Part shown: piece by piece, positions 1 to 64,000 of the stretch
Position numbering within the stretch: the first letter of the stretch is position 1
Layout: every line of letters starts with the position of its first letter
Assembly (NCBI GenBank): GCA_046563655.1
Contig: CM102285.1
Location: 62,001-126,000, forward strand
From: Yuukianura sp. NJ FZ-2021
Taxonomy: Eukaryota
Reading direction: 5' to 3'
DNA: 64,000 nt
The notes under the pieces: model-generated
What the model was told of the DNA's origin: nothing
Seen by the model: only the letters and a program-made list of their open reading frames with translations
The model's database searches: none
Translations under genes and position numbers: made by a program

Positions 1-321
1 CCCCCACCACCCCCTCGCTGCAGTTCCACTTTGCCCCCCGTCATTCTCCCTTTGAGCATCTACAAACCAATGGGAGAAGCAGTTGCACAGGAGTTCATCA
101 TCCACGCAATTAGAACAGCATGCAGGCCCAAGGTCCGTTTTTCAAAAAAAGTTCAAAATTTCAAATTTTCAAAATTTTCGAAATTCCCGCTCTTCTCTTT
201 TCAGCCTCAGTGTTGCTCAGATGCTCCGTGTGGACCGAAGGGAACAATCATCAACTTTGTAGTTCCGAATAAATATCTTCCACGACTGCCAGCATACGGC
301 TGTCCAGAACAGTTGCGATGA
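1..321 (+). CDS. 3' end of an unknown Pro/Cys-rich protein (exons <1-132, 205-321)
   Basis: Open frame from the window edge, GT..AG intron at 133-204 with T/A-rich interior, stop at 319-321; no recognisable domain. Confidence 0.45.
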   Translation, partial: PPPPPRCSSTLPPVILPLSIYKPMGEAVAQEFIIHAIRTACRPKVRFSKKVQNFKFSKFSKFPLFSFQPQCCSDAPCGPKGTIINFVVPNKYLPRLPAYGCPEQLR

Positions 322-548
322 ACTACTGCACAGAAGAAGTGAAATTCAACTGCGAAGGAGCACAATCTAAACACAAAGTTTTGTTTTAAAGTGAATTTTT
401 CAATGACTTCGACACAGTAAATACCTTTTTGGTTTCAAGTCACAAATCTTTTTACTCCAAAACTTTACGAATTTACAATTTACGTATAAATTTACTTCAA
501 AATTTACATGTATTTTTACGTTTTTACTTCAACGTTTACTTTTACACT

Positions 549-2031
549 TTAATCGTTAACAATAAGTTTTGGTTGCAAATATTCAAATTCTGGCGAGTGA
601 ACAAGCATCATAAGCTGGGCATCAAAAACGTCTTGAACAATTTCCAAATATCCAGCCAAATTCTTGTCCAGCGGATAACATTTTTCCAGTTTTCGAATCA
701 TGACCTGGAGATCATTGAGTTGATCTTTGAGGTCATTGACCCTGGATTCCATGGCAGCTTCCAGAATTGACCTAGAGGTCATTGACCCAGAGGTCATTGA
801 CCCAGAGGTCATTGACCCAGAGGTCAACTCCAGTTGAGCTGCTCTTCTAAGAATTGTGTTGAATTTGTCTCGTTCACAATCCGTGTCATCTTGGAGAGTC
901 ATGATGTTCATTACACCGCGGACTGCTAAAGTAACTCTGTTCAAAACTCGTTGAAACAAAAAGGATTTCCGAATTTTGTCATCGATTTTGAAATTTCGAA
1001 GTCCCGCTAAAATTTCAATCATCAAAGTAGGTGTGGTGGACATGCTTTGAATTTCTTCTAAAGTACTTTCGGAGTAGTCGTCTGAGTCCAAACTCATAAA
1101 AATTGCAGCAGCTCCAACCATCCCAGCACTATGACATTCGTCCAGCATCCCCTTTAAGCTTGGATTTGAATCCTGAAAATCCAACAAAAATTTAAACACT
1201 TTATTCAAATTCCCGCCAGTTGAAAAATTTACTTTTCCCGCCAGAATTCAAACTTTAGTTTAAGGTTTCCCAAAAAATTCAAAAATTTTGCTCAACTTTT
1301 CCCCCCATAGTTCAAAAAGTAAGTTTTCCCGCCGGAATTTCACCGTTATCTCCAGTTTTTCCCCAAAATTTAAGCGCTAGTTTAAGTTTTCCCACCAAAA
1401 TAGAAAACTTTTGCTCAATTTTTCCCCCCATAGTTCAAAAAGTAAGTTTTCCCGCCAAAATTGAAACTTTTAAGTTTTGACACGAAGTTACCTCTAGTCG
1501 TTGCCGTGCCTCTTTGCCCATAGTGTAATGACCTAATGCTTCCGGAAAGAAGTCTTGCACATGCTGAGCATCCGAACTTTTCATGGCCGTTTGAATTTCA
1601 GTTTCAGTGACGCGGTTTTCCATGTACTTTTCAATCTGTGGAAATCTTTGGACAAATTGTTCATAGCCAACTTCGACTCCAACGTGCTCCTTGATGTCAC
1701 TCACTTCATCTGTGTAGTTGCCCAGAATGTGACTGCAGTTCACTTGAAACACAAAGTCCAGTTCGGCACTCCCCGGAATCAGCGATCGGTCGACAAACGC
1801 TGTTTGGACAAAGCGCGAGTACATTTTGCACAACAGAGTTTCGTCATCTTGATCTTCCGACATTTTCCGCATGTCGCTCAACTTGGAATTTAAAAAAGAA
1901 TCGACGAATGATTTGTCACGTAGAATCGGCGGGAACTTTAAATTTTCTGAACGAAGCACCGGAATTTGAATTTTCAAATTTCGAATTGAGCCGTACTCGT
2001 CGTGGTGAATTCCTTCCAGTGTAAGTTCCAT
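549..2031 (-). CDS. Terpene-synthase-fold protein A, catalytic motifs lost (exons 2031-1492, 1172-549)
   Basis: IPVLRSENLKFPP aligns by eye with IPMLLPPGAYKFPD. MIEILAGL..IRKSFLFQRVL aligns with LIELALL..MRRSLIFQRIL, and YLEIVQDVFDA with VLDVLEQMVDG, in the neighbouring TPS genes. Phase-0 GT-AG intron at 1491-1173. Confidence 0.7.
765..826 (-). repeat. In-frame 15-bp tandem repeat (TSGSM, about 3-4 copies) within gene A
   Basis: gaggtcattgaccca repeated; absent from paralog B. Confidence 0.85.
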
Positions 2032-2594
2032 TTTCAAAATTTAAAAAAAAAACAACACAAAAATGATATAAGGAATGATACTCTTTTTTTTAGAAAAGTT
2101 CAGATTTGAAGAAATTTTTATACTTCCACTCTCTTCCAAATTGCAATCAAAACTACTTCAATTTCACAATGTCTTTCTGTGTACCGGTTTTTTTTTGTGC
2201 CAAAAAATTTCCAAAAATGAATGACGCACGCATAAACTTCCGCGTAAAAACTTTTGCCAATTTGCAACACTTTTGTAATAAATTAAATTGTAAAACAAAA
2301 ACTGGTTTACCTTCAAAAAACAAATAAAATTTCCAAAAGAAGGACAGCCGTTTAATGACAAAAACAAAAATTATGAGTTTTATTTTTTATTTTTGATCAT
2401 TCTGCAATTATTTGTGGCTTTTTATCAAAAATGATAAATTTTTAAATAGTTTTGAGTTTTGCTTGCAAATATCAGAAAATTGAAATTTTGGAAGAATTTC
2501 TCGCTTTTTAATGACAAAATTAAAATCTAGTTTACAATTTCTACAAAGTTTTTGACCATTTTCACAATTTTTTGTAACTTTTTCATAAAAAATG

Positions 2595-3964
2595 TTAATT
2601 TTTAAGTTTTGGTTGTAAATATTCATACTCAGGAGAATGCAAAATCATCATGAGCTCCGCATCCCAAACGTCTTGCAAAATTTCCAAATACTCCGACAAG
2701 TTTTCATCCAATGGATAAGTTTTCTCCAGTTTTCTGATGATGACTTGAATGTCATTCAGTTGACCTCTGAGGTCATTCACTCTGGATTCAACTGCTGTCT
2801 GGAGACTTAACTTTTTAGCCCTTTTTATAATTGTGTTGAACTTTTGTTTGTTGCCTTCTTCCAGATCGGCCTGGAGCGTCACTAAATTGTCCAGTCCGGT
2901 CAAGGCAAAACAAAACCGATTGTGGACTCGCTGGAACAAATAAGTCTCCCGGATTTTGGAATCTACTTTCAAATCACGAAGTCCCGCCAAAAGTTCGACT
3001 GAATTGAGACCATTTGAGGTCAAGCTCAGAATCTCCTCTGTCGTCTCCTCCGAGTACACGTCTGGGTCAAGGTTCAACACATAAGCAACTCCAGTCCGAA
3101 TGCCCTGACTACGAAACTCCTTCAGACGCTCTTCAATGTCAGGAATCGTTTTCTACAACAGTAAAAAAATTGCAGCTTGATTAACAACGAATGACAATGC
3201 AAAAAAAAAAAATTAAGAACCGAGTGGGATTCGAACCCCGCGTTTCTCTTATCCCGGAAGCACACTCACCATTGAGCCACCAGTCCCCATTCTACAAACT
3301 TCTGCCGTGGGGGTAGCCCTCGGCCAGTTTCAACCTGGGGGGGGGGTGTTCATCTATGCCACCCCCACAAGGTGACCTTGCCCCCCCGCAGGTGACCTTG
3401 ACCTTGAACCCAACTTACATGTAGTTCCTTTGCAACTTCTCTCAACAATAAGTATCTTCCCATGGCTCCCGGCAGAATGTGTGAGAGTTGGTCCATTTCA
3501 GCGAGCCCCATGCCCTTGAGCGCTTCGATCTCCTCGTCACTGCCGCGGTTGTGCATGAATCGCTTGAGGAGCGGCAGTCTCTGCACAAACTGCTTGTAGC
3601 CCACTTCCAGCCCCACTTCCTCCACTAATTCATTCACGTCGTCAGGGGAACCGCCAGCGAAGTTGCCACAGTCCGCTTGGAACACAAAGTCATGGACGGG
3701 GGTACTTGGCTCAAGGGTCCTGTCCAGGAAACTCACGTGGACCAAGCGAGAGTGCATCTTCACCAGCAAAGAGTCGTCGTCCAGCTCCTCCGCCAAAGTC
3801 CGCATGCGCTTCAGATTTCCATTCAAAAAGGCATCAACTGCTCCCTTGTCCGTTAAAATCGGAGGCACTTTTAAATTTTCGGGACGAAAAACGGGAAGGT
3901 CAATGACCAAACTGTCGATACTTCCAAATTCGGCGTCATGCAAATTTTTCAGAGTGATTTCCAT
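2595..3964 (-). CDS. Terpene-synthase-fold protein B, catalytic motifs lost; close paralog of A (exons 3964-3419, 3152-2595)
   Basis: Colinear with gene A (ESRVNDL..QLND.QV.IRKLEK.YPLD.NL..YLEI.QDV.DA.LMM..HSPE.EYLQPKL); same intron position. Confidence 0.7.
3216..3290 (-). repeat. tRNA-derived SINE-like or tRNA pseudogene fragment in the intron of gene B
   Basis: Minus strand has A box TGGCTCAATGG and B box GGTTCGAATCCC; cloverleaf not intact. Confidence 0.55.
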
Positions 3965-5237
3965 TTCAAAAAACACAGAAAAACTGAAAAATTAAAACTT
4001 TTTTGAACCTTCGAAAATGTTGTCTTTTGTGCTAAATTGTTGATTTGATGCTTTCAAAATGTTGCCTGCGAAGTAGAGTTGAAAATTTCGTCTAAAGGGT
4101 TAAGGATAAACTTGATTAAAACTTGAAAATTTTGAGTTAGGTTTTGAATTTGAGTGTGTGAAATCTGAGTCACTTTTTGGCTAAACTGGAAATTCGCAAC
4201 GTTTTTCTTTAGCACTTTTTGCAATTTGCAAAAATCTCAAGACTTTTTTGCACATTGGAAACTCCCAGCCTTGCAAAGTTTCTTTGGAGAGAAGTGGGAA
4301 ACCCACATTCACATCCTTATGGAATAACATTATAAAAGTTTGAATTTCCCACTCTCAGTTTCCTTGTTGTTCATGATCAGTCTACAAGATTTAAAAAAAA
4401 AATTATCTGAATGTTGAATTGAACCCACTGCTCACGAAGAATCAAGATGCCAAATTTCCAATACTAAATTTTTTTTTGTTATAAGACGGCCTTTATTACT
4501 CTCTGGGTTTTCCATGATATCAACAAAAAAATTTGGAAAACCAGTTTATTTTCTGGGGTTTTCAATGACGTTTTTATGAAAACTTTGTTTTTTCAAATAC
4601 TTGAATCCATTATTCTCAAGGCAAACTTTTAACTACCGGCACTGTTTAAATTCCCAACATTTTTGAAATAAGCGCCAAAAAAAATTTACACTTTATAAAA
4701 AAATACTTGTTTTTGGTGCCTAAAGTCAGTTGCGCTTGATCTGAATCGAATCATAGTCATTTTAACTCCTCTTCCTCCAGCACTTAACATCTTCAGGTAA
4801 AATTTTAACAGTTTTAATCAAATATTATAATACATAATATAACAAAATGTATTTATATAAATAATAACATAAATAAATTAATTACAACTAAAACTAGCAT
4901 TGTTAACTCAAGAATTCCCAAAATATTTAAGTTTACACAATATTTTTAATTTTCCAGTTTTCTGCATTTCCAGTTGTTTTCTGCATTTTCCGAAAGTTCT
5001 CGGCATTTTCCGGCTGTTTTTGATATTTTCCGGCAGTATTCGGCAGTTTCCGTTACATTTCAGGAGTTGTCTTCCACTTCATTCCACTATTTTGTTAAAA
5101 AATGGTATTTTTTACTACTTTATTTGGTATACTGTATTTTGGTATTTAATTATATACATCTCATTTCATTCAAAATTAATAGATTAATTATTATATAAAT
5201 TATTTTAATTAATTGAATTACTTTTCATCAATTGTAG

Positions 5238-6851
5238 AGTAAAACTGGTCCTCCCGTCCTGCCTCCCGGCAAAACCCACACGGTTCAAGTTCAATATGTC
5301 AATGACAACGGTGTCACCGTGACCTTGGACGCCGCCCTGCCGCTCGTCATGACCGTCGGAGACTTCAAACCGCCCGTCATCGACACTTCGACCGAACTCG
5401 ACACGCAGTGGATCTCCGACTGGCTCACCGAAACCGGACTTCTGGCGGCTACCGGAGCCGATCCGGCCGAACTGCTCGAACGGTGCAAAACCGTGTGGAC
5501 TTCGACCCACTTCCTCTGCCCACGGCTCTCCATCACTGATCCACGGTTCAAGGCGTTCTGTCTCTACCTCATGTTTGTCGCCGTGGCAACCAAACTGCCG
5601 GAAGTGGACAAGATGAAGGGCCGCGGCGGTGGGGCGAGTCAGAAGATGATCGGCATTCTGGGCAAGGTCGTTGGAGATCTCCTCTCAAACAAGTATGAAA
5701 AACTGGAAGATCTTCCAGAACTTCCAGAAAAGGCGGCGCCGTTGGTCAAGGCCCTCCATGTCATCAGCGTCATTTCGAAGCGTGACATTCCATGCTGGAC
5801 AGACGAGGTCAAATGGCTAGTAGATAGCATGAGCAAGGCACTTGGAGCAGCACCGCTACTGGAAAACGACTTTCTGGACCAATCACCGGAGACTTTTAAG
5901 TATTTGAAGCGGTACGCCGGCGCAGAACCGATGATTGAACTTTCAGCAATGGCCAACACTGTTACACTGCCTGAGAGCATGCGCAGTTCACTCTTGGTGC
6001 AACAGATCATGAACAAGGTAAAAGAAAAGATTTTTTGATCTATTCATTTCAACTGACTTAACTTACATAAGCATGCATGTCAAAAATATTCAGTCTCCAT
6101 GCCTGTAATGTTAATTATTATTTAGTAAGTAGTAACAGAAAACCCGAAAATATTTTTTATATTAGAGGGGTTTTCTGTTACTAAATACTTATTTATTTAG
6201 TCATGCCATTAATGCTAAATAAGTAAATATTTAAGCGAGTTTTTAAAAAATATTTTTTTTGTGGTTTTTAGCACATAGGCTTTTTAACCCTATGTATTAA
6301 GTTTCAATTGCTTAAAACTAAGTTTTCCTAATGCTAACAACACCCAAAATATTCACAAAAAATATTTTCTTAAAAAATCGCCAGAATAAGTATTTGTTAA
6401 ATAACATTAAAGACATAAAGACTAAATATTTTTGACATCTCTGCTAATGAATGATTTCTGATTGAATGCAATTATAATTTTAAAATATTTTGAATGCCAG
6501 GCCTGTTCAATGGCAGCGACCACTTTGGACATCAAGATGATGAAAATCAGTTTAGAGTTGGGCAACCGAATCAGCGTTCTGACGCTGTGGAAGCGCAAGG
6601 GCTGTAGTGTGGAAGAGGCGTTTAAAAAAGCAGTGGCGGATTTAGAACAAGATGCCTTTGAATTCCGCTTGCTCTGTTTGAACATTCGCGCCATGAACAA
6701 GAAGAATTCAAGGTTGGACAGATTTTTAAAACATGTTGAGGAGTTCCTGGATGGAAACACGATGCGACCGATGGACAAGGAGTTAGAGCAGTACGAAAAA
6801 AATAAGGAACTCGTCAAGGAAAAAGTGGCAGAGGTCAACGCAGAACCATAA
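5238..6851 (+). CDS. Terpene-synthase-fold protein C, catalytic motifs lost (exons 5238-6017, 6501-6851; start exon not located)
   Basis: LPLVMTVGDFKPP, WISDWLTETGL, DPRFKAF, PETFKYLKRYAGA.PMIEL, MRSSLLVQQI and VEEFLDG align with genes E/D/G; canonical splice sites in frame. Confidence 0.7.
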
Positions 6852-9024
6852 AACAACTGTTTTCACAAAAATTCAAAATTTTTGGAGTTACAACATTTTC
6901 AAATTCAAAATTTTAACAATTTTAGTAATATTTTTAAACCCCAAAAGTATGAAATTGTGAATAGAATAAATTGAGCAGTCCAGGCTTGTTTTTTCGATTA
7001 AAAAAAATCCTCTTTTTTTTTTTGAAAATTTTGATTTTTTTTTTATTATGACGTCATTGTATATTCAGAAAAGAGGTTAGGGTTTGCAAACAATTGTTCG
7101 TGACGTTTATTCGATTTAAAGATTTCCAGTTTTCCATTAATTTTTTTTGCATCTAGCCAGTATTCTATGTGAAAAGTTTTTTTTACATGCAAACTTTGCT
7201 GATGTGATAGTAGTTGTACGTAATCGGTTTATGCAAAAAAAATTGTATGTAATCCCTGCAATGCATCAAACTTTTAATTGGATTTTAAGTAAAACCAGAA
7301 TGCTTTCTCACTCTTGCTGGGACGTCGCCCCATGTTGAACAACAGAAGGGGTCTCCCCAAATACTGTGTATTGTGCATGAGGAAAAGGAGAAAAAATCTA
7401 TGTATACTAATGAGAAGGTGTAAGTGTGGGACAGCATACCATTCGTTTGTTCATCATTTCATTTTATTCTTAAAGTTTCCTGTCATCACAAATTTGAAAA
7501 AATCAACAAACTAAAAAATTTTTACGCGCAGTTTACGAGTAAGAGTTTAAGGTAATAGTTACGAGTACGAGTCGGACGATTAAACGGGTCTGTGGCGAAG
7601 CCCCAGCAAGCATTCCCAGCATGCTTGCTGGTTTTAAAAAATGTTGAGAATAAACAAACCAATCAGCAACCATGCAGAGACGGACTTACATTTTCGCATT
7701 AGTATTACAATAAAAGTCTCAACTTGGGTTTTCCCTAACTCATGTGAATTTTTACTCAACAAATATTTTGAACTTAACCACTGCCTATGTAAAAATTTAA
7801 TTTTAGGTATGAATGTATCCAAATATCAATTACGAGTGAAACTTATTTTGGTTCATTCCTTTTTATCAATTGTGAACCTGAATTTTCCTCAACTCGTGAG
7901 ACTCTAATGAAAAAAATAATTATTGAGAGGAGCCGGAAATATAAATTTCTGCAATTTGGAAATGCAAAAAAAATTTTTAAAAAAATGACTGATGAGCTGA
8001 AACAGAATAGCATTTATATACTGGAAATGGGTAGTCACTTAATTAAAACATTCCGAAACACTTCCCTAACTTGTGTAAAAGAATTTTTTTTAGTAAATTT
8101 GAAATTTGAAAAAGTTTCTCATGTATATTCATAAGTGAGCTCATGCTTTTGACGAAATTTGATTACGCCATTTTCTTGGAGTAGTTGATTTTTTTAAATG
8201 CTGCAGACGTAATACGTTATACATTGAGCATTGACGAAGGTAGACACTAAAAAACTCGTTCTGTGTGAAAAGTAGATGCGAGATAACTGGTTGTTAAAAT
8301 ATTAAAAACCAAAAAGCGCACCTAACCGCCGTTTCTTTTATTTTATTTCTCTCATTTATTAAGTTTAATTGGGTTAAGCTGTGAGTTGAGTCATTTGTCT
8401 GCGCATGTCGTGTCAAGGTCAACATTGAGGAAAATATTAATTAAACTAAGAACTATACAACAGTTTCTGTCTCAGCAAAACGTTAGTTGTTCAACAAAAC
8501 TTCTGCAGTACGGTCAAGGTGAGACAATCATAAACTTAACAACATTCAATTAAACTCCAATCACAACACAAGTAGAACAAACTATATTTTAGATTCAAAA
8601 ATGATAAAACACTTTACAAGTTAGAAATAAAAACAGCATTTTTACTAAAAAGTGATGAAATCAAAGCCATTTGGACAGAAAATGAAAATTTCTATTTTTT
8701 TTTAAACGCATGACCATTACTTTAGTAAATTGACTTCATCCGTTCAAAATTGAGTGCTCAACTAAAGATTTCGACAAAAATTTAGTTCAACTCAGAACGG
8801 CCGTTGCTCTTTACAAAAATCTTTACGAATTTACGCCTTTACGTTTTATGTTTTAAATTTACATTTACGTTTGCATTCACATTTAAACTGGGTGTGGACA
8901 TTTTTATTTAAAATTTATTATAACTTTTGAAGGAATTAGAACTTTCCATTTTTTTACTTCAAATTTGTGTACTTCTTGTTAAAGTTTCTTTCTGATTTTT
9001 TTCTTTCTAACAGACACGTATACA

Positions 9025-10268
9025 ATGGGCAGCATTTCAACTTTTGCAGAATGTGAGGATCGAACTTTCGGCAAAAGTGACGATGGAAATTTCGACAAAA
9101 TTGACTATGGAAGTTTCGACAAGACTGGCCATCTTTGGTGCCACTTTACATTAGACAATGTCGAAGGTCAAACTTTAGACGGTTTCCTTCCTCTGCTCCT
9201 CCCTCCCGGAAAATACAAGTTTCCAGATGTGCAGAAAGTAGAAGCACAAGACGGGAGTTGGATCCAGGAGTGGATTGAGGAGGCGGGGCTTCCGTCAGAG
9301 GACCAATCAGAGGAGGAGCATGCGCAGTTCGCCCGTGACATGGCCACTATGTGCGCATACTTCCTCCCCGGCCTTGACCCTGGCACTGACCCCATGAAAA
9401 TTTACATGTGGATCATGACCTTGTCGTTTCTAGGCGACGACGTGCTGGAGGGGCGGGACTTGCTTGGGCGGGACAAAGTGGCTGGCCAGGAAATGGTCGT
9501 CGTTGTGGCCGACATTTTTCGCGGGAAATATTCAAAGTTTGAAGATATTCCTATAAGTGAAGACGCTTTTGGGCTAAAGTCAATGATCAAGGCTGGATTT
9601 CTGGCTGCGCAGAAGGCTAATGCCCTTTTGCCAAACTTTTTTGAAACTTCTGCGCACCTTGCTGATGCCATTAGTGCAGCCTACAGTGGAATGCTGGCAA
9701 TGGAGCTAGAGGATCACTATGACGACGACATGGGCGATCTCCCAGTAGATTCTTACCAGTTTTTTAGAAAGTACGAAGGTGGATTTGAAGGTTTGTTTTT
9801 TAAATTTTTTTAAATTTAGAAATTTAAATTTTTTTTTAATTGTAAATTTTGAAAATTGCAGGTCTGATTGAGTTGGCGTTACTGTGCAAAGGGGCTGTTC
9901 CCACTCCGGACATGCGCAGAAGTCTCATTTTCCAGCGCATTCTTGACCTTGCGTGGTCCATCAACGTTAATATCAACGATCTTTTTAGTATTCGGAAGGA
10001 GTTGAACAATGGCGTTGGCTACAACGTTGTTGCTTACAAAAGTAAATTTGTTGAGCTGCCCAAGGCTTTTGCACAAGTCGTTGCGCATGTGCAGGAGCAG
10101 ATTTTGAATTTCTCTGCGCTGACTAAACGCTACCGAGAGCTTGGTGAAGGAAATGAAACGATAAACGGAGTTTTAGACGTGTTAGAACAAATGGTGGATG
10201 GACATATCTACTGGTACGCAGTCAGCAAGAGATACGGAGACATCAAACTACAAATTGTCCAACGCTAA
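9025..10268 (+). CDS. Microbial-type class I terpene synthase D (exons 9025-9790, 9862-10268; 390 aa)
   Basis: DDVLE (DDxxD/E) at 9436, YQFFRKYEGG (pyrophosphate-sensor Arg region), NDLFSIRKE (NSE/DTE) at 9975, WYAVSKRY (WxxxxxRY) near the C-terminus. Confidence 0.85.
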
Positions 10269-11012
10269 TTACATTTAAAATTTTTAGTTTACTTAGAAAA
10301 TTTTGAAATTTTGAAATTTTCAACAAATTGTGATTTCATTGGTTTGACTCGCATAGTTAAAATAAGAGGCTTTAGAAGAACGTTAATAAAATTAACCTTT
10401 AAAAAGTTCAAAGTCTCAAAAGTTCAGAGCTCAGATATTATTAATATTGTGAGATTTTTTTTCAAAAGTGTAACTTTGATAACTTTATTTTGTGGTAGCT
10501 AAAATTTCAAACTTTGAAGTTTTTGTGTTTTTGTCGTAACTCTCTGAGTTAAAAGAGTCATTTATAATTTGAGAATTATAAAAACAGTTTATTTGAGTTT
10601 GGAATTTCCAAGTTCACACAGAATCGGCAGAAAATGATGAGAAAAGAGGGAGGAACGTAAATGTTTTGTGCATGCGCAGACTCATTTTCTTTTAATTAAT
10701 AAAAAAAGTGGTCGCTTTTCGCACTTGCGCAGATTCATTTCCTTTTAGCATCAGAAGATTCTGTTTTTTGTGCACTTGTAAACTTGACGTCAAGGAAAAC
10801 AGTAAAGAAGTCTTTAGTGTTGAAGGAAAGCAACAAGGAAATTTTTGTGTTCAAGGAAAACCGGAAAAACTACGACAAAAAACAGCGGTAACTTTGAATT
10901 TAAAAACTTTAGAATTTACATTTAGTTTTATAAGAAAATTAACAAATAACAATTAGTTTTATGTTTATAATCTTTTAGAAGTTTAATTTTGGAGTATTTG
11001 AATCTTTGAAAA

Positions 11013-12095
11013 ATGGCTCCAAATTTTCAACCAATCAGAATCGAGCTGGAAGAAAACGGAGTCCAAATTGTGCTGGAGGGTTCGCTTCCGTTAATATTGG
11101 AACCCGGAATTTTCAAAAATCCATTTCAAAAAACCGAAAATGAAAATTCAAATTTGGAGCCTGTTCCGACCTGGCTTCGTGATTGGCTGAATTCGACTGG
11201 ATTGGTAGAATTTTGCGGAAATCTTGAATCGAGCGGGAGTTTTTCAAAAATCAAGTCTTGGTACGAATTGGCACAGTTCGGCCTTCCAGATATGAATCCA
11301 ACGGAACCGAGATTTCAACTTTTCGCGCGTTTTTTAATATTTTTGACTATTTCTGCCCAGCATGAAGAAATGTTAAAGATGAGAAGCGGGAATTCTAAAG
11401 CAAACGAACTCATGGCCGACCTGGTAGCAAATGTTATGCGTTCGAAGTATCAAAAAATTGAAGAGTTGCCAGAAGTACCGAAAAGTACAATTCCACTTTT
11501 TCGCGCCCTTTTTTCCCTCCGCGAGGATTCGAACTCGCGGATTCCAGATTTTGCCGAAATTGCGCCTCCTCTGATCGATGCAATGCGAGAATCCATTTTG
11601 GCCAATTCGAGACTTGGACTTCCAGCGATGCTCGAAGCCCCGGAAACTTTTAACTTTTTTAAACTTCGCGCAGGCGCTCAAGTGCTGGTTGAACTTGCAA
11701 CGATTTGTCGTGGTTTGTACTTGCCAGCTAACCTACGTCTTGACCTAATGTGTCAAAGGTTTCAAGATTTGACATCATCCATAGTCTATAAGGTCATGGA
11801 CATGAGAGAAATGGGGCAAAGTGAGTCAGATAACACTAATGTCCTAAGATTTCTTAGGACAATAAGGAAAGTGGAGCTTCCGGAGGCCTTTGCATTGGTT
11901 TTGAATCAACTGGAGGCGGATGTTGAAGAATTCAAAATCGTGGCGCGCTGTCTGCGCGGACTTTACAAGAAAAATCTCAGATTGCCCAAGTACATTCGTG
12001 CAGTGGAATTCTTTGTTGATGGATGCATGATCTACGATTTTCAAAAAATGTGGGAAAATTTCAACATTGAAGAATTCAAAAACCTAAAAATTTGA
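11013..12095 (+). CDS. Terpene-synthase-fold protein E, intronless, catalytic motifs lost (360 aa)
   Basis: Colinear with D/G (LPLILEPGIFKNP, LVELATICRG, ELPEAF, VEFFVDG). DDxxE is replaced by AQHEE, NSE by MDMREMGQS, and there is no RY. Confidence 0.75.
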   Translation: MAPNFQPIRIELEENGVQIVLEGSLPLILEPGIFKNPFQKTENENSNLEPVPTWLRDWLNSTGLVEFCGNLESSGSFSKIKSWYELAQFGLPDMNPTEPRFQLFARFLIFLTISAQHEEMLKMRSGNSKANELMADLVANVMRSKYQKIEELPEVPKSTIPLFRALFSLREDSNSRIPDFAEIAPPLIDAMRESILANSRLGLPAMLEAPETFNFFKLRAGAQVLVELATICRGLYLPANLRLDLMCQRFQDLTSSIVYKVMDMREMGQSESDNTNVLRFLRTIRKVELPEAFALVLNQLEADVEEFKIVARCLRGLYKKNLRLPKYIRAVEFFVDGCMIYDFQKMWENFNIEEFKNLKI

Positions 12096-12195
12096 AAATT
12101 AAAATATGTTTCTACTTTATTTTATGCGTCTTGCTACATAATATGTAATGTGAATATTATATTATATAATACGTATATCATATTATGTGATATTT

Positions 12196-12260
12196 ATTAT
12201 CGCCAACTCTTGATGTGCTGTACGACTGAAATAATTTCCATCAGAGCTTTGGTGTTGGAG
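12196..12260 (-). pseudogene. Remnant of the CRAL-TRIO gene 3' end
   Basis: Translates KALMEII vs KALLEII in the intact gene; adjacent AT-rich flank at 12150-12210 resembles 15340-15400. Confidence 0.5.
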
Positions 12261-13069
12261 TTTGCTATGGTGGAAAAACCTGTTTTGCGATTTTCATTAT
12301 TCACTTGGGAAAAGCTGATTCTTTGAAAGTCAAAACGTTTTGATCTATTTCACAACAAAAAAGGTTTTTCTTGCGGTCATCTTTTTCTATGGAGTGGCAT
12401 TTATGACTCCAAATACAATTTACGAGTTTAAAATTAACCTAAAACCGAATTCTAACTTATTTACTTCTAAATTACTATCTTCTAATTTTAGAATTTGAGT
12501 TAGACAGGTTAAAGGCTAACTATCGTTCAATTTCGCACATGTTGATAAAGCTTAATTAAAAAATTTAAGTTAAGTTCATTTTGAGGTTTCCGTGCTCATT
12601 AACATTCGGCTTATTTACATTCGCGGGAACTGCATTCGCGCCTTTGGTTTTCGCGACAATGACTTAATAATAAGTACAATTAAAATGATAGCATCAAACA
12701 AGGAAGCAAACTATATGGAAGTGTTTAGATTGTGTGATCCTGATCACAAAAAGCGAACGTCTTGTTTACGTCTTATTTAGGAATTTTTTGTTAATTAATT
12801 AAAAATAATTATATTTGGAGGCATCAATGCCCCTCCATATTTTTCAAAATTTTCTTTCAAATGAAAATATGGTTTCAGTATCTTGAAGTTTCGCACCAAA
12901 ACGAGTTCCTTCATCACATACAAGAATTACATTGAATAATATTGTTATTTTGTGGCACGACTTAAGCATAACAATCAACAAGAGAAGAGGATAAAACGAA
13001 GCTGAAACGGCAAAACGTTAGTCACTCGAAATTCTTTGCACGTGATGAAGAATAGGTGAAAAAAAGTCA

Positions 13070-13377
13070 GTTGTGGAGCAGGTCAAGTGGTTAACGAGGG
13101 AGTCAACCTTTTAGATCAGTAATTCTGTTCGAATCCCGCCTCTTTTATTGAATTATTTTATATTTATACTTTTTTTTTAAAGTTTAAACACAAACACACA
13201 GTTCCAGTGGAGTGAGGTTAAATTCAGGACTGGCGTTCGACTCCTATCCGGATCATTTTCTTTTTCAAACGTTAAATTCTTAAGACACAAGTGAAATTAT
13301 TGCAAGTGAGCTCCAGGTAGTTGGTTAACCTCCGAATGAGTTTTTCCTGGAGTCTGGGTTCGAATCCTGCCAGCGGT
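13070..13377 (+). repeat. Three degenerate tRNA-like (B-box) modules upstream of gene F
   Basis: GTTCGAATCCC near 13127, GTTCGACTCC near 13235 and GGTTCGAATCC near 13357, each followed by T-rich runs. Confidence 0.45.
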
Positions 13378-13457
13378 TATTTTTTTTCAGTAATTTCACT
13401 TTTTTTTTTCTCTGAAGATGCATTTTTGTTGTTTTCATAGTTTTACTGAGAGTGAAA

Positions 13458-14910
13458 ATGAATTCTACGGCAACAAACAAGAGGACTTGGTGTGAGATAG
13501 TTATGGAGGAGGTGGAAGGTCACACCCTCCGGGGATTAATTCCGATGCTCCTCCCCCCGGGGGCATACAAATTCCCCGACGTGGCCAGAGTAGAATCACA
13601 AGATGGGAGTTGGATTGAAGAGTGGATTCGAGAAGCGGGGTTGGAACCCCAGGGAGAAACCCCGGAAGAAAGAGCTCAGTTCGCCCGTGACATGGCCACT
13701 ATGTGCGCATACTTCCTCCCCGGCCTTGACCCAGGCACTGACCCCATGAAAATATACATGTGGATCATGACACTGTCGTTTCTAGGCAAGCTTGTTTAAC
13801 TCCAAATTTTGTTTATTTTTTCTTAACAGGTTATACCATAACTCCTTTTTCAAATTTTCAAACTTTTTGAACATCACATCTGATATATGGCTCCGTTGTG
13901 TTTGCAATTCGAATTCAAAACTATGACTCAGCAACGTGAAAATTAAAAAATTTCAAAAGAGTATTGTGAAAATCAACAAAATTGGTACAAAAGTTGTTTT
14001 TTTCGTGTTTAAAAAAATCGGAGTTATGACATAACCTCTTAGAGCATTTGTGCAAATGGTCGCTATAGCAACCTTGTTTCTAGGCGACGACGTGCTGGAG
14101 GGACGGGACTTGTTTGGACGAAACAGAGTGGTCGGCCAAGAAATGGCCGTGGTGGTCGCCGACATTTTTCGTGGGAAATATTCAAATTTTGAGGACATTC
14201 CGATCAGCGAAGACGCGTTTCGGCTAAAGTCAATGATCAAGGCTGGATTTCTGGCTGCGCAGAAGGCTAATGCCCATTTGCCAAACTTTTTTTCAACTTC
14301 TGAGCACCTTGCTGATGCCATTAGTGCAGCCTACAGTGGAATGCTGGCAATGGAGCTAGAGGATCACTATGACGACGACATGGGCGATCTTCCAGTAGAT
14401 TCTTACCAGTTTTTTAGAAAGTACGAAGGTGGATTTGAAGGTTTGATTTTTAAATTTAGAAATCTAATTTTTTTTTCAAAATTGTAAATTTTGAAAATTG
14501 CAGGTCTGATTGAGTTGGCGCTACTGTGCAAAGGGGCTGTACCCACTCCGGACATGCGCAGAAGTCTAATTTTCCAGCGTATCCTTGACCTTGCATGGTC
14601 CATCAATGTTAATATCAACGATCTTTTTAGTATCCGGAAGGAGTTGAACAATGGCGTGGGCTACAACGTTGTTGCTTATAAAAGTAAATTTGTTGAGCTG
14701 CCCACGGCGTTTGCGCAGGTCGTTGCGCATGTGCAAGAGCAGATTTTGGAATTAGCTGCGCTGACTAAACGCTACCGAGACTTTGGTCAGGGAAACAAGA
14801 CGATAAACGGAGTTTTAGACGTGCTAGAACAAATGGTGGATGGACATGTGTACTGGTACGCAGTCAGCAAAAGATACGGAGACATCAAACTACAAATTGT
14901 CCAACGATAA
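13458..14910 (+). CDS. Microbial-type class I terpene synthase F, G/D chimera (exons 13458-13785, 14084-14440, 14504-14910; 363 aa)
   Basis: DDVLE, NDLFSIRKE and WYAVSKRY intact; the frame is restored by a GC-AG intron at 13786-14083 and a GT-AG intron at 14441-14503. Confidence 0.8.
13787..14076. mobile_element. 290-bp non-autonomous hAT-like element (MITE) forming intron 1 of gene F
   Basis: 8-bp TSD TTTCTAGG at 13779-13786 and 14077-14084; imperfect TIR CAAGCTTG...CAACCTTG; paralog D shows the empty site. Confidence 0.75.
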
Positions 14911-15391
14911 CTTCATTTAAAAATTTTAGTTTACTACAATTTTGAAATTTTCAACAAATTGTGATTTCATTAGTTTAACGTGTACAGTTAAAAATAAGGT
15001 GCTTTAGAAGAATTTGTTAATAAAAATAATCTTGAAAAGTTCAACGTCTGAAAAGCTAAAAGTTCGGATTGTTTGTGAAATTTTTTCGAAAAGTGATTTT
15101 GATAAATTTTTTCTTCTGATACTTAGAATTTCAAAATTTGAAGTTTTTGTGTATTTGTCGTAGTTCTCTGTGTTATTGCGAATTGACAAGCAGTTTAATT
15201 TGACTTTGGAATTTCCAAGTTCACACAGAATCGGTAGGAAATACAACGCCGTAAACACTGTACTTAAGTAGCGAAAGGAAACTAGATTGTACAACACGGA
15301 AGTCGTGCAATCTTTCGTTACATAATATCTAATATTTCTGTAATATTTATGTTATATTATGTAATATTATATTATATAATATTTATTATCG

Positions 15392-16923
15392 TCAACTTTT
15401 GGTTCCTCCGAGGTCACGGCTGAGGTCACCGGCAGGAATAATTTCCAAAAGAGCTTTGGACCACTTTTCTTTTTTTCTGCCAAAAATGTGCAATCTATCT
15501 TTTTGTGTTCCGCTCATCGTAGTCGACACGAGTCCCAGCACAACTCGAAGTATTCTCTTTTGGCCTGCAAGTTTTTAAAAATTTATAATTTTTTTCAAAA
15601 AAACAAAAATTCAAATTTTTCCCTAAAATTTTTTTCTTACCATTGATTACATAAACACTGTGGACTAAACGAGGATAATGTTCTTCAGCGATCTCTTTAA
15701 ATTGAGACAGCAGCGGTAGGACTAAAATATAAACAAAATTAGAGTTGTGCACCGAATCACTAAAAATTGTGGTTTCAAAGTTGTGCGCCAAAATTTTGTG
15801 CTTATCTTACGCTTCTTGGCAAATTTTAAATTTTTGGTGACCTCAATCTCGTGACCTTTGCCATCAAAAATCACTACAGAGTTGCCGAATGGATTCGGAG
15901 AGTTTCGGACGATCGTTTCTAGCATCTCGGCGTGAAACATTGCAAAGCGTTCTAACCGAATTCTGTCGCTTTTCAGCTTCTCCTTGACCATTTTCCGCAG
16001 TTCTTTATCCTCGTAATTGAACAGTTCATCTGTAGGTTCCACAAGGATCACTGCAAAACCAAGGTCAAAGGTCAATTTTCCAAAATCAAAGCTCAATTTC
16101 CAAAGGTCAAAGGTCATTGACCTGTGAATCTCCAAGGCTAACCTGGGCGTCCTTGGAAATCATGGGCAATGACACGGTAAGTAACGGGACAAAAAACGTC
16201 ACTGAAATCTTCTTCTAAAATTCCGTCAATCCTATTTTCCGTTCTCCATTTCAAATTCTACAAAAAAAAAATTGTAAATTTTAAAATTTACCAAAATTAT
16301 AAATGCACAGCAACTTTGGACTTAAAATTTACCTTGGCTATGGCCCGGGCGGCATGTCTCATATTGTACTTCATTGCTACAAAATTAAGAAAAGACGTGA
16401 GTTAGTTTTTAGAAATTTAGAATTTAAAATTCTGACTTTTGTAGAAAATTTCCGAAAATTTTGTATTATTTAAAGCTTCTAAAATGGGATTTTTCTTAGT
16501 CATGAAATTTCCTCAGAAACTTTTCAAAATTCTTTGCTTTTCCAAATACTCACGCCTTCCAACTTTCTATAGCGTATTAACTGCTTCTTTTTGTAAAAAA
16601 AGTGTTTGGGCGAAGCCTCAATACGCATTTCCAGCATAGCTTAATTTTACGCATAATTTTTTTTTGGAATTTCAAAAACTTCAAAGCTTTACCGCGAATC
16701 CATCTTTTCAAAAAGTTGTCCGTTAGGTGTGGTTTTGACGATTCGTCGCCCAATGTTTGTTGAAGTGTTCTACGCAGCTGTTTCAAAATTTTGAAAACAA
16801 AATTTTAGAAATCGATTTCTTTTAAATAAGTTTTTAAAACCAATTTAAAATGTTATTTTTTCTCACCTCAGCTACAAGCGAACCAATGTTGGCTTCTGCT
16901 TCGGCTTTTTTTGCTTGACCCAT
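15392..16923 (-). CDS. CRAL-TRIO / SEC14-like lipid-binding protein (multi-exon)
   Basis: DNFLKRWIRAMKYN, LKWRTENRIDGIL, DFQGRPVILV, VVIFDGKG, EEHYPRLVHSVYVING and KWSKALLEIIPAGDLSRDLGG follow the SEC14 pattern. Confidence 0.85.
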
Positions 16924-18529
16924 TAAGGCAAAGGTCAACTTTTCTTTGTTATAAAAATTGAAAAATAATTTGTGTCAGTTTTAAATTTTGTAATGTTTTG
17001 AATTACAACTTTTAAATTTGGCGCGTTCGTAGATCCAGAGATACTGGAAGTATTTTACCAACTCCAGCAAAACCTGTTTGTAACTTGAAATAAAAATTTT
17101 GGCACCAGGTTCTCCACTGGTTCAAAAATTTCCGTAGATTTGACCTCGAAAAGTCCACGCAGACGCCAACTTGTGAAATTCCAACAAAAAAAATGCTCAA
17201 TTCCAAGTGGAAAAACCTGTAAACTTGTTCTTAAATTTTTGTTGTTCACTTGGGAAATCCTAACTCCTTGAAAAATCTAAAATTATTTCACTTTACAAAA
17301 AAAATGTTATTTTGGCGGCCTGTTTCGCTAAATTTTCCTTAAAATGAAAATAAAAATTGTGAAGAGTTAATCTTTTTTAACAATGAAGTAAACATGCGAA
17401 GAGGTCAATACATTTCAGTTCTCATGAAAAATGGAATTTCCCACATTAATCTTCTTGTGAAATTTTTTACTTCAGTTCACAACTAATGATCCTGTCGTGC
17501 ATCGCAATAAGTTTAATTACAAGTTTTTTTTAGTCTAACAAACAAGGAAAACTGCATCTTCTTTGAATTTTTTCAAATTCCAAATTATTTTTGTCTCATC
17601 AGTTTCAAAAATTTATGAAACGACAAAAAGGAGTCGCGCCAAACAAGGAAAAATTACTCGGGTTTTGCAATTTTTTTTTTGTAAAATTTATTTCAATGTT
17701 GCAAATTATAGACTTTTAGTTAAAGATTTGATGAAAAAGGTGCAAAATTGCTAATAAGTGATGCAGTTGAGAAATTCAAAGAATTTTTTTAAATAATCTA
17801 TTCAACTTTTTTTTTCAACTCGCCGGAAATTTTTTTAAACGCTGAAATTGGACCGAACAATTTCCGATTTTCAAACCGTTTTTGTCAAGGATTTTTTTTC
17901 TGGTTAATAATTTTATGGTTACTGATTTTTGTTAAAGAAGAAATTAGATTTTAGTGTGTCGTTTAATTAGAACTTGCATGTACAGAACGACAAAAATGTT
18001 TTTGAAAAAAATTGTGTTATAAGTTTCCACAAATTGACTTTTCCCACCAAAAACGAGTTTCTTAATCAGATACAAACATTTTATGGGATAAAATTACTCT
18101 TTTGTGGCATGCTGTCCTTTGTTTTAACTTTCAACCAAAAAAAATTGGAAAAACAACACCTTTTTTTGATTGTTCTTGAAAGCGATCAGGTAAAACTGGA
18201 AGTTGTTAAGTGGCGATGAAAATAAAAGGACGGTGGCAGTTGACTTTTGAAATTCCTCCAAATTTAATTAAGTAATTGCACTTAACGATCAAGGGAAGAG
18301 GATAAAACCAAGCGGAAAGAACAAAGATTTAGTCACACGAATTATTCTACAAATATCTCAGCACGTGAAGAACAATAGGTAAAAAAAAATCAGTTGTGTC
18401 ACAGGTCAAGAGGTCAATGACAGAGTCAAATTTTAGTGCAGTCATGTCAGGATCATAATTTTTTTTAATAATTTGACTTTTTTTTTCTAAAAATATAAAT
18501 TTTTGTTTTCATAGTGTTGCAAGGTGAAA

Positions 18530-19621
18530 ATGGGTTCAATGGCTGTAAATAAGAGGACTTGGTGTGAAATAATAGTGGACGGGGTTGAAGGTCACACTCT
18601 CCGGGGATTAATTCCGATGCTCCTCCCCCCGGGGGCATACAAATTCCCTGACGTAGCTAGAGTAGAGTCACATGACGGGAGTTGGATCGAAGAGTGGATT
18701 CGAGAATCGGGGTTGGAACCCCAGGGAGAAACCCCGGAAGAAAGAACTCAGTTTGCCAAGGACATGGCCACGTTCTGTGCCTACTTAATCCCCGGCCTCG
18801 AATGCGGTTCAGACGCCATGAAGTTTTACATGTGGATCATGACCTTGGGGTTTCTGGGGGACGACGTGCTGGAAGGGCGGGACATTTTTGGGCGGGACCG
18901 GGAAGCGGGCGTGAAAATGGCCACTGTTGCTGGAGAACTGTTCACTGGAAAGTACTCTACACTGGACAGCATTCCTTTTGACCAAGAGGCTTTTGGACTC
19001 AAGACGATGATTCGCGCGGGATTCGTGGCCGCACAGAAGGCGCAGGCGCACATTCCGAATTTTTATGAATCAGCGACATATTTTGCCGAAGCAGTGACCC
19101 TGAGCTACTCAGCATCACTTTCTCTTGAACTAGAAGATCACAATGACGATGACCTCGGTGACCTCCCGATCGAAAGTTACGATGACTTTAGATTCTACGA
19201 AGGCGGGTTTCAGGGGTTCATTGAACTTGCTTTTCTTTGCCATGACGCCGTGCCGTCACTGAGCATGCGTCAAAACGTCATTTTCAAAAGACTCCTCGTC
19301 CTGGCATGGCACATTTCCATTTACATCAACGATCTGTTTGGCGTGCGGCGTGAAATTGAGTCAGGGCGTGGTTATAACAGCGTCATCTACAGAACAAGGG
19401 AGATGGAACTGCCCGAGGCGTTTGAGCAAGTTGTGGCAATTGTGAATCGAGATGTTTTGAATTTTGTTGCCTTGGCAACGCGGTACAAAACACACCACCG
19501 AGTGGACAGTCACGAGCAACGCGTGCTCAGAGTGCTCGAGGAATTCGTGGATGGGCACATTTACTCTTTCCAAGCCAATCGCAGATACGGCAACATCAAA
19601 ACACAATTCTTGGAGCGATGA
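18530..19621 (+). CDS. Microbial-type class I terpene synthase G, intronless CDS (363 aa)
   Basis: DDVLE, YDDFRFYEGG, NDLFGVRRE (NSE with Gly), SFQANRRY (RY kept, Trp replaced). Confidence 0.85.
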   Translation: MGSMAVNKRTWCEIIVDGVEGHTLRGLIPMLLPPGAYKFPDVARVESHDGSWIEEWIRESGLEPQGETPEERTQFAKDMATFCAYLIPGLECGSDAMKFYMWIMTLGFLGDDVLEGRDIFGRDREAGVKMATVAGELFTGKYSTLDSIPFDQEAFGLKTMIRAGFVAAQKAQAHIPNFYESATYFAEAVTLSYSASLSLELEDHNDDDLGDLPIESYDDFRFYEGGFQGFIELAFLCHDAVPSLSMRQNVIFKRLLVLAWHISIYINDLFGVRREIESGRGYNSVIYRTREMELPEAFEQVVAIVNRDVLNFVALATRYKTHHRVDSHEQRVLRVLEEFVDGHIYSFQANRRYGNIKTQFLER

Positions 19622-20210
19622 ACAATTTAACACTTCAATTCGTTCGAAAATGTAACCAAATTGATTGAAAAAAAAATTAATCTTAATTAATTTCAATAAT
19701 TTAACTGCATTTCAACTGTAAACCTTGGATTTTCTAATTATTTGAAGTGTTGCAATACTAAAAGTAGAACGATCGTTTTATTTAACTAATATAAAAACGT
19801 TGTGCCTCACCCTTCAAACTTTCCCAACAAAAAAAAAAGATTTTGATTTTCTAAATTTTGAGAATCAAAATTCCAAATGTGAGGAAAAAGTTTGGAAGAT
19901 AAATAAATGGCGTGCACCTTTATTTGGAATTGCGAGCAGGAAAAAGCGATGTGTGACGTGAACGAGGGCTAATTACTTAAATCTAATTACTAAAGCTAAT
20001 TACTTTTTAATTACTTAGCTCTTAATTCCTAATTACAATAATATTAACAACATGATAAAATTATTTGTGTCTTTGAATGTTTATGGATTATGGATTGAGG
20101 ATGATGGATTATGGATTGTTTTATTCCACTTTATGTCCACTTGCAGTTCCATTTCCAGATCTTGGATTGTGAAATCTAGAATGTGGAGTATGGATTATGG
20201 ATTGCGAATG

Positions 20211-23200
20211 TTACTGTTCCACAAAATCCACTTGAAGTCCCATTTCCAGATCGTCCAGCTCCACTTCCTTTTCTGGATTAGTTAAAAATGGATACAGTTC
20301 CACAATGGACTCAATTTTGGTTGTTCTGGTCAAGTCAAAGTCTGGATTGTCTTGTATTTCCACTGGTTCCAGCAGTCCAGCGATTCTAGTCAAGTGCGGA
20401 GTGAAGGACGGCGTCGCTGGACCAACAAATGTCCATCGATACCTATAATCGAAATCAAAATTTTCATAAAATTTGAAAAAAAATTTCAAAATTTTAAAAA
20501 GTCCTTACAACTGGAACATATTAAAAACTTGGAAGTGAGAAAGGCGTGAGAGGTTGAGTGCCACTTGGAGAAGTTTGCAGAGTTGCAAATAGAGGTAGAG
20601 ATGCGACTGTTGCTGCGTGAGTAGATCAGTTTCCATCTGAATCATCGTCTACATCCCAAAAAACATAAAATTTCGAAACTTTTCAAAAATTTTTTCAAAA
20701 TTTTGAAAAAAGTACCTGGAGCACTTCATGTAGAATGATGGGCCACAGAGTATTGAGATTTTGTGGCGAGAGTCTGACTAGGAGAACTCGGAAGCAGAGA
20801 AAAACTTGACTCTGAATTATTGGAATCATTTGCGGCATTTTGATCGCTTCAGCCAGTCTCTCTGGAAAAATTCAAATCCAAACAAATTTTCAAAAAAAGT
20901 TTTCAAAATTTCGAAATTTTGAAATTACCTTGAACAACTGTCATATGCCTCGTGTACTGATCTCTAGGTGAAGAGTATATGACAAACGCTAGTCTCTTGA
21001 GCAACATTCCGCGTGACTCGTACTCAACTTCTTTGCTCGAAAAAATATTGAGAGACCCCGTCTGTGGAACGCTCACTCGACCTGCAATTTCAAAAAAAAT
21101 CAAATTCAATGTCAAATTTTCTCAATTTTTTTTTAAAAACTGAAATTTTGAAATTCTTGCCCAAAAATTCTTGAAAAGTTGTTTTATCACTGAACAGATT
21201 ATCAAAAATGGGCATCCAGTCTTTGAGAGTGACCGACGGGAAATGGAAAAAACTCGACTCCAGCAAAAGTTCAAAAATTTCTTTCTTCCAGGCTTTTCTC
21301 AAATTCGGGTAATTGCTCAACTTGGCCAAAAGTGAGGCACTCAAAATGTAACTCTGCTGCGGAAACCTTCAAAAACAACAATTTCAATGTCAAAAACACT
21401 TTTTTTAAAAAATTTTTTCAAGATTTTGAACAAACTTACTTTCCTCTTAGGAAGACCATTAAAAAGGCAACGATTGTGTTGATCGGCAGTCGCTCTTCGG
21501 TTGACACCCAAACCAAATCCAGCAGCGACGTCAGGTACGAATTCAGCGTCTCCAGCGTCTGCGTTGACGTCAGCTCAGATTTGGCTCTTTTTTCCATAGA
21601 AGTCGTACAAATGGAATCCAGCAGCTAAACATTCAAATTCAAAACAAGTTTTCAAAAACCAAGTTTTTTTTTTTTCAGAAAAGTTCAAAATTTTGAAAAT
21701 ATTACCTTCCCGCCCAAATCCTGGAGTTCTTTATTGCATTCCTTTCCAGCACACATCGCTTTGACCAGTTTGTAGTAAATCACAAGCGCTGCCAGCTGAA
21801 CTTGCACTGGAAGCGCAAAAGTATTTTTCACAAGCAAAATCAACTCACTACTCAGCTCTACCACATTCGAACTCTTGTCCATGTAGTGCCCCAGGAACAT
21901 CAGCAGGTTCACCGCAATCGAAAACAAGTCTTCCTGTAAAAAAAAATCAAAAAAGATTTTTTTTTTAAATTTTCAAAATTTTGAAAATTTTTACTCTTAC
22001 TTCAGGTGTGTTGAGCGGTGATAGGCCATTTCCGCCACTGCTGACTCCATTCCCGGTGCTTTGTTTTAAAAATGAATCCACTCCAGCCACGAGCGATTCG
22101 AGCGACAGGACTTTCATGCCCCAAACCAAATCAGCACCAGCACTTGGCTCCACCCTCCCAACTGCCTGGATAAACTGCGGACAGTAGCTCACTGCAATCG
22201 GATTCAGAAGATTGTTGAGACTTTGCTGGAATGCAGAGTAGATTCCGAGGATGGACGAAAGAAGGTTCGGCAGAAGACCGAGCAGAGAAACCTTGTTCGG
22301 AACGCCCTTTCCCTGTTAAAAAAGTACGGAATTGAAATTATCGCTGGAAATTCCAGAATCCAGAATTCCAGAATCTAAAATCCAGAATTCCAAAATCCAG
22401 AATTTCAGAATCCTTAAGTAAAGTAATATTGACCAGACCTTGTTATGTTGATGCTGGGCAGGAGTGGATGCTGGAGTGTTGCTGCCTCCCACAAAGACAC
22501 TGACAATATTGGACAGAAGACCAGGAGATGCTTGAACCTTCTCACTAACTACTGTCTCTTCCAGGACAATGAAGTGCAGAATTGTTGTGAGGGCGTCCAG
22601 TACTTTTCCCAAGTATGCAAGGTCACGACCTCTGGGGCAACAAAAAATAAAAATGAAAAGTCAAAATTTTAAATCGTTGAGATTTTTAATCGTTTGAAAA
22701 TTGTGTCTCACTTTGTTTCGCTGCCCAGAATTCCGATGATGACCTTGACGACATCGAGAGTGACCTTCTCCTCCTTGTAGAATCTGAGACACTTTGTGAT
22801 GGAGTTGAGGATGATGAGATGCAGAGCAGGCACTTTGTCGTCACTCAGGATAGTTCGGATGGAATCCACGTAAAGAGGCTGACGAATCATGCCGACATTG
22901 GCCGAGTAGTTTTGTTGTCTAGAAGATTTGGATTTTCCGCCACCACTTACTCGGTTGCAGTATTTCAGTTCAGATTCAAGCCCAATCAACACTGTTGTGA
23001 CCCTGAAAGAGAATAATAAAGCTTGAAACTAATGAAATTTTCCGACCACTTGTGAAAATTCAGAATTTTCCGACCACTTGTGAAAATTCAGAATTTTCCG
23101 ACCACTTGTGAAAATTCAGAATTTTCCGACCACTTGTGAAAATTCAGAATTTTCCGACCACTTGTGAAAATTTGAAATTTTCCAACCACTTGTAAAAATT

Positions 23201-26200
23201 CAGAATTTTCCGACCACTTATGAAAATTTGAAATTTTCCGACCACTTCCGAAAATTTCAGAATTTTCGGACCACTTGTGGAAAATGTGTTCCAACGAATG
23301 TTGTTTTACCTCACAACTTCTCTGTAGATCATGACAATATTTTCATAGTTGAGTTTCATAATTTCTTCAGTGCTGGTCAGCTTATCCTCACTTTCCAGCG
23401 TCGGCAGCGTAACTACGACATTCAAAATCGTTTTTGGAAGATGCAACTTCAGCATAATCGAACCTACCAAATTCAAATCGAAATTCAAAATTTCAAAATT
23501 TTCAAAACCAAAACCTCAAAAAATTCAAAAAACCTCAAAATTTTTCATTTTTTTTTCATACCAAGGAAATCTTTGTACGCATGTCCAATGAATCCATTGA
23601 GCACAATTTCTATTATCCTCAGTGCTTCGACGTGGACGCTGATCAGATCACCCGTTCTCTCCATCACATACGCTTCAAAGGATCGCTGCACCGCTTCCAG
23701 CGTCAGCTCCAGAAAAGTCAGCCCACTCTCACTTTCAACAGCGCTGATCGCTGCTTGCAAAAACGCTGCAGCATCCACTTCCAGCACCTTCTTAAGCAGC
23801 TTCAAAGCATACAGCATCTGGGGCAAGTCTGGACCTGCGCAGTATACCAGCATCTGCGTCGTATACGGATGAATTGAAAAGAGTCTTTGGTGCTGAATCG
23901 CTGGAAAATCGCTTCCAGCGCTTCTCCTTGGCAAATTCGGTGTCGCTGCAGCAGAATCGCTTTCTACCGGAGTTGTTTCACTTTTTTCTGGCAGGAATAA
24001 GTCCTTGTCCGGATCAATCGTCGTGATAGACAGGCAAGTGACATTGTTTATTGACCCATCCAAGTACGGTTGTGACATGCGCAGTTTGTGCGAAGTTGCT
24101 GGTGAGTTGGACTTTGTGTCATTGTGGTTGATGTCGCCAGGACCTTCAGCGTTGATGTCGCCACGACTTTCGGTACTGATGTCGCCACGACTCTCAGTTG
24201 ACTGGTCCAGGAGGCCCAAGTAGTTGTCTTCATCCATTTCCTCAAATTCGTCGTCACTTTGACGAATTAACGGTATCGTGAATCTTCCGGACGAGTCCAT
24301 CAGCAACGAAGTTGGTCTGGGTATCGAAACCGGTGAAACGGTATCCAGTACCGTTCCGTCGGTTTCGGTTTTCCCTCCATTTAGTACCGGTTCATCATCA
24401 GCTGTTTTCTTGTCATTTTCTTCAAGTGCCCGTTGCTCACTTAAACTTCGGCAGTCGCCAGATAAAACACTCCGGGTCAACTTCAACTGTGACCGTAGAA
24501 TTCTTAGCAGTGGCGACAAGATGACTCCGATGTCGCCATTGGCGACATAATCTTTTACAAATTGCTCACTCCTCGTCAGTACTTTGGCATCAGTAGAGCC
24601 CAGTCCATCCAGTATTTTACACACCAAGCGATCAAATGGTGCTTTCTTGTCCAGCATTTTCTTGAACTTGATCAGCGCTTCGTCAAAGTCTCCTTCTTTC
24701 GCTTTTGTTATAAAAAGTCTCTCTATTCTCCCGGGGTAACACGAGATAAAAGTGTCCAAGGTCACGAGGTCATTGACCTCCCACAGAAAATCAGCGATTC
24801 TCTCCACGGCAGCCGTCGAGTTCAAAGTTCCTCTGCAATTTTCATCAGGAAGGAGGTAAGTTATGCTGGAAATTGCAATTCCAGCGATTCCAGGCGACTC
24901 AGAAACGGCAGCAATTATGAAACATTTCAAAATGGAGTCGATCTCGGCCTTGACCTCTTCGTGACCTTGACCTTCCCCTTGCATTTGACCTTGACCTTCA
25001 TCTTGGAGTTGACCTTGGCCTTCCCCTTCCGTTTGACCTTGACCTTCAGATTTCCAGTTCCTTATGCACAAAAGTGTCAACTCGCTCATGACCTTGAAGG
25101 CATCCAGAAGATGAGGATCAGCTTTGGAAGTGACTGGAGGCAAACTGAATGGAGCTTTTTCAGTCATCTCGGTCAGAGAATTTAAAATTTTTTCTGGAAA
25201 AGACTCCGAGTGGTCCGCTCGGTAAAGTTCGTCAAAGTTCGGCTTTGCGGTGACCAATTTCTGGAAAGTCTGTTCGATATCCAGGGAACAGAGGATGGTC
25301 GACACAAACTGAGTGAGGATGGTGGACATACTGCGGAGAGCCGACTGGAGACTAAAGGCTTTGCATAAGTTGAGAAGGCAGATGAGGTTGGACAGAGGAA
25401 GAACGTCTAAAGAAGTCTGAATTTGGTCCAGGAGTTGACGACTGAAGGTGTCCAGATCCCCTGACTCCAGAAAGTCACTGGAGATTAAAAACGAAATCAA
25501 GAGACAGAGTTCTGGAAGAGGAGGTGATCCTGAGCCCGGTTTCTGCACAGACGCACTCTCCTCACTTGTGAAGTTCCCGTGAACAGCGGAAAACAAAAAT
25601 GTCCAGACGTAGTGAGAGTTCAGAGTGGAGAAAAAGATGGTTCCAGCTGAGTGGGAAGTATTGTGAATATAGATGGATCTGAAAAATACAAAGGTCAAAG
25701 TTTTTAAAAGGTCAAAGGTCAAAGTTTGCAAAATTCGAAAGGTCAAAGGTCACCTGATGATATCCACCAAGACACTTTTGAGGACATGGTCGGACCCTTT
25801 GCTTTGCTTGTCAAACAAGTACACCAGGATTCGGTAATTGTCTTCATCGTTATCACAGAGAAGGGATTGAATTGCATTGATTAACAGCTCATCACAGTCA
25901 GTTAGCCAGTTGAACAGGCGCCTTAAATAAAAAGTACACCGATTATGCATTTACACGTGCAGTTTTACCAAATAGTACTTTTTACATGTATAAAACGTAG
26001 AGAATGCCACATTTACATGTGTAAAATCCCACATTTACATTATATTTTTTGAAGTTTTTGCATAAAACCATACTTATGTTGAAAAAATGTTGAAAACTGT
26101 TAAAAGTGTGGTTTTTTGTTAGGACGCGCATAAAAATGAATTGCATCACGAAAAACCACAACCCCACCACAGAAGATAGTACAGTAAAACCATAATTTAC

Positions 26201-27639
26201 CCTAAAAAACAACGTTTAGCCTAACACTTTAGAAGACTAAAAATAGTTTTACCTGTTTAAACTGGCGTCTCTCCGTAGCAAAGTCCTAAGAGCCGCTTTG
26301 ACTAAATCTACTTCCTTGTCCAGCAGATCACGAGTACTGAGCAGTTCCAGGCTCAGTCTCTGCACAAGAATGTTCACATCAGCTAAGCAGGCCAGGATGG
26401 CAGTCTTCACAAGTTGAACGTCATTCCCACCAATTGACTCCTTCTGCACAAGGAGGTAGTTGATTGATGCTTGACGCAACTTCGGTACTGCCAAAGTACA
26501 TCTCCACAAAACAGTGTAAAATACTGACGGGGATACTGCCACTTTTATCGCATCCAGCAACTGAGAAGACCTGCAAACCAATTACAAACGATTACAAATC
26601 GATTACATGATTACAAACGATTATAAATCGATTACACGATTATAAAAGATCACATATCGATTGCATGATTACAAACGACTACTGATCCATTGAACGATTG
26701 CAAAGGATGACTAAATCGTCGCTAAGTCTTTTGCAATCGATTTGTAATCGATTATAGGACCACAACTCGATTACACTAAAGTTTCTAGCAATTACCGTTC
26801 ATTATCAGCTGATTCCTCCATTCCCAGCAAAATGCCTTGCAGAAATCCATCGAGGCAGGGTATAAGGTCTTCTTGCAGCGGCAGAAAATACGTTTCGTAA
26901 ATTTTGAGCAGTGGTGGCTTCACCACTAGACCCGCGTAGTTCAAAAGCGGAAAAAGTCCTGCAATAAGATAAATACATCTAGTTAATTAAGTTTATAGTT
27001 AATTAAATTCTTGGGTTGGTGATTTTTTTTAGTAATCGATTACCGGTGGCGTAGATAAACAAATCTGTTCTGAGCTTTTCTACTCCGATGGTTTTGAAAA
27101 TTAAGTCGTAAGTTTCCAGTGCTTTCAAATGCACTCCCGAAGGCAGGCTGGAGTGAAGACATTGACTCAGCCGCTTCGTAACCAACAGGCGCCTTGGAAT
27201 TACTTTGTACTTCCCAGAATTTGAAGTTATAACCTACAAAATCAAACAAAGCAATCGATTACTTGATCAATTAGATTAGAATTACTATGAATTGCTTACT
27301 TTGTTTAGTTTAGTCAAGGCACTGATAAGGTCAGGCCAATCGGTAGAGTACTCAAAGTTCTTGAGTGCTTTCTCAATATTTGCCACATAACTAGAAACAA
27401 ACATAGCTACAGTTAGGCATATGGAAACTCTTAAACCCAATTACTAATTAAGTTAACGATACGTTTGGACACATGTTTCAAGAATTAGTCAACAATTAAA
27501 CTGAAAGCATAGAAGAATGCGATGACGCATCATCGTCATTCAAACGTCAGCTGTCAATGATAACAGTAAACAGATAGTAGTTTATCTCTCCTTACTTTCT
27601 GTACTTCCCATCTTGAATCGTTTCTTCGTCACCCAACAT
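20211..27639 (-). CDS. DOP1: Protein dopey-1 homolog (multi-exon)
   Basis: N-terminus [78 protein letters not shown]-terminal [19 protein letters not shown]. Confidence 0.93.
23035..23285. repeat. 28-bp minisatellite, about 9 copies, in a Dopey intron
   Basis: Unit aattttccgaccacttgtgaaaattcag with period 28. Confidence 0.9.
26580..26775. repeat. Degenerate short tandem repeat (cgattacaaa-like) in a Dopey intron
   Basis: Repeated gattaca/aatcga motifs, partly inverted. Confidence 0.6.
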
Positions 27640-28349
27640 CCTGGAGGGACACTTAAGGTCAGAGGTCACGGAGCTCCGTCTGTCCAACGGACATCTAAAT
27701 CAATTGCTAAAGTAATTGAATTGACTAATTTATTATTGGTTTCTTGATTATTTGTGGAATTTAAGGACCATTGAACTCTAAAGTCTGTTTACCTTCTAAA
27801 CACTTTCACTTGTTGACTTTTTTCCTTTTAATTTTATCGTGTCGTTCGTTTTGATACTAAGTTGGATGCGCAAATCACAATTTTAAAATTGCGCGAAAAA
27901 TATGAATCATTCAAATTCAAATTACGCGGTTCGGGGATCAGCTGATTGTGAGTGAATCAATTGCCATTTCAGATTGCAATTCAAGGGTTTGGCAATTGCA
28001 AAATACAATCAAAATGAGAAATTGACATTGCAAAACCAATGTACCTAATTTAAGTTGCCATAATTTGTTACACAAGAAACTTAATAGTTAAATTAAGTAA
28101 TTAATTAATAACGAAAGTTAATAATTCTCTTCACATAATCCGTTTTTCTACAATCTTTTTTAATTTTTTTACTGACAAAAAATTATGAGTTTTAGGATTG
28201 GCAATTGCCAGTTGTTTCATTTGTATTTTGCAATAAGTTTTGCTTAATTTTGGCCATCTGTCGGCCACTTTGCAACTTACTGACTTTTCTGTTTCTTTTT
28301 TTTTCTCTGCCAAACTGACCCGAAAGGAAACGCATGGTGAAGACAGAAG

Positions 28350-28372
28350 ACTCTTTTGCTTTTTCCGGTTTC
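28350..28372 (+). promoter_or_regulatory. Putative TCT/5'-TOP polypyrimidine initiator of RpS18
   Basis: ctcttttgctttttcc about 60 nt upstream of the ribosomal-protein ATG; gene lies head-to-head with Dopey. Confidence 0.55.
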
Positions 28373-28412
28373 ATCAATTAATCGTCCGTGATTAATCAAA
28401 TCTCACATCAAG

Positions 28413-29263
28413 ATGGTAAGTTAAACAATTGAACTAACCAATTACCTGTTCTTAAGTTCAGTTACTACCCGGCTTCCGACGGTTTCATTTGTTTAGTTTC
28501 ATAACTTACTTTATGCAAATTCTGCATTGAGAAGATGAAGTAACGATTTTTTGAATTTTGCATAGTTGGATATGGATTGTATTGTTGGTTACATGAGATT
28601 AATTGAATCAATTGATTTTGGTGATTGCAGTCTCTGATTATCCCCGAGAAGTTCCAGCACATCCTTCGTGTGATGAACACGAACATCGATGGAAAGACGA
28701 AGATCATGTTTGCCATGACGAACATCAAGGGAGTGGGCAGAAGGTACTCTAATTTAGTCCTCAAGAAGGCCGACGTTGACCTCACCAAGAGAGCAGGAGA
28801 ACTCAGCGAGGAAGAAGTGAGTCCAGTTGCACAAATTCAGTTTTAAAATCGTACATTGCATGTCAATAATTAGCAACTTGAGTAATTTGGATTTATTTTC
28901 ATTCCCAGGTTGAGAAAGTCATTACGATCATGTCCAACCCACGACAATACAAAATTCCCAACTGGTTCCTCAACAGACAGAAGGACATCAAGGACGGAAA
29001 GTATTCACAGGTCAGTCAGTTCGCACTTTTCTTTGTCATGACTGTATCGACATCAAAACGTAATACTAAATGCATAACTTTTTTTTATGTTTTAGATCAT
29101 TTCCAACAACCTGGAAACTAAATTGCGTGAGGACTTGGAGCGACTGAAGAAGATCCGTGCTCATCGTGGTCTTCGTCACTACTGGGGACTGCGTGTGCGT
29201 GGTCAACACACCAAGACAACCGGACGACGTGGACGAACTGTCGGTGTGTCCAAGAAGAAGTAA
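28413..29263 (+). CDS. RpS18: 40S ribosomal protein S18 (exons 28413-28415, 28631-28816, 28909-29010, 29096-29263)
   Basis: [22 protein letters not shown] ... [17 protein letters not shown] ... [33 protein letters not shown]. Confidence 0.98.
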
Positions 29264-29456
29264 AACACTTTACCCTTTTATGTTTCGGATTTGGTAAATA
29301 AAGGTTTATTATACTAAACTCAAAGGTTAATCAACTAATCAACAATTAATTAACTATTCTATGCTTTAACTTCGATAATTAACTATTCTACACCTCAACT
29401 TCGGTAATCCGTGTCTTTTGATTTGTTCAAAACTTTGTGTCGTATCGTTTCGACTC

Positions 29457-30635
29457 CTAAATCCGGAACTTGGAAAGCGAAAATAGAGCTGTCGACAACG
29501 AAACGAACAAAACACAAATTCCAGTCGACATTCGGTCGCTTCCGGATGGCAATTCGCGCGTTGCGCAGTGTATTCCGCCACCACCAGAAATAATTGCGTT
29601 GATCTCCAGGGCCACAATTTTCCGTCCAGGAAACTCCTGTCGCATGATTTTCTGTGCCTCTTCATCAGCCTTATCATCACCAAACTTCGGCATGATCACG
29701 GCTCCATTGACCACATAAAAGTGGAAATAACTGGCCACAAATTTTCCAACAAGCTTCGTTTTGTTGGGATTTGGTTCTAGCAAATCCACAAACTCAAACT
29801 TACCACCATTCTTCGTGTTATTTAGTACTTTAATCGCTTCGTTAACAGCTGTGGACCAATCGCCTTTGGTCTTACAACCTTCACATGGACGTGACACCAT
29901 CACCCGTCCAGGACGGACCAACCGCACAATGGAAGGGACACAGCCATCAGTCATATCATTCCGATGGACACCATTGACCCAGATGACCTTGGTCACCCCC
30001 AGGACCAGTTTCAGCTCAGTTTCTATTTCAGTTGTATCGGAATTGGACGAACTGGTGACCAGCAGCGTTCCAGCCCCGTCGCTCTCCAACGCTCCACGTT
30101 CAACTATTTTGGAAGTTCGACTTCGTCGGATGTTGAGTGTCCAGAATAATCGCTGCGACAGCGCTTCTGCTTTGGCCTGCCTAAAGTCAACTCCAACTGC
30201 GATCGTTTCGGAAACGTTTCGTCCACGTCTGTCAGTGTCGTATGCTGTTTGGGTAGTGAATAGCGGAATGGTATTACGGGCCCAGAGGTCATCAGTCTCC
30301 AGTTTGAGCAGATCAATCTCACTGCTCGTCATTTTGGATACGTTTTTGAAGTCGTTGGGAGATACAATGAGGGTGACTGGCTCGAACTTGACAATCGCTT
30401 CAGCGATGGACACGATTTCACGCTGGACTGATTCCAGAAGGGACGTATTTTGCTTTTTGTTGTCCCAAACTTTTGCATTGGGGAATACCATAAAAGTGCG
30501 TTCATGTCGCTCATGTTCGGCGGGAAACCGAACTTGGTCTCTGCTGTCTTTCAATTCTATGTCCAGACCATTGCACCAAGGGAGGACAAGGAGCATTGTT
30601 GTGAGCAGAAGGATTTCGGTAGTGATTGAAAGCAT
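29457..30635 (-). CDS. Agmatine/peptidylarginine deiminase-family protein 1; signal peptide and hydrophobic C-tail, degenerate active site
   Basis: FPAEHERHERTFM and GGGGIHCAT present, but DDLWARN, ERG and TDGCVP replace DDLWARD, EGG and TDAHVD; tail GICVLFVSLSTALFSL. Confidence 0.85.
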   Translation of the reverse strand: MLSITTEILLLTTMLLVLPWCNGLDIELKDSRDQVRFPAEHERHERTFMVFPNAKVWDNKKQNTSLLESVQREIVSIAEAIVKFEPVTLIVSPNDFKNVSKMTSSEIDLLKLETDDLWARNTIPLFTTQTAYDTDRRGRNVSETIAVGVDFRQAKAEALSQRLFWTLNIRRSRTSKIVERGALESDGAGTLLVTSSSNSDTTEIETELKLVLGVTKVIWVNGVHRNDMTDGCVPSIVRLVRPGRVMVSRPCEGCKTKGDWSTAVNEAIKVLNNTKNGGKFEFVDLLEPNPNKTKLVGKFVASYFHFYVVNGAVIMPKFGDDKADEEAQKIMRQEFPGRKIVALEINAIISGGGGIHCATRELPSGSDRMSTGICVLFVSLSTALFSLSKFRI

Positions 30636-30764
30636 CTTTGGCCGTTTGACTTCTGTTTCAAGTTTATAAAATCTGAAAAAATCCAAAATTTAAAAAGTTA
30701 AGTATGTAGTAATATTAAATACAACAAAATTCCACAGGAATCTTACAGAAAACTGTAGAAGTTC

Positions 30765-31135
30765 AGAAATTTGATAGTTTCAGAATTTTTTCAGCAAATC
30801 TAGGGATGTCAAAACCTTTTCTTCAAATCCGAGAATTTCAGAACTTTTTTTTTTTAGCAATTCGCAATTTTTTTTAGCAATTGTTTTAAGGGTTTCAGAA
30901 CTACTTTAGCAAATCTGAGAATTTCAGTTTTTTTAAAGCAAATCTGAGAATTTCAGAGTTTATTTATGAAATCTCAGAATTTCAAACCTTTGTCATCAAA
31001 TCTCAGAATTTCAGTAGTTGTTCAGCAGATCTGAAAGTTTCGGCCTGTTTTCAGCGGATTTGAGAATTCCAGAGCTTTTTAAAGCAGAAGCTTTTTAAGC
31101 TTTTTTTTAAAGCTTTTTAAGCTTTTTAGAGCAAC
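30765..31135. repeat. Degenerate ~30-bp tandem repeats in the putative 5'UTR intron of deiminase 1
   Basis: Recurrent agcaaatctgagaatttcag variants. Confidence 0.6.
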
Positions 31136-31595
31136 TTTAGCATACTTACCGTGACCTCAAACGGAGTGATGCACAAAGACTTATCACGGTGACACGCTTT
31201 CAGAATTTGACATTGAAACAAAACGTAAAAAGCATAAGTAACGTCACCACTTAGGAAGGGCAACGGAAAACTACTGGAAGAAATGCGATCAATTTGTCCA
31301 TCCCCTCGCTTTATGAAACATGAAACACGAAATTCACATGAAACTGCGTCGAAATGTAACCAAAAAACTATTTTGACATTTAAAAAAAAACTGCCATAGA
31401 AACATTTGATTTTAAAAGCTTTTGGAGATCGTGCAATTCTTTCGGCGATTTACGAAACCCTGACCTTCTTAACTCTTTTAATGGAAACATACCACAGGAA
31501 AAGTACATGCACACTCAAATATTTTAATTCAACATTTTTTTTTGTTCATTTTTACAAAATTTTTGAAATTTTTTAATGCATTACTAACTCCAATT

Positions 31596-34500
31596 TCAAG
31601 TACACCAAGCATACTTGTGTTCAAATCGTGCCGGGTGGAGTGTGAGCGTATCATCAAGTTCAGCTTTCGAAATCGCCTTGTCTCCCCAGCCCCATGTTCC
31701 GCCATTATGAGAGTGACCTTGACCATGTCCACCGTGACACGAAGGGTGACTGCCGTCCCCTGTCCGAGAAACTCTGGCCAGCACGACCTCACTCCTCACA
31801 GTTTTGAGGTCATAAGCCCATCCGATCCAAGCTAAAAAGTCCATGAATATCGTCGTGATGTTTTCTCCATATCGCCCCCATTCGTCTGTTTTGTAGTCCC
31901 ATGGAAAAGCATGGTGGTAGTTGTGGTATCCCTCTCCACCCGCAACGTACGCCATCACTACGTTGTCCGTCGGACCGAAATTTCTAAACAATTTTGAAAA
32001 AAAAAACACAATTTTAGAACAGGTTTTCAATGTTTAATAAATGTGTAAAGTCGGGACGATTCTGGGACATTTATGAACAGGCTGAACCAAATGTAAACTT
32101 TTTCCAAAAGTCCTTCTGCAGAAAGTTAGAAGGTGTGATGGTGTTTTTAAAAATCAATACTTTGGAATTTTTTAAATTTCCATAAAAAAGGAAAATGCAC
32201 TGTAGTGAATTTGTTAGCCTAATCCTGACTTTTTCCAAAAATCCTTCTGTAGAAAGTTAGAAGGTGTGATGGTGTTTTTAAAAATCAATACTTTGGAATT
32301 TTTTAAATTTCCATAAAAATGGAAAATGCACTGTAGTGAATTTGTTAGCCTAATCCTGACTTTTTCTAAAAATCCTTCTGTAGAAAGTTAGAAGGTGTGA
32401 TGGTGTTTTTAAAAATCAATACTTTTGAATTTTTTAAATTTCCATAAAAAAGGAAAATGCACTGTAGTGAATTTGTTAGCCTAATCCTGACTTTTTCCAA
32501 AAATCCTTCTGTAGAAAGTTAGAAGGTGTGATGGTGTTTTTAAAAATCAATACTTTGGAATTTTTTAAATTTCCATAAAAAAGGAAAATGCACTGTAGTG
32601 AATTTGTTAGCCTAATCCTGCCTTTTTCCAAAAATCCTTCTGTAGAAAGTTAGAAGGTGTGATGGTGTTTTTAAAAATCAATACTTTGGATTTTTTAAAT
32701 TTCCATAAAAAAGGAAAATGCACTGTAGTGAATTTGTTAGCCTAATCCTGCCTTTTTCCAAAAATCCTTCTGTAGAAAGTTAGAAGGTGTGATGGTGTTT
32801 TTAAAAATCAATACTTTGGAATTTTTTAAATTTCCATAAAAAAGGAAAATGCACTGTAGTGAATTTGTTAGCCTAATCCTGCCTTTTTCCAAAAATCCTT
32901 CTGTAGAAAGTTAGAAGGTGTGATGGTGTTTTTAAAAATCAATACTTTGGAATTTTTTAAATTTCCATAAAAAAGGAAAATGCACTGTAGTGAATTTGTT
33001 AGCCTAATCCTGCCTTTTTCCAAAAATCCTTCTGTAGAAAGTTAGAAGGTGTGATGGTGTTTTTAAAAATCAATACTTTGGAATTTTTTAAATTTCCATA
33101 AAAAAGGAAAATGCACTGTAGTGAATTTGTTAGCCTAATCCTGCCTTTTTCCAAAAATCCTTCTGTAGAAGGTTAGAAGATGGAATGATGTTGTGAAAAA
33201 ACAATATTTTGGATAATTTCAATTTTTCATGAATAAGGAAAATACAGTTTTGGGAATTTGCTAGCCTAATGCTGACTTTTTCCAAAATGCCTCCTGTAGA
33301 AAATTAGAAGGTGTTTCAGAAAAACAATACTTTGGAATTTTTTAAATGCCCATAAATGAGGAAAATACGTCCTAGGGAATTCTTTTGCATAATAAATTTT
33401 TAAACTCAGGACGTTGATGTACGGAATGGACAGAATTTGTATAAGGTCGCTTTAGAAAAGATGAAAAGAAATTCGGACCACACGCATTCAAGTTTTGTAG
33501 TACAAGACTTTTTACCTAATGAAATGTTTGCCTTTTCTGTGTGTCTGAGTGTTATGCATACTTTTTTCTGCTTAGTTAATTTATGCTTACTTTTTTTCTG
33601 TGTTTAGTAAACTGTTGCTGACTTTTTTGTGGTTAGTAAATGGGTGCTTACTTGTCATAAGGCCTGTTACCCCACATATGAGCTGCACTGTTGATGAATC
33701 CAGTGATGTTGAGGCTGTAAGTGTAACTGGCCAAAGTACCAAAAAATATCGCGACTTCCAGCTTTTCTCCCCAAGCACAAGTGTACAGCACAGGAAGGCT
33801 AGTGGCAGCTAAAACCACCAGTGGCCAGTAGTACCTAAAAATGGCGGGAATTTACATTTTTGGCGGCATTTCAAATTTTGAATTCAAATTTGAGAGTTTT
33901 TCTAGAAAATACTTTTTCTGGAACATGACGACAGCGTCTGCTTCGAGGTCACGAGTATCCAATTCTTGTAGCTTCTGGGTGACTGCAGGGTGCTCTTTGA
34001 CTAAAAGCCACCCGACATGCGCAAACCAGAATCCCCTTTTGATGTTGTGTGGATCTGCATTCGTTTCTGTGTACTTGTGATGCACACGATGAGTTCTTGC
34101 CCAGTCATAAACGCTGTACTGGAATCCATATGTCTGCATGGTCACCAGGAGGATGCGCAGAGGAAGTCGAGCTTTGTAGGAACGGTGGGACCACAGGCGG
34201 TGACATCCCGCACTCACCCCGAGGCCAGTGAAAATAAAAAGTGGAATTTCTGGGAAAAAAATAAAAAATAATGAACCTGGTGGGACTCGCACCCACATCT
34301 CTTCATTCTGGGAAGAGCTCTAACCATTGAGCTATCATGCTCTAATCACATCAAATGAAATCGGATTCCGAAGGCTACTGTCGGGTACAACAGGGATCAC
34401 ATGACTTGAGAGAAAAGGGATTACAGATTACAGTGCAGAAAAAATTAAGAAGCGAGTGGGACTCGAACCCACATCTTCATTTCTGTAAGATGCGCTCTAC

Positions 34501-34953
34501 CAACTGAGCTAACTGGCTCAGTTTTTACATCTCTGACGGTTTGGCAGGCTGGGGGATTATTACCAAATCCCAAATTTTTTTTATTCTTTTTGAGAAAAAT
34601 TTGATTAAAAAAAATTTTCTTTTAAACTTTTTTGACAAAAATTTCGTTTTTAATTTTTTTTTGAACTTACGAAAAAGTATGGTCTGCCACATGACCTGTC
34701 CGGACAGTAATTGGTAGAGTCCGTACGCTCCTGCTGCGTGCAGCGCCACACACAAAACGACATTGGTCCAGTAAATTTGTAGCGGGAAAGTTTGGTCTAT
34801 GAGAGGAACTTGACCCGGGTCAACTTTCGCACTTTGTGCAACTTTGTCCTTCTGTCCGTCACTCCGCTTCACCCCATTTTTGTTACGTGGAACTGTTTGA
34901 AATTCGTCTAGCACAGGATGTAGCGTGACCAACTCACTTGACTCAGAACCCAT
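31596..34953 (-). CDS. Acyl-CoA Delta9/Delta11-type fatty acid desaturase (4 exons; start uncertain)
   Basis: His boxes HRLWSH, HRVHH and HNYHH; TNADPHN, INSAAHMWGNRPYD, GEGYHNYHHAFPWDY, GWAYDLK. Confidence 0.93.
32097..33380. repeat. 131-bp tandem satellite in the desaturase intron (8 near-identical units plus about 2 degenerate)
   Basis: The tcctg of gcctaatcctg recurs at 32223, 32354, 32485, 32616, 32746, 32877, 33008 and 33139. Confidence 0.95.
34277..34520 (-). repeat. Two tRNA-derived SINE-like or pseudo-tRNA copies in a desaturase intron
   Basis: TAGCTCAGTTGGTAGAGC..GGGTTCGAGTCCCAC (34449-34520) and TAGCTCAATGGTTAGAGC..GGGTGCGAGTCCCAC (34277-34345); acceptor and anticodon arms imperfect. 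Confidence 0.6.
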
Positions 34954-36539
34954 CACACTCTTCGTCACGTTTGCACTTTTTAAAGTTTCTTTGCCCAATC
35001 ACACCAAATAACAGGTTAAGAACACTTTCGTTTTTAATAAGAAAGTTTTCATAAGATTGTTGACGCTTGACTTTAATTGGCCCAAAGCACAAACTTGTTC
35101 CACAACTTTGCCAAATCGCGTAAATTCCTTAAAAGTGACAATTACAGAGCACCACTTGAGTACACACACTTAAAAAAAACGTAACACTTGAAGACTTTCT
35201 TCATGAAATTGAAATGCGTCCAAGCGAATTTGGTTGAACAAAGTTAATTGACCTTTGCCAATTCAATTAACAAAGCCTGAGTTAATTTATGCTTAAAGAG
35301 AGCGGGAAAAACAGGTGATTTCAAAACGTATCAAAAACGTTTTTACGCCAATGGAAACAATTGACTTCTCGCATGACATTTTTCGTACATGTTTCAAATT
35401 ATTGCGTGCAATAATTTGATCGCCATTTCACAAATTTTCATAATTTTGATATTTTGATTACATAACACCTTTGATTGGAAATATTTAATTGACTTATCAA
35501 AATTGGCCCATTTAAATTTGCTCAACTCTATGTTATCCTCCTTGGTCAATAAATGCTGATTATTTTTTGAAAACCATTTTTTGATCACTTTTTTAGAATT
35601 TTTTTTTTTGGATAGCAAAATTTTTTTGGATAGAAAAATGTTAAAAAATAAATATATATAAATACGTGGATGCCCATCTCTGATGAGGGTTGGGTGCAAA
35701 GGATGCGTGAGTAGCTGCTAGACGGACTCTGGAAATTAAAAGAATTTGAAATTTTGTAAACAAAGGTAAAAAGAATTTAAATACTCTTTTTAATTTAGCA
35801 ACTAAATTGTCAATTGATTGTTAATTAATTAAGGTTGCAGCGCATTTCGTAAAGTGAATCGAAATTTAGACAGAGAAGCAGAAGGAAGGTAAGGAGTTCA
35901 ACCACTCTTCAGAAACTTGTCAATTTGAATAAATCCCGTCCCGGTTACACCAATTGATTCAACTAGACGGAACCCGTGATGTTTACACATCACGATGACA
36001 TGGAGCAAGAGGATTTTTAACATTTTGTCAAAAATCCGCTAGCTTTTTCGTTTGACCCGAGTATGACCTAGTGCTTTAAGTTAATTTCGTGATGCATAAG
36101 CATCACGGGTTTCTGGCTAGTTTAATAGAAAATGTATTGTAAAGGCTGGGGGGGCAAGCCCCCCCAGACCCCCCCCCCATGCACTTGAGTTGAGATGGAA
36201 TTTTTGAAAGTCTGTGCTTGGAGAAGTTAATGTAAAAGGGACACCCCAGTATCGTTCCACTCTTCCAAGCAGAGAGAGTTTTTTGCACATATAGTTTGCA
36301 TTAGCATGGGATTTCACGTTGTGACCAAGGGACACTCGTCAATTAGAGTATGATAATCGAATTTTGAACGTTTAGGTTTAGAACCGTATCGAGGACGAGG
36401 ACGAGGTTCGGTCCTGGTCCCGTTGTCACTGATCATCGTTCGATGGTCGCTCGTCCAATGACAATTCCTGTCTCTACGTTGTGCTGACGTCAGACGTCGA
36501 CTCCAGTCTTCTCCCTGACACTTTGGTTTAAATTCCAGC

Positions 36540-37532
36540 ATGGCTTCTGGAACAGAAACTACAATGGATTTCTACATACTACCAAATGCCACTCAGAGTA
36601 CTACAGACTCAACAATTAGAAGTCAGCAACCGGAAGTATTGACGAGAACGAGACGACCCAGCTCCGATAAGCCATATAGCTGTCAGTTTTGTCCCAAGAC
36701 GTTCCAACTACAGACTAGACTGGATAATCACTTGAAGATTCACATCGGAGTGGGATTGGAAAATTGTACTGAGTGTGGAAAACAATTTACGTCGGCAATT
36801 GGATTGAAACAGCACATGGTAAGTCACACGGGCAAGTACATGTGTCACTGCGGCTATTCTGCGGGCTCTTTCGATAATCTCAAAAGCCACGGACGGTACC
36901 ACGTTGACCCAGGGGTACCCTGCTTCAAATGTTATGTCTGTACAGCATTCTTTGCAACAGAAGTTGGGCTAAAAAAGCATCAGAGGATTCATCAGAAGAA
37001 AAAATATCAGTGTCAACGGTGCTCCTTCGTCACTACGAACAGAGATAACTTGGAACCTCATCAACGGCTACACAGAGCAGAAGACGCCCGAAAAAACGTC
37101 CGACGAACGACGATCTCCGACGACAACTCTTCAACTTCTTCTTCATCTTCATCTTCCACATCCACTATCCTAAAAAATCACACGGAACGGATGCTGCCAG
37201 CATTAATTAGTGTCCAGCAGCACCAACTGCAAGGATTAGCCCAGAATCAAATTGGTGAAGAACGCTGGAAAGCCCAAATCGCTGCTGGTTCTACGACAAA
37301 CTCACCATCAATTATCCAAAAGACTGACGCTGATACTGCTTCTGGTGGTGGCGATAACGCGGATATCTTCGTATGCGTTTTCTGTGACTATCGAACTACT
37401 ATCGAGGCATGTTTGATCATTCACACTTCGCGGCATGTTGGATCTTCCGATAATTTTAGATGTTCAAGATGCCCATTAACATTTCCAACTCCAACGTCAC
37501 TCGCCTATCACTTGGATCATCATCCACGATAA
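36540..37532 (+). CDS. C2H2 zinc-finger protein (about 7 fingers), intronless
   Basis: KPYSCQFCPKTF..LDNHLKIH, CTECGKQF..LKQHMVSHTG and further CxxC..HxxxH units. Confidence 0.9.
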   Translation: MASGTETTMDFYILPNATQSTTDSTIRSQQPEVLTRTRRPSSDKPYSCQFCPKTFQLQTRLDNHLKIHIGVGLENCTECGKQFTSAIGLKQHMVSHTGKYMCHCGYSAGSFDNLKSHGRYHVDPGVPCFKCYVCTAFFATEVGLKKHQRIHQKKKYQCQRCSFVTTNRDNLEPHQRLHRAEDARKNVRRTTISDDNSSTSSSSSSSTSTILKNHTERMLPALISVQQHQLQGLAQNQIGEERWKAQIAAGSTTNSPSIIQKTDADTASGGGDNADIFVCVFCDYRTTIEACLIIHTSRHVGSSDNFRCSRCPLTFPTPTSLAYHLDHHPR

Positions 37533-37962
37533 GACCTTTCGATCTCGCTTAGATAGGATACAGGACGATAGGCTATCAATAGGTACCGAACATTATGTCT
37601 ATAGAATCTCTGTAGGATATGGATAGTACAGGTATAGACCTTTATGATGTCGATAAAATCGAATCTCGATAGGATAAAGATAGCTATCTCCGTTATCTCA
37701 GGCTCTCGTGCAAATGTGACCCTTCTCTTCAACTGCATCATTTAAGCATTTATGTATTTAACGGACTAATTAAATTTTGTTACCATTTTTCCTACGGAAG
37801 TAATTAAATTTTTAATTTTGTAACTTTTTTTTGGTTGTAATTTTTTTTCTGCCTATCGCATTTTTGAATTTACATAAACTTTATGTAATTTAATGCAACT
37901 TTATGATCATGATCTAAACGTTACATAAAGTTACATTCCTGTAACTTTTGGCTCCTCGATGT

Positions 37963-39102
37963 TCAATCGATGGCCGGAAGTTCATGCGTTGCACAGTGAA
38001 TTCCACCGCCGCCAGCAGCTACTCCGTTGATTTCAACTGACAGGACACTTCTGCCCGGAAACTCCTCTTCGATAACTTTTATCGCCGCAGCATCAGCTGT
38101 TCTATCCCCAAATTTTGGAATGATAACTCCACCATTGAAAACGTAAAAGTTAACATACGTCGATACAAAAGTATTCTTATATCCTGGCGGAATTTTTATC
38201 TTGGATCTATCCGGTTCAAATAGATCGACTATCTCAAACGGTCGCCCTTTTGCATCCGTCTCTCGTCGTAGAATCCGGTCAGCCTCAGCAGCTGATTTAC
38301 TCCAAATGTCATCACTATCACAACCGTGACATGGACGTGTGATAATTACGCGCCCAGGGCGCGTGAATCGCACAATCGAATCGACATGGGCATCAGTTAT
38401 ATCCTTGTTTTTGATTCCCGGGAACCAGATGATTTTTTGAACTCCGAGATTCCGTTTCAGTTCCTGCTCTATCTGATGTTTAGTCTTCCCTTTATTCCGA
38501 TTATCATTGATTATTGAACTCTCCGTGGCCAATAGTGTACCGTCTCCGTCTGTTTCGAGCGAACCGCCTTCAGCGACAATATCCGATACGTGACGACGGA
38601 TGCCGAAGTGGCGCGTAAGTTTTCGGCCCAAAGCGGCATCCGAACCGTGCGGATTTTGCTTCCGACCCCAACCGTTGAAGTTGAAATCAGTACCGATGAG
38701 AGTTCGTTTCGTTTCGGAAGTTTCCTGATCTTCGGTCGTTTTGAAGACGAATACCGGTACGGTATCACGCGCCCAGAGGTCGTCCACTTTGATTTGCAAA
38801 AGGTCAACTTTTGAACTGACCAAGTTGTAAGCCCTGTCATAATCTTTGGGTGACACGATCATGGTGACTCTTTCGTATTCAGCAATCGCCGAAGCGATTC
38901 GAGCGATATCGCGCTGAACGTGCGGAAGAAGTTCGTACCAAATCGTCCGAGTTCCAGGAAATGACATGAAAGTCCGTTGGTGTTTGACGTGTTCAGCCGG
39001 GAAGTGGACCGAGGTCTCTGCTTGGATTTCTCTGGTCACGTTGAGGCCATTGGCCTTTGACCCCTGGAGAAATACAAAAATTAGCACGAAAAGTTCAAAC
39101 AT
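37963..39102 (-). CDS. Agmatine/peptidylarginine deiminase-family protein 2, predicted secreted
   Basis: Signal peptide MFELFVLIFVFLQGSKANG; DDLWARD, FNGWG, EGG, TDAHVD and GGGIHC intact; no coding introns. Confidence 0.9.
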   Translation of the reverse strand: MFELFVLIFVFLQGSKANGLNVTREIQAETSVHFPAEHVKHQRTFMSFPGTRTIWYELLPHVQRDIARIASAIAEYERVTMIVSPKDYDRAYNLVSSKVDLLQIKVDDLWARDTVPVFVFKTTEDQETSETKRTLIGTDFNFNGWGRKQNPHGSDAALGRKLTRHFGIRRHVSDIVAEGGSLETDGDGTLLATESSIINDNRNKGKTKHQIEQELKRNLGVQKIIWFPGIKNKDITDAHVDSIVRFTRPGRVIITRPCHGCDSDDIWSKSAAEADRILRRETDAKGRPFEIVDLFEPDRSKIKIPPGYKNTFVSTYVNFYVFNGGVIIPKFGDRTADAAAIKVIEEEFPGRSVLSVEINGVAAGGGGIHCATHELPAID

Positions 39103-40345
39103 TTTTGAACATTCGCGGAAACTAGAAAAGAGCGGCAGAAGTGGAGCAAAAAGGTAATAAAAAGATCAATTCAACACTGGAAAGTTGGAGTTCAAATTTG
39201 GAAATGAATTCTGAAATTTTAAAGTGAAATTTTATGCTGAACTTTTTTTTTGTGTGTTTTTATGTCAAAGAGGTTTTTCTGGAACAATGACAAAAAAAAG
39301 ATTGCGGTTGCATGACACGGAATGATGGATATGGTTTGGCAGTGCACTTGAATTCTGGAAATTTAACCATAGGGCAATATTAGAATGCTGGTAATCAATT
39401 TTACATTGTGATTACTTATAAGAATTGAAAAATTAATTGCATGATCTAATTAATTGCCGTTTCTTGACACTTCACGTCAGGAATCTTCGTTTGTTGCATC
39501 AAAGTAACACCACATGAACACCCCATGAACGCCCCAATGAATCCCACCAAAACGTGATCCCACCATTCGTGGCAACGTTTTATTGTAAGCACGATGCGGC
39601 TGAAGCTCTTGGGAAAAAAATTCGCAAGATTGGAATTAAAATGTTAAGCGCGAAGCTCTAATTTAGAATAGCGTTTCGCTACGACTTGCTACTAGGGATG
39701 TCCTTTGGACGTGGTTCATTTGATAAAAATTCAACTCATATATAACTTTTGGACATGGTCGAATTGATAAATATTTTATATAAAGTTTCTAACACAAATA
39801 AATATTGCTAAGAAAATTTCGAAATTTCAAAAATTATGAGAAATGTTTCTAATAAAATTAATTCTTCTTTTTTTGAAATCGAGTCGTGACAAGATTGTTG
39901 GGATTACAGTTCAATCGATGAACCTTTGCGTGACTTTCCTTCTGCTTCTTTTTTCAGACATTATTAGGTAGCGAAAGCCACTTCATGCATCGGCATTGTC
40001 TGGCTGTCTGTCTTTTTTTATCCGACCGGCAGTTAGCGGCAATTAGCTCGGACACGGCTCAGGAGTTCCGGGATCTGTTTGCGCTGGTGGACACTTCGTG
40101 AACCGCTTATGTTCAGTATTGAATATCATCCTGGTGGGTCAATACCTTCCGGGTATAGGGTCAAAGTCAACCATTTAAGTGAAGTCAACTTAACGTATGT
40201 TAACGTTTGTCAAGGTAACGTAAGAAATTACGTGTACAAAAGTTGTTCCTCTTATCGAAACCATCAACTTTTGTGCACATCACTCACAAGTGACCGCCTT
40301 CTGAGTCAAAGTTTTTTTCTTTTTCTCGTTTATAACCATACTGCG

Positions 40346-40776
40346 CACAGTGGGGCAGAATCAAAAATAACACGCCACGGTTGTTAGGGGAAACGTTAAA
40401 TGAAATTTAGGAATTACATTGAAATTGAATGCCAAAATCGGGATTTAGAAAGATCGAAATCCCGAAAAATCCCGGTAACCGAATGTCAATCTGGATGTTG
40501 GAATAAAAACTAGACACCGTCACGTACCAATTGCGACCACCATTTCTTGCCAATTTGCCAATTTTGGATTTTTAACTGATTTTTGAAGTTGGTGTAAAAT
40601 TCGGTCTATGAGGGGTCACCTAGGTCACCAACTATACAATTGAAAACGCACAGTGTTTAGAGTTGCTATGTTGATAATTTGGTGACTGTTTTGCCTCCAT
40701 AATTTCGTGTTTTCCAACAATTAATTTGTTTCCTCCGAAACGCTTGTCGTTGTTTATTCGAATCGACCCCACTGTG
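40346..40776. mobile_element. 431-bp non-autonomous Transib-like DNA transposon
   Basis: Both ends begin CACAGTGGGG; 5-bp TSD CTGCG at 40341-40345 and 40777-40781. Confidence 0.8.
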
Positions 40777-41077
40777 CTGCGTTCTACTTCACCATGACGT
40801 GTCCAAAGTGACCAGCCGTTTGCAATTGCAGCTGAAACTTTCCTTACACCGGTTGACAATCCTTTATTCATAATTTACTATATCTAGCTACTACCTAACT
40901 ATATTACACCCTCAAGGCGGAATGCTTGTTTTTGTGCATTACGTGACATACGTGACTTGCTTCGAAGTGTATTAATCGGATCTGCCAATTCTGGAATGTG
41001 TCATTTTCCCGTCGTCCATAGTGTCAGACTAAGGATCTATCATATCAGTGACTCCTTGGATTTAAAAAATTGGCACA

Positions 41078-44000
41078 ATGGATACAAAAAGTGTTCTGTT
41101 TGCAGTTATCGTCGTAATTTGTGGTGGATTTAAGTTATCGAGTTCCGTTTTTATCGAATACTTGAATCTGGATTTGTATTTGGGCGGAAGTTGGGCCAAT
41201 TGCTACAATCATGTGATCATGAATTCCAACTACACAAACCTCTACAGTTCATACGCCTTAACACTTTCTCAAAATGGAAACATGCCTTATCCTGGTCGTT
41301 ATGCAAGTAGTTCGTGCGCTGTGGTGACAAGGAGGCTCAATGTCACTGAAGTGACCAGGCCGGGGTTCTGTCCAAAAGATAAGCCCCACTACTTCACACG
41401 GAAGGTGTATTGCGTAGGTGTCACTTCTATTTTCCCGTCGAAGGATGACGATGATTTTGCTATGTTTGAATACTTGGAAGATTATTGGTTGCCGGAAGTC
41501 CTTTTCAAGCGTGAAACTCCAAATCATCCACCACACAAGATACGAACTGTGACAATGGCAGAGGCATTTCATATGCATTCAACTCTGCTACAAGTAGTAA
41601 CAGACTCCTGCGCCGTTTCGCCTACCTTAAAAACAACACCAGCAGAGAAGAGGGCCGCTAGACGCAAGTACGGGCGTAACTTGAGTAAATTTGTGGTGAG
41701 AGTAACCTACATGGAATGCAACAGAACGTCAGTAGGTAGCGAATTTGAAATATCAGTTGGAATTCCTGGGTTGTGCATTTCAGCATTCTTGGTATTAAAG
41801 AACAATCGTCTGCCGTTCTTTTTTAACTTTGAATCGGTTCAGCAACAAGTGGTTAAGACGTTGCCGATACGTCTAACGTCAGCAGAAGGCGGGCTATACA
41901 TTTTTATTATGTATTCAGCATTGGATCAATTTGTTACGGCTCCTTTCAACCAAAGTCGTCACCGTAACACAGAAGCAGGTAAAAAGTTATTGAAATTACA
42001 ATATTGATTGTATTTTATTTTAATTTCTAAATGTCAATCTTAATTTTGTTGGCTTGAATCAAACTGAGACGTAGTTAAGCTGACCTAGCTAAAAACAAAG
42101 TTTATTGTTTGTTATGTTTATGAGTTAGGTCAAGTAATGCATTTTCTTTAATGACCCTGTTCCCAGCAAATCTAAGGTTAGGATGATGGAAGATTTTTAG
42201 ATGACTGCTGGGTGACTCAGAGAAGCTTCTAGAAGGTTTTGTTGATATATTATGATTTGAAGATCAAAATAAAACAGGAGTTGCATTTGAACCTCTCATG
42301 AAGATTCATCCGCTGGAAAAATTTTACTTAAACCAAAAATTTTCTAACAAAAGTGTAGAACGCAATATTAGACAACGTTGGCAGTTCGTATTTGGGTAAC
42401 AGGCAGTGTATTCTGAAATGTAAGAACAGGCACGAATTTTAAATCTACAATCTTTTCCTCTTTTCTGCTCAACTCAAGGTTGTTATAGGTACCACCCATT
42501 TATACTAAGGAGCTAATAGGTTATGCTATAACTCTTTTTAAAAAACAAAAAACAAACTTTGGATCTCGTTTTCTTTACAAGGCGCGAGGTAAACCAATCG
42601 TACAAAAATTTAAAAACAAACAATTTTATAAAAAAAAAAGGAATTATGGCACAACCTATTAAGAAACAATAAAGGAAATTTTGATGCAAGCAACCTTGTT
42701 TCAACCCGTTTCTGGTTTGTATTCTTAATATGGAGTACTATTAGATTAAGAGGGAGAACGTGAGCAATAATCTACATCCAAAAAGTTAATTTTGCCAACC
42801 TTCCTTATTCTACGTTGCAATTTTTGATTTTGAATGTAGCTAGTTTTGAAAATATGTACACAATTTCCCAATGTTGTTTCGTTTATTATCATTCACGTTT
42901 TTGTTGAGTATTAAAAAAATGTTGTTTGTTTAATATTTATAGCTGAAATATTCGTTTCGTTTGAAATTCATCCTGGCCACGACCGATGGGCTATGATGTG
43001 GACATATCCGTTATGGGGCTTAGACATATATGGCTGCACATGCTACCGAGAAGGTGTTGATTTGGGAGTTGGAGACTATATTCGTCCTTATTCGTTCGCA
43101 GCGTGGATCGGCATACTTGGCTCACTTACACTCGCCTGTACATTTTTTGCGGTATGCCCGCACTATAGGGCTGTCTCGCTTCAAGTAACTGCATTTATGT
43201 ACTCAATCTTACTAGAAGTTGGTTTCTCATTTCCGACGGTAGGAGGGATACGCGGGAAAGGACTCCAAATATTTAGCGTAATATTTCTGTTTGTGGCACT
43301 GGTGGTTACAAATGGGTACAAGGGAGTTGTGACAACGTCCCTTGCACTACCATTTCCCATAAGGGAGCTGGATTCCTTTGAAATGGCGATTGAGCGAAAC
43401 TTCACAATTCTGGACGACTGGCCTCTGCGATATAGGTTATACGACGTATGTTGCAACCACCCACATCGTCTCGGAAAGATTCTTGGTCCAGAGAAAGACT
43501 CGGCAGAAATAGGGGGAGAGACGTGCGCCGAATACCTTACCTCCGAATCACAGCGCCACTACATGAACAACCTCAAAGGCGTTGGTGTCAGAGCACCACC
43601 TTTGCCCGGCACAATGTCCTCCGTTGACATTGCACAAATGTCCATGCATCACGTCAAAGACAACGGAGTCAATGGGGTCATCGCTTATAACTTCCTCAAA
43701 AACCTGCGCATCTTGCCCTGTGGATTGTCTTTTGCAGAAACGTTCAAAAAATGCAATAGAGAAGTCGTGGTTCGGAATTTGCCAAGTAGAAGGGTGGGTC
43801 ATGCAACCACCAAAGGGGAGTTGGATTTCCTTTGGAAATCTCATTTGGGACACAATTTCACAGGGACACCGTACAACTTCCTGGATAAAACCATGTTTCT
43901 CCGGGATATCATGCTTGTGAGTCGTCTCAAAGTGCAAAGCGGCTACGACTTAACAAAGGGTCTGAGGCGGTTAGCCGAGTCAGGAACAATGCTGAGTCGT

Positions 44001-44471
44001 GTGGACACAGTTCAGGACTTGGAAATGAGAAAGAATGTTCAATTCGCGCTCAAAATGTCGGCGCAAAGGAGAGATGGGCCGAGGAAATTGGATTTGGGGT
44101 CTAGAATGTGTCTCGTTTTTGGCCTTTTGCCGCTTGGTTTCCTACTCTCTTTGGCCTGTGTTACGCTCGAAGTTGGATTCCTTCCTCTCTTCTTATTGAC
44201 GAAAAATAGGATTACAAGACTCATTCAAAAACTATTTAACAATGAGATACAAATGTTCCGTAACCAGGTCCTATTCCAGCAACGTACTTTTGATAGGATA
44301 GTGTACAGTGTCAAAAAGTGCTTTTTGTGTAACTTTTCACAAAATTCCGCTTGGAATTCTAACAATGCAAAAAAGTATTTCTTCAGAATTGCTGATTACC
44401 TCACAAGCATTTTTCTCTACATTTGTCACACTATATTGTCATGCATAAAAAGCAGTAATGTTGAAGGATGA
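41078..44471 (+). CDS. Divergent ionotropic receptor (IR/iGluR-like) membrane protein (exons 41078-41978, 42943-44471)
   Basis: Signal peptide; YIRPYSFAAWIGIL (pre-M1/M1); FVALVVTNGYKGVVTTSLALP (M2/M3-like); LRRLAESG; final TM after KLDL; phase-1 intron joins the two ORFs in frame. Confidence 0.7.
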
Positions 44472-45601
44472 ACTTCTTTGCAATAATTGTAAGATTCTTC
44501 GTAATTTGTATACGTCGTATAATACATGTCATGTTTTTATTTCAAAATTGAAATAAATTACTCGGATAGTTCTTTTGCCACAAGTAACTTCCTTTTTAAC
44601 GTAATTAACTTCCTATGTAACGTCGACTTTTAACGCGACATTTTAAAAAATGAATTTTGTTTCTACGTTGCGTCTAATCGGATGTTGAACCATCAATAAG
44701 TTTACAGAACAGGTTTCGTTTAAACCTTGACGTTTCTCTCTAAACCTTTTGTAACTTTTAATTTAAATTTTAACTTTTAACTAACCCTTTTTAACTTTTA
44801 ATTTAAAACTTCAATTTCGCCTTATGCTCTTTACACCTGTTTCTTTGAAAGGTTTGAAAAAGTTTGGTTAAAAAAAATCAGTAAATCAATAGCTTTTCCT
44901 AACGACTAACTTTCTTCTAGTAGTATAATAGATTTATTCCAGCCAGCCAATCATTAGGTTTAAGTGCTATGTTACCAGTCAAAATTACTACTAATTTGAA
45001 TCTACTTAAACTTTGATGTAAGTTCATATTTATATGTAACTCTTATGTAAACACATACATGATGTTCAAACAGGCTTTTTTTCAAACAGACCTGTCAAAC
45101 AGACTTTTTTTCAAACAATGTCACAAGTTTTTTGTGGTTGCATGACGGATATGGCTTGTGCGCTTGAATTTCTGAAATTTGACGTCTACGTAATACCATG
45201 ATCTAATTAATTGCCGTTTCGATACACTTTTAACGTCAGGTATTTTCGTTTATTGCGTCAAAGTTCGGTAGAATTTTTGGATTTCACATGAACCCCCTAA
45301 TGAAACTTAGCTTTTTTATTCCAAGGCGATCTTGATAGAGATCGATTGCTAGCGCTATTGAGCGGATCCGGGGCTGCGCCCCAGCGAGCAAACGAAGCAT
45401 TCTCGTTATTGTTAAAATTAATTCTGAATTTTTATGTTTTTATGTCAGTGGATCTTATGGATTTATTCCCGCCAATCATCCAATTTGATTGACATTTTTT
45501 ACTACCAGTCGAATTTACTAGAGTTAATTTTTGAATTTACATAAATTTTATGTAACTTGATGCAACTTTATGTTTATGTAACTTTTATATATTCAAGATG
45601 T

Positions 45602-46735
45602 TCAATCGCTAGCTGGAAGTTCGTGAGTTGCACAGTGAATTCCACCGCCACCAGCAGCTACACCGTTGATTTCAACAGACAGGACACTTCTGCCCGGAAA
45701 CTCCTGTTCCATCACTTTTATCGCCGCATCATCAGCTGTTTTATCTCCAAACTTCGGAATGATAACTCCACCATTGAAAACGTAGAAGTTGACATAGGTC
45801 GATACAAAACTGTATCCATATCCTGGCGGAATTTTTATCTTCTTTCTATCCGGTTCAAACAGATCAACTATCTCAAACGGACGTCCTTTTGCATCCGTCT
45901 CTCCGCGCAGAATCTGCTCAGCTTCGGCAGCCGCTTTGCTCCAAATGTCATCAGCTGGACAACCCGGACACGGACGGGTGATAATTACGCGCCCAGGGCG
46001 CGCAAACCGTACAAACGCATCGACATGCGCATCAGTGATATCCTTGCCATAGATGCCCGGGAACCAAATGACTTTTTGAACTCCAAGATCCCGCTTCAAT
46101 TCTTCCTCTATCTGAGATTTAGTCTTCCCTTTATTCCGATTATCATTGATTATCGAGCTTTCTGTGGCCAATAGCGTACCGTCTCCGTCGGTTTCGAGCG
46201 AACCGCCTTCGGCAACAAGTTCCGACTGATGCCGAGGAATGTCCAAGTGATTCAGTAGTTTTCGGGCCAAGGCGGCATCCGAATCGTGTGGAAATTGTTT
46301 CCGACCCCAACCGTTGAAGTTGTAATCAGTTCCGATCAGAGTTCGTTTCGTTCCGGAAGATTCTTGATCTTGTGTTGTGTTGAAGACGAATACCGGTACG
46401 GTATCACGCGCCCAGAGGTCGTCGACCTGGAACTGCAAAATGTCAACTTTGCGACTGACCAAGTTATAGGCCCTGTCATAGTCTTTAGGTGACGTGATGA
46501 GCGTGACTCGTTCGTACTCGGCAATGGCTGAAGCGACTCGAGCGATATCGCGCTGAACTTGTGGGAGTAATTCGTACCAAATAGACCGAGTTCCAGGAAA
46601 TGTCATGAAAGTCCGGTCGTGTTTGTCGTGTTCAGCCGGGAAGTGGAGGTCATTGCCCTCTGACCCCGACAGAACAAGAAACAACGCCAAGAGTTTCAAC
46701 GTTTTTGCAAAGTTCTGAGGATTAGACGCCCCCAT
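45602..46735 (-). CDS. Agmatine/peptidylarginine deiminase-family protein 3, predicted secreted; close paralog of copy 2
   Basis: KTLKLLALFLVLSGSEG signal; DDLWARD, FNGWG, EGG, TDAHVD and GGGIHC intact. Confidence 0.9.
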   Translation of the reverse strand: MGASNPQNFAKTLKLLALFLVLSGSEGNDLHFPAEHDKHDRTFMTFPGTRSIWYELLPQVQRDIARVASAIAEYERVTLITSPKDYDRAYNLVSRKVDILQFQVDDLWARDTVPVFVFNTTQDQESSGTKRTLIGTDYNFNGWGRKQFPHDSDAALARKLLNHLDIPRHQSELVAEGGSLETDGDGTLLATESSIINDNRNKGKTKSQIEEELKRDLGVQKVIWFPGIYGKDITDAHVDAFVRFARPGRVIITRPCPGCPADDIWSKAAAEAEQILRGETDAKGRPFEIVDLFEPDRKKIKIPPGYGYSFVSTYVNFYVFNGGVIIPKFGDKTADDAAIKVMEQEFPGRSVLSVEINGVAAGGGGIHCATHELPASD

Positions 46736-47494
46736 TTCTGGAAAAAAAAGAAGGAAAAGAATTACTGGACTAAAAAATTGAACTTGAAAGTTAGTATAAA
46801 TAGAAATTTTGAAACGAATTCTGATAATTTTGAATTGAATTCTGAAATTTTAAAAGTAAAATTTATTTTGAACTTTTTTTTTTGCGTTTTTATGTCAAAC
46901 AGACTTTTTTCAAACAATGTCATGAGTTTTTCTGTGGTTGCATGACGCATGGGAATGGCGGATATGGTTGGCTTGTGCTCTTGAATTTGTGAAATTTGAT
47001 GTCTGCGCAATACTACGAGTGATTAATTCAGACTTCTGATTAATGGAATTTACAATTACTTGGATAAAATTACAATAATCAACTAATTACTTGTAATTAA
47101 TTACTTAGCTACTTACTTTAATTACAATAATTACCTAATTAGATGTGATTCTGTGACCTTTTAAGGTCCGTTTTTGGTGCAATTGGACTCAAAAATTGGA
47201 GTTACAAATGTAAAAGTTGCAATTTGGGAATGAATTCTGAAAAACCAAATTCTAAACTCTTTTCTTTGTGTTTTTATGCCAAAAAAGATTTTCTGGAACA
47301 ATGAAAAATTTTTTTTTCGGTTTTTACGCTTATGAAGTGACTGATATGGTTTGTTTATGGAAATTCTGGAAATTTCGAGTACCAGCACGTAGCACGGGAT
47401 GCTGATAATTGATTGTCTTTTGTGAAGAGTTAATTGTGATTAATTACAATAATTAACTAATTAGTTTATGTAGCTACAAGAATTGAAATGTCCC

Positions 47495-47575
47495 AGGCCC
47501 ATAGTCGGAAGGTATAGAGCGTGTCTCTACTCTACCAACGATTTGGACGGTCGCGTGTTCGAATCCCAGCGTCCT
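47495..47575 (+). repeat. tRNA-derived SINE-like fragment
   Basis: TAGTCGGAAGG A-box-like element and GTTCGAATCCC B box. Confidence 0.4.
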
Positions 47576-47702
47576 AAACAGGTAAGTCGTTTTCCAGAGA
47601 TGGGTTTTCCACTTTCCTAGCCCAGATTACAATAATTAACTAATTATTTCTAATTAACTATGACAATTAACTAATTAATTCGGATCCTATGACCTCTAAA
47701 GG

Positions 47703-48755
47703 TCAATTTGGTGCAGTATACGGAAGGTCGTGCGTTGCACAATGAATTCCTCCACCACCGGATGCTAAAGCGCTGATTTCAACTGCGACGATTTCTCTGC
47801 CCGGAAATTCTCTGCGCAGAACATTCTGTGCAGCCTCGTCTGCTTCTTCATCTCCAAATTTTGGTAAAACCACTACTCCATTGGCGACATAAAAATTTGC
47901 ATAACTTGCAACAAAAGTGTTCGGGTCACCGACGATTTTGATTTTTTCAAAATTCGGTTCAAAAAGTTCAACAATTTCAAAATTTCGGCCTTCAGCATCC
48001 GTTTCCCGCCGGAGCACTTCCAGCGCCTGCGCAGAAGATTTTGTCCAGACGTCTTCCTTAGAATTTTTGTGTCCTGGACATGGACGATTGACCAGAACAC
48101 GACCTGGACGAACAAACCGGACGAGACAATCGACATGGGCGTCAGTGATATCTTGACCTTTGACCCCTTTGAACCAAATGACCTTACGAACACCAAGGAC
48201 ATGTTTCAGTTCATCTTCAATTTGAATTTTAGTTTTCCCGGGGTTTCTGTTTTCATTGATCAAAGAACTTTCCGTGACGAGCAGCGTTCCAGCTCCGTCG
48301 GTCTCCAGTGCTCCGCCTTCTGTCGTCAAATTTGAATTTTCCCGCTGAATTTTTAAATTTTCGATCAACTTTCCCGCCAAAACGGAGTCTTGCGCATACC
48401 GATAGCCCTTACGGCCCCACCCGTTGAAGTTAAAGTCAACTCCGGCGACATTTCGTTGACCTTGAGATTCTTTGACGGTGAATACTGGAAGAGTATCTCT
48501 GGCCCAGAGGTCATCCACTGGCAAGGTCAAGAGGTCAACTTTGGAGGTCACGAGGTCTCTCGCTGTGTCGGTGTCTTTTGGTGACACGATAAGTGTCACG
48601 GGTTCAAATTTGGCAATCGCTGCAGCGATTCCAGCCACATCACGCTGAACAGCGTTCAGCATTTTCTTCGTTTCCCAAATATAAGTACTGCCTGGCCAGC
48701 ACATGAATGTTCTCTCGTGACGATCCGATTCTGCCGGGAAGTGGACTTTGGCCAT
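47703..48755 (-). CDS. Agmatine deiminase-family protein 4, no signal peptide (350 aa)
   Basis: Starts MAKVHFPAE like bacterial AguA; DDLWARD, FNGWG, EGG, TDAHVD and GGGGIHC intact. Confidence 0.9.
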   Translation of the reverse strand: MAKVHFPAESDRHERTFMCWPGSTYIWETKKMLNAVQRDVAGIAAAIAKFEPVTLIVSPKDTDTARDLVTSKVDLLTLPVDDLWARDTLPVFTVKESQGQRNVAGVDFNFNGWGRKGYRYAQDSVLAGKLIENLKIQRENSNLTTEGGALETDGAGTLLVTESSLINENRNPGKTKIQIEDELKHVLGVRKVIWFKGVKGQDITDAHVDCLVRFVRPGRVLVNRPCPGHKNSKEDVWTKSSAQALEVLRRETDAEGRNFEIVELFEPNFEKIKIVGDPNTFVASYANFYVANGVVVLPKFGDEEADEAAQNVLRREFPGREIVAVEISALASGGGGIHCATHDLPYTAPN

Positions 48756-49877
48756 TTTTGAATTTGGCGGCTTTTGTGATGGTGCTGAATTGACCGTAAT
48801 AAAAGTGTTCGTAATTTGTCAATTTTCAAAAAGGAAAAGTTCTTGGTCGAAATTTTATTTTAGGAGTAGGATTTGATGAGATTTTAAAGTGAAGTTTTGG
48901 AATTTTTAAATATTGAAGTTTTCAAATGTTGAGATCAGACCTTGGGTAGTTGAAGTGCTGAATTGAGATGCAGAGCAAAGATGATGCGGAAGTTGAAGTG
49001 GAAGAAGAACGGAGTTAAATTTAATCAACCAATTAACTACTTTGTTGCGGGAATTGAAATTAGCACACCACATTTTCCACAACCTATTTGTGTGGTTTAA
49101 CTTTAAAAATCAGCTGACCTTTAACTGTAGCTTAACACAGAACTTTAATACCTTTGACCTTCTATTAGTCGAAATAAACGAAAAATTATAAACCTGCTTG
49201 TGCTTACTTGTTTTTGTTGTAATTCACAATTTAGTTAGTCAATCACCGATTAATTAATTCTTTTTTTTTTAGTTTTTGTATGGAACCACACCTTTTTTTC
49301 TGCTTTTTTACAATGTGAAAAAATCACAAAAGAGAAAAGTAGAGGATCGATTCAAGGTCAAAGATGATTACTTATTTAAACAAATGCAACGACGCAAACG
49401 CTGTTCCTAAACTAGCTGGGTCTCTTCTCTTAACTTCTTTTTTTTTCATATTTAAAATTTCTTTGTCAGAAAAAGAATGTTTTTGAAAATTTTCGAAGTT
49501 ACATTACATTTTAGAAATTGTTTTTAGCCTGATCATGAATTTAATTTTAAGTTGTAAACTATAAAGGCGTATGGATCTACCTCACAAGAGGGTTTTCACG
49601 AAGAAGTATTTGGTTGAGTAACTTCAATCCATAAAAGATTAAAGGAAAGTGTTCCTCCAACTGAATGTCAAATTTTATAAAGCATCAGACAGTACAAGTT
49701 AGTGAATCATCACCATTTATATGCATCAGGTCATATTAACTATAAATAAAGTTCACTTTACTTGCCACACAAATCTTATAACAAACTCCAGTTGGCCTTG
49801 GCAGTGCACATAGAAGATCAAATTCTTGCAACAACTTCCAACGGTCCTCATTTGTTTGTGCTAAGTTAGCATCTGAC

Positions 49878-50238
49878 TGGAGTAAGGCTGACAGCCGAGG
49901 TTGTAAAACTCCACTGTAACCCCCAATTGTATTCTAAAATGACACAAAAAATATTGAATATTTAAATATAGTTAGTTTCATTCATTATGCCCCACTGTTC
50001 GACGCTTATTCCGAATCGCTCACTTTGAATTGTCTATTCTAAATCGCTCATTCGACATCGTCAGGACAGCATGCTTTCCTGGCAAAGTTATGTTTTAAAT
50101 GTGTAGCTATGTCGATTAATAAAATATATTTTATGGAAAAAAAGCGACAGTTGGGGGTTACAGTAGCGCGTTGCAATTTTTGGTTACAGTGGTGAGGTAG
50201 AATAGGCGGTTACAATCCGCACTATTAGCCTTACTCCA
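49878..50238. mobile_element. ~360-bp MITE-like element with terminal and subterminal inverted repeats
   Basis: TGGAGTAAGGCTGACAG ... CTATTAGCCTTACTCCA; internal ctgtaacccccaa / ttgggggttacag; no clear TSD. Confidence 0.6.
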
Positions 50239-50509
50239 ACCTAATAACATTGAAAGTTCAATGATTGAACCCGTATTCTCTTTTTGTGACTCATTCAATC
50301 CATCAACCTTGCTAAATACAAATCATGCAATCACGGTGTACTAATTTTATCTGGTGCGACTGGCCGATAATTTACGGTTAGAGAAAAAATAAATAACACA
50401 AAAGTCAGAGAAAGGAATATCTATAATAAGATAATCACTGAATCACTTATTTTGTCTCACAATTTTGTTCAGTATTTGAATAGGACTGAAACGGACAGAA
50501 TAGCACAAA

Positions 50510-53225
50510 ATGAAAAGAAATAGCAATGGTGGACTTGACTCAATCAATGGCCCACGGATAATGGCCGCTGGAAATCATTCAGTTCCAAAAGGTTTGTTTT
50601 ATCGACGATTCTCTCTTTCATATGTTTTGGAAATGTATTTTAATAATATCAGCCCCGGACTTCTTCTATTTCAGGGAAACATACGCGTCATTTGTTTGAC
50701 GAGTTTGAAAATTTTAAGAAACTGGGAACTGGGTGCTTCGGTTTGGTTATACGAGCTACTAAAACGACAGGCGAAAATACTGACTATCATAAAGACTATG
50801 CCCTAAAATTGATTCCTTTTACAAACAACGTAGTAGATCCAAAAACGTTAGTTGAAGCGGAGAGGCTTTATACGTTGCCTGACCATCCTGCCGTTATACG
50901 ATGTGAAGCTTATTGGATTGACTCGTTTACCACGTCGGAACATCAACAATTTTTGGCCATCGTGAAACCAAAGAAAGACGGAATCATGGCTACTTTTCCA
51001 TCAAACGCCAACAAGTTTAATTTTTTGTGTATTCAAATGGAGTTATTTGGCGGTGGTGCAACATTGAAGAGCTGGCTTAAAGGCCGCCAACAACTTGATT
51101 CTCGCTTTGCTGTCAAAATTTTCTTGGAAATCGCTGCTGGTATTGGCCACATTCATGATCATGGTCTCATTCATCGGGATGTGAAGCCTTTAAATATTCT
51201 TTTCGATGGGGGAAAGACCAAAATCAGCGACCTTGGTTACGCGGCTAACCACTCTGCTGGAGACTACAATCATACCCAGAACGCGGGGGCGTCATTGTAC
51301 CAGTCACCTGAACAAAGTTACGGCAAGTATGGGAAACATGTGGACTACTACGCCTTGGGGCTCATTTTATATGAGCTGTTTCATTTACCAGCGCAAACTA
51401 ACGTGGGAGAATCTCTCACTTTGCTGAAGCATAAAATAGATGTGGTCGATGAACTCGAGCCGGAGTTCTCAGACGTGAAGATCCTTATTCGTCAACTTTT
51501 GTCCTTCACACCAACTGAACGACCCTGCGCCGACAAAATCATTTCACAGGTTATACATAAATGTATATATTATACTACATATGTAATATATACGCATATA
51601 ATATATGTATATTATGTGAGTACATGTATGAAGTACATGTATAATATATGTTTATATCTTTATGTTTATAAGACGGGGCTCACTTCCTATTGATTGGGAT
51701 AGCGAGGCCCACGCTGAACATGCGTCTGGTTTCATATTTCAGTTTCTCCTAGAAAAACAGCGTTATTCTATCGGGAGATCCCTCCGCATTTCCCGATTTA
51801 ACTTTCCTGACTTCTTGGTATTTTACAGGTTAATAATTGGTCGTTTTGGAAGAAACGCGCACGCTGCAGTGATAGCGATGAGGTCACCACAGTTTGTCTG
51901 CCGGCCATTGGAGGACTTGGGCTAAATGAAGATGAAGCTGAGGTGGCTTGTCGTTCATGCGCAAAAGCTCTGCCAGGGTTGCGTTTCAAGTGTTCTATTT
52001 GTGTTAATTTCTATCTTTGTGAAAACTGCGAAAAATTAGAAGGGTGTCACCCACCAGTACACGATTTGTTGAAAATTAAAACTCCGCTTCACAAAAAGGT
52101 AAAATCAATAAGAGATGAAAGATATTAATATATTATGCCAATAAATGAAAACAACAACTATTATGAATCACATTTAAACTAAAGTTACTGCTTCTGTTTT
52201 TCATAGGAAAACGTGTTTGGGGAACATTCCGATGGATGTCCTCACTATGAGCGTCGCTGCAAAATACAGGTAAAAAATATAAATCGGATCTCAAAGCAGC
52301 AAAACTTTTTAGTAGTTTTAAAGAGGATTAGGTGCAAGTACTATAAGCTTCACTTTATCTTCTACTATTTATTATTATTCGATTTCATTCACTGCTGACA
52401 GTGTCCAGACAAAAATTGCGCAAGATTTTTTCCATGTCGTTTGTGTCACGACAAATTGATCAAAGGTCACAAACTGGACCGGAAAGAAGTTGTTACCATC
52501 CAATGCAATATGTGTAGTCAACTTCAAGTCCCTGCCAAAATGTGTCGGAGTTGTGGAACAGCTTTCGCCAAGGTAAAAATGTTGGGAATTTATCTCAAAC
52601 TGTTTGTATTCCATATTGAAATGTTTACGTTTTCATGACTTGATTTAATTTCAGTACTACTGCTCTAAATGCACTTTGTATGATGACAATGAATACGCCA
52701 CAAGAATGATCTTCCATTGTGACCGTTGTGGATTCTGTCGGAGACGAACCGTAGAAGGAGCTCAATACGAGCATTGTGACACTTGCCAAATGTGTTACCC
52801 CACTGTGTTGCAATATGCCAGTGACGAAGAACCCGTGCTCAAATTTCCGGACCATGAGGTACGAGTATTGAAATAAAAAGCACTATTTCCCGTATTTTTA
52901 TTCCTTAGTTTTTGAATATGAACTTCATTTTAAGTTATCAATTGCGTTACAGTGTTCTCAAAATGCTGGGAAGTTGCTATGCAACGTTTGCGGCCAGAGG
53001 ATGCACGATTCTACCGATCCGGCTTGCTTGGCATCATGTCATCATTACGTCCATGTTTCATGCCTCCAGAAGTTTCCGGAGGGACAAGACAAGTGCCCAA
53101 TCTGTGGGCACTGGTAAAATATATGTTCTTTGACAAAGCGTAACCACTTTTTCAAAGTACCACGTAATCTTGACCCCTTGATTTATTTGTATTTACGATT
53201 AGTTCTAAAGGCTATTGGATTTTGA
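50510..53225 (+). CDS. eIF2-alpha-kinase-like protein kinase fused to a ZZ finger and an RCHY1/Pirh2-like CHY-CTCHY-RING module (8 exons)
   Basis: LGTGCFGLV, YALKLI, LCIQMEL, IHRDVKPLNI, KISDLG, YQSPEQ; CRSC..RFKCSICVNFYLCENC; GCPHYERRCKI, FPCRLCHD, YYCSKCTLYDD, FHCDRCGFCR; CNVC..CHHYVHVSC..CPIC. Confidence 0.75.
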
Positions 53226-54343
53226 ATTAAAATAAGATATAAACCAGGACATAAAGTATGATATCAAATAGCAATTGAAGATTGAGTTTTCGAATGTGAA
53301 ACGTTATAAGGAAATTTTTACCGTTTGCATGCTATGGTCAATGGTGGAATCGTTTCTGCAAATTTTCAGAAAGTTAAAATTAAAATTTCCTTACCGAATT
53401 TACTAATTTTTGAATTAAATTTCATTTTTAGTCGAGGTTTGCAGTTTTCTTTTTCTTTTTTTTTGGAAATAAAATCTATAAAGAATTGGTTCCTGTAAGG
53501 AGGTAACTGTGTGAGAGATGCCAATTTGATTTCGAGGAAAGCGGGGGAGATTCGAATTTGAAACAAGTCAGCTGATCGAGATTTCGTATTTTTGAATTTG
53601 TTTTCCTTTTTCATTTTCATCCATGTCAACGTTAACTCCTAATTAAATTGAAATCTTGAAATCTTAATTCAAATCGTTCATTAACCGTCAGTAGCGTTAA
53701 CAAAAAGTAATTGAATTGATATCATTCGCCGAACTAATTAATAATCTTGTGACCTCTGCAGTAGTCAGGGAAGGACATAGCGACAAAGGACAAACGACAA
53801 AGATTGACAGAATTCTTCATTTTGGTTTCCTCTCACAACTTGTAAGTCACATGTCACATGTAATTCGATTCTGCTCAAAGTTCAATTAACCTTTGATTAG
53901 CTTTGCAATTAATTAGGTTTGTGGTTTAGGTTGTGTTTGAGTCATATGACAAGTTAACTCGGCTAAAAAGGTAAGAGCGCATCCCGCTCTTCTAATTGTA
54001 AACAATCGGTTACGTTTCGTCGTCGGTTTTGTGGTTTGTGTACTTCCGAACTCGTGCTTCTTGTCTGTCATTCCTTGTCCTCCTGTGCTGAATTAAAATT
54101 ATACTTAACTCTTAATTTAATTCTCAATTACCTACTTAACATTCTCTAAAGTCAAAGTATCTTGGATAATTCAGCCATTTTTATGGTCAGTTCCACTCGT
54201 GACACGACGTTGCACAGACGTCGGCTCCAAGTTAACTCATAAAAGCAAAAGAAGTAGTTAAACTAAAACTAGTAAGTAAAATTACTTTATTTTTAGTTTT
54301 TAGTAATTTTCGTTATTGTTATGACTTTTACAGATTTGGATCA

Positions 54344-55576
54344 ATGGGTACCGCAATGGACGCTTCGCAGTCTCGGCCTCCTGTTTCGTTCCTGGACGAA
54401 GTGACGATGGAGGACTTCAAGAAGACCCTGGAGTGTCCCATTTGTCTGGAAACTGTCATTTCTCCAGTGGTCAACTGCACTGCTGGACACATCATCTGCA
54501 GTCTCTGTCGGCAGAGAGTCAACAAATGTGCTCTCTGCGGAAACTCTTTCACTTCCAGCAGAAACTATACCGTGGAGGCCATTCTGGGACTAATTGAGGT
54601 CAAATGCAGGTATCCTCTGTGTCAACTCCAGATGAAGGCGGACAAGCTACGGGAGCATTTGGATGTCTGTGACTACCGGTATAAACATTAATTTAAACTA
54701 AAAGTAATCACAATTAAAAATCTAAGTTAATTGATTAATTTCAGACCTATTCCGTGTTACGAGTACTGCATTGTCAGATGCAATGGAAATTTGATTAACT
54801 TTGAGGATTACCCAAACCATTTGATGGAAGTCCACCGAACAAGGTGCAAGACGTCGGACGAACCGGAGTTCCAGCGGATCAATCTCTCAAATGCTCTTGA
54901 AGGTAAACACTTTTCGAAATTTTGAAAGATTTTTGAAATGAAAGTGTTTTTTTTTTTAGTGAAATGGCCAATCTTTCTTCTAAGTCACAAGAACATGACG
55001 TTCTTCCTGCACCGAAAATCGGTCATAAACAACTTGATGTGCTGGGTGTCCATGATGGCTCCCACGGACGAAGCTGTCAACAACTTGTTCCGACTAAGGA
55101 TCCAACATCCTACTGATCTCAGAGTAAGTTATAAAAGTTATAAATTATAAAAATTATAAATTATAAGTTATAAATTATAAAAATTATAAAACTTATTATT
55201 ATGTTTGTAGAAGTACATGGAGTGGGGCGTCTGTGCGAATTCTGTTCACTCGCCTTTGGATCGAATCAAGGAATCCGGCAACTGCGTTTTCATCCCCTAC
55301 GAAGCACTGACGCCCTACTGCGAACGCAGAGTGAGACACACGACCGGTCAAGTTTTTGAGTTCAAGTGGACCATGAAGATCATCATTGACCGGACACGGA
55401 CAGAGGATCAGTCCACATCTCAAGATGCTGACATGGACAACAACCAGGTCAACACGAACCCACCTCCGCAACCGACAGACTTCAACTACAAATTCCTCAT
55501 TGAGGAAGTATCAGAGTCAGAAGCCGACTGCTTCATCACCACATTTCCAAATCAACGCCCTGACATTGTTCCATAA
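54344..55576 (+). CDS. SIAH/Sina-like RING E3 ligase 1 (exons 54344-54678, 54745-54902, 54959-55123, 55211-55576)
   Basis: LECPICLETVISPVVNCTAGHIICSLC..CALC, RNYTVEAI, CRY..C..H...CDYRP, HLMEVH. Confidence 0.88.
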
Positions 55577-56039
55577 CCTCACACGATCCACAATCCACAT
55601 TCGCTTGAAGCGATCCATAATCCATAATCCACATTTATCAACTTGAAGCGATCCATAATAATCCATAATCCACATATTGATCCACTTGAGGGATGGATCC
55701 ACAATCCGCGAGTTTATACTTTTGTTAATCCTTCAACTTTAAACACTACACTGACTACAATGTAAGTTGCCCTTTTAACCTGTGTGACAAGTTAATCTTA
55801 ACCTAACAAAATCGAACTTTATTTAAAAAAAATATTCATTAGTCTTACAAAAATGTTTTAGTCAATTAATTCAACTGCTAATTCATGATTAATTCATGAT
55901 TAATTTTCAATTTTTTCTTGGTTTATACCTAATTCATTGCCGCTCTACATCTAAAGTTGTTCCGGATTCGGAGAGTAACCGGTATTTGCTAATTAACTGA
56001 CCCACTTTTTATGTTTTCTCTATATGAATTATGTCCCAT

Positions 56040-56200
56040 GAAATAGAGAACTTTTCTCTGAATTAATTCCCGGGAAATAGGGTACTTTTGTCTGAATTAA
56101 TTACCGGGAAATAGGGTACTTCTCTCTGAATTAATTACCGGGAAATAGGGTACTTTTGTCTTAATTAATTACCGGGAAATTGGGTACTTTTGTCTGAAAA
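56040..56200. repeat. 34-bp minisatellite, about 4 copies
   Basis: Unit ctgaattaattaccgggaaatagggtacttttgt. Confidence 0.8.
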
Positions 56201-57914
56201 TAATCTGGATATGAGTGGAACAGTGCAATAAACTGTACCAATTCGTTGGTAAGCGTTAACACCGCAACTTAAAATGTGTTACGGCGGGTCAAGCTCAGGT
56301 CGGGTAAGGGTAGGTGCAGGTCAAGGTATGTTTTTTTTTTTGAAGTGAAAGATACCGATGACATTTTGTTTTTAGGGCGGCAGTGAAGCATTGTTGGACT
56401 CATGTCAGTTTGAGTGAATGATGGCAGTGAAGGTTGGATACTTAAGTCCTTTGTTAATCTATTTCTGGGAGGAAAACAATTACTTTTGTGTCCACCCTCA
56501 CCTTCTAGCTGAAGAGAAAAAGAGAGAAATACCCTCCCTCTCTTTGGATATCCGACGAAAGGACTCGGAGGAGTTGGACAGAGAGTCGGTGGTTTGGAAT
56601 GCATTTAGTGCAGTTCCTCCGAATACTCGGATTCACAAGTCCAAGGATCCTCCAACTGAGAAGAGCTGCGACCAAGGACATTGGACCACAATCCAATAAC
56701 AGGAACTCAATCATTGTCTCACGGTAAGCCACATTTTACAACCGATTTTGTGCTTTTTTCATAAGATTCATTCACCGGTGGTTATGTTTTACGTTGTAAG
56801 GTGGTAAGGTGGTTTTGTTTTTATGTTGTAGGTGGTAAGGTGGCTGAGCAAGTGAATCACTCACTGGATTCTGGATTCTTACTTTGATAAGTGACGATTG
56901 ACTAATATGGGGTGGAGCTGAATCTGGGTCATCTCATTACCACTACAAAGTTGACATTGGGATTAGAAATCACCCGAATTCTGGAATCTGGATTGACTCA
57001 CAAGTGGATTTGTCGCTGCGAGTGTCGCTTTAGCACTGCGCTCAATCACACTTTCTCCAGCGACCCGTGAGTATCTGCTATTCCAGTAATCGATTAATGG
57101 CGCCAGTAAGAATATATAAAACAATCTCTTATAGTCATGGGTCTGGTATTTTTACGTTTAGTTCGGACAGATAACGAATAGTTAACGTTTGCTAAACGTT
57201 CTGGAAGGAGGCCAAGTCACCCCGTGGCCAATGACATGAGAACAGCAGCGTTTGAGTCACTTTTCGTGTCATTTTCTTTTATACTTTTGTTATCCGAATT
57301 TTTAATGATAAGAGTTAACGATCATGAGTCAAAAGTTAAACAATTCAGACTAATTGAGAATTCGTGACAACTTTTCATTTCCAAAATCCAAAACTTCGAA
57401 TCCCTGGAACTTGAATTGAGTGTAATTTATTATGAAAAGCTTATCTCAGAGGTCAAATTCCTTAGAAAGTGTTAGCAAATTTAGTAATGTTTGAATGAGG
57501 TCAAGAGGTCAATGACGTTCTGTTTAACTGTTCCCTCGAATCTGTCAATGGGTATTCCTTGAAACCAACTACTTTCTAACACAACTAACGTCCAAGTCGT
57601 GAGAATCATAGTCTTCTCTCGGTCTCAGAAGTGTCAATCTTGTTTTTTTTTCTACTATAACAAATCGCTGTCAGCGATTCGCTGATAATTCCAAGTGTTA
57701 AGAAGTTAAATCAACAGGGACGTCATTAACGTCAAAATTCTGTCGTCGGTGTGTCGATTTCCGCCAGTAATCGATACAACTAAAAAGTTAATGTCACTCT
57801 AACCACTTTTTACTTCAAAGGAATGTCTGGGAGTGACCATAAAGTGTCCAAAAATGTCAATTGTTGATTCAAGATATAACTAATTACTTCTTTGTTTAAA
57901 TTTTAGATTAACTG

Positions 57915-59828
57915 ATGATGGAGAAGGACTCGAGTTGTGAAAACAGCAGAGTAACGACTCCCACGATCACAAATATCACCAGTCCCACGGACCCTACTGC
58001 CTGTACTACTGGAAATACTGGCAATAGTACTGCCAGTGGAGCACCATTTGGAGTTTTCACGAGCAAGAAGATGTCAGAAACGTTTCTGCGTACACTGGAG
58101 TGTCCCGTTTGTCTGGAAATTGTGATTCCGCCAGTATTTAGTTGCACTCTGGGCCACATCATCTGTTCCATGTGTAGACCGAAACTATCAAAATGTGGAC
58201 TGTGTGGCAGTGCCTTTACGACGATAAGGAACTACCCGATCGAAGCGATGCTGGGATTGGTTGAAACTGAATGTCGACACAACTCTTGTTCTATGACTCT
58301 GATGGCGGATAAGATGAAAGAGCATTTGTCAGTGTGTGAGTATCGACCGATTCCATGTCACGAGGTCACGGTCATGGCAGAGTGCAAGGGAACCTTGGTC
58401 AACTTTGAAGACTATACGAGACATCTAATGGAAGTGCATGGCAAGAGCTACGTCGATCTCACGACGGAGTATCCCGAGTTTGTCGTCTACGACGTTTCGA
58501 CAACGTTTCACGGTAAGTTTTTTGAAATAGAGATTTAGAAAGTAAGGTTTTTTTTAAATGTTGTATGATTTGTAATTTGTAGGGATTAATTTTTCAGGGT
58601 CTCAGTTGCTGGGTGTGATGAACTACAAGGGGAAAACGTTTTTCCTACGTCGTGACTACGTGTTCCCTCGACACTATGCAATGTGCTGGGTCACTGTCAT
58701 GGCGCCAGAACAAGAAGCGAGGAAGTACACCTTCCATCTCAAAATTACTGACCCCAAGGATCACAGGGTAAGGCCATAAACTTTGTAATTCCTATAATTT
58801 ACAGAAATTTATATATAATTTTATAGAAAATAATTTATACAATTTAGTTTAAGCATAGAATTGACGGCATGCAGTACAGGGGGTGGAAAGAGGTTTGGCT
58901 AAGTGACGTCAGAGATTTGAAACAATCGCAGGAGTCGTTACTTTATAAAGTCCATAATTTTATAATTTCTATAATTTTGTATAAAATTATTATAAAATTA
59001 TAGAAATTATACAATTAGTAATAATCCGGGAGCTTGAGTTGAAATTATAACTCCAGCTCCCGGATTATTATCGTAAGTTAAGAACCTATGTCAAAAGTTT
59101 CTTAATTCATCGCCAGATTTGATGGATTAGTTTAACCTAAGTGAATAGTGCTATTAGTTGTGGAGTAATCGATTGATTAATGTTGTGATTACTTTTAGAA
59201 ATCTATGGAGTGGAGAATCCGTGCCCATTCGATTCAAGCTTCCGTTGACATGCTGAAGACTTCGGGAGACTGTGCCTTCATTCCATACGATGCTCTTATC
59301 CCGTTCTGTGAGCGCAAGTACATTCCAACTCCTAATGGGCAACTGTGGGAGTACAAGTGGACCATGGTGGGAAAAGTGTCAGAGTACGACCCACCCCCAC
59401 CCATTGTCCAGCCACACTCTTGTGCCCACATGACTTCCACCAACAACCCCCCATCAGGGGGTGGGGCCCAGGTCAACCCACTCAACTTGTGCAGTTCCTC
59501 TACTTCAAGTTCCTCTGGTGGCTCAGCTTTTGGTGGCTCCGGCACCAGCGGTGGCACCGCCCCACCATCCAGCAGCTCTTCCTACAATCATCTCAACTCG
59601 TCGTTCAACTACAGTGGCAACCCCATGGGAATGGGTGGCAACACTCTCAGCTACTCCATCAGTGGCAACGCTTCCAGCGCCTCAGGCTCCTCCCACCACC
59701 AACCATTCCGTGTCATCCATCCGACGCAACTGCGAAGTTCAATTCCCACCGCACTTGCGTTCTTCCCGACCTCTGAAATCAGTTTTCCAACTTCTGGCAT
59801 GCCAGGCTTTGGACAGCCACGCTACTGA
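57915..59828 (+). CDS. SIAH/Sina-like RING E3 ligase 2 with Ser/Gly-rich C-terminal extension (3 exons)
   Basis: LECPVCLEIVIPPVFSCTLGHIICSMC..CGLC, RNYPIEAM, CEYRP; C-terminal exon parallels gene 1 (MEW...SGDCAFIPYDALIPFCER). Confidence 0.88.
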
Positions 59829-60924
59829 AAAAACAAGACTGGACAACTGAAATTAGACAAAGCAATAAACAGCCAATAATTGCAAAAAGAAGCTACACAC
59901 AATAAGAGCCACAGCCGAAACGACCCACACTTTCCGGAATTCCAATTTTAGAAGTTTTACGGTAAAAATCCAAGTAATTCCGCTCAAACGATTTGTTTTC
60001 GTTTTTATTCCCTCAATTTCTGTACGGTTTCAATGAAATTTTTTCAGTTTTTCAGAGTTTCATTTGTTTAGTTGTTAATTCTTAAATTTTTATCTTTTTT
60101 TCAGCTGTTTTTGTTATTGTAAAGCTCAATTCGAGGTGGTTTTGAGAAATGGCTTGTCGTTGTCGATGACAAAAATAATTATTAATTGCAAAAATTACCA
60201 ATTAATTAGTTAATTAGTTTAATTTTGGCTCAATTTAAGTTCCTTTCTGCGCCTGCGTGCGTGCATTACCAATCTAACATTACCACCGAGAAGCAAAAGT
60301 GCAAAGTGCTCACATTCCTGGGTGAGACACTTTAAACTTTTTATGTAACATAATTTATTTATAATATAATATAATTTAAGTACTATTTAAATATTATATA
60401 AAAATTATTTCGACTTTTTTGTTCAATCACGATCTTATTCATTCCAAAATGTAGAAAAAACGAAACTTAATTTCCAATTTGGCTTAGAGTTAAGGAGGAA
60501 ATTAATTTTGATTTTCACAATCGATATTCAATCAAGAGAAATCAGAGTTTAATTTCAACTGGGTAAGAAAAATCTGTTTTTTGAAAAAAAAAATTGTTTT
60601 TGTAAAACGTTTCCTATTTCTAATTTTCTATTTTCCCTCTTATATACCAGTTTCAAATTTTGAAAAGAGTAATTAAAAAGTTGCGTGTTAAAAATAACAA
60701 GTTTAATACTACTAAAACTCCCTTCCTTTTTGCATGCTAAATCCCAAAAGTGTGATAAACATTTATGGAATCTATTTCAATAAAATATGGAAGGTTTACA
60801 CGAAAAAGTAACGTTTTTCGGATTTTTTAACTTCTGAAATCTTTTAGATTAAAATGGATTGTCCTTGTACTTTGATTAGATTAATTATAGACTAACTTTT
60901 GTTAATTGACTTAATTAACTTTTT

Positions 60925-62049
60925 TTACCTTTCTTCTGCTGCTGCTAACTTTTTCTTAATCTGTGAAGGTTTGGCAGTACTCACACAGAAGTTGTCTGCT
61001 ATGTAAAAACGTAACAAGTCGGTTTGGCTAGATTGCGGAGCAGAACTGATTCCAATTCGAGTGGCTTCCACAACCTCGAGCGTTTCCGTTTCGTATTTTG
61101 GATCGTCGTTGTCCTCAATCCAGAGAAGACAAGATGTAGTCAAGTCCAGCTGATCACAAGTTGATTTCTCAATGTTAAGTGCCTGAAAGTTAACGAATTT
61201 TCAAAATTTTGAGAATTTTTTGTCTGAGTTTTACTACGTATAAAACCATTTCAGTTTTAATTATGTTTTGTTTCTTACCTTGCATAATTTTCCTGGACCG
61301 TTACAAAGTTGATGGAGTTTGAACTTTGATTTAGTTTGAACTATGGAATCGGCTGGATCTGGAGTATCTTCCTGAACAGGTTCGTTAAGGTTGATCAATG
61401 CAGCAGATTCTTTGGACAGAAGCTGTTTTGCGGAAGAAGTGCGACTTCCGGACCGAGTTGTCCGTCCAGATTCAGTTGCCACGGCTGTGTCTAGTGACGA
61501 AGGAGCAGTTTTCATCTTCTTTGCTTTCTTTTCCAGACGAAACTGCTCCATAACTTCCAAGTCCAGCGGTTCATCCTTCGGTTCCACAGCACGAACTAAA
61601 CAGGCTGATCCAGCACCTAGATAACACAAAATCAAGCAGCATAGAACACTTTACACTGTAGAGTTTACAGTTAATTGAGTAAGAGTTATGATTAGTAATA
61701 AAGACTTACCGAGAGCAGAGATGTTGATCATGTTGAAGACACCATAGGTCATGTACACCCAAGTAGTTCCAGGCTCCATGAAGATCCCGGCATTCTTGTC
61801 CGTTTGTTTTGTGATGAAACAGTGGACACCAAGGTCTTTAGCCTCTTCCGATCCAGGATAAGCCTCCGTCTCCACAATTGTGCCTCGCAGAAGCTGTCCC
61901 GTTGGTAAGCATCTGACCAACACTTTACCGAGGAGGCTTTTGGCAAGGTCAAGGCTGTTCTGAGCGTAAAAGTCGCGCTGGAGACGATTCTGTCCAACCA
62001 TTTCCTCTCCTACCAATTTCACCAGTTTTTGAACATGGTGTCTCTTCAT
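60925..62049 (-). CDS. MPG: DNA-3-methyladenine glycosylase (3 exons)
   Basis: LAKSLLGKVLVR, GTIVETEAY, WVYMTYG, ACLVRAVEP, LCNGPGKLC, RIGIS, LRFYI. Confidence 0.92.
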
Positions 62050-63162
62050 CTTCTTCGTTTTTATTTTTAGTCACTCTGAAAACACGAATTGAATTAGACT
62101 CTAGTATAATTAAATTATTAAATTAATCGATTAGGTACTTCAAGACTTACCGCACTGCACTGCACACAAGTTTTGCATTTCGTTTTGGCACGATGTTTCA
62201 TGTGACAAAACATGTGTTTTTGTTTTGTTTTTTTGATAGGTTTGCGGAATTCCCGCTCTAAAAATTCAAAAATGCAGAAATGAGAATGTGAGGGAGCGGA
62301 GAGGGGCGGAATTACGAGGGAAAAACCACTTGAAAAACTTAAAGCAAAAGACATATTTACGAGAACGGGGTGTGGGAAAATTTTAAATAATTATAATTAT
62401 TTATAACAAAACGCTACCCAAAAAAACTATAAATAAGTTAATCCAGATAAGAAAATTTGCAATTTTCTGTGTTTGGCGGTTTTACTGCTTAAACCGGAGT
62501 TTCCTTATTACTATCGTGCCGGATTTTGGAATATAATTATTAATAAACTCAAAGCTTAAGTTTTACATTACTATAACTCTGATAGTTAGAACCATACAAG
62601 GTGTCGATTTTATTCTCGATTTTATATATAGAGATTTTTAATATGTTTAAAACTTTTATTTAAATTTCATTTATAACATTAAATTCAACATTTAAAACTA
62701 TTTTAATACTAAACATTCTCTTATTACACCGCACCCTGGGAGGGGCGCATATTTTGTTGGAGTGGTGCGGTTAGAAAGTGCATATGTGCTTAGGCGTGCC
62801 GCGTCCGTCCTTTTGTCTGCGTGCGGAAAAAGAGAAGCTAAAGACGGAAAAGAGGGCCGTGTGTGCAAAATGCAGCTGTGATCTCCGTCTCTTTCATTTT
62901 CTTCGATGTTTTGAAAAATTGAAGCGTCTCTTGTTATTGTTTACTTCCGGTTTCACACAAACCTTGTCATTAATCAATCCAAGGTCGAAGGTCAAGGGTG
63001 AACCACAGGAGTAGAAGGTATTGTTTAGTTAAATTATAACAGATAATGGAATCATTCATTACTGCTATGTTTGTTTGTTTACAAATGGCGAAAAAAGTTG
63101 TTAATCGTCCTCATATTCGTTTTGTTTACGTTTTAGGTGTATCCAGCTTCCTCAGCAGTGCA

Positions 63163-64000
63163 ATGGAGATGCCAAAGATAGTGCTGGACAGGATACTGGT
63201 GTCACAAATTAGTAGCGAGGGTGTGGAGACCGTGACTCTGATAGAAACTGAAGCAGATGAAGTGCAGGAGTTTACCGAGGAAAGTACTGGCGATTTTGGG
63301 GAGCTTATTGCTGTCAATCCAGGAGAAGTCATCGAAGTCCATGAACATGAAGAAGAAGGAAACCAACAGGAAATCACAGATGAACTTCAACAGGAAGAGG
63401 AAATCACAGCTGAACTTCAACAGGAACAGGAAATCACAGATCAGCTTCAACAGGAGCAGGAAATCACAGATCAGCTTCAACAGGAACAGGAAATCACAGA
63501 CCACCTTCAACAGGAACAGGAAGAGCAGCACCTTGTCCAGGATTCTTTAGAAGTAATTGAACTGAGGAAGAGAGTTGAGCAATTAGAACAAGAAGTTGAC
63601 AATTTACATAATCAATTGAGACTCATGAAGAGGAAGATGCGCAGTTACGATCCAAATGCAGAGGGTTACCAAGAAGAACTGGAGAAAACTATTCTCAGAG
63701 TCCTGGATTCACAGCACTGGACAATGTCTAGACTAATACGTAAGAATATACAAAGGTTTCAACCAAGGTTACAACTTGTAACTTGGTCAATTTCAACTAG
63801 TTTTCATAATTTTTAACTTTATTTCTCTCATGCTCAGATCGAAGGCCTGGAAGACCTTCGAAGATAAGCAAGTTCAGTCCGGCACGGGGTCATCGAGGTC
63901 AAAAACGAACTGCAGAGTACATTTATTCTGAAGAAGAAGAAGACAAAGATGCTGGAATTGGAATGGTGGATGATGAATATGGTGACCCAACTTATCGATA
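63163..64000 (+). CDS. Unknown acidic coiled-coil protein, runs off the window end
   Basis: Glu/Gln-rich ORF with heptad segment LRKRVEQLEQEVDNLHNQL; probable intron near 63768-63837. Confidence 0.55.
63365..63522 (+). repeat. In-frame 30-bp repeat (QQEQEITDQL, about 5 copies)
   Basis: caacaggaacaggaaatcacagatcagctt variants in tandem. Confidence 0.85.

Follow-up and report, generated by a model that had tools for sequence, protein, structure and literature searches.

Gene content of the locus

The 64-kb window (i.e. the whole stretch of DNA analysed here) harbors, between positions 549 and 19621, seven co-linear genes for microbial-type (class I, alpha-domain) terpene synthases (TPS), designated A to G, and tblastn searches with all seven proteins matched exactly these seven loci within it. 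Genes D (plus strand, 9025..10268; exons 9025-9790 and 9862-10265, followed by the stop codon), F (plus strand, 13458..14910) and G (plus strand, single exon, 18530..19621) are canonical, with DDVLE, the NSE triad (NDLFSIRKE in D) and RY all present. Gene F additionally shows a 298-bp insertion directly ahead of its DDVLE codons. The frames of A, B, C and E have a length that is a multiple of three, are open and contain no internal stops, and the introns of A, B and C are of the GT..AG type, in agreement with the initial annotation, which had described the four genes as co-linear with D and G, with open frames and good splice sites.

Gene A (minus strand, 2031..1492 joined to 1172..552, 387 aa, GT..AG intron of 319 nt) consists of a first exon at 1492..2031 (aa 1-180; ATG at 2031-2029, GT donor at 1491-1490, DEVSD at 1696-1710) and a second one at 549..1172 (aa 181-387 and stop at 551-549; AG acceptor at 1174-1173, MNIMTLQDD at 885-911), the latter containing an in-frame tandem repeat (15 nt x 4.1, 766-826). 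Gene B (minus strand, 3964..3419 joined to 3152..2598, 367 aa, GT..AG intron of 266 nt) has the same two-exon layout, with DDVNE (3629-3643) in exon 1 (3419..3964, aa 1-182) and DNLVTLQAD (2865-2891) in exon 2 (2595..3152, aa 183-367 and stop). Gene E (plus strand, 11013..12095; coding 11013..12092 and stop) is a single exon of 360 aa located between D and F, with AQHEE at 11355-11369 and MDMREMGQS at 11796-11822.

Gene C (plus strand, 5238..6017 joined to 6501..6848, 376 aa, GT..AG intron of 483 nt) comprises a main exon of 260 codons (5238..6017; TKLPE at 5589-5603) and a last exon of 116 codons and stop (6501..6851; LDIKMMKIS at 6525-6551). Its frame has no ATG at the start, being preceded by an in-frame TAG (5235-5237) and lacking a Met before residue 38, so that initiation requires an upstream exon, for which a one-codon exon (ATG immediately followed by GT) at 5102-5104 is a candidate. 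As B (minus strand) and C (plus strand) are arranged head-to-head, any 5' exon of C, this candidate included, would fall in the intergenic stretch between them (3965..5237), which is also a possible shared promoter.

Catalytic motifs

In canonical TPS a trinuclear Mg2+ cluster ionises a prenyl diphosphate; the Asp-rich motif DDxx(D/E) lies on helix D and the NSE/DTE triad (N/D)Dxx(S/T/G)xxx(E/D) on helix H, and the RY pair is C-terminal. The initial annotation had regarded A, B, C and E alike as lacking the metal-binding motifs, a description that holds for C and E and fails for A and B. In C and E the Asp-rich motif, the NSE triad and RY are all gone: the DDVLE site reads TKLPE in C and AQHEE in E (just the last acidic residue being left), and the NDLFSIRKE site reads LDIKMMKIS and MDMREMGQS, respectively, the four replacements being those originally reported. 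On the other hand, the Asp-rich motif is kept in B (DDVNE) and, as a variant, in A (DEVSD), as well as in the A/B-type relative P0015. The earlier reading of the NSE site in A and B (NIMTLQDD and NLVTLQAD) was one residue off; with the nearest canonical relatives in the alignment, the sites read MNIMTLQDD and DNLVTLQAD. At the triad positions A (M..T..D), C (L..M..S) and E (M..E..S) have lost the pattern, whereas B (D..T..D) fits the loose form [ND]xxx[STG]xxx[ED]; with its Asp-rich motif and a loose NSE/DTE triad, B especially may still be able to bind metal.

In a 77-row alignment just three columns reach 90% conservation, two of them being the Asp columns, and both motifs are kept in 82 rows of a 103-row family alignment, in which C, E and their relatives P0001, P0002 and P0152 miss both. 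The position of the pyrophosphate-sensor Arg (46 residues ahead of the triad) is occupied by Q in A, L in B and K in C and E, and RY is gone from all four genes, as had been claimed: A and B read EY at that site, and C and E show no counterpart. The C/E-type has thus lost both leading Asp residues of DDxxE, the three NSE ligands and RY, and has exchanged the sensor Arg for Lys; by established TPS enzymology such losses would preclude assembly of the trinuclear Mg2+ cluster, and we consider it very unlikely that C and E are canonical cyclases.

Family membership and phylogeny

C and E are directly connected to the canonical copies by tblastn (1e-13 to 1e-26 against D, F and G; ~1e-22 for C and ~1e-18 for E against G), and E matches the main exon of C at 9e-36. 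A and B, which the initial annotation had called diverged yet frame-intact, are indeed 50% identical to each other and both open; tblastn detected no similarity of either to G or E, their hhalign match to C/E (P=1.2e-4) extends over the exon-2 half, and their N-terminal half shows no significant hhalign similarity to C-G (P 0.29-0.61). By BLASTP, B aligns over ~313-323 aa with canonical relatives (P0110 9.7e-19, P0055 7.5e-15, P0051 1.2e-13, P0102 1.2e-12), among which P0051, P0055 and P0102 pass the cut-off of PF19086 (Terpene_syn_C_2). Among the pieces scanned against Pfam, G alone matched a TPS family (PF19086, 35.1 bits against a cut-off of 23.7); the pieces of A, B, C and E matched none, nor did P0001, P0015 and P0152, and a protein-language-model look-up did not group P0015 with TPS clusters. 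The TPS homology of the four genes is therefore transitive, since the direct Pfam test fails and the canonical copies and relatives that they match are TPS. Taken together, A, B, C and E are real TPS-family paralogues (C being placed by sequence only), and their relatives in both sequence and structure are terpene cyclases rather than members of the prenyltransferase (IDS) family.

A profile search of a library of 1.84 billion proteins recovered 258 relatives at E<=0.001. The nearest ones are intact and bear out the proposed conservation of the four genes: C is 52.6% identical to P0001 (348 aa), E 53.0% to P0002 (334 aa), and P0015 is 35.8% identical to B (over 372) and 30% to A. The canonical G is less similar to its own nearest relative (P0003, 36%) than C and E are to theirs. 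In the tree (supports in brackets) C groups with P0001 (0.997) and E with P0002 (1.0) within a clade that also holds P0152 (0.997) and is sister to the canonical D/F/G clade, while A and B group with P0015 (1.0) and are nested inside another canonical clade, joined to its canonical sister group at 0.975. The split between C and E is older than their split from the organism(s) carrying P0001 and P0002, these relatives being metagenome or unnamed records for which a different organism is deduced from divergence and intron loss. The four genes are thus two independently derived old lineages, the C/E-type and the A/B-type.

The head-to-head arrangement of B and C recurs on a metagenome contig (L001, 4122 bp), where P0001 (1863..826, minus strand) and P0015 (2704..3804, plus strand), both intronless, lie 840 bp apart and head-to-head, an A/B-type relative thus being paired with a C-type one. 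That such a pair has been retained by at least one further organism suggests that the two genes are regulated, or function, jointly; with one contig as the basis of comparison, the adjacency could also be inherited linkage without function.

Selection

The initial annotation had suggested that the diverged, open frames are under selection, and the substitution patterns agree with it. In the A-B pair pS is 0.72 and pN 0.31, i.e. an omega of ~0.17 (0.18 for the canonical pair D-G), values that are rough since saturation of synonymous sites affects all informative pairs, and that average long histories rather than measure present-day constraint. C and P0001 give a similar picture (pS 0.74, pN 0.31), and across pairs pN ranges from 0.31 to 0.48 and stays well under pS in each. 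Furthermore, in a neutral simulation that modelled substitutions only, 1-2% of the frames were still open at 0.1 substitutions per site and 0/500 at 0.2. On the strength of the intact relatives, the frames that stay open despite saturation, the deficit of pN relative to pS and the simulation, A, B, C and E are under purifying selection, and are selectively maintained rather than decaying; the data are compatible with a recent silencing that any of them may have undergone.

Predicted fold

AlphaFold2 (AF2) models were obtained for E (pLDDT 91.3, pTM 0.91) and for P0015 (pLDDT 90.6, pTM 0.90), the latter serving as a stand-in for A and B, to which it is 30-36% identical; the AF2 input alignments consisted mostly of canonical TPS. 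The best PDB matches of both models in Foldseek were bacterial class I sesquiterpene synthases (E-values 1e-7 to 1e-5, target-normalised TM 0.54-0.77, ~300-360 alignment columns), and the best 49 matches listed for E were all TPS-fold proteins. The pentalenene (1ps1) and selinadiene (4okm) synthases, against which an overlay had originally been proposed, were among the best matches of the two models. An all-alpha class I terpenoid synthase fold is thus predicted for E and for the A/B-type.

Functional interpretation

As a whole, we consider the following account of A, B, C and E, as two old, selectively kept TPS lineages with a degenerate catalytic signature, to be probable (roughly 60%). The data establish their place in the family, the predicted fold, the state of the motifs, the age of the lineages, purifying selection and the conserved pair; the loss of canonical activity and a non-catalytic or partner role are inferred from them. 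The C/E-type would be non-catalytic or re-purposed, its helical barrel being retained to bind or modulate something, most likely within the terpene pathway run by D, F and G, while the A/B-type, in which the sensor Arg and the RY Arg are gone, may be either a metal-dependent enzyme, weak or unusual, or else a second lineage of pseudoenzymes. For C and E the chances of a non-catalytic binder or regulator seem about even, and non-canonical catalysis seems rather unlikely; for A and B it is non-canonical catalysis that has about an even chance, the role of binder or regulator being the less probable one.

A less likely alternative is that A and B, perhaps all four, are still enzymes whose catalytic apparatus, within the TPS barrel, is reduced or different; ionisation by two metals or a single one, protonation-initiated chemistry on neutral terpenes supplied by D, F and G, or prenyl transfer are possibilities. 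A and B may be nothing more than active enzymes whose motifs are unusual, given that B passes a loose form of both motifs and that the triad of their canonical sister clade is itself a variant (NDxxGxxxD); the Asp-rich motif retained in A, B and P0015 and the D/T/D triad of B would fit such a reading. Even in the C/E-type the residues at the former Asp-rich site are shared between relatives (HEEM in the E-type, LPE in the C-type), the last acidic one included, and the N-prenyltransferase DsKabA (9m1w) among the matches of E indicates that the fold supports other reactions. Against it, the first NSE ligand is unconserved across the A/B-type (M in A, D in B, H in P0015), the sensor Arg and the RY Arg are gone from all, the NSE region of C and E is their least conserved stretch in comparison with relatives (30-35% per 20-aa block), and P0001 and P0002 miss altogether the C-terminal lid segment that carries RY.

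By analogy, the motif-less proteins might instead be obligate heteromer subunits of D, F or G that set product outcome or activity, a proposal that we hold to be doubtful. Passages of pseudoenzyme reviews describe retained dead paralogues as frequent regulators of their active relatives, and inactive-looking paralogues have been kept here over the long term, in tandem with catalytic copies (E lying between D and F). The one conserved pair found, however, joins two degenerate types (A/B and C), not a degenerate and a canonical one. Moreover, we know of no heteromeric form among alpha-only class I TPS, many of which are monomers. A more speculative extension, to which we assign a small probability, is that both lineages are ancient TPS-derived pseudoenzymes and that the divergent A/B-type and C-type pair constitutes a non-catalytic module, whose products together might act as a heteromeric regulator or chaperone of catalytic TPS, or as an intracellular sensor of terpenoids or prenyl diphosphates; if true, class I TPS would thereby have their first described regulatory-subunit system.

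That all four are duplicates without function, incipient pseudogenes whose frames are open by chance, as the ATG-less frame of C, the young 15-nt tandem expansion within the coding region of A and the failure of Pfam to recognise A, B, C and E might suggest, is highly improbable for either type in view of frames that stay open under saturated synonymous divergence (0/500 neutral ones doing so at 0.2 substitutions per site), intact relatives (53% for C, 53% for E, 30% for A, 36% for B), pN far below pS in every pair and a C/E split that predates the separation from the carriers of P0001 and P0002.

Comparison with known systems

The two degenerate lineages are best compared, in structure, with the pentalenene (1ps1), T-muurolol (9hqm), 1-epi-cubenol (9hqa) and selinadiene (4okm) synthases, which are the best matches of the E and P0015 models at a sequence identity of 10-18%, and which keep the full metal- and diphosphate-binding signature, whereas C and E do not. 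DsKabA, a TPS fold that performs non-cyclisation chemistry, ranks 45 among the structural matches listed for E; it is metal-dependent, and no specific sequence relationship to it was found.

In function, the closest parallel would be SSU-I/II of heteromeric geranyl diphosphate (GPP) synthase, whose partner role is described as non-catalytic in 10.1101/2025.03.24.644926. C and E resemble these subunits in being retained paralogues of a catalytic isoprenoid enzyme with no working Asp-rich motif, and A and B just in part, as they still have that motif. The subunits belong to the prenyltransferase (IDS) family and their heteromers are demonstrated, whereas A, B, C and E belong to the TPS family and are known here from sequence and predicted fold.

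Among animals, the TPS of springtails (ScTC1-5), mites and fungus gnats are presented in portions of PMC13638087 and PMC11665903 as alpha-only class I enzymes encoded by eukaryotic nuclear genes, in multiple copies with tandem copies and, in some, introns. D, F and G resemble them, being of the same PF19086-type family and fitting this description of nuclear genes and tandem copies. C and E differ from the characterised arthropod enzymes, all of which, in the relevant part of PMC13638087, carry DDxxD, the sensor Arg, the NSE triad and RY. Furthermore, as one survey counts a gene as intact when both motifs are present, in species without annotated proteomes (according to a passage of PMC11665903), copies such as C and E would drop out of it.

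Gene models and genomic setting

The four motif-degenerate paralogues (A, B, C and E) of the terpene synthase (TPS) cluster are a real feature, with good support for their fold, age and selective constraint. Within its opening 20 kb the window has seven paralogous class I TPS genes, as read from the sequence: on the reverse strand A (2031..1492 + 1172..552, 387 aa) and B (3964..3419 + 3152..2598, 367 aa), and on the forward strand C (5238..6017 + 6501..6848, 376 aa), E (single exon, 11013..12092, 360 aa) and the canonical members D (9025..9790 + 9862..10265, 390 aa), F (13458..13785 + 14084..14440 + 14504..14907, 363 aa) and G (single exon, 18530..19618, 363 aa). All seven models have a length that is a multiple of three and zero internal stops, every intron of A, B, C and D has GT..AG borders, and tblastn of the seven proteins against the 64 kb matched these seven loci only. 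C lacks an ATG in its frame, where a TAG directly precedes 5238 and Met appears no earlier than residue 38; its relative P0001 has its starting Met at the place equivalent to the start of C, and the missing start might be supplied by a one-codon exon (ATG|GT at 5102-5104). That the pair of ORFs in A (or in B) could be separate genes was rejected, since both halves are spanned by the one intronless frame of P0015, an A/B-type relative.

The remainder of the window is eukaryotic, with genes for C2H2 zinc-finger, Sina RING and protein kinase proteins, exons of a split fatty-acid desaturase and of a methylpurine glycosylase, and four PAD_porph genes; prokaryotic contamination was rejected, as the TPS genes carry introns and sit among eukaryotic genes. 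The PAD_porph genes are single-exon paralogues of the Porphyromonas-type peptidyl-arginine/agmatine deiminase, all on the reverse strand (29457-30689, 37963-39165, 45602-46849 and 47703-48818; the two that were scanned matched PF04371 at E ~1e-100), with signal-peptide-like N-termini on at least three of the four, and form a second expanded, bacterial-looking gene family besides the TPS.

Many intergenic spacers are filled with AT-rich low-complexity repeats of the 'aaattttgaaaatt' type. The intron of A contains a 59-nt unit repeated 3.3 times (1274-1471), and its exon 2 an in-frame tandem repeat (766-826, 15 nt x 4.1 copies, 97% matches), which adds about 16 residues (SGSMT repeats) that are absent from B and P0015. 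Scans for tRNA and Rfam families over window positions 1-22000 gave no match, leaving a tRNA-like stretch in the intron of B unsupported. F carries, immediately before its DDVLE codons, a 298-bp insertion (13786-14083) bordered by a perfect 10-nt direct repeat (GTTTCTAGGC, 13778-13787 and 14076-14085) and containing inverted repeats of 27 nt (13824-13850 and 14015-14041, with 81% complementarity). The insertion resembles a MITE-like element with target-site duplication, and the gene would be in frame only with the insertion removed by splicing as a GC..AG intron.

Kinship and predicted fold

Searching 1.84 billion representative proteins with a profile yielded 258 matches at E<=0.001 (61 at <=1e-10, 12 at <=1e-30), of which the best 150 were retrieved; relatives are designated P with a number. 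Several results speak against a kinship of A and B with TPS: they were not found by tblastn with G or E as query, and a Pfam scan gave no TPS family match for A, B, C or E. In hhalign comparisons the A+B profile matched C+E (P=1.2e-4) and D+F+G (P=0.011), with both alignments co-linear yet limited to the C-terminal half, and the N-terminal halves of A/B alone were not significant (P 0.29-0.61). We consider decisive the BLASTP matches of B over ~313-323 residues to the canonical members P0110 (9.7e-19), P0055 (7.5e-15), P0051 (1.2e-13) and P0102 (1.2e-12), to which A gave weaker matches; P0051, P0055 and P0102 score above the gathering cut-off of PF19086 and have DDxxD, NDxxGLxKD and RY. Word-based protein searches gave no match for E and G and returned P0015 alone when it was the query, and a PDB sequence search gave weak TPS matches for G (best E 0.006) and no relevant match for E. 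A protein-atlas look-up, taken as a lead only, placed E nearest to terpene synthase clusters (score 0.94), and P0015, poorly recognised, among unnamed helical proteins.

AlphaFold2 models built from family alignments (mostly canonical TPS) reached pLDDT 91.3 and pTM 0.91 for E, and pLDDT 90.6 and pTM 0.90 for P0015, which stands in for A/B. Both are helical bundles; short strands lie towards either end of P0015, and E opens with a short N-terminal beta hairpin. Among PDB entries, both models are matched best by class I terpene cyclases of bacteria and fungi (pentalenene, T-muurolol, 1-epi-cubenol, selinadiene and aristolochene synthases), with TM 0.53-0.77 and identity 10-18%. The class I terpenoid synthase fold is predicted for E and for the A/B-type relative. 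The replaced motifs of E fall at the expected places (115-119, ending helix 99-115, and 262-270, ending helix 245-268). The alignment puts the tandem repeat of A at about positions 290-294 in the model of P0015, where helix 282-290 gives way to helix 294-322.

State of the catalytic motifs

The initial annotation held that all four paralogues lack the metal-binding motifs; this holds for C and E, is half true of A (Asp-rich motif kept) and is doubtful for B (Asp-rich motif and a loose triad). D, F and G have DDVLE, RY and an NSE triad, which reads NDLFSIRKE in the first two and NDLFGVRRE in G. The alignment confirmed that the canonical columns are occupied by TKLPE and LDIKMMKIS in C and by AQHEE and MDMREMGQS in E, both without RY. 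Alignments that included the nearest canonical relatives revealed the Asp-rich motif as DEVSD in A and DDVNE in B, and both Asp columns rank among just three that reach 90% conservation or more across the 77 rows of one alignment. The nine positions of the NSE site read MNIMTLQDD in A and DNLVTLQAD in B (one residue off the register used earlier); B fits the loose triad [ND]xxx[STG]xxx[ED] and A does not. The Arg of RY is lost from all four (EY in A and B), and the pyrophosphate-sensor Arg, which the consensus places 46 residues ahead of the triad, has given way to Q or L in A/B and to K in C/E. By the loose definition 82 of 103 alignment rows keep both motifs, and the other 21, two of them truncated, do not keep the pair; motif loss thus recurs within this TPS family.

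Evolutionary origin and selection

The tree (FastTree, LG+gamma, SH-like supports) comprised 103 rows, namely the 7 window proteins and 96 matches; matches ranked past P0130 and those shorter than 280 or longer than 450 aa were omitted, P0007 was swapped for the longer cluster member P0152, and the partial P0151 was added. C grouped with P0001 (0.997) and E with P0002 (1.0), the four jointly at 0.961 and joined by P0152 at 0.997; the sister group of this motif-less clade plus P0009 is the canonical one of D, F, G, P0003-P0006 and P0008 (joint support 0.994). A and B (0.996) grouped with P0015 (1.0) and the partial P0151 (0.997), nested among P0038, P0090, P0110, P0051, P0055 and other canonical members (0.975). 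By this topology, the A/B and C/E degenerate lineages have independent origins, and the C/E duplication is older than the split from the organism(s) carrying P0001 and P0002. Five relatives (P0011, P0020, P0022, P0087 and P0138) span 720-870 aa and may consist either of two tandem TPS domains or of a TPS fused to another domain; by eye, the tail of P0020 looks like a cis-prenyltransferase.

Nei-Gojobori estimates, rough because synonymous sites are saturated, gave pS 0.72, pN 0.31 and omega ~0.17 for A-B, next to pS 0.71, pN 0.30 and omega 0.18 for the canonical D-G pair and omega 0.26 for D-F; C-P0001 had pS 0.74 and pN 0.31, and omega was not computable for C-E (pS 0.78, pN 0.48) or B-P0015 (pS 0.75, pN 0.43). 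pN is far under pS in all pairs with both figures. In a neutral simulation (substitutions only) frames of these lengths were open in 1-2% of cases at 0.1 substitutions per site and in 0/500 at 0.2. The earlier suggestion that A and B are diverged yet frame-intact owing to selection is supported. E-P0002 and C-P0001 each share 53% identity, as against 36% for the canonical G and its nearest relative P0003 (the organism pairs may differ), and the replaced Asp-rich site is conserved by type (E and P0002 share ..HEEM.., C and P0001 share ..LPE..); in the C-type and E-type comparisons conservation is lowest in the former NSE region (30-35%). The two degenerate lineages are conserved as well as their catalytic neighbours, or better, and relatives with intact frames occur elsewhere.

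Proposed function and a conserved gene pair

In class I TPS, Mg-A and Mg-C are held by the first Asp of DDxxD and Mg-B by the NSE triad, and the diphosphate is bound by the sensor Arg and RY. As C and E are without the Asp-rich, NSE, sensor Arg and RY ligands, canonical ionisation-initiated cyclisation by them is very unlikely. Since both are conserved, replaced site included, they may be read as re-purposed TPS-fold proteins, most probably acting as non-catalytic binders or regulators alongside the neighbouring catalytic genes; enzymes with non-canonical catalysis would come second. For the A/B type, which keeps the Asp pair (and B a possible triad), the odds of a residual or altered metal-dependent chemistry equal or exceed those of a role as pseudoenzyme.

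A bearing on joint action comes from the metagenome contig L001 (4122 bp), which encodes P0001 (1863..826, reverse strand) and P0015 (2704..3804, forward strand) head-to-head, with starts 840 bp apart and both genes intronless; no other credible long frame was seen on it. B (reverse) and C (forward) have the same arrangement in the window, with 1273 bp between them. This one contig suggests that the A/B-type and C-type proteins may be co-regulated or act jointly. A complex prediction for P0015 with P0001, run without alignments and controls and scoring 0.00 against a mark of 0.34, speaks neither for nor against this. As the L001 genes are intronless and their counterparts in the window bear introns, introns were gained or lost between the two lineages. 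The GC content is 45.5% in L001 and ~39% in the window.

Comparison with known systems

A springtail survey reports 277 microbial-type TPS genes in 21 of 26 genomes, 55% of them with introns, and all four motifs in the five enzymes picked for study (PMC13638087); such genes also occur, according to two further accounts, in mites and fungus gnats (PMC11665903, PMC6275457). For two species without annotated proteomes, one of these accounts requires both motifs of an intact TPS gene, a rule under which C and E would drop out (PMC11665903). TPS surveys usually define genes by Pfam matches, and sometimes by both metal motifs as well, so that copies such as A, B, C and E are lost or pass for pseudogenes. 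Judged by titles and abstract openings, no account of conserved motif-less TPS paralogues or of a TPS pseudoenzyme was found in the literature, and the supplements of arthropod TPS studies may list such copies. The small subunit of GPP synthase, proposed earlier as a parallel, is a functional analogy alone, as it belongs to a different protein family. Should the degenerate paralogues be enzymes, they would represent a TPS-fold chemistry that dispenses with the canonical Mg cluster; should they be non-catalytic partners or binders, class I TPS would join the families with regulatory dead paralogues, and rebuilding animal terpene pathways might require such proteins.

Follow-up and report, generated by a model that had tools for sequence, protein, structure and literature searches.

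A young hAT-like MITE insertion in a tandem terpene synthase gene and the GC-AG intron that it may have created

When a transposable element enters the coding sequence of a gene, has the gene been broken or has it gained an intron? This question is raised by gene F, one of five microbial-type terpene synthase genes (C, D, E, F and G) that form a tandem cluster in a 64,000-nt stretch of eukaryotic DNA with 38% G+C. The whole of this stretch was analysed and is called the window. In F a 290-bp element lies in the Gly codon just before DDVLE, in the Asp-rich motif of the gene, which reads L-G-D-D-V-L-E. The insertion is real, exactly bounded and young, and it comes from a multi-copy family. As to what becomes of it in the transcript, the sequence leads us to give about an even chance to precise splicing of 13786-14083 in a useful share of F transcripts. 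The coordinates of the features discussed below are collected in Table 1.

Table 1. Features of the terpene synthase cluster, of the inserted element and of the splice sites considered
Feature	Position in window	Strand	Remarks
Terpene synthase gene C	about 5298-6755	+	tblastn link to D, E, F and G
Paralog D	9025-10268	+	"empty site" comparison; site at 9427-9441
Paralog E	11013-12095	+	tblastn link to C, D, F and G
Gene F	13458-14910	+	terpene synthase paralog
Paralog G	18530-19621	+	single exon; site uninterrupted, at 18851-18865
Gene F, exon 1	13458-13785	+	ORF with start codon; from ATG to first letter of Gly codon before DDVLE
Candidate GC-AG intron of F, phase 1	13786-14083	+	298 nt; TAG|GCAAGC ... 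CAACCTTGTTTCTAG|G; only GY..AG register
Gene F, exon 2	14084-14440	+	DDVLE encoded at 14086-14100
Small GT-AG intron of F	14441-14503	+	63 nt; AAG|GTTTGA; common to D (9791-9861), absent from G
Gene F, exon 3	14504-14910	+	NDLFSIRKE and RY motifs, stop codon; Pfam PF19086
Target-site duplication, copy 1	13779-13786	.	TTTCTAGG; last G is first letter of candidate intron
Non-autonomous element, hAT-like MITE	13787-14076	.	290 bp; terminal inverted repeats; 30% G+C; non-coding
Left terminal inverted repeat	13787-13796	.	CAAGCTTGTT; 8/10 letters pair with right end
Right terminal inverted repeat	14067-14076	.	reverse complement CAAGGTTGCT
Target-site duplication, copy 2	14077-14084	.	TTTCTAGG; pyrimidine run and AG of candidate acceptor
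Competing GT donor within element	13830-13835	+	CAG|GTTATA; 6/9 by hand; 44 nt in, downstream of stop
Putative intron of gene C		 	AAG|GTAAAA; 483 nt
Putative intron of gene D			AAG|GTTTGT; 71 nt
Putative intron of MPG gene			TCG|GTAAGT ... CTAG|G; 93 nt
Second, older, shorter element copy	42475-42698	-	ends CAAGGTTG...CAACCTTG

All five genes of the cluster are linked to each other by tblastn, and Pfam family PF19086 matches G (E 1.6e-8) as well as the last exons of D and F. A family profile made from G, E and 27 library relatives, which are the near full-length ones among 58 matches, matched 86 PDB terpene synthase sequences. The best of these was 10-epi-cubebol synthase 7zrn (E 3.2e-29), and in this profile-to-PDB sequence match the Asp-rich motif of the family aligns to FFFDDVCEN. 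DD is found at the place of the motif in 24 of the 29 aligned family members. A homologous-protein search with G as the query gave no matches. The motifs listed for class I terpene synthases are the Asp-rich DDxx(D/E), the NSE triad NDxxSxxxE and the RY pair, and springtails and trombidid mites are among the animals that have such terpene synthases (PMC13638087; PMC6275457 for the animals). Removal of 13786-14083 and of the small intron from F leaves an open frame of 363 aa in which all three class I motifs are present, as DDVLE, NDLFSIRKE and RYG. The comparison of F with D gives a dS of 0.40 and a dN of 0.10, and because the ratio is 0.25 the family has been under purifying selection; the selection seen in this comparison predates the insertion.

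Two further observations concern the history of the cluster. The first is that F is a mosaic. Its 5' part (13458-13700, about 240 nt) shares 86-90% identity with G and 60-71% with D; for the rest of the gene, from 13701 onwards, the values are 85-96% with D and 55-73% with G. This pattern points to recombination or gene conversion with a switch about 85 nt upstream of the insertion. The second is that paralog E is an intact ORF of 361 aa with TISAQHEEM in place of the Asp-rich motif and VMDMREMGQSE where the alignment leads one to expect NDxxSxxxE. DD is also absent from four of the library relatives (P0007, P0008, P0009 and P0028), and E and these DD-less relatives may belong to a non-catalytic or differently acting subfamily.

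A preliminary description of this DNA, made from its letters, had reported a 290-bp insert in F with an 8-bp target-site duplication and imperfect terminal inverted repeats, at a site where paralog D is uninterrupted, and had taken it for a recent hAT-like MITE. All of this is borne out. The element begins with CAAGCTTG and ends with CAACCTTG, 8 of the 10 terminal letters pair, and TTTCTAGG stands on either side. The exact direct repeat is longer, 10 nt (GTTTCTAGGC, 13778-13787 and 14076-14085, spacing 298), because it also takes in the last G and the first C of the element. The duplication is nevertheless 8 bp, since the read data described below fix the element ends at 13787 and 14076 independently, and two independently placed 8-mers would agree by chance in one case out of 65,536. 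At the site paralog D shows an unbroken TTTCTAGGCGACGAC, paralog G has the same sequence with 2 mismatches, and a 17-mer taken across the would-be splice junction of F has its first occurrence at 9426, in D. Within the element there is a subterminal inverted repeat of 27 nt that is 81% complementary (13824-13850 and 14015-14041). The largest ORF confined to the element has at most 56 aa, and no transposase-family match was obtained among the 39 window ORFs scanned.

MITEs of the hAT superfamily are described as small, non-coding and present in many copies, with an 8-bp target duplication and short YARNG-type ends, and the last two features are among the criteria for the type (PMC3014272; PMC3517528). 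The element in F shares the 8-bp duplication, the short YARNG-type inverted ends, the subterminal inverted repeats, the small size, the lack of coding capacity and the multi-copy state, and these features fit a hAT-type MITE. The YARNG motif is found in three of the four ends available, CAAGC and CAAGG in the F copy and CAAGG and CAAGG in a second copy within the window; the one difference is that CAAGC stands in place of CAAGG at one end. The second copy and the F copy have stretches of about 65 nt and about 85 nt in common, one at each end. The terminal letters of the second copy pair at 9 of 10 positions as against 8 of 10 in F, and its flanks match at 5 of 8 letters where the duplication in F is perfect.

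A search for related copies, which the preliminary description had put forward as a check, turned up, besides the copy at 42475-42698, a multi-copy family in read contigs. These contigs came from four public runs (X1-X4, of which X4 is organism B) and were compared over 12500-15500. Among the contigs listed, loose ends with unlike flanks fall exactly before 13787 in 12 contigs of X1, 12 of X3 and 6 of X4, and exactly behind 14076 in 8 contigs of X1, 10 of X2 and 9 of X3, each element end being marked in three of the four runs with a flank agreement of 0.42-0.50. The summed depth, which is not a strict copy number, is roughly 50-300 times higher over the element than in its flanks: it rises from about 93-125 to 9,500-29,400 in X1, from about 60-105 to 3,200-7,400 in X2 and from about 17 to 1,200-1,900 in X3. 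Because the depth jumps and the loose ends pile up, 13787-14076 is a member of a multi-copy family with exactly these ends, and the family has roughly on the order of 100 copies. At 13961, where the window has G, the family contigs have T (at least 54 distinct contigs in X1, and 37, 20 and 13 in X2, X3 and X4). This is the only site within the element that differs from the bulk of the family contigs among the 40 of 126 differences listed. The insertion is young, since the duplication is perfect and, among the differences listed, only 13961 departs from the bulk of the family. No match in a metagenome contig collection was obtained with a degenerate 27-nt pattern based on the subterminal part of the element that is conserved.

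The same runs bear on the state of the F locus itself. The junctions are bridged by contigs in X1 (13703-13833, with 1 other letter, and 14022-14251, with none) and in X2 (14009-14205, with none), and these contigs may derive from the sample that was used for the window assembly. The left-junction contig, present in X1 and X2 at the depth of single-copy flanks, carries a synonymous G at 13733 that is neither D's nor G's letter, and because of this difference a second haplotype or strain is taken to carry the insertion as well. No empty F site was seen in the contigs of X1 or X2, and contigs can drop rare forms. Contigs that skip the 298 nt do occur in X3 (depth 17) and X4 (depth 428) and were considered as an empty F allele, but they carry paralog-D letters. 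Of the 32 differences listed for them in the F gene body, 27 agree with D, 3 with G and 2 with neither, and for this reason they are assigned to D, or to a D-like gene of organism B, and not to an empty F. A separate observation is that X4 has on 13677-14912 one D-like contig of 1,492 nt at depth 428, as against 3-5 for its other contigs. In this contig the 3' part of one terpene synthase copy runs on, across 516 letters, into the 5' part of the copy that follows, and the small intron is kept.

How well would the insertion serve as an intron? The left junction AG|GCAAGC had been read as a near-consensus GC donor, and removal of 13786-14083 had been said to restore L-G-D-D-V-L-E exactly. Both statements are upheld by the analysis of the junctions. 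Eleven cut registers give the same D-like joined sequence, and 13786-14083 is the only one of them that starts with GC or GT and ends with AG, its ends in context being TAG|GCAAGC ... TTGTTTCTAG|G. The donor matches the consensus at 6 of 9 positions (-2, -1, +1, +3, +4 and +5) and ties for the best among 21 GT/GC candidates in 13650-13899. GC donors, for which the consensus MAG|GURAGU is given, are weaker than GT donors and function where the remaining positions are near consensus (PMC3167603). The acceptor at 14083 has the best pyrimidine tract (11/17) of the 11 AGs examined. The putative introns of the window have donors that match at 6-7 of 9 positions, those of D and F having been scored and those of gene C and of the methylpurine-DNA glycosylase (MPG) gene counted by hand. 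The MPG intron has the same CTAG|G at its 3' end as the candidate intron of F. The G+C content of the element is 30%, as compared with 46-53% in the F exons and 11-30% in the four putative introns. A length of 298 nt is not out of the ordinary here, as gene C has an intron of 483 nt. Hand inspection revealed no clear branch-site motif near the 3' end of the element. The predicted RNA fold of 13779-14084 pairs the two ends, but it is no more stable than those of shuffled sequences (z -1.12), so end-pairing gives no extra help to splicing, and the proposal that structure brings the splice sites together was ruled out as evidence.

The explanation that best accounts for these features is as follows. 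A hAT-like, non-autonomous element, one of a family with roughly 100 copies, recently entered the coding sequence of F and duplicated its 8-bp target. With AGG at the end of the target and CAAG at the start of the element, the left junction became TAG|GCAAGC, a GC-type 5' splice site in which the duplication provides the G of the donor and the element end provides C-A-A-G. The candidate acceptor, CCTTGTTTCTAG|G, is composed of the CCTTG end of the element and the second target copy. In at least a useful share of transcripts the spliceosome would remove the element together with one target copy and yield the predicted junction ...TTTCTAG|GCGACGAC. The frame would be restored letter for letter, F would stay a working class I terpene synthase, and a gene family that has few introns would have gained a new one, of phase 1, from a chance insertion.

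The main competitor to this explanation accepts the same young insertion but holds that it is not removed, or is removed imprecisely, so that F is a fresh null allele or pseudogene and its splice-like junctions are coincidental. We regard this as a serious possibility, although one with somewhat less than an even chance. Retention would truncate the enzyme, as had been stated before: an in-frame TAA at 13797-13799 (+) ends the product after 113 aa, with G-K-L-V as its last residues. The GT donor at 13830 lies behind this stop and could outcompete the GC donor, in which case only nonsense transcripts would result. A duplication that ends in AGG is expected in 1.1% (from window composition) to 1.7% (from the AGG frequency in F exons) of insertions. 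The presence of such a duplication in an exon at this low expectation hints at survival through splicing; however, the coincidence is not a rare one, because the family has about 100 copies. The flanks of the other copies have no AGG bias, the consensus before 13787 ending in ACC, AAC and ACC (agreement 0.42-0.50). Loss of F could be tolerated in a tandem family in which D and G could cover its function, and the intact frame of F says nothing on selection since the insertion because the insertion is young. On the other side, the junctions fit the donor and acceptor consensus as well as those of the putative introns in the window do, and the base composition of the element is intron-like. The insertion is also the only form of F seen in X1 (left-junction contig depth 97 against about 93-100 in the flanks), which is a weak point since contigs hide rare forms. 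If F is not spliced, it is an ordinary case, the recent knock-out of one redundant member of an enzyme family.

It could also be that the GC donor is used with another acceptor, AG 14068 or AG 14044, and that an altered enzyme is made with 5 (ATLFL) or 13 extra residues just before DDVLE. Both pairs are open and in frame (46 open pairs exist among the 21 donors and 11 acceptors), and both AGs lie upstream of 14083 and would be met first by a scanning spliceosome. Their pyrimidine tracts are poorer, however (8/17 and 10/17 as against 11/17), and extra residues in the helix with the metal-binding Asp motif would probably harm catalysis. This outcome is considered improbable. Still less credence is given to the idea that 13786-14083 is an old intron that was precisely lost from D and G instead of being gained in F. 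Precise intron loss does occur in gene families, and G also lacks the small intron common to D and F, but the idea is contradicted by the inverted ends, by the perfect 8-bp flanking duplication and by the fact that the stretch belongs to a multi-copy family, the copies of which have their ends exactly at 13787 and 14076 and are flanked by unrelated sequence. Misplacement of a repeat copy into F during assembly has next to no probability: repeats are common sites of misassembly, but contigs of public runs span both junctions with 0-1 differences, the left one has its synonymous G at 13733 and therefore does not simply repeat the same consensus, and the perfect duplication fits a real insertion.

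If precise splicing of 13786-14083 is the correct reading, how does F compare with introns already known to have been made by transposons? The maize element Ds, a member of the hAT superfamily with an 8-bp duplication, was reportedly a case of intron creation by insertion in the work of Giroux et al. in 1994. In the AGGT model, which is an established one, an intron is created by a transposon whose duplicated target supplies the splice sites; splicing removes the element and one target copy and leaves the message unchanged, and the cases tabulated for it are from Zea, Oryza, Drosophila and Oikopleura, with maize Ds included (PMC3443670). F resembles these cases in that a cut-and-paste element has duplicated an AG|G target, the copies of which would serve the donor and the acceptor sides. 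It differs in that the duplication in F holds only AGG, and the positions +2 to +5 of the donor (C-A-A-G) come from the element end, which makes the donor GC and not GT. This is a small twist on the model as we read the sequence: the element's own end would convert an AGG target into a GC donor.

Introners provide a second comparison; in algae and dinoflagellates they create introns in this manner at the scale of whole genomes. In Micromonas IE1 a 5' gc or gt is contributed by the element and the 3' ag by the duplication (PMC11282704), the introner-derived introns of dinoflagellates are mostly GC-AG (PMC11282704, PMC9860276), and introners are reported to arise from many transposon superfamilies (PMC12130899). 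The element in F is like the introners of Micromonas (IE1), Aureococcus and dinoflagellates in being a short, non-autonomous DNA element with inverted ends and a target duplication, and in F too one splice site would come from the element and the other from the duplication. However, what defines introners is a family whose numerous, nearly identical copies serve as introns in genes unrelated to one another, and here one copy is found in an exon. The flanks of the further copies have no AGG in common and the copy at 42475-42698 seems to be inside an intron that already existed, and for these two reasons the family is more probably an ordinary MITE than a specialised intron-maker. The term "Introner-like" used in the preliminary description thus finds no support at the level of the family. 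On the sequence evidence F would work like the known transposon-made introns but would fall short of the family-level definition of an introner.

The MITE-derived introns of Fritillaria borealis are also similar to F, with species-specific positions, inverted ends and target duplications in an animal, but they have AG-AC or AG-AT ends and a changed spliceosome, whereas the ends in F are ordinary GC-AG (PMC11282704). In a 2022 survey that covered 835 genomes of animals and land plants, introners turned up in just two groups of animals (PMC9860276). A search through the main texts of mostly open-access papers revealed no terpene synthase gene in which a hAT-type MITE is described as having made a GC-AG intron, and this lineage, or a family like it, may already figure in the species tables of introner surveys.

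A bolder proposal is that this family has only just begun to make introns, and does so in an animal-type genome: an element with CAAGG at both ends would form a GC-AG intron in either orientation if the duplication ends in AGG. The CAAG of the element end would give donor positions +2 to +5 at any insertion with such a duplication, but only about 1-2% of insertions are expected to have one. We consider the proposal unlikely. If it were true, one would expect AGG-ending duplications to be over-represented among the family's other exon insertions and these insertions to be spliced, and F would be a fresh case of how intron-poor, horizontally acquired families such as the microbial-type terpene synthases gain introns. 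To read the birth of an intron from sequence one needs an element with its duplication and, beside it, a sister gene that is uninterrupted, and outside algae, fungi and protists few such cases are available. Should F be spliced in the proposed way, it would be a clean and very young example of an ordinary hAT-like element making a precise GC-AG intron by chance, and one route by which bacterial-type genes gain introns after their arrival in a eukaryote.

The surroundings of the second element copy deserve a description of their own. The ORFs 41066-42007 and 42915-44471 (+) resemble two exons of one membrane-protein gene, with a putative intron of about 965 nt between them (41979-42943, +; GCAG|GTAAAA ... 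TTTATAG|C), and the element copy is inside this intron on the opposite strand. The copy probably sits within a pre-existing intron of roughly 965 nt and does not form one.

Several other features of the window were recorded. The 483-nt intron of gene C (6018-6500, +) contains a palindrome of about 70 nt (roughly 6124-6195) that resembles another small foldback element. Four single-ORF genes (29460-30689, 37966-39165, 45605-46849 and 47706-48818, all on the - strand) match PF04371, the Porphyromonas-type peptidyl-arginine / agmatine deiminase family, with E values of 1e-67 to 7e-104. They are 43-75% identical to each other and are another bacterial-type family expanded in tandem. The MPG gene (61264-62070, -; PF02245) is split by its GT-AG intron, which has a TACTAAT branch-like motif in addition to the CTAG|G acceptor. 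Weak blast matches about 131 nt apart in 32155-33096 suggest a tandem repeat array. The only Rfam matches are two to the tRNA model (34273-34341 and 34450-34518, -; 30.9 and 35.8 bits), just above threshold, and these adjoin or overlap a fatty-acid-desaturase-like ORF at 33855-34319.
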